Assembly (NCBI RefSeq): GCF_037042905.1
Contig: NC_087245.1
Coordinates: 34,226,001-34,290,000 of the forward strand
Direction: 5' to 3'
DNA from: Lytechinus pictus
Taxonomy: Eukaryota
DNA: 64,000 nucleotides
The translations under genes and the position numbers were made by a program. Numbering within the stretch: position 1 is the first letter of the stretch; each line of letters begins with the position of its first letter. This document shows positions 1 through 64,000 of the stretch, piece by piece. The notes below the pieces were generated by a model that saw nothing but the letters and a program-made list of their open reading frames with translations, ran no database searches and was not told the DNA's origin.

Positions 1-3000
1 GAATTTCCAATGAAGATTTTTTATCTAGTCGACTTGGTTGTAGAAGCTTCTCTTCAAACCTATGTCCAGATGTATTGTCATTCCAGTCAGACCTGCAACA
101 TAAACACGAAATTGATATTACAATATAGTTTGGTTCTGACTGTTTGGCATTGAATATATTAAACATGCACCATGTAGATCTAGAATGAAAAAAAAACACG
201 TGATGGAATGTTATCATCCTGTTTGTTGGTATTTATATTTATGACCTAGATCTATCAAAAGAAAATATCAAACAAATGTTGTTGCTAGTTTGATTATGAT
301 CATCGATTTTAGCCTCAGTATATACATTAATTGTCTAAAGTCCCTTTCATGTATCTCTAAGATTCACGGCAACTTTACTCAAACCTATGTCTCCACCACT
401 TTATCAAGTCAAAAGTGCATAGCTATGTGGTTTTGTTATAAAATGTCAAATCAAAATTACGAAATTTGAATAACAGCAATGTTAATAACGAATGGTTAGA
501 TTTAGACTTAAACCAGCAATTGGTTTGTATATATACAGAATTTGTCAAAAGAGTTAAAATGAAACAAAACTTACTGCAATAATTCAGACGAACGAGACGA
601 TGATCATGTGCATAATTATTAAACATAATGGCTCAACGCAAAAACGAATGATCGTACGAGAGACTCGACGAATGAACGAGTGGCTGAACGTATACTTTTT
701 GAATATATGTATTAACAGTTATTTTTTCGCTAGCTGAAAGTATAACGTCAGAAGGCAAAGAGCTGAACGATTACAACCTCAACCTTTTTTTTAAACAGGT
801 CTTACTATCACAGTCATGTTGAAATTAAGTCATCTTTGGATGAAACTGCATCAATCTTTCCGAGATTATATCTACCCCAGCAAGTTTTAGTCAGGCACCC
901 ATTGGGGCCCTAGTTGTAGGATTGTTTAATTTGAATTTGAATTTGAACTAGATTATACACAAAATTATCTTTTTCATTTTAAAATGACCAACATTATTAT
1001 CGCTATTATAACCATCATCAACACCATGCGGTAAACATTTTGGGGATTACTTATTTACTTATGTTTTATCTAGATCTACTAACAGAATGAAAGTTATGCC
1101 TACATCTATGCCATGTATTCTGCGACTGTTACCATCTGTGCCTTTGTATGCCCCTATGGCCCTTTCCCTTCTATAATCCACGATTCTTTGAGCAACAACC
1201 AAGTGTTAAGTATTTATTTTACGTATATAACATAAATATAAAACAGGTTTTCAGTTTTGTCAACATGGCAATACTTTTCTTCCATGAGGTCCATATTGAT
1301 AACGATTTCTACATGTAGATCTATTACTACATGTGCGTGGGACTGTTGTTATAACTTCTGTCGTACAAGAATTACGAGAATGGCACATAATAAATCTAAG
1401 CATATTAAGACGAGATCTACAATGAGGAAGAATTGTAATTCAAAACTATTATTGTCCTTGTCCACATATTGACTTTGAATAGGTCTATTGCTTTTTGTCT
1501 GAATACCGATCATCTTAGACCTAAATATTTACGAACCACCCAATCTCACTCACACTTGACTTTAATACTATTGAGGATTACCATGGGGAAAAATTATCCA
1601 CGGGGTTTAGAACTTTGTTATGGGACTGTGCACTGAACCATACTATTTTCCTTATAAGTAAAGTAGAAATTTAAAAAAGGGTGCGCATAATAGGCATGGC
1701 ATAATCAAATATTATATAAAATTACTTACTTATAGCACTTAAATCCTCCCGCAGTCAGATGAATAGTGGATCGGGCAGCAAGCTGCCCTAAAATCAACCA
1801 AACGAAAAAAAAAATTATCAAATAGACAAAATCAATGTAATAAATCTCACCTGGTAAGCTTTCGTGACGGATACTCGTACTTGGGCAAACGTGGTGTCTG
1901 TGTCTTTTGGATACGAAACCGATTAACGCCCGAATAACGGAATATCATTCATGCTTGCTACGATAATTTCACCTGTCAAATCTTGACATGGGAAAGCATT
2001 ATTACCCAGGAAAGGCGCCGGGGTATAGGGGCAAGACGATTTAGAGATGACGTCGGTTTTCTCCTCAATTGAATAATAGTGGTCTAATGGAGTTAAATGA
2101 CCCAACACGTTACTTTAATGTTTTTCTTTTATTATTCATGTGTGTATTTTCTCCTCTTGTAATTTTCATTACATACTTGAAAAAAATCATCGGAGGCAAC
2201 GCCCCGCCACTCCCTTCTGCACCGCCCCTGTAAGGAAGTACGCCGGATCCGAGCTAACGAACATTGCAACGAGATTTGTCGGGGAAAGCCTTACCACCTT
2301 TTTCTTTTTTCAAAAAAGTTGTAAAGCTTTCGGCACATAAACATTAAAAAATATTCAAATGAATTCGATTACCCGTAGGTGACAACACAGCAAATTTCTT
2401 GATATGACCCAATAACATTTATGGAGATAGGCTAAGATCAAGCTTCGGTCAGGCTCCTATGGAGGGACCCTATCATTTTGCCTAATTAACTTACTCTACG
2501 AATCCTGGCAATAAAACCTAACCGTAACCCATATCCATAAAATGTTAAAGTTTCATTAAGATCAGTAAGTGATATTGCCGTATTGTTCTAGGGGTAAAAT
2601 GGACTCACTCATACAGCAACTTGGTCAGCCTGGCATCTGTCCTCTCTCTCTGACATCGTCATGCATCCACAGGACCAAACAAAAATTTCCCTTTGGATCC
2701 AGTGATAAAGTATTTCTCCGTTGTGTCTCTGTTCCCTGATGTTCACAATATCAAGTTCAACTTGACAAATCAAGGGGAGAACAACCGTCCAGAGACCCAT
2801 CAACAAACCTCCCGTGAGATTCGGATTAGTCTCGGCGATGCTCTGCCTTGGGAATGGTGTTTATCTAGTGCGCACGCAAAAAAATGTAGATATCTCTTAT
2901 AGAAGAATATTGTTAACTAATTCTGCATCTGGAGTCCTTCCTAATAATATTGAACCGTATGAATATTAGGAAAGTATCGCCAAAGAATGGTACCTAATGG

Positions 3001-3150
3001 TGTTTTTCTCCGTGTCCATAGTCTAATGGATATCAAGCATTTAGTCAGAACTCGGCAGGTCTTGTCTATATTTCTCAATTTCATAATTGGCGGAGGCGTG
3101 ACATTGTCCATGTATGTAGTGAGGTCGACGATGAATAAATTAGAACACAA
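1..3150 (-). pseudogene. Multi-exon pseudogene copy 1, putative ADP-ribosyltransferase-like (PHYHIP-C-like) domain
   Basis: Minus-strand GT-AG boundaries define exons ending at 2609, then 2469-2373, 1972-1851, 1787-1730, 1650-1554, one starting at 1520 and one starting at 92. Spliced translation includes ...VSVTKAYQ|GSLLPDPLFI(fs)TAGGFKCYK|KIVWFSAQ...SQY..., with stops and frameshifts. Confidence 0.6.
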
Positions 3151-4348
3151 ACTTCAACGGGAATCGAGTCTTAAAAGTTGAAACATACTTTTCACTCCAT
3201 GTCCATATTTCGAAACAAGTTCCAGATAACTTGAGGACTCCGAATTCCGTGAAAACTGTGGAATTTAAATGAAACACAAAAAAATGATTATGAATTCCGA
3301 TGATGATTACAAATACCGGAACAATACGAAGAGCACAAAATAATGACAATCGTTGTATTGGAAGACACACATATAATATTCACTGCAGTTTTAACTTGTA
3401 CATATGTTGTTAATTTTTGTTAATAAAGTCAGAATGAAACGAATTCTACTTCTGCGAGATTTATTGGCACGATTGAATAAGTTAAATAATACTTAACGCA
3501 GGTTCCCAGAAGAATATCAGTTAACACTGATCAAGATCTAAAGTACAAGCTTAAGGCAAGTCTTCAGACAAATTTGGAGAAGGAAGACAACTTTTCCTCA
3601 CACTAGTCAAGCAAACATACTACAAAACAAAGTAATTCTATATGTTTTAATAAAGCACTACCAAACTTTTGAACTAGATCACCTTGAAAGTGTTGGCACG
3701 TTGACACAAAAATGTTCCGAGGGCCGCATTTCCAGAACCCGACAATCCTAGACCTGCATTCACCTTTTCTATTAACAAGATTTTTCTACTGGGACATTAT
3801 GTCTTTTATCAGCCACTCTGCTGTTGAGAATGAAAGAATGGAAATAAAAACATTTTAATGGCTGTAACGGTTAGTTAGGAAGAATAGAAGAAGGGTTAAG
3901 GAATATTATAACATGCAAAGAGAGTAATGCCAATGGAAGACTGCCAATAAATGCTGAAGTAGCTATCAACTAAATCAAGTTATTGATATGTTAATCGTAT
4001 AAAGACAATGTTAAAAAGGGCGCTGGAAAACATCCATCAAAAGTTGAACTGGCTATTCTGGGCAAATAAATTAAAGTTATTATTAAGAGTAAGAGTAAAA
4101 TCATATATTTCATATGAGCAGGAAAGTTGAAAAACCGCCGATAATCGCTGAATTAGTTACCCTTGGTGAAAAACACATAGAGCTTGAAAAGAGAATAAAG
4201 ATCGTCAGATATACAAGTTACGAAAATGGCATGCCAATGTAACAAAAACACAATAATTTGATCATATATGATTTAAAACTAGATTTTTAACTGTACTTTC
4301 CCATTCTGTTCAGCCGCTTTGCATTTCGAGAATGGAAGAGAAAAAATA

Positions 4349-4774
4349 CAAAGCTCCCAGCTTTTCAAGAAAACGAAATTCCCTGATTTTCCTCATTTTT
4401 CCCTGATGAATTTTAAAAATTCCCTGATAATTGTTTAAACACATTCACAGTTTCACATGTTTTGTAAGTTGTTGGAGTGAATTACATGTATTTTCAGCAA
4501 CAAAGTTTGTACTGCAGTCAAAGAGGCTACACTAAAAAACCACCATAACTCGTCATTCAGTGGATGCTGTTTTGATATGCAACAAAATATAACAGAGTCT
4601 GACTGACTACCGTGCTTTCGACATTTGGGCCAATAAAATTTCCCTGATTTTTCCCTCATTTGAGGCATTTTCCCCTGATTTGAGGTATTTTTTAAATCAA
4701 ATTCCCCGATTTTTCCCTGACTGGAAAAAAGTAAAATAATTTTCCCTGATTTCCCTGATAGGCTGGGAACCCTG
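4349..4774. mobile_element. Non-autonomous DNA transposon (TA-flanked, internal ttccctgatt repeats), unit 1 copy
   Basis: Ends in gggaaccctg|ta with many subterminal ttccctgattt repeats. The unit 2 copy shows intact termini. Confidence 0.6.
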
Positions 4775-6559
4775 TAATACAATACAATGGAATACAATAC
4801 ATGGCCGGGTCTTTATTAAAGGTTATCCCAAACAAATTAACAAGGCCTATAGATTTCAAGAAAAGGGAAATGGCTAACCTTCGAAAAGTAAAAGTGTTAC
4901 CAAGATCAAGATCAAAAGTTGATTATCTTGGTTAAAAAAGAATTATTATTAATTTTCATAATTAAAATAAAGCAAGTCGGAAAAGAAAAAAAAGAGTAGT
5001 TACGAAAGAAATAAATACACTTGAATTACATTATTAATCAGGAAATTCCAATGAATAAATATATTGAACTTTTGTTTTTGCATCAGCCGTTCTGCTTCAG
5101 AGAATGAGAGAAAAAATAAATTTACCGTGTTAATAGGGCAGGGAGAAATGGGATGTTGGGAAGATATTGTGGTAATGATAGCAGGGTCGCTGAAAAACGG
5201 ACTTGTCTAACCTGGAAAATGACAGTCATTATAAATATTCATGTAAAAAAAGTATCAAGCCTGAAATGAGAAGACAGTAAAGGTCAGAAGTTATAAGTAA
5301 TAAAGAGGACGGCCAATACCAGCTGAAGTGGTTTCCCTTGGTGATAAATAGAAGAACCGTTGTTCATATTATAAACAAAATGTATCCAGACAGAAAAAAA
5401 GTATTAGAAATTCTGAAAAGAGGAAATACAATCGTTTATATAATTAATTAATTGTAGATTTGAATAAGTATGTATTGGACTTATGTTTTTGTATCATTTG
5501 CTCTGCTTCCGAGAGGAAAAAAAACATATCCGGGCACAGGGCGCGGTAAAGGGGTATTCGTGAGGCTTTAAAAGATAATTGCCAATGTAAGCAAGGTCAA
5601 TAGAAGACTGCCAACATCACCTAAAGAGGTAAAAAGGATAATCATTTTAACATTATAATTAAAATGCATCAGCCGCTGGAAGAATGCAAAAAAACGAGTG
5701 GCTATTTTCAGTAAATACGAGCTATCAATAATATATAACAACATCATATTTACGACATAATTATGTCAACATGTGTCCACTTGGAGCTGTTTGCCTGTTT
5801 GGGTATAAACGTAATATAATGTAGAATCATTAGCAATTGGTATCATGATATATTCTTTATTGAACAAGTACCACCCTCGAAGGAGACTGCCAATAAATGC
5901 TGATACGAAGTGGCTTATCTGAGTAGATAAGAATGATTATTATTAACATTGTATTTAATCTTATCGAGCCTACAAAGAAAAAAAAATTCTACATAGATTT
6001 ATTGATTAAGCCCTTGAAATCATATCAACAGTCGTGTCTGTACGCCATTATTCTCTCCGGGTCATCGTTCAGTAATTGCTTTGTCACAAGATCGCTCCTG
6101 GATACATGGAATGAAAAATAAATATCGCTAAGCTGTCATTAATTTGACACAAATTTGCTCGATAATTTCTATGGCAAAAAATATAACGTTTTATTTCTTT
6201 CTTATTCTTAGTAAATGGGGTCAATTTAAATAATAATCATATGATATCAATGATACTGATCAGACGTTTCATTAAATGTTTAATTCTCGGCATACATTCA
6301 AGTATAATTGTAACTTGTATTGATATTGTATTTTTATCGTGCATATTTGATACTGATAGATTTAATTAGGTACTTCATACATTGAGGTCGAAATGGCAGC
6401 ATGGCTTTTAATTGTAAAACAGACGAGATGATATATCATTCCAAATGATCTGGTATTACTTACCTTAATATAGAAGGAGGGTGAAATAATCAACACAAGC
6501 ATAAAAACTTACTGACGGTGAGATGTTGAGTATCAATTATCATGGTAAAAACAAGTTTA

Positions 6560-9500
6560 ATTGTTCTCTGATTAAAGGGTATTGGAGCTAGTGGTAGATA
6601 GAAGGAGAGACTGCTATCCAATGAAAGGTTGACGAAGCTATTGCTAAATAGTGGTAAAAGGAGGGAGACTAGTTGCTCTCTGATAAGGGTGACAAAACCA
6701 GTGGTAGAAGGAAGAATGCTATCTGATGGAGGAGTGACGAAGCTATTGGTAGACGAAAGGGAATTAGTTGCTCTCTAAACAAAGGGTGACGAAGCTAGTG
6801 GTAGAAGGACATTATTAGTATCTGATAAAAGGGTGACGAAGCTAGTTGTATAAGGAAGGACATTGTCGGATGAAAGGATGATGATGCTAGTGGTAGATGG
6901 AAGGATACTAGTTGCTCTCTGATGAAAGGGTGACGAAGGTTGCGTTATGATGAAAGGGTTACAAAGAGGAAGGACATTATCTCATGAGAGTGTGACGAAA
7001 CTAGTGATAGAATGAAGGACACTTTTTGATGAAAGGGTGACGAAGCTAGTGGTAGGTGGAAGGAGACTAGTTGTCCTCTGATGAATGGGTGGTGAAGATA
7101 GTGGTAGATGGAAAGAGACTAGTTGCTCTCTGGTGAAAGGGTGACGAAGCTAGAGGTAGATGGAAGGAGACTAGTTGCTCTCTGATAAAAGGGTGTTGAG
7201 GTTATTGGTAGATGGAAGGAAAGTAATTGCTCTCTAATGAAATGGTGATGAACCTAGGCATAGACGGATGAACACTTGTAATTGATATCGGACGGAAGGA
7301 TTAAGCAGCTAGTGGTAGATGAAGGAAACTAGTTGCTCTCTAATGGAAGGGTGACGAAGCTAGTAGAAGATGAGAGGAAACTAGTTCCTCTCTTATGAAA
7401 GAATTACAAAGCTAGTGTTAGAAGGAAGGAGGCAATTTGATGGATGAAAGGGTGACAAGCTAGTGGTCGATACAAGGAACCTAGTTGCTATCTGATGAAA
7501 GGGTGACGAAGCTTGTGGTTAATGGAAGGAGACTAGTTGTTCTCTGATGAAAGGGTGACAAAGTTAGTGGTAGACGGAAGGAGACTAGTTGCTCTTTGAT
7601 AAAAGGGTGTTAAGGTTAGTGGTAGAAGGAAGGAAACTAATTTCTCTTTGATGGGAGGGTGATGAAGCTAGTGGTAGTGGAAGGAGACTAATTGCTCTCT
7701 AATGAAATGGTGGCGAAGCCAGTAGGAGATGAGGGGGACTAGTTGCTTTCTGGTGGAAGGGTGATGAACCTAGGCATGGACGGAAGAACACTAGTAATTG
7801 TTATCGGAAGGAATGATAAAGCAGCTTGTAGTAGATGGGAGGATACTAGTTGCTCTCTAATGAAAGGGTGACGAAGCTAATGATAGATAGGGTAAACTGC
7901 TCTCTGATTAAAGGGGGACACGAAGCTAGTAGTAGATGGGAGGAGACTAATCGCTCTCTGATGGAAGGGTGACGGAGCTAGTGACAGATGGAGGAGAATA
8001 GTTGCTCTCAGAGAACGGGTGACGAAGCTAGTGGAAGATAGGAGACTAGTTGCTTTCTGGTGAAAGGGTTACGAAGCTAGTGTTAGATGAGGGAGACTAG
8101 TTGCTCTCTGATGAAAGGGTGACGAAGCTAATGATAGATGGGAGGAGACTAGTTGCTCTCTGATGGAAGGGACACGAAGCTAGTAGTAGATGGGAGGAGA
8201 CTAGTGGTTCTCTAATAAAAGGGTGATGAAGCTAGTGGCAGATTGAAGAACACTTTTTGCTCTCTAATGAACGGGTGACGAAGCTAGTGGAAGATAGAAG
8301 GAGACTAGTTGCTTTCTGGTGAAAGGGTTACGAAGCTAGTGTTAGATAAGGGAGACTAGTTGCTCTCTGATGAAAGGGTGACGAAGCTAGTGGCAGATGG
8401 AAGGAGAGTAGTTGCTCTCTGATAAAAGGGTGACGAAGCTAGTGGAAGATGGAAGGAGAGTAGTTGCTCTCTGGTGAAAAGGTGACGGAGCTAGTGGTAG
8501 ATGAAGGAGAGTAGTTGCTCTCTGGTGGAAGGGTGACGAAGCTAGTGGTAGAAGGAAGGAGGATATCTGATGAAAGGGTGACGAAGCTAGTAATAGATGA
8601 AGGAAACTAGTTGCTCTCTAGTAAAAGGGTGGCGAAGCTAGTGGCAGATTGAAGATCACTTGTTGCTCTCTAATGAAAAGGGTGACGAGGCTCTTGGTGA
8701 AAGGAAAGAGACTAGTTGCACTCTGATGAAAGGGTGACGAAGCTAGTGGAAGATGGAAGGAGACTAGTTGTTCTCTAATGAAAGGGTGACGAAGCAAGTG
8801 GTAGGTGAAGGAAACTAGTTGCTCTCTGATGAAAAGGTGACGAAGCTGGTGGTTGATGAAAAGAGACTAGTTGCTTTCTGGTGAAAGGGTAACGAAGCTA
8901 GTGTTAGATGAGGGAGACTAGTTGCTCTCTGATGAAAGGGTGACGAAGCTAATGATAGATGGGAGGAGACTAGTTGCTCTCTGATGAAAGGGACACGAAG
9001 CTAGTAGTAGATGGGAGGAGACTAGTGGTTCTCTAATAAAAGGGTGATGAAGCTAGTGGCAGATTGAAGAACACTTTTTGCTCTCTAATGAACGGGTGAC
9101 GAAGCTAGTGGAAGATAGAAGGAGACTAGTTGCTTTCTGGTGAAAGGGTTACGAAGCTAGTGTTAGATAAGGGAGACTAGTTTCTCTCTGATGAAAGGGT
9201 GACAAAGCTAGTGGCAGATGGAAAGAGAGTAGTTGCTCTCTGATGAAAGGGTGACGAAGCTAATGGAGGATGGAAGGAGAGTAGTTGCTCTCTGGTGAAA
9301 AGGTGACGGAGCTAGTGGTAGATGAAGGAGAGTAGTTGCTCTCTGGTGGAAGGGTGACGAAGCTAGTGGTAGAAGGAGGATATCTGATGAAAGGGTGACG
9401 AAGCTAGTAATAGATGAAGGAAACTAGTTGCTCTCTAGTAAAAGGGTGGCGAAGCTAGTGGCAGATTGAAGATCACTTGTTGCTCTCTAATGAAAAGGGT

Positions 9501-10730
9501 GACGAGGCTCTTGGTGAAAGGAAAGAGACTAGTTGCACTCTGATGAAAGGGTGACGAAGCTAGTGGAAGATGGAAGGAGACTAGTTGTTCTCTAATGAAA
9601 GGGTGACGAAGCAAGTGGTAGATGAAGGAAACTAGTTGCTCTCTGATGAAAAGGTGACGAAGCTGGTGGTTGATGAAAAGAGACTAGTTGCTCTCTGATG
9701 AAAGGGTGACGAAGCTAGTGGTAGACGGAAGAGACTAGTTGCTCTCCGATGAAAAGGTGACGAAGCTTGTGGTTGATGGAAGGAGGCTATCTGATGAAAG
9801 GGTGACGAAGGTAGTGGAAGATAGAAGGAGACTAGTTGGTCTCTAATGGAAGGTGCCGGCTCTCTGATAGGATGGTGACGAAGCTATTGGTAGAAAGAAT
9901 GAGGCTATCTTATTGAAAGGGTGACGAAGCTAGTCGTATATGGAAGAGACTAGTTGCTCTCCGATGAAAAGGCGACGAAGTTAGTGGTAGATGGAAGGAG
10001 GCTATCTGATGAAAGGGTGACGAAGGTAGTGGAAGATAGAAGGAGACTAGTTGCTCTCTAATGGAAGGTGCCAGCTCTCTGATAGGATGGTGACGAAGCT
10101 ATTGGTAGATGAATGAAACTGGTTGCTCTCTGGTGAAAGAGTGACGAAGCTAGTGAAAGATGGAAGGAGACTAGTTGCTCTCTGATGAAAGGGTAACAAA
10201 GCAAGTGGTAGATGAAGGAAACTAGTTGCTCTCTGGAGAAAGGGTGACGAAGCTAGTGGCAGATTGAAGAACAGTTGTTGCTCTCTAATAAAAGGATGAC
10301 GAGGCTCTTGGTGAAAAGAAAGAGACTGGTTGCTCTCTGATGAACAGGTGACGAAGCTAGTGGTAGATGGAAGGAGACTAGTTGCTCTCCGATGAAAGGG
10401 TGACGAAGTTAGTGGTAGATGGATAACGACTAGTTGCTCTTTAAAATAAATGATTATGAAATTAGTAGAAAATGGGAGGAGACTAGTTGCTCTCTGATGA
10501 AAGGGTGACGAAGTTAGTGGTAAATAGAATGAGGCTGGTTTAAGTGTGACGAAGCTAGTGGTAGATGGATAACAACTAGTTGCTCTTTTAAGAAAGAATT
10601 ACGAAATTGGTAGAAGATGGGAGGAGACTGGTTGCCCTCTAATGAAAGGGTGACGAAGCTAGCAGTAGATGGAAGGAGACAAGTTGCTCTTTGATAGATG
10701 GGTGACAAAGCTAGTGGTAGATGGAATGGG
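6560..10730. repeat. ~52-bp tandem satellite, array 1
   Basis: Consensus ctagttgctctctgatgaaagggtgacgaagctagtggtagatggaaggaga, tandemly repeated with variants over about 4.2 kb. Confidence 0.97.
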
Positions 10731-10938
10731 CTTTATCGCAGGAAATCTGTGAAATGGAATACATATTATACATCCTTGCTCTCAAATAATATAACATTAC
10801 AAGTAAAACTCTAGGAATATTATTTCTGCAGTCCGGTAGATAGTCCGCTGCTTGATATTAATATACAGTAGTAATCCCCATAATCAACCATACCCTACCA
10901 GAATACTATACAACTTGCTTTGTATATTTAATTCCTCA

Positions 10939-13900
10939 TTAAGGATGTAATTGAATGTTCAGTTGCATTGAACCTCCTTGGTTGCATGAGATCGTTCGAT
11001 AATGATGTGAAATTGCTTTTGTTCCACGGGAAAAATAATTCTCGAAGAGCTGGGTAGAATTCCCAATGAAGATTTTTTTTTCTAGTAGACTTAGTTGTAG
11101 AAGCTTCTCTTCAAACCTATGTCCAGATGCATTGTCATTCCAGCCAGACCTGTACAATAAACAAGAAATTGATATTACAATATAGTTTGGTTCTGACTGT
11201 TTGGCATTTAATATATAAAACATGCACCATGTAGATCTAGAATGAAAAAAAAACACGTGATGGAAAATTATCACTTGATAATGATCATCCTGTTTGTTAG
11301 CATTTATATTTATGACCTAGATCTATCAATAGAAAGTATCAAACAAATGTTGTTGCTAGTTTGATTATGATCATTGATGTTAGCCTCAGTATATACATTA
11401 CTTGTCTAAAGTCACTTCTATGTATCTCTAAAATTCACGGCAACTTTACTCAAACCTATGTCTCCACCGCTTTATTAAGTCAAAAGTGCATAGGTATGTG
11501 GTTCTGTAATAAAATGTCAAACCAAAATTACGAAATTTGAATAACAGCAATGTTAATAACGAATGGTTAGATATATACTTACACCTGCAATTGGTTTGTA
11601 TATATACAGAATTTGTCAAAAGAGTTAAAATGAAACAAAACTTACTGCAATAATTCAGACGAACGAGACGATGATCATGTGCATAATTATTAAACATAAT
11701 GGCTCAACGCAAAAACGAATGATCGTAAGAGAGACTCGACGAATGAACGAGTAGCTGAACGAATACTTTTTGAATATATGTATTTTTTTTTTTTTGCTAA
11801 TTGAAAGTATAATGTCGGAAGGCAAAAAGCTGAACGATTATAAACAACGCGCAACCTCAACTTTTTTTTTCAAATCAGGTCGTACTATCAGTCACGTAGA
11901 AATTAAGTCACCTTTGGATGAAACTGCATCAATCTTTTCGAGATTATATCTACCCCAGCAAGTTTAGTCAGGCACCCATTGGGGCCCTAGTTGTATGATT
12001 TTTTTTATACAAAACCTGGAATTAAACGTCGCCTCACAAATGAGCTCGATAAAATTCATATGTTCATTAAAATCATGAATCATATACTTTTCTCCCGGTA
12101 AAAAAAAACTCCTGAAGAACTTTGATCAATTTAAATGACTTTGCTAAGGTTGACAGGGAGATGAAATTATTAAAATTATAATTTTATTTGACTGTCCAAA
12201 AGCCTAATGGCTAGTGCTAAGCAGATATTTTTGTTATTCCATACCCGAAACATAAACATAAAAAATCATATTAATAAAATTGCTCAGTTATGATAACGGT
12301 TTCTAAGTGTGATATACATGTATGAATTATGCTTTATATCTAGAATATAAAAAAAAATTCATAAAAAAAAACATTATTATCGCTATTATAACCACCATCA
12401 TCGCCATGTGGTAAAAAATTTGGGGGATTATTTATTTAATTATGTTTTATCTAGATCTACTAACAGAGAGAAAGTTAGGCCTATATCTATGCCATGTATT
12501 CTGCGACTGTTACCATGTGTGCCTTTGTATGCGCCTATGGCCCATTCCCTTCTATAATCCACGATTCTTTGAGCAACAAACATGGTAGGGTACAGTTTTT
12601 ATTTTCAGTATATAACAAAATATAAAACAGGTTTTCAGTTTTGTCAACATAACAATACTATTCTTCCATGAGGTCATTATTGGTAATGATTTCTAGAGCT
12701 ATTACTGCATGTGCGTGGGACTGTTTTTGTTATAACTGCTGTCGAATAAGAATTACGAGAATGGCACATAAAAAATCTGAGCATATTCAGACGAGATCTA
12801 CATTAAGGAAGAATTGTAATTCAAAACTATTATTGTCCTTGTCCACATATTGACTTTGAATGGGTCTATTGCTTTTTGTCAGAATACCGATCATCTTAAA
12901 CCTAAATATTTATGAACCACCCAATCTTACTCACACTTGACTTTCTATTGAGGATTACCCTGGGGAAAATTCTCCACAGAGTTTACAACTCTGTTATGGG
13001 ACTGTGCACTGAACCATACTATTTTCCTTATGATAATAGTAAAAGTAGAAATTCTAAAAAGGGTGCGCATAATTGAGATGGCATAATCAAATATTATACA
13101 AAATTACTTACTTATAGCACTTAAATCCTCCCGCAGTCAGATGTATAGTGGATCGGGCAGCAAGCTGCCCTATAATCAACCAAACTAAAAACAATAATAA
13201 ATAATCAAATAGACAAAATCAGTGTAATAAATCTCACCTGGTAAACTGTCGTAACGGATACTCGTACTTGGGCAAACGTGATGTCTGTGTCTTTTGGATA
13301 CGAAACCGATTAACGCCCGAATAACCGAATATCATTCATGCTTGCTACGATAATTTCACCAGCCAAATCTTGACATGGGAAAGCATTATTACCCAGGAAA
13401 GGCGCCGGGGTATAGGGGCAAGACGATTTAGAGATGACGTCGGTTTTCTCCTCAGTTAAATAATAGTGTTCTATTGGAGTTAAATGACCCAACATGTTCC
13501 TTTAATTGTTTTTCTTTTATTAATCATTTTCTATTTTCTCCTCTTGTAATTTTCATTAAATTCCTTAAAAAAAACATCACCGGAGGCCACGCCCCCGTCC
13601 CCTTCCTGCGGCACCGCCCCTGTAAGAAAGTACGCCGAATCCAAGCTAACAAACAATGTAACGAGATTTGTCGGGGAAAAGCCTTACCACCTTTTTCTTT
13701 TCAAAAAAGTTGTAAAGCTTTCGGCACATAAACATAAAAAATTATTCAAATGAATTCGATTACCCGTAGGTGACAACACAGCAATCTTCTTGATATGACA
13801 CTACAACACTTAAAGGATATCGGCTAAGATCAAGCTTCGGTCAGGCTCCTATGGGGGACCCTATCATTTTGCCTAATTAACTTACTCTACAAAACCTGGC

Positions 13901-14550
13901 ACTAAAACCTAACCGTAACCTATATCCATAAAATGTCAAAGTTTCATTAAAATCAGTAAGTGATATTGCCGTATTGTTCTAGGGGTAAAATGGACTCACT
14001 CATACAGCAGCGTTGGACAGCATGGCACCTGTTCTCTCTCTCTCTCTCTGTCTGACATCGTCATGCATCCACAGGACCAAACAAAAATTTCCCTTTGGAT
14101 CCAGTGATAAAATATTTTTCCGTGGTGTCTCTGTTCGCTGATGTTCACATTATCAAATTCAAATGATAAATCAAGGGAGAACAACCGTCCAGAGACCCAT
14201 CAACAAACCTCCCGTGAGATTCGGATTAGTCTCGGCGATGCTCTGCCTTGGGAATGGTGTTTATCCAGTGCGCACACGAAAAATAGAGATCTGTCCCAAA
14301 AGAATATTGTTAACTGATTCTGCATCTGGAGTCCTTCCTAATAATATTCAACCGTATGAATATTAGGAAAGTATCGCCAAAGAATGGTACCTAATGGTGT
14401 TTTTCTCCGTGTCCATAATCTAATGGATATCAAGCATTTTGGTCAGAACTCGGCAGGTCTTGTTTATATTTCTCAATTATATTATTGGAGGAGGCGTGAC
14501 ATTGTCCATGGATGTAGTGAGGTCGACGATGAATGAACTAGAACACAAAC
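10939..14550 (-). pseudogene. Multi-exon pseudogene copy 2
   Basis: Paralog of copy 1 with the same exons and the same TAA (13310-13312). One acceptor is mutated (cag to ctg near 13361). Confidence 0.6.
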
Positions 14551-15784
14551 TTCTACGGGAATCGAGTCTTAAAAGTTGAAACATACTTTTCACTCCATGT
14601 CCATATTTCGAAACAGGTTCCAGATAACTTGAGGACTCCGAATTCCGTGAAAACTGTGAAATTTAAAGAAAACACACACAAAAATTATTGTAAATACCAA
14701 TGATGATTACGAATACCGACAATAAGAAGAGAACAAAATAATGACAATCGTTATATTGGAAGACACACATAAAAAATTCACTGCATATGAAACTTGTACA
14801 TATGTTGCTAATATTTGTTAATAAAGTCAGAATGAAACGAATTCTACTTCTGCGAGATTTATTGACACGATTGAATAATTTAAATAATACTTAACACAGG
14901 TTCTCAGAAGAATATCAGTTAACACTGATCAAGATCTAAACTACAAGCTTAAGGCAAGTCTTCAGACAAATTTGGAGAAGGAAGACAACTTTTCCTCACA
15001 TTAGTCAAGCAAACATATTACAAAACAAAGTAATTCTATATGTTTTAATAAAGCACTACCAAACTTTTGAACTAAATCACCTTGAAAGTTTTGGCACGTT
15101 GACACAAAATTGTTCCGAGGGCCGCACTTCCAGAACCCGACAATCCTAGACCTGTATTCACATTTTCTATTAACAATGTTTTCTTACTGGACATTCTGTC
15201 TTTTATCAGCCACTCTGCTTTTGAGAATGAAAGAACAGAAATACAAACATCATGTTTAATGGCAGGGTACATTGGAATACTATCTATAGAAGCTGTAACT
15301 TCTAGTTAATAACTTCTAGTTAGGAAGAATAGAAGAAGGATTAAGGAATATTATAACATGCAAAGAGAGTAATGCCAATGGAAGACTGCCAATAAATGCT
15401 GAAGTAGCTATCAACTAAATCAAGTTATTGATATGTTAATCGTATAAAGACAATGTTAACAAAGGCGCTGGAAAACCTCCATCAAAAGATGAACTGGCTA
15501 TTCTGGGCAAATAAATAAAAGTTATTATTAAGAGTAAAATCATATATATCATATGAGCAGGAAAGTTGAAAAACCGCCAATAATCGCTGAATTAGTTACC
15601 CTTGGTGAAAAACGCATAGAGCTTGAAAAGAGAATAAAGATCGTCAGATATACAAGTTACGAAAATTGTATGCCAATGTAAAAAAAATAATAATTTAATC
15701 ATATATGATTTAAAAGTAAATTTTAAACTGTACTTTCCCATTCTGTTCAGCCGCTTTGCATTTCGAGAATGGAAGAAAAAAATA

Positions 15785-16210
15785 CAGGGTTTTCAGCTTT
15801 TCAAGAAAACGAAATTCCCTGATTTTCCTGATTTTTCCCTGATGAATTTTAAAAATTCCCTGATAATTGTTTAAACACATTCCCAGTTTCACATGTTTTG
15901 TAAGTTGTTGGAGTGAATAACATGTATTTTCAGCAACAAATTTTGTACTGCAGTCAAAGAGGCTACACTAAAAACCACCATAACTCGTCATTCAGTGGAT
16001 GCTGTTTGGATATGCAACAAAATATAACAGAGTCTGACTGACTACCGTGCTTTCGACATTTGGGCCAATAAAATTTCCCTGATTTCCCCTTATTTGAGGC
16101 ATTTCCCCCTGATTTGAGGTATTCTATTTTTATCGAATTCCCTGATTTTTCCCTGACTGGGAAAAAGTAAAATAATTTTCTCTGATTTCACTGATGGGCT
16201 TGGAACCCTG
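15785..16210. mobile_element. Non-autonomous DNA transposon, unit 2 copy
   Basis: ta|cagggtt ... aaccctg|ta inverted termini with TA flanks. Confidence 0.65.
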
Positions 16211-16670
16211 TAGTAAAATGCAATAAATGGCCGCTAGAAAAACCGCTCCTAAAAGCCGAAGTTTATACACAAGGAAAAGCGTCTTTATTAAAGGTTATCC
16301 CAAACAAATTAACAAGGCCTATAGATTCCAATAAAAGGGAAATGGCTAACCTACGAAAAGTTAAAGTGTTACCAAGATCAATAGCAGACCATTAACATCA
16401 GCTGAAGTGACTTCTCTCGGTTAAAAAAAATATTAATTTTCATAATTGATATAAAGCAAGTCGGGAAAGAAAAAAAATGAGTAGTTACGAAAAAAATAAA
16501 TACACTTGAATTACATTATTAATCAGGAAATTCCAATGAGTAAATATATTGAACTTTTGTTTTTGCATCAGCCGTTCTGCTTCAGAGAATGAGAGAAAAA
16601 ATAAATTTACCATATTAATAGGGCAGGGAAGAATGGGATGTTGGGAAGATGTTGTGGTAATGATAGCAGG

Positions 16671-18163
16671 CAGTGGCGTAACTACGGGGGGGCATGGGGG
16701 GGCACGTGCCCCCCCCCCCCCCAATCGGCTGGCAAAAAAAAAAAAAAAAAAAAAAACGGGGAAAAGGAGAAAAAGAGGGAAAAGGAAGAGAAACGTAGTG
16801 GGGAAAGAAGAAATTGTTGTTCATTATAGTGTTATATTATATTATGTTATATAACATAAGAAGCATTTTTTCATAACTTTATGAAACATTATTTGCTTAA
16901 TTGTGTCTTCATTGTTCCTGGTGCTCGCATAGACTGTTTAACGAGATATATAAACCTGCTGTACTAAAGCCTCCCGTTTTCAAATCAATATACAACAAAA
17001 TAATATATTTCCTCGCAATTAGAGTTATTGTTTTAAGTAGTGACACATTCTTCTTTTTTGTGACTAATGAAAGTGATTGCCCTATTTTAAGGTCTTAATA
17101 TAAAACATTTCATGTCCGTGCTAACGTTCGCATTAGTGGATTGGTGAGATTTCTGCTCTTCGTGAACTCCTAAAATCAGTCCTTAAAAATGTCATTTTTC
17201 TGATCTAAATATCAAAAAATCATTTGGTTAGTGAAATACGTAGGGTCTAAGTGAATTCCTACAAACAAGCCTTAGAATGCCCCTCTTCAGATCTGAATTT
17301 CCTAGATTTTCAGCTCGCGCTTCGCGCTCGCAGTATTTGATTAATGAGATGCGTATGATAATCATGAATATAATGACTTCAAAAAGTGCTTCATGTGTTT
17401 ATATGTAATTCTAACAAAATCAGCAAGCGCTTGGCACTCGCATTAGATGACTATGGTGAGATATGTATACTCTGACTTAATGGATTCCTAACTATAGTCC
17501 TTAAAATATCCATGTTTGGGGTCAATATATACAAAAATTTCAGCTCGCGCTTCGCGCTCGCATCATTTGGTTAGTCAAATACGTAGGGTTTTAGAGAATT
17601 CCTACAAACAAGCCTTAGAATGCCCCTCTTCAGGTCTAAATTTCCTGAATTTTCAGCTCGCGCTTTTGCGCTTGCAGTATTTGATTAGTAAGATGCGTAT
17701 GATAATCATGACTACAAAAGGTGCTTCATGACTGTGTTTAGATGTAATTCTAACAAAATCAGCAAAGGATGGCACTAGCATTAGATGACTATGGTGAGAT
17801 AATTATACTCTTAATGGATTCTAAAATATAATCCTTAAAATTTCCTTGTTTAGGGTCAATATATACAAAAATTTTAGCTCGCGCTTCGCGCTCGCATTGT
17901 TTGTTTAGCGAGACAGTTAAGTATCATGATTACAAATAATTTGCTTATAATGTCCATTTTCAGCTCTGAATATCATAAATTTTCAGCTCGCGCTCGCATT
18001 ATTTAATCAGTGAGATACATATCCGTTTAATGGCACTGCATGTCCTTAAAATATCTCTATTAGGTCAGTATACCTGACAACTGAGCGCGCTTCGCGCGCT
18101 CCCTAAGTGACCCGAAATGTTTGCTGGTGCCCCCCCAATGCCGTGACCCACGGTACGCCACTG
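16671..18163. mobile_element. hAT-like non-autonomous element with 8-bp TSD
   Basis: TIR cagtggcgta...tacgccactg. TSD atagcagg at 16663-16670 and 18164-18171. Empty site in unit 1 at 5178-5185. Internal cagctcgcgcttcgcgctcgc repeats. Confidence 0.92.
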
Positions 18164-18762
18164 ATAGCAGGGTCGCTGAAAAACGGACTTGTCTAACCTG
18201 GAAAATGACAGTTATTATAAATATTCATGTAAAAAAAGTATCAAGCCTGAAATGAGAAGACAGTAAAGATCAAAAGTTATAAGTAATGTAGAGGACGGCC
18301 AATATCAGCTGAAGTGGTTTTCCTTGGTGAAAAATAGAAGAACTATTGTTCATATTATAAACAAAATGTAGCCAGACAGAAAAAAAAATACTAGAAGTTC
18401 TGAAAAGAGGAAATACAATCGTTTATATAATCATTTAATTGTAGAATTGAATAAGTATTTATTGGATTTTTGTTTTTGTATCATTTGCTCTGCTTCCGAG
18501 AGAGAAAAAAAAAACATATCCGGGCATAGGGCGCGGTAAAGAGGTATTCGTGAGGCTTTAAAAAATAATTGCCAATGTACGCAGGGTCGATAGAAGACTG
18601 CCAACATCACCTGAAGAGGTAAAAGGATAATCATTTTAACATTATAATTAAAATGCATCAGCCGCTGGAAGAACGCAAAAAACCAAACGAGTGGCTATTT
18701 TCAGTAAATACGAGCTATCAATAATATATAACAACATCATATTTACGACATAATTATATCAA

Positions 18763-18938
18763 AATAATATAATAATAATAATATAGGGTATTTATATTGC
18801 GCACATATCCACCTTGTTAGGTGATCAAGGCGCTCCTATATTACCCGGCTAAGCTAGGCGTTCATAGCGCACACAGCTTTTTAAGGAATTACTTCCTACC
18901 GGTACCCATTTACCTCACCTGGGTTGAGTGCAGCACAC
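18763..18938 (-). mobile_element. 5'-truncated SINE (3' part with (ATT)n tail), unit 2 specific
   Basis: Shares the ggtacccatt(t/c)acctcacc core with the SINE at 43064-43335. Absent at the matching site in unit 1 (about 5768). Flanked by tcaa on both sides. Confidence 0.75.
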
Positions 18939-19759
18939 TCAATGGGTCCACTTGAAGCTGTTTGCCTGTTTGGGTATGAACGTAATATAATGTAGAATCA
19001 TTATCAATTGGTATCATGATATATTCTTTATTGAACAAGTACCACCCTCGAAGGAGACTGCCAATAAATGCTGATACGAAGTGGCTAATCTGAGTAGATA
19101 AGAATGATCATTATCAACATTGTCTTTAATCTTATCCAGCCTTCAAAGAAAAAATACACCACATAGATTTATTGATTAAGCCCTTGAAATAATATTCAAC
19201 AGTCGTGTCTGTACGCCATTGTTCTCTCCGGGTCATCGTTCAGTAATTGCTTTGTCACAAGATCGCTCCTGGATACATGGAATGAAAAAGAAATATCGCT
19301 AAGCTGTCATTAAATAACGAGGAGAAAATTATAATTTCCAATTTTGTTTCGATTTGCTCGATAATTACTATGGCAAAAGATATGACGTTTTATTTATTTC
19401 TTTTTCGTAATAATGGGGGTAAATTTAGATAATAATCATATCATATCAATGATAGTGATCAGACGTTTCATTCAATTTTCAATTCTCGGCATAAATTCAA
19501 GTATAATTGTAACTTGTATTGATATTATTTTTCATCGTGCGTAGTTGATACTGATAGATTTAATTAGGTACTTCACACAATGAGGTCAAAATGGCAGCAT
19601 GGCTTTTAATTGTAAAAAAAGACGAGATGATATATCATTCCAAATGATCTGGTATTACTTACCTTAATATAGACGGAGGGTGAAATAATCAACACAAGCA
19701 TCAAAACTTATTGACCGTGAGACGTTGAGTATCAATGATCATGGTAAAAACAAGTTTAA

Positions 19760-22700
19760 TTGTTCTCTGATTAAAGGGTATTGGAGCTAGTGGTAGATAG
19801 AAGGAGAGACTGCTATCCGATGAAAGGTTGACGAAGCTATTGCTAAATAGTGGTAAAAGGAGGGAGACTAGTTGCTCTCTGATAAGAGTGACAAACCAGT
19901 GGTAGAAGGAAGAAGGCTATCTGATGAAAGAGTGACGAAGCTAGTGGTAGACGAAAGGGAATTAGTTGCTCTCTAAACAAAGGGTGACGAAGCTAGTGGT
20001 AGAAGGACATTATTAGTATATGATAAAAGGGTGACGAAGCTAGTTGTATAAGGAAGGACATTGTCGGATGAAAGGATGACGATGCTAGTGGTAGATGGAA
20101 GGATACTAGTTGCTCTCTGATGAAAGGGTGACGAAGGTTGCGTTCTGATGAAAGGGTTACAAAGAGGAAGGACATTATCTCATGAGAGTGTGACGAAACT
20201 AGTGATAGAATGAAGGACACTTTTTGATGAAAGGGTGACGAAGCTAGTGGTAGGTGGAAGGAGACTAGTTGTCCTCTGATGAATGGGTGGTGAAGATAGT
20301 GGTAGATGGAAAGAGACTAGTTGCTCTCTGGTGAAAGTGTGACGAAGCTAGAGGTAGATGGATGGAGACTAGTTGCTCTCTGATAAAAGGGTGTTGAGGT
20401 TATTGGTAGATGGAAGGAAACTAATTGCTCTCTAATGAAATGGTGATGAACCTAGGCATAGACGGAAGAACACTTGTAATTGATATCGGACGGAAGGATT
20501 AAGCAGCTAGTGGTAGATGTAGGAAACTAGTTGCTCTCTAATGGAAGGGTGACGAAGCTAGTGGAAGATGAGAGGAAACTAGTTCCTCTCTTATGAACAA
20601 GTGACAATGCTAGTGGTAGAAGAAAGGAGACTATCTGATGAAATGGTGTCGAAGCTATTGGAAGATGGAAGGAAACTAGTTACTCTCTAATGAAAGAATT
20701 ACAAAGCTAGTGTTAGAAGGAGGCAATTTGATGGATGAAAGGGTGACAAGCTAGTGGTCGATACAAGGAACCTAGTTGCTATCTGATGAAAGGGTGACGA
20801 AGCTTGTGGTTAATGGAAGGAGACTAGTTGTTCTCTAATGAAAGGGTGACAAAGTTAGTGGTAGATGGAGAACGACTGGTTGCTCTTTAAAAAAATGATT
20901 ACGAAATTAGTAGAAGATGGATGGAGACTAGTTGCTCGCTGATGAAAGGTTGACAACGCTAGTGGAAGATGGAAGGAGACTAGTTGCTCTTTGATAAAAG
21001 GGTGTTAAGGTTAGTGGTAGAAGAAGGGAAACTAATTTCTCTTTGATGGGAGGGTGATGAAGCTAGTGGTAGTGGAAGGAGACTAATTGCTCTCTAATGA
21101 AACGGTGGCGAAGTCAGTAGGAGATGAGGGGGACTAGTTGCTCTCTGGTGGAAGGGTGATGAACCTAGGCATAGACGGAAGAACACTAGTAATTGTTATC
21201 GGAAGGAATGATAAAGCAGCTTGTAGTAGATGGGAGGAGACTAGTTGCTCTCTAATGAAAGGGTGACGAAGCTAATGATAGATAGGGTAAACTGCTGTCT
21301 GATGAAAGGGGGACAGGAAGCTAGTAGTAGATGGGAGGAGACTAATCGCTCTCTGATGGAAGGGTGACGGAGCTAGTGACAGATGGAGGAGAATAGTTGC
21401 TCTCAGAGAACGGGTGACGAAGCTAGTGGAAGATAGGAGACTAGTTGCTTTCTGGTGAAAGGGTTACGAAGCTAGTGTTAGATGAGGGAGACTAGTTGCT
21501 CTCTGATGAAAGGGTGACGAAGCTAATGATAGATGGGAGGAGACTAGTTGCTCTCTGATGGAAGGGACACGAAGCTAGTAGTAGATGGGAGGAGACTAGT
21601 GGTTCTCTAATAAAAGGGTGATGAAGCTAGTGGCAGATTGAAGAACACTTTTTGCTCTCTAATGAACGGGTGACGAAGCTAGTGTTAGATGAGGGAGACT
21701 AGTTGCTCTCTGATGAAAGGGTGACGAAGCTAGTGGCAGATGGAAGGAGAGTAGTTGCTCTCTGATGAAGGGGTGACGAAGCTAGTGGAAGATGGAAGGA
21801 GAGTAGTTGCTCTCTGGTGAAAAGGTGACGGAGCTAGTGGTAGATGAAGGAGAGTAGTTGCTCTCTGGTGATAGGGTGACGAAGCTAGTGGCAGAAGGAA
21901 GGAGTATATCTGATGAACGGGTGACGAAGCTAGTAATAGATGAAGGAAACTAGTTGCTCTCTAGTAAAAGGGTGGCGAAGCTAGTGGCAGATTGAAGATC
22001 ACTTGTTGCTCTCTAATGAAAAGGTAGACGAGGCTCTTGGTGAAAGGAAAGAGACTAGTTGCACTCTGATGAAAGGGTGACGAAGCTAGTGGAAGATGGA
22101 AGGAGACTAGTTGTTCTCTAATGAAAGGGTGACGAAGCTAGTGTTAGATGAGGGAGACTAGTTGCTCTCTGATGAAAGGATGACGAAGCTAGTGGCAGAT
22201 GGGAGGAGAGTAATTGCTCTCTGATGAAAGGGTGACGAAGCTAGTGGAAGATGGAAGGAGAGTAGTTGCTCTCTGGTGAAAAGGTGACGGAGCTAGTGGT
22301 AGATGAAGGAGAGTAGTTGCTCTCTGGTGGAAGGGTGACGAAGCTAGTGGCAGAAGGAAGGAGGATATCTGATGAAAGGGTGACGAAGCTGGTGGTTGAT
22401 GAAAAGAGACTAGTTGCTCTCTGATGAAAGGGTGACGAAGCTAGTGGTAGATGGAAGAGACTAGTTGCTCTCCGATGAAAAGGTGACGAAGCTGGTGGTT
22501 GATGAAGAGACTAGTTGCTCTCTAATGAACGGGTGACGAAGCTATTGGTAGAAAGAATGAGGCTATCTTATTGAAAGGGTGACGAAGCTAGTCGTATATG
22601 GAAGAGACTAGTTGCTCTCCGATGAAAAGGTGACGAAGTTTGTGGAAGATGGAAGGAGGCTATCTGATGAAAGGGTGACAAAGGTAGTGGAAGATAGGAG

Positions 22701-23285
22701 ACTAGTTGCTCTCTAATGGAAGGTGACGGCTCTCTGATAGGATGGTGACGAAGTTATTGGTAGATGAATGAAACTGGTTGCTCTCTGGTGAAAGGGTAAC
22801 GAAGCTAGTGGAAGATGGAAGGAGACTAGTTGCTCTCTGATTAAAGGGTAACAAAGCAAGTGGTAGATGAAGGAAACTAGTTGCTCTCTGGTGAAAGGGT
22901 GACGAAGCTAGTGGCAGATTGAAGAACAGTTGTTGCTCTCTAATAAAAGGGTGGCGAGGCTCTTGGTGAAATGAAAGAGACTAGTTGCGCTCTGATGAAA
23001 GGGTGACGGAGCTAGTAGAAGATGGAATGAGACTGGTTGCTCTCTGATGAACAGGTGACGAAGCTAGTGGTAGATGGAAGGAGACTAGTTGCTCTCCGAT
23101 GAAAGGGTGACGAAGCTAGTGGTAGATAACAACTAGTTGCTCTTTCAAGAAAGAATTACGAAATTGGTAGAACATGGGAGGAGACTGATTGCCCTCTAAT
23201 GAAAGGGTGACGAAGCTAGCAGTAGATGGAAGGAGACAAGTTGATCTTTGATAGATGGGTGACGAAGCTAGTGGTAGGTGGAAGG
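19760..23285. repeat. ~52-bp tandem satellite, array 2
   Basis: Same consensus and same flanks as array 1; about 3.5 kb. Confidence 0.97.
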
Positions 23286-23501
23286 GGGCTTTATCGCAGA
23301 AAATCTGTGAAATGGAATACATATTATACATCCTTGCTCTCAAAGAATCTAACATTACAAGTAAAACTCTAGGAATATTATTTTTGCAGTCCGGTAGATA
23401 GTCCGCTGCTAGATATCAATATACAGTAGTAAACCCCACAACCAACCATACCCTACCAGAATACTATACAACTTGCTTAATATATTTAATTTTATTCTTC
23501 A

Positions 23502-26500
23502 TTAAGAATGTAATTGAATGTTCAGTTGCATTAAACCTCCTTGGTTGTATGAGATCGTTGGATAATGATGTAAATTTGATGTTGTTTCACGGGAAAAATT
23601 ACTCTCGCAGAGCTGGATAGAATTTCCAATGAAGATTTTTTTATAGTCGACTTGGTTGTAGAAGCTTCTCTTCAAACCTATGTCCAGAAGTATTGTCATT
23701 CCAGCCAGACCTGTAACATAAACAAGAAATTTATATTACAATATAGTTTGGTTCTGACTGTTTTGGCTTTTATCATATAAAACATGCACGATGTAGATCT
23801 AGAATGAAAAAAATAACACGCGATGAAATGTTATCACTTGATAATGATCATCCTGTTTGTTGGTGTTTATATTTATGACCTAGATCTATCAAAAGAAAAT
23901 ATCAAACAAATGTTGTTGCTAGTTTGATTATGATCATCGATGTTAGCCTCAGTATATACATTAATTGTCTAAAGTCCCTTTCATGTATCTCTGAGATTCA
24001 CGGCAACTTTACTCAAACCTATGTCTCCACCACTTTATCAAGTCAAAAGTGCATAGCTATGTGGTTTTGTTATAAAATGTCAAATCAAAATTACGAAATT
24101 TGACTAACAGCAATGTTAATAACGAATGGTTAGATTTAGACTTAAACCAGCAATTGGTTTGTATATATACAGAATTTGTCAAAAGAGTTCAAATGAAACA
24201 AAACTTACTGCAATGATTCAGACGAACGAGACGATGATCATGTGCATAAGTATTAATCATAATGGCTCAACGCAAAAACGAATGATCGTACGAGAGACTC
24301 GACGAATGAACGAGTGGCTGAACGTATACTTTCTGAATATATGTATTAACAGTTATTTTTTCGCTAGCTGAAAGTATAACGTCAGAAGGCAAAGAGCTGA
24401 ACGATTATAAATAACGCGCAACCTCTACCTTTTTTTAAACAGGTCTAACTATCACAGTCATGTTGAAATTAAGTCATCTTTGGATGAAACTGCATCAATC
24501 TTTCCGAGATTATATCTACCCCAGCAAGTTTTAGTCAGGCACCCATTGGGGCCCTAGTTGTAGGATTTTTTTTCTAACAAGCTGGAATTAAACTACGCCT
24601 CACAAATGAGCTCGATAAAATTCATATGTTTATCAAAATTATGAATCATATACTTTTCTCCCGGTAAAAACTCCTGAAGAACTTTTATCAATTTACATGA
24701 CTTTGCTAAGGTTGACGGGGAGATGAAATGATTAAAATAATGATTTTATTTGACCGTCCAAAAGCCTTCTGGCTAGTACTAAGCAGATATTTGTGTTATT
24801 CCATCCCCGAAACGTAAACATAAAATATCTTTATTTCATAATAATAAAATTGCTCAGTTATGATAATGGTTTCTAAGTGTGATATAATGTACATGTATGA
24901 ATTATGCACTATAACTAGATTATACACAAAATTATCTTTTTCATTTTAAAATGACCAACATTATTTTCGTTATTATAACCATCATCAACACCATGCGGTA
25001 AACATTTTGGGGATTACTTATTTACTTATGTTTTATCTAGATTTACTAACAGAATGAAAGTTATGCCTACGTCTATGCCATGTATTCTGCGACTGTTACC
25101 ATCTGTGCCTTTGTATGCCCCTATGGCCATTTCCCTTCTATAATCGACGATTCTTTGAGCACCAACCAAGTGTTAAGTATTTATTTTACGTATATAACAA
25201 AAATATAAAACAGGTTTTCAGTTTTGTCAACATTTTCTTCCATTTTCTTCCATGAGGTCCATATTGATAACGATTTCTAGATCTATTACTACATGTGCGT
25301 GGGACTGTTGTTATAACTTCTGTCGTACAAGAATTACGAGAATGGCATATAATAAATCTAAGCATATTAAGACGAGATCTACATTGAGGAAGAATTGTAA
25401 TTCAAAACTATTATTGTCCTTGTCCACATATTGACTTTGGATAGTTCTATTGCTTTTTGTCAGAATACCGACCATCTTAGACCTAAATATTTATGAACCA
25501 TCCGATCTTACTCACACTTGACTTACTATTGAGGATTACCATGGGGGAAAACCTCCACGGGGTTTAGAACTTTGTTATGGGACTGTGCACTGAACCATAC
25601 TATTTTCCTTATAAGTAAAGTAGAAATTCAAAAAAAGGGTGCGCATAATTGACATGGCATAATCAATTATTATACAAAATTACTTACTTATAGCATTTAT
25701 ATCCTCCCGCACTGTAAGGTGGATCGGGCAGCAAGCTGCCCAAAAATTAACCAAACAAAAATAAAAATAATAAAAGAGACAAAATCAATGTAATAAATCT
25801 CACCTGGTAAAGTTTCGTAACGGATACTCGTACTTGGGCAAACGTGATGTCTGTGTCTTTTGGATACCAAACCGATTAACGCCCGAATGACCGAATATCA
25901 TTCGTGCTTGCTACGATAATTTCACCTGCCAAATCTTGACATGGGAAAGCATTATTACCCAGGAGCGGCGCCGGGTTATAGGGGCAAGACGACATGGAGA
26001 TGACGTCGGTTTTCTCTTCAATTAAATGATAGTGTTCTAATGGAGTTAAATGACCCAACACGTTCCTTTAGTGTTTTTCTTTCATTATTCATTTTTGTAT
26101 TTTCTCCTCTTGTAATTTTCATTAAATACTTGAAAAAAGTATCACCGGAGGCCTCGCCCCCGCCCCCTCCCTGCGGCACCGCCCATGTAAGAAAGTACGC
26201 CGAATCCGAGTTAACGAACAATGCAACGAGGTTTGTCGGGGAAAAGCCTTACCACCTTTTTTTTCAAAAAAGTTGTAAAGCTTTCGGCACATAAACATTA
26301 AAAAATATTCAATTGAATTCGATTACCCGTAGGTGACAACACAGCAATCTTCTTGATATGACACAATAACATTTATGGAGATAGGCTAAGATCAAGCTTC
26401 GGTCAGGCTCCTATGGGGGGACTCTATCATTTTGCCTAATTAACTTACTCTACGAATCCTGGCAATAAAACCTAACCGTAACCCATATCCATAAATGCCA

Positions 26501-27210
26501 ATGTTTCATTAAGATCATTTAGTGATATTGCCGTATTGGTCTAGGGGTAAAATGGACTCACTCATACAGCAACGTTTGTTCAGTCTGGCATCTGTCCTCT
26601 CTCTCTGATTTCGTCATGCATCCACGTTCACAGCATGGACCCTACCATGTGAATTCACAGTATAACGATTTCAGCTCCAAACAAAAAGCTCCTTTCAGAT
26701 CCAGTGATAACGTATTTTTCCATAGCTCCACAAACATGTCAGTGTCCGCTCATATTCATGATATCATAAAATTCAAATTGATAAATCAAGGGGAGAACAA
26801 CCGTCCAGAGACCCATCAACAAACCTCCCGTTAGGTTCGGATTAGTCTCGGCGAAGCTCTGCCTTGAAAATGTTGTCTAGTCCGCACACGAAAAATATAT
26901 CTGTCCAAGAATATTGTACACCGATTCTGCGTCTGTTATTTCTAATAATATTCAACCGTATGAATATCAAGAGTGTGTCGCCAAGAATGTTACCAATGTT
27001 CTTATCTCTTCGTGTCCATAATATTAAAGTAAAAAATAGATGTCAGGCAGTAAGCCAGAACTTGACATTTTTGAGACATCAGGTCTTGTTGGATATAATT
27101 ATTTCTCAAGGTCAACATTGGAGGAGGATTGGCACCGTGGATGGAGTGAGGTCGACCATGGACAAATTGGAAATTCCATCTCTATGTCAATATTTCGAAA
27201 CAAGTTCCAA
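23502..27210 (-). pseudogene. Multi-exon pseudogene copy 3
   Basis: Paralog with the shared TAA (25876-25878). Reads GSLLPDPPYSAGGYKCY|KKIVWFSAQSHNKVLNPVEVFPHGNPQ*. Its 5' exon retains extra sequence at about 26626-26678. Confidence 0.6.
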
Positions 27211-27215
27211 CTGTG
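23620..27215. repeat. Tandem segmental duplication, unit 3 (partial; more diverged beyond about 26620)
   Basis: Collinear with 1-3230. Homology weakens after about 26620 and is lost after about 27215. Confidence 0.9.
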
Positions 27216-29299
27216 GAATAACAAAAACACAAAAAATAGATAACGAATACCAGTATATTAATGCCAATACAATAATGCTTCACAAACCATCACACCGAAG
27301 CTGGGGGAGGGGGACTTTAGCCCCTGTTCATGTGTATTTTAGTAAATTACAAATTTGGGGTAAATTGTAAAAAAAAGAACGGCTCTCCGGCTCGCATTAT
27401 TTGGTTGGTGAGATATCAATTCATTTAGTAAGTTACTTCAAAGAGGTCCCTTTTCTTGTTTTCAGGTCAGTTTACGAAATATTAGCTCGCGCTTCGTGCT
27501 GGCATTAATTGTTTAGTTAAATACCCATCTAGATCATGATCACAACAATTGTTCACAATGTTCTATTTTCGGGTCTTAACACATGAAATATCCAAAAAAA
27601 TGAGCTCGCACTCGCATTACAAATTTCTATGGGAGATACCTTTATTTGGTTTGTAATATTATGTTAAAACTTTAGTTAGCAACAAAAATATATATTCCGG
27701 TCTACTATTGGCAAAAGGTGGATACAATCTTGGAGTAATGGAACTGAACATAGGTATGGAATCACTGGCGTGCAGATGGAGGCTTGGGACGCTGAACCCC
27801 CAAAAATGAAAATAAAAATGAATAAATAAAGAAATGAAATGAAATATAATACAAAAAAATAGATATTAAAGTAGAATGAATATATAATTAAAGTCATGAA
27901 CAAAGAAAATAAAGAAAAGGAAAGGCAAGTGGGTGAAATATATTATTTTCTGAACATTATGTCAAAATTTATCACAAAACTTGTTTTTTGTATCTAAAAG
28001 ATCAAACAAATTTCTCGCTTGCTCGCAGCTTTCTAAAAATGTTGCCCTGTACGCATTTGCCTGGCAACTTCAAAATTTTGGCTCATTGCGCCAATGTACG
28101 GATGTGAACATAATTTTTTTATAATTCAGACCCCCCCCCCCCCATAAAAATATCGTGGCTATGGGCCTGTAGCGGAGATGTTACATAGATACCCCATGGT
28201 TCAAAGGAAATGTACACTCTAAAAACACTAAGTAAAAATTTACCCAATATTGGGTAGAAAGTGAACATGCATGTTAGCTGGGTAATTTTTTCCCCCATAT
28301 TGGACAAAAAGCGTGTTTTAAGGGTAAATTTCAACGCAATATTGCGTAAATTTACAAAATATTTGGTATCATTTTACCCAACAAACAAGCAATATTGGGT
28401 AAACTTTTTTTGAGAGTGAAGTTATTTGAGTTACTGATGAAATTAATCAAATCATTGCATTCACAATCTCCTGCATTTCTAAAATTCTATCCATTTTATA
28501 CTGTAAGCTGTAAACATATCAAAAATAAAATAGCATACCAATCTGATCAGTATGGTATTTCAAATGTGAATGAACTTTTGTTCATAAATTTGAATGAAAG
28601 GTCAGCTATAAAATGTGATCTTTTAGATTATTCAAACTGTTTCCTTCCTGCACCATTTTCCTCTTCATTTCTTTCACAGAAATCAATGTTAAATAAGTGG
28701 GTTTTTTCTTATTTCAAATAAATTTCTAATGTCAATAATTACACTGTCTCAGGTTTTGACTATCGACAGATATTAGAATTTGCGATCAAATGCGGCATTG
28801 CACGATACAAGTACAAGTAAAAATATCGGGTAAAAATGCTCCATGAGGGTAAGTACGTGTCCAATCAACATTGGGCATTTCTTTTCGGCATTTGTATTTA
28901 TTCAGTGTGATGGAAATTTTGCCCATTCTAAAGTAATTGCTGCTTATTTTTTAAACCTTATTGGACAATATGCTTCCCGCACTGGGTAAAATACTGCCCC
29001 ACATTGGATGGACACATAATTACCCTCGTGCTGGTTAAAATTTTACTCAATATTTTTTACAGCGTAGAATCATTTATAAACTTCGATAATTTTGCTGATT
29101 GATTAGCTTTCTGAAGCCGTGTTGTATTAAATGTATAGTAAAAATTCAATTTCACTTTGCCTTAGGATTTCTTTTCCGCTTTAAAACTATACCGTATTTT
29201 ATATACGAGCAAAGACAGCTAACGAGAAAAAAATAAACTCTTTTTGTGGTAATAGACATGTATTCAATTTCTTCGTACATCATGGCTCTGAGAAAAATC

Positions 29300-29697
29300 G
29301 GTAAATTGCCAATTCGTCTACTGCAAACTCGTCCCCTCACCACATGGTCTACTTTTATTTCGTCTAATGCCATTCCGTCTATCAACATTTCTTCTAACAA
29401 CCATTTGGTCCAATAACCATTTGGTCCAATCATCAGTTCGTCTAATCACCCTTTCGTCTCATAACCAGTTGGTCCAATATCCATTTAATTTTCATTCATT
29501 TTGCACAATTAACACTTAGTCCAATTAGACCAAATTATGGACTAAATGGCTATTGGACCAACTGGTTATCAGACGAAGTGGTGGGTGGACGAATTCGCAA
29601 TTAGACCAGGTGGATAGTGGACGAACTGATGGTAGACCAAATTATAGTAGACGAGTTGGCAATTGGACGAAGTGGCATTAGACGAATTGAAAATAAA
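29300..29697. mobile_element. Palindromic MITE with reiterated gtcta/tagac motifs
   Basis: The left half (aattcgtcta, ttggtccaat) is mirrored by the right half (attggaccaa, tagacgaatt). Related fragments at about 42960-43480. Confidence 0.6.
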
Positions 29698-30423
29698 GCG
29701 AACCATAATATGTCATTTGGCTTATCAAATCTAACACATTTCTTGACCACCCTGTATCCATATAGAATACGAGCAAGCGCAGCGAGCGAGGAAAACACAT
29801 GAAGCACCCTAAAATGAAAAAAAAAAATAAAACTTAGTCGACTTCAACTGGGCATGATACTGATCACCTCGCTCAACATGTTTAATGAAGCCATTTTGTA
29901 ACATCCTGTAGCTCATTACATATGAGCGAGCGCAGCGAGGAAAAAGTATGAAATGTTTAGCTGAGTATATTGATCTAATACTTTTTACTTGGAATTATTT
30001 GATTTACAACCGTTTAGAATATTGCAGTGCGTACAAATTCCAATATTCGATTTGCGATAGACCGTTGTTCTACTTCTTTTTTTTTTTCTTTTTTTTTTTG
30101 GGGGGGGGGTACTTGAAATACCGAAGCAGTAGATTGGGGGTAGAGTAGTAGGGACCCCGAGTAGTACGCCATAGTCACCTCTGACCAGTCAGTGTTTTTT
30201 TTTTCATTCTCATCTGCTCTTTATTATTTCTGAAGTGTCAGTTCATTATAGATAAGCGGCCTCTGATTTTTCTCTTTAATTTGTCGACATAACGTTTGCT
30301 CACAATATTATATCAAAAGAAGGACCAATCTCTGAAATTATGAAAGTATGTTTGTACATCATTTTGATTAGATATTGTTTCATTCACTAAATAGGCAACT
30401 GGATCGTTGAGCGTTGGCGTAGA

Positions 30424-30500
30424 TCACTGTGGCCAAGTGGATTTAGTCTCCGGACTTTGAAACAGAGGGTCGTGGGTTCGATTCCCAACCCAGCCTTGAA
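30424..30500 (+). mobile_element. tRNA-derived SINE head
   Basis: A box tggccaagtgg and B box ggttcgattcc. The segment acagagggtcgtgggttcga matches the SINE at 43064-43335. No acceptor stem. Confidence 0.7.
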
Positions 30501-31674
30501 ATACTCGTGGGCTGAAAAAAAGCTTCCCTGGCTGTTTAAAAGTGACTGAGTGGTTTGCATTTGAATTTTACTCACTTCATTCACTTGACATAAACATTTT
30601 GTTTTACAATATGTACAATGATAAAATAAAAAATATTTATAGCAGTATATCGCATAAATACAGTTCGCTTCCTCCATCTTCAGCGCATTGATTTCTTTGA
30701 AAGGTGAGTTTCACAATCCGTATTCCCATGAACAGACGTGTTTTTCACGACTGTTTCAGAAACGGATTTTGACTTCTCTCTTTTTTGTCACACCATGGGC
30801 ACTGACGAAGAGTGTGACTTTACCTTTAATCTTTGTATTGAGAGCCATTCTCCTTTTAAAATCTACGATTCTATTTCTACGGCATTTACTAAACTATTTG
30901 TGATCATTTTATTCCATATGCCGAAGCAGACTATTTGAAATTCACATAGTAAAAGTACAGCATAATGCAATATAATGAAACATATACATGTTTATCTACT
31001 TATAAAATACAGATCAGAAATTAACTTGAATATATATAATTTATGATAGAGATATATCTTTCGTATACATCGGATTTTAAATAGCCTGAATGAAAGAAAG
31101 TATTTTAAAAAATGTGGTTGATGTTAGAAATCCCCTCTCATATTTATAATGGATTTGATGATCGTACAGAAATTATCAACTGTGTTTTCATTTTAAGGTT
31201 TCATTATGTATTTAAATTTATCTTCATCGCTAAGATCTTTAAACTGCTCAAATATTTCAGATTTCTATTTAAAAAATAGACCCCTTTCAATTACATGTAC
31301 ATTACATTCCATTATCGTGTGATATTCATCCTCAACTCCCCCCCCCCCCCCGAACTACACCATTGCACGTTTTTAAATAAAATTGTATTTTTTGGACGTC
31401 TATGTCTTCCAGTTTCGATGGGTAAATTATGGGAACTTTATCTAAATCGACAGATGTTTTTCGTATTTTTTTTTCAATTTTTAACAGTTGATAGATATTC
31501 TCTGTTTGTATAATTATGCTTAAAAAGTTTATATGTTCTCAATTTATTTTGTTCAACATCATTTGCTCGATCGTTACGTATGTCCAATAAGAACTGGCGA
31601 TGGAAATTTGTGTTATCAATGGATACATTCAAACTTCTGCAAGCATTGCTAAGTGGTTGCTTATTTTGTTAATA

Positions 31675-32177
31675 GAGTACCGAAGTGATGACGTTTTAGA
31701 TAACATATTGAGCTAGACCCCACTGGAAATAAGCTTTCGAGCTTTCGTGGGTCAAAATATGCAAGCCTGATGTTTTTAATGCTACTGTATATATGTTAAG
31801 GTGACTTGCCAAATAAAATCAATCAATCAATATTCTGGTAAAGCATGATACCCCCCCCCCCCCCCACTTTAAAATTGTGTAAGAATCTGTCCATAGGGGC
31901 CTGAGATATGACCTCATGAATACCTAATTAGCCACATAGAAGTCAATGTATTATTGGCCTGGTTCCTAACATTTAGAACCAGGACAATAATTCATTGACT
32001 TCAATGGGACTATTCCAACTAATTATGTATTCATGATGTCATGTCTTGGGGCCCCATAGACCAATTCCCACCATATTTTGGTTGTGGGGAGGGGGTCATC
32101 ATGCTCTACCAAAATATGGTATAAAAAACGCTGAAATGCAAAAAGTGAAAATTGATGACGTCACACTTCGGTACTTT
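31675..32177. mobile_element. MITE with ~20-bp TIR
   Basis: agtaccgaagtgatgacg ... cgtcacacttcggtact inverted termini, plus internal inverted repeats. Confidence 0.6.
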
Positions 32178-34303
32178 TTTTTCCTAAGACCATGGACCTA
32201 AAAAGTCAGAGTAGTATGTCATTGCTAAGACATTTCTCAACCATTGGGCACTCTGAATTTCATTTCTGAAATATAACTTTGAATTACCATAAACAAGATT
32301 GAACAGGTGTGAAAGTTAGGATGGTGAGGGGCCGGGTAAGGGATTTAATTTTTTTTTAAGCTGAGTGGCATAATGACAGGTGGCACGTGCCGCATGAACA
32401 ATTGATTATCTTTCAATTGAAATAACGCGTATGGAAATGTACAAGTCTTTTTTTAATTAAGGCATACTTGCATGCGTAAATGCAAAATAATGTCGTTTCT
32501 GAAATAACTCTCTTGTTAATTCATAAAGTGATTGACAGCTATTTACATTAAAGAATGTGAGCTCTCGGGATCTGGCGAGAGAAAGGAGAGAGAGAGAAAG
32601 AGCGAGTGAAAAAAGGAAGTGGGTGATTTGACATGTCTTCCTCATGTTTTGGATTGAGCACAAATATTTCATTATTTCATCATTACAAAAACAGATCACC
32701 AATTCACGGTTTTTTAATGTAGGTAGGGGTTAACGATATGGCCATCAAGGCTATTTCTCACGTTTGTATTTGGCTACTGACAGGATGAAGAGACCCCCCC
32801 CCCCACCCGCAGTTCCATTGATGCTAATTTGAAAATTCAAGTATTTATTGTTTTGCCAGATGGCCCAACCCGAAAACGGTCAATATATAGTTAGAAATTT
32901 AATTTCACTCATTGTACGACATTTTAAACGATTATTTATATTTACCAAAATCATAAAACATAACATTCACCAGGTCCTTCCTAAAATTATATTGAAAAAA
33001 TCCCCAATTTCAATAAACATGGCCCCTATTTTACTTAATTTTATATTTTCAATACCAGATTCACCTAGATGTGTTCAAATGAAACAAATTGATAAAGTGC
33101 TATATGATAGCACATTACATTTCATTAAAGTTCATTCCAGTTTCATTATGGAGAATAGTAAAATAAATTCTGGGGTAAAAATTAGAGAATTTCGACAATT
33201 AAATATAATACGTTAAAAAAATAGTAAAAAGGGTGGTGTTGTTGTTTTAATTTTCGAACAGATGAAAAGAAATGCAATAATAAAAAAAGATAAAACAAGT
33301 AGTGAAACATAATACATAATACATAGATCTAGATATCAAATCGGAGGATACCCATAATTTCGCAATGCTGATTTAACGTGATTGACTTTAAACATTTCAA
33401 CAATATTTTATAATAATTATTTAACCTTTTTCATGTTTCAGAGTCAATCGGAAAGAATGAGTATTTTCTAATTTTTCAGAGACTCGAATTACACAAATAT
33501 TATTTTTCACGAGGGCGCTTGTTAAATCCCATATACATTACAGGAATACGACAACGGGCATTTTAAACCGTAGCCCCGGGTCATCGCCACGAAGTGGAGA
33601 ACACTTCGTATTCGGGCTGCCGCAGAAATAAGGCGTAACCCAGGTGGGCCCCGCCGCCTAGCATCGCGGCAGAGCCCACAGGTCTGGGTTAGCTGTACCG
33701 TAGCTGCGCACAAAATAAAAAGAAAATCTCTTAAACATAATTTTTAAAACAAAGAAATCTCTAGAAATTATGAAAGAATCATGTTGTTATACCAGGAGAA
33801 GCATTAAATTAAAATTATGACAAAATTAGTCTCGTGATCAAGCATAATCCATGCGAATATTTTAAGATCTACCTTGGATATCACTTTGCACATGAATAAT
33901 TCAGAATTCAATTGCATAGGCCTAGTACATTGTCATTTCATTAGATCTATAACTTCTAACTATTCGTGGAGCCCGTTTCACTGTCTTATTTTTCTTCTAA
34001 GGAAAAAAAAACATTTTGAAAAATTTAAATCTAGAATTAAGGAAGTAGTCTAGATCTAGTTACAAGTAATTATCATAAAATCATTTGGACGATATTTGTC
34101 CATGTAACATATAAAACATCCCCTCCCCCCCAAAAAAAAAGACTCGCCAGACGTTTCGCTACATCTAGTCATAAAACAGAAAGGGTGTCCCGAATCACGA
34201 GGACCATTAATCATGAGGTTCGTTGTTCATAATTAAAGAAAAAAGAACGTCTTATACATAATCCGCCATCAGGAGTAATTCTACGGTACGGGTAAAAACT
34301 CAC

Positions 34304-34620
34304 TTAGGATGTAGTTATACTGGAATATTTCTGGAGTGTCGGCATTCTCATAATTTCTCTCTTTGCAACATCATCTTCATGCTTCCATGATCGAAGCAAC
34401 ACGAATTCAGCACCAACACAAATGTCCATCGAAGATCCAGTAAAAAATATACTTCCAATAGCTCAACAAATATGTCTCTTGTCCGCTGATATCACAAAGA
34501 TCAAGTGTAAAACGACCGTCCAGAGACCCCATCTACAAACCTCCCGTGAGGTTCGGATAACGTCTCGGCGAAGCTCTGCCGTGAGAGTGGTGTCTATAGC
34601 TCGCACAGAAAAGTGAAGAG
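34304..34620 (-). pseudogene. Diverged relic (copy 4) of the 5' exon of the triplicated pseudogene
   Basis: 34502-34582 matches 2771-2850. The exon ends at a gtgagt donor (34298-34303), as in copies 1-3. Confidence 0.65.
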
Positions 34621-34999
34621 CTTTGTGTCAAAGAAACCTCCAAGATAAATCCAAGAAAACTCAAAGAAAACTGTTCTAAACACATCTCCGTATTCCTTCC
34701 TGTTAAAATCCAAAAATATGATGATTTGCCAACTGCCTTGAGAATAATTTCTGAGGTATAACTATAAATTGCGGAGCAACGATTTTGTTGGACGTGCTAG
34801 ATCTCTCCTCATCTCGGGGAAAAATTATTCCGATTGATTGATCACGTGATAGAAATATGACGTATGAATTTTGTAAACATTGATCACTCGGCGCCAATCT
34901 GCATGACAATTCCCCGATCGGCCGCTCAAAGTTGATTTTTGTTTCTTTCTTTGAAGGGGTAATCCTACGAGTCACTTCTTAGCTTTATTTTTATAGGCA

Positions 35000-37900
35000 A
35001 CCACAGGCGGTGGAAGCGGGGGGCGGGAGGGGTAATTTCCCCCCCCCCCCCTAAAAATAGAAAGAGAGGAAAAAAGGAAAGGAAGCAAGAAAGAAAGAAA
35101 AAAAAAGGGGGGGAAAGAAATGAATAAAGAAAGAAAAGAGGAAACGAAAAGGATAAACGCTAACAAGTGTAGGCCTACTGAACAGCTGAAACAAAAAAAA
35201 ACCTATATAGAATAGCGAAAAAATACAATTTTTACTAAGGAAAATAGTAAACAACGTTCAAACTTTTTTCTTGTACGATTTTGTTCAGAAAAAAAAACAA
35301 TTGACAAGAAAAACAATTTTTTCGCACCAAAATGAAGAAGGTTTAGATTAAATCTCTCCATTATATAATTCAATAATTCATTACCCTTCATAATGCACTA
35401 TTATAAGAAATATAACGAATAGCAGTGGAAATACTGGAAACACACAAATATTGAGGAAAAAATAGATAAGCATCTGAAAATGCGTGCAACAATAACTTTC
35501 GAAACTCGCTCTGCGCTAGACTAAGCTCGCATTTCCTCACTTTTCCTTAAAAACGCACATTTCCCACATTCAAATACAATTCGGTTTATTGCATACAAAT
35601 TTCACAGAATATAAGAAAAAACACATGAAATGAATAAATAGACCTACTTGCGAATTAATGAAATATAATCGAATAAGAAATATCGAAATTATTATAGAGC
35701 ACGATTAATATTATTGCATTTTATGTTTATATTGTACATCATCAGTGATAAATATTTTTTTCAAATTTTAATATATAGGGCCTATATCTAAAAGAAAAAA
35801 AACATCGTTATTGGTTGTTGCCTGGTCCTATTTCTTTAAACAAAAAAAATAGTGAGATCAACTTGGCAATTTTAGAATGTTGATTTCAGATAAATAAGTT
35901 TTTCTACAAAATACCCTCTGGAAACATCAGAATTCTGAAGCTGCCAGGGGCTTTGCTCCCCGGACCCCACCCGCCGCGGGCTTCGCGCTACGCGAAGATT
36001 TGGAATAAAAATGGAAAAAGGGAAGAAGAGAAAAATTAGAGCAAGATTTTAAAAAATGTGAATAAAATAAGGGGAGGAAAATCATAGAAAAATAAAAATC
36101 GGGTCCATAAAAATCAAAATTTTGCTCGCGCTTCGCGCTCGAATTCCCTGTACAAGAAGATAATATGCTCACGAGGATTACATGGAGCTTTGAATATCCC
36201 AAGTTTTAGGACATAATATCAAAGTTTTTTCAGCTCGCGCTTCGTGCTTGCATGAATTGTTTAAATAGATACCCATCCTAGCTGGTCAGGGTCACAAAAA
36301 GTGCTTAGAATCACATGTTTGGGGTCGGAATATCAATTTTTTTCAGCTCGCGCTTCGCAACCGCCTAAAATATTTTATAGTTAGATACCGTTCTTGTTCA
36401 TGATTACTAAAGTGCTTAGAATGTCCAAATTTTGAGTCAAAATATCAAAAAATTTCATTTATTGTTTATATACATGTAGATACCCATCCTGTTCATGGTT
36501 TTAAAAAGATAGCTAGCATGTCCAATTTCGTGTCGGAATATCAAAAATTTTCAGCTAGCGCTACGCGCTCGCATAAAATGTTTATTTAGATACCCATCGT
36601 GTTCATGGTTCATGTTAATGGGGGGTGCCATTTTTCGAAAAGTACACAGGGGCACCAAAGTCAGGTCGGGCCCCCGGACGCAGAATCCTGGACACACGCC
36701 TGCCTTATCAGATATCTAATCTTATTTTAAGAAAAAAAACTAAGATGTACTTAAAACTTCATACTTAAGTGGGGGCTACCCCCTGAACAAAATATAAAAA
36801 AGGTCAGGTTTTAGCAGCCGACTGGGGAAAATATTTTTTCCGCCCCCCCCCCTAAATTTTGATGCCTCAGCCGCCAATGTAAACAACATGGATATATAAT
36901 GATCCCATATATTAGTGCGAGCGTCAAGCGCGAGCAAAAATTTTCGGAAATTTCATGTATTTTATCCTGAAAATTGAACATTCTGGGCAATGTTTGTGAT
37001 CCTGAACAAGATGCGTAAGTAATAAACAATTACTGCGAGCGGGAAGCACAAGCGGAAATTTTTAATAAACGTTCCGGCCTGATCGAAATGGGACCTATTA
37101 AGGAATGTTTGCAGTTAGCCATGAAGACGATACAACAATCAAATAATGCGAGCGCGAAGCGCGAGCAGAATATCTTTTATATTTTGATCTGAAACTGGAT
37201 AATTTAAACAACTTTTAAATAAAGAACAAGCTGTGTATCTCAATAAGCATGCGTGTGCGTGTTTTAGATTTAGACCTAGAATCTGGGCCTTCTAAATAGA
37301 TTTTTTAATCATGAAAATCAATAATGCGAGTGCGAGCTAAAAAAATGATATTCCGATCTGAAAAGAGGTCAATTTAAGCACTATTTCAAGCACTGTAGGA
37401 AACTTGTGAAGAGGATATTAAACGCACTTACTAAATGATGCGAGCACGAAGCGTGAGCTGATATCTTTTTTATTATAATTATTTTGACCTAGGACCGGGA
37501 TTTTCTATGGACATTTGTCATCACATGAAAATGATGACTATTTTCCTATTCCTCTTCCTAGTGCGAGATGAAACTTGTCTTTATTCCATCCTGAAAAGGG
37601 ACAATTTAATTATTAGGAATTCATGAAAATAATATCATCTTATTATCTAATAAGCCTAATGAGAGCACGAAATTTTAAGGCCTGAAAACTGGACATTTTA
37701 AGCACTTTTGTAATTATGAATAGGATACATGGGTTAATATATTTTCTATAAACTGCCATGAAAAGTGGATTTTATGTAGTTTATTATAGAATTAATATAG
37801 GAGTATACATAGCTCACCAATCAAAATGCGAGCGCACAGCGCTAGCTGATACGTTTTGACAATAAACATGAAAAGGGATATTTTGAGGACCTTTATGGAA

Positions 37901-38325
37901 TACACAAAGAGAATAGGTATTTGACAAATCAAATAATGCTAGCGCGCAGTACAAGCTGAAAATGTTGATATTCAGACTATAAAACTGATATTTTACAAAG
38001 CACTGTTTAAAAATAAATTTGTAAATTAAACAAAATAATGAAAGATCGATTTCCGAGCTGAAATATGTTTTGTATATTGACTTCAAAACTTGATATTTTA
38101 AGCTCCATATCAGCCTATTGAGCAAGATATTTATCTTATCGAACAGGCAATGCGAGCGCGAAGATTTTTTTTCCCCCAAGTCTTCCCTCATTTTATCTTA
38201 TTTACTCGTCTTCCTTTTATTTTTCCTCTTTTTTTAATCTTTTTTTTCTCTGACCCTTTTTCTTTTTCTTTTTTTTCGCTCCGCCGGTGGGGGAGGGGGC
38301 TGGGGCCCCCTTGATCCGCCTATGC
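35000..38325. mobile_element. Cluster of degraded non-autonomous DNA transposons (gctcgcgcttcgcgctcg family)
   Basis: Many cagctcgcgcttcgcg / gcgagcgcgaagcgcgagc motifs in both orientations, as in 16671-18163. Boundaries are approximate. Confidence 0.5.
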
Positions 38326-39938
38326 ATATGTCAGAAGGTTGTTACCAGGTTGTTCAGGATAAAAGATGAGGGTCGTTTTTCATAATCCACAAAGATGGTC
38401 ATCAATTCTTAGGTTGGTTAGTCCTAATCCACAGAGATGATAACTCAAACGGGTCGCTTTTCATAAAAAGGAAAAGGGTTTATTAATCTTAAGGGTCGCC
38501 AATCATAATCAAATTAGATTGTCATTATTCAGAATGGAATGAGAGGGCCTTTCGTCAAAATAGGTGAAGTAAGGCATTAATCATAATGGGTGAAGAGGGT
38601 CGCTTGTCATAATGAGAGAAGTGGATCGCTAATCATATTTGGCGTTGAGACTCGCTAGTCATAATCAAATACGACAAGCGACCCTCCTACATGCCAGTTT
38701 ATGACTAACGACCCTGCTAGAAAGTCCCCGTCGATAGTCGGCTCCCAAGAACGTGACTAATAAGTCTGCAGCAAAACCAAATAAAAAATCAAAGGTTTCG
38801 GCAACTCAAGAAACCCAACACCCTTATTATGACCATTGAAATTAAGGGTAAAGCATAAACGTTAGTCACAACATTGGCTAACAGATTGGGGGCTTGGGGC
38901 CACTTCACCAAAAAAGGGGAGAAAAATGGCAAAATGATTACGATATCAATTTCTGAACATCGTGTAAACATTGTCACATTAACTTTTCATTTTAAAAAGG
39001 AAAAAAAAATTATGCCAGCTTTCTCTCGATCCCCTAATTTGGTTAAAACAGCAACAACAATAGTGATAAATATTATAAAGTGATAATAATCATTATGATA
39101 CATAATAAAAAATTATTATTAATAATGATTAAAAAAAATATATTCATGTATGATAATAACCAATAACTGCATGATAACAGGGGGAATGCCTAATAGGGGT
39201 CTACTAAAAAGAACATTTTAATATCGATCGAATACCATGACAAAATAGTTGATAAACTGTATGTAACTTGTTGTGATCTATAAAGTCATCATGCTACGTC
39301 ACATTCAAAATTGGAATACACTTTCATTAGCTTTAGGAAGACACATGCAGTGTTCGCTAAAAAGTGTTGCTGCCCTCTACGGGATGTGGCAAGACAATTT
39401 ACTAAAAGTTACTTTCGTCGCAGCTCTGTCATCGGGTGGTAAAAAAAATGTTAAAGAGGGGAGGGTGGAAATTTGGCGATCCCACGCGGAATAAGAGTGT
39501 CCTCCTTGAAAATCCAGTAGAAGTGCTTTTTTTTTTAATATTAATTTCAATGAATATGTAAGATTTTTTTTTAGAGAGCTATAATTTAAGTTTGAGTTTG
39601 AAAAGTATCACCTCACCGCCCCAAAAGGAAGGAAAGAGAGAGAGAAAGCCGAAAAGGCTTACCATAGAACATGTTTATCAACAACTGATGATCATTATTA
39701 GTTACATTTTACTAATTCAACTATTGTTTGTATCGGACTACTGTTATGTGTCAAAGACTTTTTAAGATCACTTTGTAAAACATGAAGAAAAAAACTGGGG
39801 GCGGAACCGGAGGCAGAGGGGCACCCCAAACAAAAATCCCGAAGGAAAATACCCCACTTTTCAATGAAAATTCCCCCTTTTTAAGAAATGTGCCTTATTT
39901 TCAAATTACTCTTTATGAGGGGAAAGCAAATAAAGAAA

Positions 39939-40630
39939 GAAGGAAGGAAGGAAGGAAGGAAGGAAGGAAGGAAGGAAGGAAGGAAGGAAGGAAGGAAGGA
40001 AGGAAGGAAGGAAGGAAGGAAGGAAGGAAGGAAGGAAGGAAGGAAGGAAGGAAGGAAGGAAGGAAGGAAGGAAGGAAGGAAGGAAGGAAGGAAGGAAGGA
40101 AGGAAGGAAGGAAGGAAGGAAGGAAGGAAGGAAGGAAGGAAGGAAAGAAGGAAGGAAGGACGGACGGAAAGAAAGAAAGAAAGGAGGGGAAAGTAAAGAA
40201 AAGGAAAGGAAAGAAAAGGAAAGAGAAAAAGAGAAAGAAAAGAAAGGAAGTGAGCAGGGAAAGGAAAGGAAAGCGGAAAAGGAGAAAAAACGAGAAGGAA
40301 AGAAAGGGAGGGAGAAAAAAGAAGAAAAGGAAAGGAAAGAGAAAAATAAAGAAAAATAAACTAAAGGAAGGGAAAGGGGGATATGGAAGAGGAAAAGGAA
40401 GAAAATGAAAATGAAAAAAATGGAAAGTAGAGGTGAAACCGGAAAGTGGAGAAGGAAGAAAAGGAGAAAAAAGGGGAAAAAAAGGGAAAACGAAGAGGAA
40501 AAGGAGAAGAGAAAGAGAGAGCAAGGGGAAAATAGAGAAGAGGAGAAAAAAGAAGGGAGAGGAGTTAGAAAATAAAAGGAAAAGGAAAAAAAGAAAGGAG
40601 GGAAAGGAAGGAAAGTCGAGAAGAGAAAAA
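39939..40630. repeat. (GGAA)n microsatellite followed by a polypurine tract
   Basis: About 200 bp of pure GGAA, then A/G-rich low-complexity sequence. Confidence 0.97.
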
Positions 40631-41244
40631 AATGATAATGATAATGAATAAATAAATACATGTATATGAATAAATGCATGGGTGAATAAGAAATATAAAT
40701 AAATAAATAAATATTTACATTCACACATAAATAAACAAATAAATACATAAACAAATAAATAAATTAACAAAATCAAGAATAGTTAATATCTTCCTCTCTT
40801 TGAACATTTCGTATTCATTTTATTTATTCTATATGTTGTATTGAAGATTTTCTGTCATGGAAGGCTTGAATACCTCTTTGTCGATTAATTTTTGGGGCCT
40901 ACCTCTTCCATACATCCATCTACTTCTCATAGCTATCTTCGTTGGAACACAGCCCACTCCGGTTTTCCCTCTATGTAGTCTACATTGTAAGTTGTAACTA
41001 TGACAATGTGTGAGAGACTAACAGGGGTCAAACGCCTCCCTTACTGTAAAGGGGTCCTTTTAAAGCCATAAATTTATGACACTTATGTTTGAATTTTTTT
41101 GTAGGCAACTTAGTACCCTTTTCATGCTTTTCGGTGAGAATCGTTTAACCTTTTTTATACAGAATTGGCACCCATGTTTGGTTAACAGTCAGAGAAATCA
41201 ATGACAGTATGCCCATCTGTAGCTTTGGGGTTTTCAACTTTTAA

Positions 41245-41828
41245 AGGTCAAGTCCACCTCAGAAAAATGTTTATTTGGACCAATAGAGAAAAATCAGACA
41301 AGCATAATGCTGAAAATTTCATCAAAATCGGATGTAAAATAAGAAAGTTATGACTTTTAAAGTTTCGCTAATTTTGCACAAAATAGTTATTTGCACAATT
41401 TAGTCACATGCAAACGAGAGAATCGATGATGTACCTCACTCACTATTTCTTTTATTTTTTATTGTTCGAATTATACATTATTTCAATTTTTGCAGATTTG
41501 ACAATGAGGACCAACTTGACTGAACCATAAAATGTTAAGCAATGGTAATTCAACATATTCAGGGAGAAATAAAACTTTGTTTCACAGGACAATGAGAAAA
41601 TCAGAATATTTCATATCACGAAATACAAATGAAATAGTGAGTGAGTGATGTCCCTCATTAGCATACCGACCAGGATGTGCATATAACTGTTTTGCGAAAT
41701 TAAGCGAAACTTTAAAATGTCATAACTTTCTTATTTTACATCCGATTTTGATGATATTTTCAGTGTTATGTTGGTTGGATTTTTCTCCTTTTATTCAAAT
41801 CAACTTTATGTTGGGGTGGACTTGTCCT
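41245..41828. mobile_element. TTAA-targeting (Kolobok-like) MITE
   Basis: ttaa|aggtcaagtccacc ... ggtggacttgtcct|ttaa. Long internal inverted arms (aaaatcggatgtaaaataagaaagttatgac). Confidence 0.85.
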
Positions 41829-43063
41829 TTAAACAATCACATCTTAACTTTTAATTGGTCAAGTAATGCCTAATGATATTGAAAACAAAACAACATGAGA
41901 TCAATTTGTCCCTAAAATGCCAGATATGATCAATTTTGAGAAGTAAGAGGATGTAATGTATTTCAATAATTTTGTTTTCTCTTACATGCAGATGTCCCGT
42001 TGAGCTCTAATAGTGCACTACAGCTTGTCACCACACACATTACTTTTTATGATGCACATTGTTTTTTAAATGATATACCTTGATAGTACAACAACCCTCC
42101 ACTGTCACTGTTTTTTTGTTATCTTGTTGGAGCCAATACATTAAGTTATAAGATATTTGCATATGAGGTATACAGGTAACTCTACTTAAGTCGAATGTTT
42201 TGGGATCACAGATATCTCATCTCTGCAAGTTGGAGAAATTTGGTGTAGAAGAGAAATATAATACAAGTTTTTGAATAGTCTGGTATACAATAATTGTTTT
42301 GTTTAAGGCAAATATTTGACTTTAATATGGAAGTTTGACTTAGGCAGAGTTACCTGTAGATACATGTATCTCCCTATCCCACTCTATTCTCTTCTCTCCT
42401 TTTCTGTCAATTTCTCAAATTCACCTCGCTGGTACACAATTCCTATTGTTTTTCTTTCTGAATATTCATTAAAAAAAAAAATTGTATGTCTTACAATGAT
42501 ACGTTATGAGAAAATAATAATGAAATTAATGACATAATATATTCAACATATAAACAATGGAAACAGAACAAAAAAAGGTAATTACTTCATAATTCTTATG
42601 TATGTTTTGAATTTAGATGACTTTAATATTAATTATTCTTTTGCGATAGGCAGATTTTTGTTTATATTTCGTGGGTTATTTTATTCTTATTTTCTTACAA
42701 AGTATTCATTTATGTTACCATATACCATGAACACCCAGAACAGGAATATCCTGTGTCTATAGGCTTATGTTCTTCACAAGACAAAAAATCAGTCTATTTC
42801 AGTCAGGACATGCTCAGCGGAGACTTCCTCTGGCTTTGCGGCATGCCCTACCACCAGGAGGACTGAGAAAAATCATAAAATGTTGAAAAACTCCTCTGAA
42901 ACAGCGGATTTTTCAGTCTAATCTACACCCACTCTGTATACTTTCCATTTTTTTCTCATACCACATGGTCTAATACTATTTCATCTTCAACCAATTTGTC
43001 TACTAACCACTTGGTGAAATAGCAATTTAGCCTATTCAACCCATTATTTGTCTTATATCCAGG

Positions 43064-43335
43064 AATAATAATAATGATAGCTGGATTTATAAAGCGCTTT
43101 TGCCTGAGGATACAAAGTGCTGCTATTATAACCCGGCTTTAGCTCGAGCTACCATCACCGACGCTCAGAGCATTCAAGGAAATAATCCTGCCGGGTACCC
43201 ATTCACCTCACCTTGGTCAAGTGCAGCAGTGTGGATAAATTTCTTGCTGAAGGAAAACACGCCATGGCTAGGATTCGAACCCACGACCCTCTGTTGAAAG
43301 GCGAGAGTCAGAACCACTAGACCACGATGCGCCCA
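43064..43335 (-). mobile_element. Full-length tRNA-derived SINE
   Basis: Minus strand reads gggcgcatcgtggtctagtgg (A box), ggttcgaatcc (B box), a body and an (ATT)n tail. Confidence 0.85.
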
Positions 43336-45461
43336 GAAAGGCTAGACCCATTTGGTCTAATATCCACTTGGTCTAATACCGCTTAGTCTATGTGATTAGA
43401 TGAACTGGTATGAACAAAATTTCTGTTGGACAATATGAAAAACAATATACAGATGAAGTGGAAATTAGACCATCTGCGCTGGACAGACTAAGTGAACATT
43501 ACACTGTTGGTGATGGTGTAAGAAGATCCAAGAATTAGACCATCTGCTAGTAGGCCATGTGGTCTATCTTTGTTCATGAGCTTATCAATGAAAATGCAGT
43601 ATAGCAGCAGTATTGACTTTGTATTGACTTTCTTCAAATTTACCTTCTGAATATATACAATTTAATAATCAAGGTCACTAGGGCTAACCTGTGGTACCGA
43701 ATGGCTGGAAACTGTTGGTGCTTCTTTCAATTTTTCAGAATTTTTTCAATTGAAAAAAAAAATGAAAGGGCTCTAAGGTAAAGTGGCCATACCATAAAAA
43801 ATGACATTTAAGGCATGAACTGGGGATTGGCTATGTTTCTTTTGGTCATCTTGTCCAGACATCATACAATATGATTTTATGTAGTAAGTCAGTAGGAGCT
43901 CCTTTTGCCCGGAAACATGCCAATGCTTCTAAAATTTTATCTGATATTTACGAGAGAACACAAACTTGAAACAAAATATTCTTCGCATACAAGCACCAAG
44001 GAATGTACTTGATCCGATGACCTGAAATTTCATTCACATAATTGCATAAAAAAATTAAATTGAAAACTTGATGACAACGAATGAATCATTTGAATAGCTT
44101 TAAAGACTTATAGTGAGTACATACATTTGATTTCATTTACTGGATAATGTTTCATAAAGCTGTAGGTAAGTCATTAGCGGACTTTATAAATGACTGCTGA
44201 TCCATTCTGAGGAGCAAAATTAACACCATTGCAAATTTGGTGCATATTATACAAATTATGCATGCAGCCGAGTACGTTAGTGGAAATGCAGAGCACGCGA
44301 GGTTTCTTTAGATAGGTGCCGCACTGTGCATGAGCCGCTGGCGGCGAGTGCCCAGTGTGCACCATCTGAAGAAACCGAGCTTTCTCTGCATTTACTTTTA
44401 TGCACAGCAGAGCAAGTGCATTATTTGTTTGATAAAAAAACATAACAGAAACAAATTCTTAAGAAGTTACAGTACAGTTTTGTTGGACTTCTCCCGGGAC
44501 TTCTACCGCACTGGTCTGCTTGAGCGTGCAATGTCAATTTTCGTTGCGCACCTTTTGCACTGCCGTACATGCACAAAGAAGTTGGATGTCATGTGATGCG
44601 TATTGGCCAATCGCGATGCTTGAAATAAAATACACCTATTTTATAAAATATATTCGTACCACAGGAAAGGATCACTAGTCATTCGTAAACTCATTTGTAA
44701 CTTATGAACAGTTTTATGAAACATTATTCATAGCATTTACTACAAGAAAGGGTTACCAGTCATTCGTAATGTCACTTGTAGAGTAACTGATGAACTGCAT
44801 TATGAAACACCTACTTGGTCTGTATTGAAGCGAAATAATACATGAATCTTAAATATGCTTATCTTGGGGGCTGCAGAACGGTTTTGAAATTGGGGGGCTG
44901 ACCATGCAAAAAATCACAATCGCTTTCGCAGCTCTTGTATCTGTGTTTGCGATCTTCAGTGTGCCCAGTTCACTTTCAGCTTAGATTTCATAATTTAACA
45001 AAATCACATTTACGTTAATTCACTAGATCTAAATCTACAAGTACGATGGTATGGGGACATTTGGTTGTGAATTTAAAGAATTTATCATGGAATGATTGTT
45101 TGCTGTGACTATAATTTAGTATACAAAGTTGAATATGAGTTGTAGAAGTGTACCCTAAAAATATATTCCTGAAATCCTTATTATTTTCCTCTCATTAATA
45201 CAGGCAAAGGAAATTACTTTTCCTGCGGAAAAAAATGCCAAATTAAGGCAACACTACCTCATATGAATAATACTCATGACTCCATAAAATAATAATGTCA
45301 ATAAGATAATAAAATCGCGAAGAAGGACTTCGTCATGAATTGGTATCAAATCTACAATAATTTACAAAGGCTAATCAGTCTATTACCTGGCAATAGAAAT
45401 GAACTTCAAAGTTTGTACAGGTATTTATCGATGATTAATCCTTGCAACACAGAATGTCTTG

Positions 45462-45958
45462 TCATGACTTGCTGGTTTTCTTGAAGATCATTCCCAAAGT
45501 GTTCTTTGAAACTTTTCCAGACTTCCTTGGCTTGGTGTCCTCGAACTCATCTTGAGTAACTCTTTGTTTATGAGCTCGAACTCTTGCTATCCACTCCTTG
45601 CCTTTCTCTCTCGTCTTCTTCTCCTGTTTCACCAACTGATCACCGAGTTCCACGCTCTTCATGTAAAAGCCTGTCTCTCGTTTGACCTGGGAGATCTCAG
45701 TACGGATTCGCTGCTGACGCACCTGTCGTTCGTATTCCAGACGCTCCGCTAGATGTGCCCACTGGAAGCGATGAAGATACTTCAGATTCCACAGCTCCTC
45801 ATAATAGATGCTCCGTTTCCTTCCTCCAATTGGAGTGTTGTTGAATGTCAGGGCAATACTCTTAGCAATCTTTTTGTCCATGAATTCGATCCAGCCTTCA
45901 GTGAAACGCTTGCTTTTACTACCGCCTTTCTTTTTACGGGTCTTGCGGTTAAATTTGT
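45462..45958 (-). CDS. ABT1: Activator of basal transcription 1 / ESF2 homolog, last coding exon
   Basis: Acceptor tttcag at 45959-45964. Translation (D)KFNRK...FTEGWIEFMDKKIAK...LWNLKYLHRFQWAHLAERLEYERQVRQQRIRTEISQVKRETGFY matches ABT1/Esf2. Stop at 45462. Confidence 0.95.
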
Positions 45959-46641
45959 CTGAAAGGAAAATAAGAACATTTTACAAGTTTTTACATTAAA
46001 ATGATTGAAAATGTGCAGTTTCTATTTCAGCCACTGTATTCACTGAAATCCTCAAAATGGCTGCAATGTTAATTTGTAATAAATTAAAGAAACGAGATCA
46101 AAGACCAAGTTGGTTAGTACAAAGAGACAAAAAGTTAAGTTTCTTTCCAATGTGAATATCGAATTGATTTGTGGGGCGTTTCAAATTAAGCAAAACTCAT
46201 GTTAAACAACTTTCTGATTTTACATCTGATTTTGATGAAATTTTCAGAACTGACCCTGTTTGATTACATTTCTCTAATTAAACGAGCTTGCTGTTGGGTG
46301 CAAAAGGGGGTATGATTGGTATTTGAAAATATTACCCTCTAACATTGACAAAAGGATGCAGCTGACATCTGAAATAAATTGCACTTTTAACATGTTTACA
46401 TTTTACAAATTTATTCTTTTTCCAGGCAAAATTTTCAAAGAAAACAAAGATCCTGCTGAGTAATGATGATCATGCCATTGCTCTGGCATCTTTGTAACTG
46501 ACAGACATATATTGCTCTGGAAATCACACTTTTATTGCTTGCTTCCTTTTGTCAAAGTTGCAGAATAGTGATTGCTCACTGCTATAAAAATCCATTATTC
46601 ACGTTTAGCTCTAAAATATTGATTTGGCTATACATTAATAC

Positions 46642-46885
46642 CTTCAGCTTGTAAGAACACGCGTCCAATTTCACCGTATCGCGAGAAGATCTTCTTGACT
46701 CTCTGTGGCCTCATTAGAGGGGGCACTCGGCTCAGGTAGACGATCCCAGGTTTGGATGCCTCCTTTGATAAGCTATCGCCTCCAGATACTTTCAGTGGTT
46801 TATCATCTTCATTCAAGCCTTCATCGGCACCTTCTTCAGAGATGTCATCCAGCTCTGGCTCCATTCCATCTCTATCCTGCTCCAT
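46642..46885 (-). CDS. ABT1: ABT1 coding exon (acidic N-terminus and start of RRM); start codon uncertain
   Basis: MEQDRD...PGIVYLSRVPPLMRPQRVKKIFSRYGEIGRVFLQAE followed by a phase-1 donor (gtatta) that is compatible with the next exon. Confidence 0.9.
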
Positions 46886-47096
46886 CGTTTGGGGGGTTTC
46901 ACTCTTCTCTCTCTGATTGATGCTGCTGAAGAAAGAGTTAAAGAAAATTTTACAAGTGACGGAAAGAGCCAGTGACCGAAGTATAGCTTTGTTACAATAG
47001 AACTTACCGGTACCTGTTGGAAGTTTCATCATTGAAAGTAACAACATCATGCTGCCCTCTATATGCGTCTCGTAGCTTAGCCACTAACAAAGAGGA

Positions 47097-47108
47097 CAAG
47101 ATGGCGAC
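47097..47108 (+). promoter_or_regulatory. YY1-type motif in the probable ABT1 promoter
   Basis: caagatggcgac matches the AAGATGGCG consensus, about 90 bp upstream of a gtaagt donor (47002-47007). Confidence 0.45.
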
Positions 47109-47363
47109 GTAAACATTGGCAAGTTACATCCCATCTTCTAATAATAAATTTCTGGGGTTTGTTAATGCATATTTTTTTACAATTTTTTTTCCAAGTGTGG
47201 TCTGCCTCTGGAGTACACTACCATCAACAGCGGTGTCGGCCCCGTCTATCGAGGTCTTTAAGAACCTGTTATTTGGGGTGCTATTGCGACCCCATTCTAC
47301 CCCATTTTGGAGAGTACCCTCTGCCTAATAATAGCACGGACAAGTCCTGGGCTCCGGCCCACG

Positions 47364-47730
47364 AAAAAAGGGTAAAAAATAACTTATGCACTTACCTCGA
47401 TTATATGGATGAAGGTCTATCGTGACACATAATCCTGACATCGAGGCACAAACTGGACCCTCAAAAAAGGAAAAGTTAGACCTCCATGTCGCGTTGGTTC
47501 TCGGTATCGATCGGCCATTTAGTTTTCAATTTTGAAAGAAGGAGAACGAACGAGACAGAACTTTTCCATTTTTTTGAGGGTCCAGTTTGTGCCTTGATGT
47601 CATAATTGTCAGGATTTTGTGTCACGATAGACCTTCATCCATATAATCGAGGTAAGTGCATCCTGACTTATGGATCCTGCTGAGTATCGTCGTAGAAGTA
47701 GAAGTGCATAATTTATTTTTTCCCCTTTTA
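47364..47730. mobile_element. Foldback/MITE with long inverted arms
   Basis: 47386-47477 is the reverse complement of about 47560-47661. The outer arms aaaagggtaaaaaataacttatgcactt and aagtgcataatttattttttcccctttt also pair. Confidence 0.75.
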
Positions 47731-47777
47731 TTTGGATTGCTATTGCAACCCCATTCTACCCCATTTTGGAGAGCATG

Positions 47778-48089
47778 GGCCAATTGCACGAAAGGGTCTT
47801 TCCAAGGACCGTCTTTTGTGTCGCCCATTTTTATGATGCGCTGTATGCGGGATATTTCTGAAATGTATGATAAACAAATAAAATTTGTTAGCTAGCATTT
47901 AAATTAATTTGTATACAATTTCATGATATATCATATCATTTCATAAACAAAGATTTTGTTTACTTTAACGGATGAATAAAATATGTTTGCAGGTAATTTA
48001 TTTTTAAAAATTCGTTTCACATGACGCATCATAATAAATGGGCTACACGAAAGACAGTTCTTGCAAAGACCCTTTCATGCAATCGGCCC
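47778..48089. mobile_element. Harbinger-like MITE
   Basis: About 60-bp TIR gggccaattgcacgaaagggtcttt ... aaagaccctttcatgcaatcggccc. 3-bp cat duplication. Confidence 0.75.
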
Positions 48090-48124
48090 CATATGTCTGC
48101 CTAGTATTACACAGACGAGTCCTG

Positions 48125-49160
48125 GGGCCCGTTTCTCAACACCTGGACAAGTTAGTCATATCTTTATCCACCAACCACGGAGTTAGTTCCAATCTTACTA
48201 AACCGTTTCACGAAAGGCTTCCTAACCAGAATACCTTGATATCGATACAATCGGTAAAAAGAGCAGACGAAACATAGCCTTAGTCACAAAATAGCATAAT
48301 TTTTAAAAAGCAAAAATATGATAAAACTGCAATTATTGTGATGAATTTGGAAATACATCTAATCAAAAGAATAGCAGAGGCAAAATATGTACCATGCATA
48401 CATGTACTTAAACCATGAAGACTGGAGCATTCAATTGCTGAGAAAATGAAATTATGAATAATTCATTTCATGACGAAAAAATCACATGTGGACGTTGAGA
48501 TGGGTACCCCCGGGATAGTAAATTTTGATAGTTTACGGAAGTAAACTGCAATGGTTTCCTTTGTAAAATACGTTTATTTATGGTTCCAAACATCATCAAA
48601 ATATAGTCTAACATAAATTTAAAAAATCTTTAAATACCGAAACACACGATTCGACAAATTATTTGCATAAATTAGAGATAGAATGTATCAAAATAAGGGT
48701 TTGAAAACAACGAATACGAGTCCAGTTATGGATGACCTGACGTGGACAGAATCTTTATCAATTCAATTATTTTACTATTTCAAAATGAATGGTTTTGCTG
48801 CATTTTACCAACATATTTAATAGTTTCTGTGCATTACAATTATTAATGAATGATCTATCACACCTGTTTTGCAATGTAATTTCAACTTCTATGATTGATT
48901 ACGTAAGATCATAATTTTCCAATTTCAAGGCACTTTTGCATGTCATAGTCTACCCACGCATGATGCCGCTACGTCATTAAGAAAGAAGTTATGTCTTAAA
49001 CTCTTATTATGACAGGTTTGGAGGTGTCATTTAGTCAGGTTGTTGTCCGCGATCTTGGCAAAGAGGGCTTCGTGAAACGGTTAGAAGGCAAGTAGGCCTA
49101 GCTCACTATCTCCGATTTAGTCAAGAAGTTAGACTTATGACGGTGTTGAGAAACGGGCCC
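48125..49160. mobile_element. PIF/Harbinger-like non-autonomous element
   Basis: TIR gggcccgtttctcaacacc / ggtgttgagaaacgggccc with CTG TSD. Removing it restores sequence homologous to 47341-47363. Confidence 0.88.
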
Positions 49161-49441
49161 CTGGTCTCCGGCCCACGAGTTCTCTGGCCTGGGTTACCAA
49201 ACCCCACTCACACTAATACGAGGTTCGTATATATATACGAACCTCGTACACCGGACCGTGTTTGACCATAGATTTCGAAGTAGTCGGCAAACATTGCTTC
49301 ATTGCTGAAGTAATATTTGCCGAAACTCCTTCTCGCTACGCACCGGGGCTCTTTCCGGTAAGTAGCAATACATAACAAAATTATACATATTGATATTTAA
49401 CTCATTTCATTTAAAAAGAGCAAATTTCGCTTACCTCGGCC

Positions 49442-49886
49442 TAGACAGCTGGCAGCCGTCTGTTTCGAGGAGTTTTTTAACATTTTTTATTTTTTATTTC
49501 TCCTCATACACAGACGGCTCGCTATCGTGCAGCCACCATTAGGGGACTTACAATGCAAAATCCCCCCGTCGGGGCTCTTCAATTTTTGTCTTTAATGAAT
49601 CAAACTTTTGAAAATTACCGCGACCGAAATGCAAATAAATATTCCCTCTTGGCATTAATTGCCAAAAAACGGGGAAAAGCAAGTTAAAAGGAACAAAAAC
49701 AGTGACTTACCTCGGCTGTCGCGCAACTTCACTGCCCTGTATTATCCGAACTTAATACACATAAACATATGGCCATTGAGTCCCCTGTACAGATCGCGCT
49801 AGAACTTCGGTCTCTGTATTTGGTGTGTGAAGCCAACGGAGTTCAGCTGAACAACCAACATAACAGAGACCGAAGCTTTTGGTCTA
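49442..49886. mobile_element. Non-autonomous AcademH-like element (445 bp)
   Basis: TAGAC...GTCTA termini. Perfect 9-bp TSD acctcggcc (49433-49441 and 49887-49895). Subterminal hairpins. Confidence 0.85.
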
Positions 49887-51073
49887 ACCTCGGCCTAGCA
49901 AGTGACTTCGTTTGTCTCTTCTACGGAAATACAAGGAAGCCCGTTGGTGGCGCTAATAAATTTCACAACCTTGATTCAGCTCCTCTGTAATTTAACTGTG
50001 TCTAAATTCTTTGAATGCGCAATTCTTATGATTAATTTACTAATTATGGGCACCAATAAATAAAATACCTTCAAAAACATAATTCAGGATTACTATTGGC
50101 GATGATAACACTTTTGTTGCAATTAATTTAAAACGATGACTAATATAATTTTTTTTTTTTTTAATACACATGCCTGGAACGAAACCAGCAGTACAAGCAG
50201 TATTAACGAACGTCACGGTATACCAAAGTCTATACAATGAAAAGATTGGACACTTCACGGACTTCGCGTAATGCCTTGCGTCGATTTGCGTGTAAAATAG
50301 TGTAGGTTCCTAATTTTTCCCTTGTCGTGTCTTTGATATGAATATAAATCGCGCGCCCTCTTTAGGCGAAAAATGATATCTACGCTGACCAAATTTTATC
50401 TCCGTGAAATCTTCACGAAAGATCAAGAAGACAAGAAAATATATCCTACATATTTTTTTAAGAAAAAACTTCAAGGAGAAGTCACGGAAGGATCTAAATG
50501 ATTCGGTAAGTGTCATAGCAGAATGTGAAATACCAGATTATTGGTGATATTTTATGTGGGCAAAAGCTAGACCAAAAGCTTCAGTCTCTGTATTTTGGTT
50601 GTTCCGCTGAACTGCGTTGGCTCACTCACCATACATAGACTGAAGCGGAGGGGGCCCCTACCTACAGCCAACGTATAGTGAACTAGCGTTTTATAGATCG
50701 CGATTTAAAACTTTTTTTAGGCAAAATTGACATTTTCATGGTTTCCATTATCAGTGTAATATAGATAACTTAAGCTAATTGCATACCTTGGGCCGGAGTT
50801 ATTGAAAAAAATCCTCTGGATGATTGAGAAATCTGTCATCTAAGACATTTTCACCTGACCTGACGGTTTTTCTTGCAAGTTGCCATCTTGAATGACGTCA
50901 TTATCGTTATTAACTTTTTCATGTCTCGATTTATCGCGATTATAACTAGTATCGTTTATCTTCGTGTAGTGTATCGTATCGTATTATTTTATTCGTATAT
51001 TGCCATGTATAACGTTAGGTGTGCTGATTGCTGGTGGTAATTTTATTTGATTCATTAATTCATTTTAGTAATT

Positions 51074-51460
51074 ATGGCTGACTACTGGTGTTGTAATTGT
51101 GACCGTAATTTGAATAATCATCCTAATAAAAGAAGATCTTTGAATGCAAAATTGGATCACCGTGATTACACCACTGCTGACGCTGTCGAATCATTGGGAA
51201 TTAAAGTGACACCAGATCAAAAATAAAAAAAATTCATTTGCGACAGATGTTGCAGAATAATTTCAAAATTATCTGAAAGCAATTCAAATGTAATTGAAAA
51301 TAAATCCAAATTAAAGAAAATTAGTAGAATCAATGTTTACCTGGGGAGGAAAGTGAAAGTGACCAGCTATGCTTCGCCATTTCTTCGGAAGAAACGAAGA
51401 AGACTGAGCCTATATTTTGGTGAAAAATTCCTGCGCTTCCACAGAGATTCCAAGTTATGA
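51074..51460 (+). pseudogene. N-terminal fragment of a transposon gene with a C4 zinc-finger (zf-AD-like) motif
   Basis: MADYWCCNCDR...VTPDQK*KKFICDRCCRII...RKKRRR contains two CxxC pairs and a basic NLS-like patch. In-frame TAA at 51224-51226. Confidence 0.6.
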
Positions 51461-51900
51461 CAGCCCCTCCCCCATATTCACGAAAGTGTATATTTAAAGG
51501 ATGTTTGATTCGTTTAAGGTCCATAGTTATCATCATATTTAAAAGTCATTGGAATCTTATATTAAAAAATTGAATTATTATAAACATATTCCCATTACGC
51601 AGTGGATATAAATTAACCTCTGCAATAAGCTAAACGTAGTGATTGTCAAGGCCAAATTAGATTAAGCGCGGGGCAGAGCGGCCGAGTGAGAAATTTTTCA
51701 TCTTTAAAATGGAAAAACTTGGCCAATTTAAGCACCTTGACTGCATTTAAAGATAAATCCACATACTAAAAGTTATTGACCATTTGATAATTAAAGAATA
51801 TTTTTTTTCTGTGTTGAAAAGTGTGGGGGGAGGGGATGCATACCCCCACCCCCCTCTGGATTTACGCTCGTGTCATGAAGAGTAGACATATCTCACCAAT

Positions 51901-52332
51901 CAGTGGAGTGACTACGGGGGACATGGGGGCACCCCCCCCCCCCTCGGCTGGCAAAAATATTTAAAAAACGGGAAAAGGAGAAAAAGAGGGAGAAGGGAAG
52001 AGAAACGTAGCTTTTGAGATATGTACATGGATATGGATTCCTAAAATAGGCCTATTGTCCTTAAAATGTCCCTGTTTGGGGTCAATAAATACAAACATTT
52101 CAGCAGTTTTGCATTGTTTAGCGAGACGGGCACGTATCATAATTACAAAAAAATGCTTGTGTCCCTTTTTAGGTCTGAATATCAAAGATTTTCAGCTCGC
52201 GCTTGGCGCTCGCATTATTTTTTATCAGTAATATACATATCCGTTTAATGGCACTGCCCTTAAAATGCCTCTATTAGTATACTCATTTTGTTTTGCTGGT
52301 CCCCCCATGCCGTGACACACGGTACGCCACTG
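51901..52332. mobile_element. Deleted copy of the hAT-like family, inserted into an inverted copy of the same family
   Basis: cagtggagtg...tacgccactg termini. The flanks are the reverse complement of internal sequence at about 17100-17165. Confidence 0.7.
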
Positions 52333-53893
52333 TATGGCCAATGCACTAATGTCAACGTAAGCACGGACTGGAAATGTTTTATATTTAGACCTTAAATGCG
52401 GCAAATGTAGTAGTCATTAAAAAAAATCAATGTCACTACATACAATAATTTTGAAAAATCCGAATACAAGGAAATATATTTGGTGTATATTTATGGACTT
52501 GGAAACGGGATGATTTAGAACCATTTAATCTCCTTAAACAGGATTATTTATCTCATCAAACAGACAACGCAAGCACCAGTAGGGACTAACATTTAAGCAA
52601 ATTATGTTTCATAAATAGTTCTGAAATAAAAATACACGTAATATAATTTCATATATTATAACATACTTTGTATTTTTCTCTCTGTGTTTTTCTTTCTTTC
52701 ACTGCGCCTCGGGCACCCTGCCGAGTGGATTTGGCGCATTACACATCCATTATTATTATCATTATAACATAGGTCGACAATAATTCTTCTTTAACCCCAC
52801 TTTCTTTCTTCCTTTCTCTTTCTCTCCTTTTTTTTCTTGCCAGCCGATTGGGTGGATCTGAATTGGCGTTCACTCTGTGTAGCATTAATTGGTCTGATTG
52901 TCTTTAAAGTTTTGCGTTTTTAGAATAGTTAGACCTAAAGGTCCTACATGAGAGTATAAAGGTCAATATGGATCTAATATTACGAGTCGTCTTAAACAAG
53001 CAGTATAGCCTCTATTGTGGTGATAATAGCGACGCAAAGGAGACACTCCCCTTTCCTTCAAATTTGAATGGTTCGATGATAAAGCCTATAATTGGAGCCC
53101 TCAAATAACACTTTGAATAGATAGCTATTGCAGAATTTTAACATCATTTCTTAGAGTTTGTTCCCCCTTTTTTTTGGGGGGGGGGGGTGTTTGAAGGTTT
53201 CTTAATCAGACATTTAAATATGATAGGTATAAAGATGTTGGAAATGTCTTTTCAAAATTGACTCATATCCCCCTGAGACGACAATCATAGCAACTCTGTA
53301 CAGCGATTTGAACGTATAGGCCTATACGAGAAGATCCAGGACTTGACTGTGTGGATTGCAATAATCGACGTTATACTTAATTTCAGTCAGTGTTCACATA
53401 GAAAAGATTTAAAAACATTGAAATAAACAAATGCATTCAATGTGGCCAGTCATCAGAATAGCCCAACACAAAATAAATAGTGTAAAATGAAAGAAGAATA
53501 GAAAGAATAAGGTGTAAATAAACGTAATAAATTGTGTATTTGATTTAACTGGGACTGTATGTCTGGTCAGTTGGAGTAGTGGTCTATGGGAACTTCTAAC
53601 CTATAAAAATATTTTCTGTTAAAATCATTTTTTCACTCATTTTATGTTCAGTGTTAGACTAGTATGCAGATATAGCATCATATAAGTGTTTTAGTGCCAT
53701 TTGATATTCAATTGAAACGATTATGTAGTATAAATAGGCCATATGTTTATACTGCTTGAATTTAAGTGATCCACAAACCTAGATCTGGGTCTAAACGATG
53801 AAAGCTGCATTTTGAATGTCAAAGTTAATACTACGGTAGTTATCATTTTCCCAATATTTTATAATAAAGTAGGCCTATTAAAAAATTAATAAC

Positions 53894-54061
53894 CTTTGAT
53901 TTCCATATCGGAAAGACGGTGAAAATCGCCGACTTTCCATGTCCAGTGGGGAGCTGGACCCACAGGTCTCTCCCGTCCTCCAAACACTGTAGCGCTTCCC
54001 GCTGGTCAGGCTTGAGAGTGAAGTGTTCCCCGAATATCCCCTTGGCTACAGCATCCATCAT
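53894..54061 (-). pseudogene. First exon of a RecQ-like SF2 helicase (transposon-borne)
   Basis: FTLKPDQREALQCLEDGRDLWVQLPTGHGKSAIF contains the Q motif and Walker A of RecQ-like helicases. GT donor at 53893. No downstream exons recognised. Confidence 0.8.
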
Positions 54062-55472
54062 GCAGGCCTTTCGTTTATGCTGCTTGAACTAAAGTGATCG
54101 TTTGATTGTCGTCTGCTACTTGTGATCGTAGCGGTTTCGCTCGCATAAGGAGCAGATCGTATAATATCGAAAGCAATATCGATATCACATTCGTGATTGT
54201 TGACGCCCTCTCCGTTCGTTTGTAAATATTTCACAGTTTGGCTGCCATATTGACTATTTTGATCGTGTTCAACCCAATTAAACATCGGTAAAGTATAATT
54301 TTTCATGCCTTTTAATCTATATCGTTTAAAATATTGTCTTCACTAAATATCATGGTTTAAAAGTTTGATGGCTATACATCCTTAGATTGTAAATTCGATG
54401 TGTAAAATTACATCAAACTTTGGACTGTGAATTGACAAAAGGGTGGGAATGAGAAAACATGCGAGCCCACACGTATACCCTACCGTCGGTTAATGGGGAT
54501 TACAGTAAAATGTCAGAAATTGTTGAATAAATCCCCAGAAACGACGGTTATTCCTGTCTAGGCAAAAGCCCACTATCTTTTTTACTTGTCGTGTGTGTCG
54601 CGTGCATATGACTGATATTCCTTCGCACGCGAGATGATATGAACCCATGGGTGACCAAACCCATAATACCGCGGGTACCTTGTTCTTGTATATTTCCTCC
54701 CTCCGGTCTTCGGAGATCGGCGGCAAGCCTCAAAGTTCAGGTCCTTTCTTGATGGTGCTGTCGACATAGGTACCGGCACCGTACCGTACACGATCTGATA
54801 CGTTTGGGACTGAGCCTGAGGAGATCTCAAAAAATGTTGGAAAATTCATAAATACCGGCGTCAAGATGAGACAGAAAATGTAATTTTTTAATCAAAAATA
54901 TAATTTATCAGTTATATCATATTAATTACGTACATTTACCTGAATATCAGCCCTGTATCTCGAGTAAAAATTCAAAATTCGTGGCGAAAATGTGTTCCCT
55001 CGATCCCCTCCTCTCGCTTGACTCGCTTAAATAATGTTAGCCGACTGTATTTAAGAGTTTTGGTATATTTGCCAAAATATAGCGACGATTTGTGGCGATG
55101 AAATATTTTCGTATGGTTTCCGTAAAAGAGCAGATTTGAATTGAATTGACTTGAGTGAAGTGAATATATAAATTTTGGGCAATACATTAAGAAAAAAAAC
55201 CCACTGGAGTCTGGAGAAATGAAATGAGAGACGATCGATGGGGGGAGTACTGAAGTACAGATGGGGATGAGGGTGGGGGCCATTTATCTTTTTTACTAAA
55301 TTTTACCTTAAACCTCATGGCCACCTCAATTTCTGGGGGGTGGGCTGGGGCGGCGGGGATGCTATAATGCACCCCTTAAGAAAAATTCTGGATCGGCGTC
55401 TGGGATTGGCCTATCTCCCCTATATCATGGCGATGAATTGGTTAATGATGAACGATGCACTTCCATTATTAA

Positions 55473-56075
55473 AGGACAAGTCCACCCCAACAAAAACTTG
55501 ATTTGAATAAAAAGAGAAAAATTCAACAAGCATAACACTGTAAATTTCATCAAAATCGGATGTAAAATAAGAAAGTTATGACATTTTAAAGTTTCGCTTC
55601 ATTTCACAAAAGAGTTATATGCACATCCCGGTCGGTATGCAAATGAGGGAACTGATGACATCACTCACTCACTATTTCTTTTGTATTTTATTATATGAAT
55701 TATGAAATATTTTGATTTTCTCGTCATTGTCATGTGAAATGAAGTTTCATTCCTCCCTGAATACGTGGAATTCCATTATTTTAACATTTTGTGGTTCAGG
55801 CAAGGAGGTCCTAATCGTCAAATTCGTAAAAATTGAAATATTGTATAATTCAAACAATGAAAAACAAAAGAAATAGTGAGTGAGTGACATCATCGACTCT
55901 CTAATTTGGATGTAACTGGCTCGTTCATATAATTATTTTGTTAAAAATAAGCGAAACTTTGAAATGTCAGAACTTTCTTATTTTATATCCGATTTTGATG
56001 AAATTTTCAGCATTGTACTTGTCTGATTTTTCTCTATTGATTCAAATCAACATTTTGTAGGAGTGGACTTGACCT
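55473..56075. mobile_element. TTAA-targeting (Kolobok-like) MITE, inverted relative to 41245-41828
   Basis: ttaa|aggacaagtccacccc ... gtggacttgacct|ttaa. Confidence 0.85.
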
Positions 56076-56226
56076 TTAATAACGAAATATAATAAAATAA
56101 AGCTGAAGAATTAGTTGTCCTAATCATAAAAATGGATATAACACGAAACCCCTATCCGATTTTGTTTATAGTGCAAGACATATCTAAATGTTATTTGAAT
56201 TAAAAGGCCATGTACCCCTCCCCCCA

Positions 56227-56286
56227 ATATATATATATATATCTATATATATATATATATATACATATATGTATGTATATATATAT
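56227..56286. repeat. (AT)n microsatellite
   Basis: Direct reading of the sequence. Confidence 0.9.
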
Positions 56287-57574
56287 TTAAGTTTTGTATT
56301 TTGCGTTGATTTATCTACCGACAAACGTATCCGCATAATAATTTTCCAAAATGTCTAATAATGCTTATAAAATCCTTCGTTTTCTGGTCTGAAAATAGAA
56401 TATTCGGCTCGCACTTCGCACTCGCGATGATAGCGAGATAATTATTCTCTTCATGAATTCCCCGAAAAAATCATTGAAATGCTCCCCCCCCCCCTCCCTT
56501 TAGGTCTGTAGGCCTATATCAAATATATATATTCATCGGTTTGGATGAGTAATTTTAATGTTAAGTTAGATACGTATGTAACGTATCATGTGATCACAAA
56601 AAGAACTGAGAATGTCCCGTTAAGGGGTCCACCTCGCATCATTATACTGTATATATTGACACCAATATCATCTTTTTAATACTCCTTTCAGTTCAGTATT
56701 AGCATAGATTCAATTGAAAATATGTTTCTTATTTAAAAACGTGATTAAAATGTCCAGTTTTCAGATGGGTTAACCAAAGATTTTCAGCTCGCCCTTTGCG
56801 TTAGCATTATCTATTATTTTATGGGTAGATACCCATCTTTTCATGGTTACAAATAGTAATTAAAATGACCAATTTGGAGGTCTAAATCTCCAAATTTCAG
56901 CTCGCGCTTCGCGCTCGTAATAATTGTTTATTGAGACACAAACATGTATCTTGTTCATTATTAAAACGTGATTAAACTGTAAAGTTCTGTTGAACTTCGA
57001 GGGGGTGTCAAATCGACCCCAAAATCGAGGGGCGCCAAATTGGTTTTAAAATTATAGGGAGAGAGCCAAATTGACATCAGACTTAGGAGCCAAAATTATC
57101 GTAAACTTAGAGAAGCTTTTATATTCTTTCATAGGCCTATCAATCCTGTTGGTATTTTTCCCCATTAATTTTGTTCTTTTTGATATTTTTTGTTTCTTTG
57201 TTTTGTTCTTTCTTCACGCACTTCATGAAGGTTCTGGACTTGTATAGGGACTGCACTACGAGTGCTGATTTTTAGTTCACATTTAAGCTAGAAAATCAGC
57301 ACTCGTAGTGCAGTCACTATACAATCACTTTAAGTGCTAAAATAGCACTTCATTTTTTACAGTGTGGTAAAGCAAGCGAAGATGGATCTACCAAGAGAGT
57401 CGGCAAATGCTGGTTGAGGAATTTTGTTAAGCGATATCATAATCTAAGGATGGTGAAGCCCAGGAATTAAGCTCTCCATGGCCTCTTCAAAATTGTTGGC
57501 TAATTACACCACTGACCCCTCCCCCTCTCTCTAACACACACACACTCTCTCCATTATACTATACCCCATCAGAT

Positions 57575-58203
57575 TCCCCTTCCTGGTGAGCATAATTGTC
57601 CGCTTACTGTTGCTACCCCCTCCCCCCTTTCACTCTATCTCTCTCAAACCCCCACAGATACCCACCCACCCACACAAACACTCCCCATTTTCCTATACCC
57701 CATCCCCTTCCTGGTGAGCATATTTGTCCGCTCACTGTTGCTACCCCCCCCCCTCTCTCTCTCTCTTTCTCTCAAACCCCCACAGATACCCAACCACACA
57801 TACACACACCCATACAAACACTCCCCATGTTCTTATACCACATCCCCTTCCTGGTGAGCATATTTGTCCGCTTATTGCTGCTACCCCCCCCCCTCTCTCT
57901 CTCTCTCTCAAACCCCACACATACCCACACACACTAACACTCCCGAATTCCTATAACACATCTCCTTCATGGTGAGCGTGTCGTCCGCTTATCTGCTGCT
58001 AACCCCTCCCCCTCTCAAACACACACACCACCCTCGTACGCACACTCCCCATTACACCTTCTTGGTGAGCATGTCGTCTGTTTATCTGCTGCTACCCCCT
58101 CCACCCCCTCCCCTCCCTCCATCTCGCTCGCTCTCTCTCTCTCTCCCTCTCAAACACACACACGCGCACACACACTCCACTCAAACCTTCCTGGGGAGCA
58201 TTT
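57575..58203. repeat. Minisatellite of about 95-140 bp units (ccttcctggtgagcat...gtccgct...ctacccc plus CT/CA runs)
   Basis: Unit cores near 57576, 57704, 57844, 57963, 58057 and 58186. Confidence 0.85.
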
Positions 58204-61171
58204 CATCTACATTTTTGTCCGACAAGTTGTCCAATCTGATAACTTTCCTTGATTTTGATTGGCTGAGAAGCACTGTTTCTATGGTAACTGTTGGATAAAA
58301 TAGGACTTGTCTCATAAAAATATAAATTTGGGGAGCAATGTTAACAACATTCATCCATTCATTAAGTTTAAAAAATAATCAAAAAACAGAATAAGCATAG
58401 AATTTGCACTAATCTTTATAACGATTAAGATTTCTTTTGGTTCATGTAATTTATTCTTCTCAAATGATACATCGATTAATAAATAACATCAAGATAATTA
58501 TCTTCTCACAGTAAACGGAATAAAAATTATGTACTTCACATATTTCTTGTTCTATTCATATATAGTACACACAATGTGATGATCACTAGTCTTTGGTTTT
58601 CATAATTATGGTCTTTTTCAATAATATACACTAGCAAGATCGCCACAATATAAAATCCATATACAATAGAGGGCCTATAAATAAAACAGTTCAAATGTTG
58701 ACCTTGACGGTCTGCATTAATCTTTTACTAATTGAGTGATAAACGTTTTGTGTAAATTTTGAATATATTCTCGTTTTTACTAATTGAGTACAAATATACA
58801 TTTTTCAAAAAGTGTGCGATGAAATCACTTTTAAGATCTTTTTCATCACGTTCATCTCATTTTTTTATAATTATCTCGGGCATTGGAGCATACAATAACT
58901 TATTATAGTGTGAAGATATCCAACAGTTCTTTGAAATGAAATGATTGTCATTTTTAAGCATGTGTAATAACTGAAACAATATAATTTGATAGGTATGTAT
59001 AATCATTGTATATCATTTACCACACGTGAGTACCTATGAGATTTTAAGAGCCATCTACAAACTACTTCTAAAATATTCACTTTGGAATCTACAAATGAAA
59101 AAAAAAAATCTTAGAGGACAAAGATGTACCCTTATTGGGGGAAAAAATAACATTTACCAACACACATTGAGGTTACAGAAACAATATTCATCATGTTTGA
59201 AGTGACGTCATATCAAAACTATTTACAAGATGTTACCATCACTCAATAATATACAGTGGTAAAATGAGTGAGACGAAAACTTGATTATTACATAATACCA
59301 AAAGCCAGTTTCTTAAAAAATAAAACGAAAATGTGGAAATGAGTAAGTCAGAATCTATCGAGAGCAAATTAGGTGTCAAAATCTACTCGGTCGTTTAAAA
59401 AAAAGTGACATAGAATCATTAATATAAGAAGATAACCAAAAATGTCTATAAGAACCCTAAAGAATGATTAATTATGATAGGTCTGATGATAAAAAAAATC
59501 AACATCAAACAGATTGACGATTTTTATTTGAACGTCTCATTAAATAAACGTACCAAGCAAGTTCGTTCGACATGGACTAATAGACGGACGGCTCACTGAT
59601 CATTTCGCCCGCATTTGCTGTCAAATGCTAATTATAGGCAAGTATTTATTTATATCAATTTGGCAAAAGTGGATATTCTGGCAATGTAATTTTAAGTCAC
59701 CTGGCAAGATTAATGTTATGTTACAACTCATCTTTATCGTCATCTTCTTCGCAAAATGATGCCTTGTATGCCACGTGTGATAAAAAACTGTATTATACAT
59801 GTATATTTATTTTTTACAATGTTATGTTTCTTAAGCTAGCACGTAAATAATGAAGATCTTCTAATATTCTCCTCTTCAAAAGCGATATGTATTCTGTGAC
59901 ATCAAAGAGTACAACTGGTTTTTTGGAGAGAGAATCTCAAATAAAATCAGTTAAAGAAATCTATTTTACAAATATGGCAACAATACTCAACGATGCCATT
60001 TAGATACAGGTGATCCTGGAGATCTTAATAGCTTAAGTGAATTATTATTTATCACTTTTAAAGAAAAAAGAAAACGTCTAGTATATTTAATAAGCAGTTA
60101 TACATTAGGCTATCAACATATAAAATTCACCTCAACTAGAGAGGCGAGAGCACTACGGGTGCTAAATATAGCACTCTGAGTGTTAATAGAGAACCACACC
60201 GCCAGGTGTTGATATGACACCGACCCAGTGTGAGATTACTTCTGTGTATCAAACGTGTAGACCATTTCTTTCCATCCTCAAGAAGGCTGCGGGAAATCAT
60301 TGTCCTTGTTCAAGTTCAAATCAAAAAAGAAAACGGGTGCTGATCCCCTCCGACTTTTTAAAATGTTTTGAAATGACACTAACGTGTGTTACTGCATGAT
60401 GATGTTATTAATGAATGTACAATGGTTGGCGTTGTAATGTATATCCGTGTTTATCCAACACCAAATTCATCGAAGTGTTCGTCTCTTATTATCATCAATG
60501 AACAATAATTGAAATGACCAGCGATGCTGCTTATTTATTGCAGCAATTGATTATTGTCACAATGACAAATATAATACGTTGTCACTCATAGTTGCTCTTT
60601 CATCATCCGAGTTCCGAAAAATGTAACATTTGTTACATGGTCACAGCTGATACCTAACTCCCAAGGCTAGGTGCTTAAGAGACCGAGACAGGTGAGCATG
60701 CAAGGTGAGTACGAATTCAAGATGTACTTGGTGACTACGATGTTGTCCTGGTGTTTCGAAAGACTCGAAACCTTGCGAGAAATCGGAAGGGATCGTCGTT
60801 GCGGGTCTCTTTGTGGTAACAACGCAATCACTTTCAATCTCGTCATTCTTGTCTCTGTCAAGTTTGTCACATGATTCGAACCTTGCAAGAATATCTTTTT
60901 CAAGTTCTAATGATCAATGTCAAGCAATCAGTATTTATCCTTGATGCATGATTCTTACTGGCAACTTTCTCAATATTTTGCTGGAAGGAATATCCGCAAT
61001 CATCTATGAGTTTCATTGACGTTTTGTGGATAATGAAATTATATACAATGATATAACAATCTTTGGAATCGCCGCATACATGAAATCTGGCGAGGAGGTA
61101 AAACTAAGTCAAAATGATGAATTTTTTTTCTTTCTTTACATAATATTGCAGGGTATACAGATTGATACATC

Positions 61172-61636
61172 TCATTCCGATTCTGCTTTGCTGACGGAGA
61201 CCGGTACTGCAACGGCGGACGGTGGAGAAGGGTTGACACCGCTGAACAACACATGGTGAGGGGATGTTGAATCATTGCCGGGCATCTCCCCTGGACTTCC
61301 GGCGTGGTGGGTCACGGCGCCACCATTGGTATTGGCGCTGAGGTTTAGAGGGTTGATGGCGGAGTTGACCGGTCCGTTGTGCAGGAGGATGGTTTGTCCG
61401 GGTTGGTGGGTGAGGTGTAGGGTCTGCTCGCTGTTGCTACCGAGACCGTGGGAGAGATGCGTCGGTGGGGTTCCAAGATGAGCGGCGTAGGAGCCAGGGT
61501 GGTGGTGGTGCGGGTGATGGAGGGATTGGGCTGTTGAGATAGTCCCACTGTGATGTACCAACCCAGGGATGTAGGAGGTCACAGGGTTACTGATCGCTGG
61601 AGGAGGGGATAGGCCAACACGGTACTGAGGTTCCAC
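61172..61636 (-). CDS. GATAe: GATA4/5/6 (GataE) last coding exon
   Basis: Acceptor tttaag at 61637-61642, phase 0. VEPQYRVGLSPPP...HHPHHHH...KAESE* is in frame with the preceding exon. Confidence 0.85.
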   Translation of the reverse strand: MEPQYRVGLSPPPAISNPVTSYIPGLVHHSGTISTAQSLHHPHHHHPGSYAAHLGTPPTHLSHGLGSNSEQTLHLTHQPGQTILLHNGPVNSAINPLNLSANTNGGAVTHHAGSPGEMPGNDSTSPHHVLFSGVNPSPPSAVAVPVSVSKAESE

Positions 61637-62597
61637 CTTAAACAGAAAGTTTACAAAAAAAAATCTTTAAAAGATGAAGCAGTATAAAGATCAACAAAGG
61701 ATTCTAGATGTATAACATCTTATCTTAAGATCTTTTACCAGAGTTATCTAAAAGGCTTCACCAACTAGTTCTTTCCTTGCCGTTTATCACGAGCAATCTA
61801 AAAAAATGTAAAGAGCATACTAATGCCTAAAATTATCAGATACTCTGCCCAAACGGATTTGATTTAGTCGATTCAGCAGGAAAAGGTATAGAATCAAGAT
61901 ATGATTTTGAATAATTATCTGATGAACAAAGTGATATAAATAAATGATAAAACTCCGATATGGACAATCCAAGTGTTTTATGAGAGGATTTTTCTGATGT
62001 TTAATTCGTTGCAAAAACATATTTGAAATCAATTGCAAATTTCTGATGCTGATTTACATTGGAAGTAAAGTAGACCATCAATCAAGAGCACAATTGAATT
62101 CAATTACAATATTGCTTTAGGACCCAAAATTGACTTGCAATAACTGCAAGTCAATTGGAACACCCCAGTAGTTTGTTTCATCTGCAGTCAGACACCGGTG
62201 CTTCTCAGCCAAACAAATCCAAGGAAAATAGTCAGATGATCACAGCTCCTACTATGGTAAGATTTAATGTCGGATAAAGCAGGACTTGTCAGATATTTTC
62301 AGAGACCGTAAGAACTGCGCTTCTCAGTCGATCACCGAAAGTTGTCAGATCTGTCAACTTGTCGACCTGAGGAGCATCTCATGAAAGGACTTGTCAGATG
62401 TTTTTAATCCTCTTTTACCAGACATAGGAACTGTGCTCAGCCAATCATATTCAAGAAAATTTGTCAGTTCTGTTTTATCCAACAGGAATTTTGCTTCTCT
62501 TCCAATCAAAGACAAGGAGGATTGTCAGATCCGACACTTTGTCGACCTGACAACTTATTGGACGACAAACGCCTGCCTGCGTCATGGAGTTACTTAC

Positions 62598-62807
62598 TTT
62601 GATAGGGTGACTGGTGTATGGAGTGGAAGTGGGCAGTGGTGAGGATTGCTTGCCGGTGGGTGACGATGCCTTGATGTTAACATCGTTTGGTGATGACTGC
62701 CCGCCTCCGTTGCGTGCATTGTTCTGTTGGCTTCCTTTGTTAGGGTTCTTTGGCTTCCTCTTTCGTGTCTGAATACCATCCTTTTTCATCGCTAGAGGGC
62801 GGTTTAC
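62598..62807 (-). CDS. GATAe: GATA4/5/6 (GataE) exon with the basic tail of the C-terminal zinc finger
   Basis: VNRPLAMKKDGIQTRKRKPKN is the GATA4/5/6 form (TRKRKPK, versus TRNRK in GATA1/2/3). tag acceptor at 62808-62810, gtaagt donor at 62592-62597, 210 nt. Confidence 0.92.
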
Positions 62808-62817
62808 CTACAGATGA

Positions 62818-62905
62818 AATAATAATAATAACAACATCGACAATTATAATTATAATAATGATAATAATAATAATATTAATAATAATAATATTAATAATAA
62901 TAATA
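62818..62905. repeat. (AAT)n microsatellite in a GATA intron
   Basis: Direct reading of the sequence. Confidence 0.85.
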
Positions 62906-64000
62906 GCGATAACCACAGAAACACGACATGATTGACATAAATACATTAGTATAGTCCTTATCCGACAGGCGTTCTCTTATTAATCAAAGCGCAAAGGGAC
63001 ATGACAGAAATCCATTTTGTACTGATAAATAATTCTCTTGATTTTCCTAAGTGATATATGCCTATTTTTGTAAGGAATACATTCCATGGCTGGTGAACTA
63101 TATTATTCCTGTCATTTTTTTAAAATATCTATTGAGGATTTCGATTCGTCATCTCTGATGATCTAAGTGATGTGCATCTTCTAGACTTAATTCCCTTCTT
63201 TTCAAAACAAAGATTATTATTATTTGGTTTACAGAAATATCAAGAGAAAAAAATCTTCTTACAGTTTCAAGTATGATATGTTATGAAGATGAAATGAATA
63301 GCAATTATCTTTGATATACAGGTAAATGGTTTATAAAGGAAGAAAAAATTCTATCAAAATTTTAAGTTTACCCAAGGTAGAGTCTATTCATGACAATTTT
63401 GTATAATAGTAAACTTTTGAGATAAGGCCGAAACGTTTTCCTTTACAATGGTTTGTTCTGCTCTTTTTTATTGATGTCTATTGAATAAACCATTAAATGA
63501 AATGAAATAACGTCAATCCCGATTCGCAATGCAAATCTTTAAACTTAGAAAAATAGTAATTAAAAAAAAAGTTTGTCTGTCGTCTAAACTTCCATCTCCC
63601 TGGTTAAAAATAATAAAAAGACCATAATATTGTGTAACATGGTCCGGTCAAACAATGTCCTTTTACAATGACCCCAGAGCTGGCAAGGTCACTCATCTAT
63701 TTGGTGCTAATCAAAAAGACCTAAGGAAACCGGAGGATGTCCACTACGGTCACTTTTCACTGATATTACGAAACAAATTGTCTATTATCATCCTCAACAA
63801 GCGATAAGTCGAGATAGTAAGGGATATTTCGTTTGTTTTGGAAGTCAGTTGTACTTTTAATGAGGTAAACCTGCAGTTCAACATCAAAAAGTATATCGTA
63901 TTGACATGATCAAGGGCAACATTAGTCTCATCTCATTTTCCTCTGTAATATGGATATTCGATCTTAAAATAATCATTACCTTATTATATTTCAATCACTT

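Follow-up and report, generated by a model that had tools for sequence, protein, structure and literature searches.

Probable remains of a spliced gene in three tandem copies in Lytechinus pictus, with a tentative likeness to ADP-ribosyltransferases

The left part of the DNA analysed here (the window, 64,000 nt of Lytechinus pictus contig NC_087245.1) quite probably carries the remains of a real gene of four exons that was triplicated after its death. Our data suggest that an intron-containing protein-coding gene, with an ancestral coding stretch of perhaps ~210 codons at the least, would have been inactivated first and then tripled by tandem segmental duplication. The most conjectural step is the identity of its product, which may have been a small domain with the ADP-ribosyltransferase (ART) fold, from a fast-evolving animal family.

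The window consists of AT-rich animal DNA (GC 0.33–0.46 per 2 kb), and self-comparison revealed a tandem segmental duplication at positions 1–27210, with a period of ~11–12.6 kb, comprising two full units and part of another and probably extending leftward beyond the window edge. The three duplication copies (A, B and C) are 85–91% identical, and over the gene locus copies B and C are 90–93% identical to copy A, bearing out the three copies claimed in a preliminary description of this DNA. Exons 1–4 lie on the minus strand at 12481–13359 in copy B, which has the stop codons of A plus extra stops and indels, and at 25067–25925 in copy C, in which exon 2 is 5 nt shorter, the intron-1 acceptor has been lost (TG in place of AG) and exon 4 contains a frameshift. 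The duplicated spacers hold a 52-bp minisatellite (7027–10726 and 20067–23285; ~73 and 52 + 11 units), whose arrays are purine-rich with strong GC skew and whose unit is not divisible by three.

The peptides quoted in the preliminary description all occur on the minus strand of copy A, between 1148 and 1877, and canonical GT..AG introns are present at 1850–1788 and 1729–1651. Exon 1 (1851–1972, GC 0.44, with an uncertain 5' border) ends with RVSVTKAYQ at 1851 and is followed by the 63-nt intron 1 (1788–1850), which has a strong donor, a polypyrimidine acceptor and a T-rich interior (GC 0.22). Exon 2 (58 nt, 1730–1787, GC 0.50; 53 nt in copy C) runs from GSLLPDPLFI, starting at 1787, to TAGGFKCYK, which contains the GGFK motif and ends at the 1729 donor; the T-rich intron 2 that follows (79 nt, 1651–1729, GC 0.25) opens with a GTAAGT donor and likewise has a pyrimidine tract. 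Exon 3 (1582–1650, GC 0.41) measures 69 nt in A, one more than in B and C (68 nt each), and contains KIVWFSAQ, which starts at 1649 and includes the IVWFS strand. Introns 1 and 2 thus have about half the GC content of their flanking exons and keep their canonical ends in copies A and B; in copy A we regard both as firm. A third intron is likely in copy A (61 nt, 1521–1581; 57 nt in B and C), with weak sites picked after inspection. It would lead into exon 4 (1106–1520), where SQY (1474–1466), RQKL*QQSHAHVVI (starting at 1363, with HAHVV), ENLF (1252–1241) and GP*GH (1162–1148) share one frame.

The peptides and introns stand; the way in which they had been joined is not the simplest. GSLLPDPLFI and TAGGFKCYK share no frame in copy A or copy B, so the earlier reading requires a frameshift. 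The frame that joins YQ to GS meets stops at 4 of 82 codons when exons 1–3 of either A or B are spliced, and continues through the exons only in copy C, with its shorter exon 2 (1 stop in 80 codons); in every copy, the exon-1 portion of this frame contains a TAA at 1925. An alternative exon-1 frame, open from 1944 with a TGA at 1947, joins exons 1–3 of A and B without a frameshift and gives 74 open codons in A. When the third intron is included, copy A yields 130 open codons across all junctions, again without a frameshift, and reaches the SQY frame. Over the whole three-intron splice of copy A, this favoured frame has 4 stops in 212 codons (the other two frames have 16 and 12), and its first in-frame Met occurs at 1513, within exon 4. 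An alternative using another weak intron is longer, at 162 codons.

Evidence that the gene is dead comes from its disabling mutations. The exon-4 stops at 1351, 1216, 1156 and 1108 are present at the DNA level in all three copies, indicating that the gene was broken before triplication; past 1108 stops become dense, and this position may mark the former natural end of the gene. Divergence among the copies shows no codon-position bias (19/26/19 variable sites, p 0.47), exons show no clear advantage over introns in conservation (7–13% versus 9–16% variable columns), and the exon-4 frame contains 3 synonymous versus 31 non-synonymous changed codons. Purifying selection on exon 1 in the no-frameshift frame (4 synonymous and 4 non-synonymous, against 1/7 and 0/8) was considered and set aside: it involves too few sites, in one of 12 comparisons, and disagrees with exon 4. 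Most likely, the three copies drift neutrally and the locus today does nothing.

Retained introns and shared nonsense codons typify duplicated pseudogenes in tandem segmental duplications. The locus resembles such duplicated, non-processed pseudogenes in its kept introns, disabling mutations common to the copies, neutral divergence and tandem arrangement with a minisatellite spacer. Such pseudogenes have a parent gene, whereas no parent was matched here in the protein libraries searched. The claim of a decayed spliced gene in three copies is therefore backed by the intron chain, the GC contrast between introns and exons, the stop deficit of the spliced frame (see below) and the shared nonsense codons. 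As an object it is a pseudogene in a tandem duplication, which is a common kind.

To which family the gene belonged is a separate question. If it was an ART, exons 1–3 would account for strand 1 (with H-x-S), a helix with GGF at its end, and strand 2 (aromatic-F-S), the elements that bind NAD+ in active ARTs, and exon 4 would supply the rest of the split sheet. According to PMC7955679, members of the H-Y-[EDQ] clade have motif I (Hx[ST]) in strand 1, motif II (a Tyr) in strand 2 and motif III (an acidic residue). Read in the no-frameshift frame, copy A has H-x-S at 1866–1858, 28 residues ahead of WFS and in the order of motifs I and II; copies B and C have a Tyr codon at the His position. We take the 28-residue spacing to fit small ARTs. 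The candidate for the motif II strand (YFA/YFS type) is WFS in 3/3 copies, with Trp rather than Tyr, and no motif III, which would belong at strand 5, was located, there being no family member to align with. Compared with the PARP catalytic domain (PF00644, of the same clade), the locus is alike in the order of a putative motif I (the H-x-S of copy A, no-frameshift frame), GGF turn and aromatic WFS strand and differs from the HG[ST] and Tyr of PARPs in having His in one of three copies, Trp, and a broken gene. The strict HG[ST] motif is absent from the spliced exons. The Gln previously placed at the His position comes from the Q-G-S of the earlier frame and, since that frame is blocked in 2/3 copies, is unsupported.

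A loose ART motif, accepting any residue at the His and one frameshift, occurs in the spliced exons and is absent from the unspliced window; it arose in 0/20000 shuffles, a figure that overstates the ART case because the pattern was composed after the sequence had been seen. The earlier suggestion of an ART-like protein thus finds agreement in loose motif order and none in profile, structure or homolog searches. Going by motif order only, we would put ART-like ancestry at a little under an even chance overall, and close to an even call on the premise that the gene was real.

Among known small proteins, the Gig2 family of fish and amphibians is alike, according to PMC3617106, in its size, in an N-terminal stretch weakly resembling the PARP signature and in its lineage-specific duplication; the same paper reports no Gig2 homolog in Strongylocentrotus purpuratus. 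Our protein searches returned no Gig2 protein. With the PHYHIP C-terminal domain (PHYHIP-C) the locus shares a loose motif order: VFFS-like, SPYG-like and a His before aliphatic residues. Proteins with this domain, whose motifs are VFFS-like and SPYG-like, carry a fibronectin type III (FN3) domain upstream. No PHYHIP family appeared in our Pfam scans at E up to 10 and no N-terminal FN3 was detected here; among the papers listed in literature searches, none assigned PHYHIP-C to the ART fold or reported that the family had expanded in invertebrates. PHYHIP-C membership therefore finds no support here, having neither a Pfam match nor a literature link to the ART fold. No support emerged, either, for the immune role suggested earlier. 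Some uncharacterised fish and invertebrate proteins have a GGFK turn, a WWS-like strand, SRYG and a later HSH strand in the same order as here; our searches returned no such protein, which leaves these as a lead.

That the gene was real and belonged to a family other than the ARTs (an orphan specific to its lineage, say, or a gene for a membrane protein, or a transposon gene with introns, the ART motifs being coincidental) is a serious possibility, though one that we would still wager against. The structural evidence for a gene does not depend on the family, and there was no ART profile match anywhere. Pieces of the locus presumably also fit KDZ-type transposases and PHYHIP-C motifs, and this fit of unrelated families to the same pieces shows that short motifs discriminate poorly. 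Exon 4 encodes a 25-residue hydrophobic stretch with weak transmembrane-type matches (TMEM154, E 0.14; a protocadherin transmembrane segment). Against a non-ART gene stand the lack of any transposase or other family match in Pfam and the ordered G..GF..aromatic-FS motif, which was found in none of the 20000 shuffles. Short introns as a mark of a transposon were considered and dropped, as an intron-like stretch of 82 nt (47007–46926) is also present in a host gene nearby.

Homology searches did not decide between these families. Run in full against 1.84 billion representatives, HMMER with an exon-4 profile returned one match, the protocadherin, which is not credible: hydrophobic residues aligned to four transmembrane repeats. 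Word-seeded searches confirmed 0/7998 candidates (243–2000 aa) at E 1 for the exon-4 alignment and 0/35 (128–410 aa) at E 10 for exon 2 plus the exon-4 frame of copy B. No ART, PHYHIP or transposase family was matched in Pfam (43 translations), in PHROGs and NCBIfam (six translations each) or among PDB sequences. When the power of the Pfam scan was gauged with four open frames of neighbouring genes, one weak match resulted (RRM_1, E 0.2). Queries against these libraries were unspliced frames or single exons, so the blanks are weak evidence with regard to distant relatives; they do tell against any close, intact relative being present among the library proteins. An AlphaFold model of the exon-4 frame only was uninformative (pLDDT 36, pTM 0.25), and Foldseek gave 0 matches to the PDB at E 0.001.

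Searches of viral and metagenomic DNA were similarly blank. For the exon-4 frame, pattern matches in viral and metagenome contigs were confirmed in 0/43 and 0/342 cases, and exact DNA patterns gave 0 matches. A scan of phage records was also blank. The exon 1–2 frame led, from 18 pattern matches, to four viral loci. ORFs were listed for two of these and one was translated; there the match lies off-frame inside a phage head gene, where 10 exon-2 residues recur by chance, and it was set aside. Two phage loci, L001 (4487–5827) and L003 (4487–5995), are near-identical head-morphogenesis genes with unrelated C-terminal halves and bear no relation to the present finding; we take the C-terminal half of the L001 gene to look like an R-S-E type ADP-ribosyltransferase domain.

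The lack of any credible match, in the 1.84 billion representatives, for a spliced relic exceeding 200 codons suggests a family that is poorly covered publicly. We consider it rather unlikely, though worth stating, that the locus is what remains of a rapidly evolving family of small ART-fold proteins in animals that has yet to be described (with a GGF turn, a WFS strand and a later His strand), subject to tandem birth and death, too divergent for profile libraries, and still represented by intact members in other parts of echinoderm genomes or immediately left of the window. The locus is not assigned to PARP, Gig2 or PHYHIP-C. If the ART fold were found in intact relatives, these would constitute a new animal ADP-ribosyltransferase-like family besides the PARPs, ecto-ARTs, Gig2 and the LRRC9/DUF3715 types, and the exon borders and frames reported here offer a direct route to finding them.

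A more radical alternative is that the locus was never a gene, being duplicated DNA without coding function whose splice-like sites and motifs fell into line by chance. We consider this unlikely. A strict scan for two short introns flanking a small exon, with thresholds chosen after the locus had been inspected, found one chain on the whole minus strand, the locus in copy A; such a strict two-intron chain arose in 6/1000 shuffles of the region. Neither copy B nor copy C qualifies under the rule. The plus strand also has one strict chain, within a simple-repeat array at 57512–58129 (plus) made up of tandem 118–140 bp units, each with a GGTGAG donor-like site and a CT-rich tract. The uniqueness of the intron pair on its strand and the T-rich composition of the introns, at half the GC of the exons, speak against chance. 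So does the stop deficit: exon-wise shuffles matched the 4/16/12 stop pattern in 27/20000 cases, and the deficit of the spliced frame ends abruptly after 1108. The length of the open frame points the same way: under a lax rule allowing any three introns, with the cut-off set at the weakest real splice-site strength, shuffles gave at least 130 open codons in 2/1000 and 7/1000 cases. Exon 4 alone is marginally stop-poor (864/20000 shuffles equal it).

Other observations favour the chance alternative, including the absence of a homolog in any library searched, the lack of a signal of purifying selection and the off-frame phage match. Splice and motif rules were all defined post hoc, with the locus already seen. 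The lax rule picks out eight places in the window with three-intron frames of 106–175 codons: three are the copies themselves, one is an upstream block, one a neighbouring gene, and three are other places. Sites with such lax frames include 30178 (minus) and 2710 and 61256 (plus). Weighing both sides, we retain the dead four-exon gene as the probable explanation. That the locus is instead alive, as a spliced non-coding RNA or short peptide gene using introns 1 and 2, whose canonical ends persist in A and B, is barely credible, given that exons and introns are similarly variable, the first in-frame Met comes so late in the spliced frame and an Rfam scan of positions 1–36000 found 0 families.

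The upstream block (block U, ~650 nt) lies on the minus strand at 2609–3257 in copy A, between an acceptor-like site and a GTGAGT donor, and recurs at 14000–14653 in B and 26562–27211 in C. It is possibly an exon of the same gene. Its reading as clearly coding was dropped, as it has no stop deficit in any frame and mixed synonymous counts. The right edge of the duplication array coincides with the 5' side of block U in copy C, which would leave A and B without the upstream DNA of the original. An older homolog of block U alone (block D) occurs in the same orientation at 34304–34725 (minus; nhmmer E 4e-34), 7 kb upstream of copy C, and here too a GTGAGT donor comes next; exons 1–4 have no homolog beside it. 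Block D may represent an exon duplicated long ago or a piece of a dispersed repeat. Its word-seeded protein search confirmed 0/45 candidates at E 10, the ESM Atlas gave no usable match to it, and Pfam scans of 15 decayed upstream frames found no FN3 match.

Elsewhere in the window, two long open frames occupy 45462–47083 on the minus strand, with the weak RRM_1 match and, near the 5' end, the intron-like stretch mentioned above; we take these to be ABT1/ESF2-like exons. Further open frames at 61172–62807 (minus), two pieces with no match in Pfam, presumably encode the C-terminal portion of a GATA transcription factor. Two related palindromic elements of 600 nt, 71–85% alike and MITE-like, lie at 41233–41833 and 55461–56082, and further MITE-like palindromes are found at 29359–29671 and 47386–47661.
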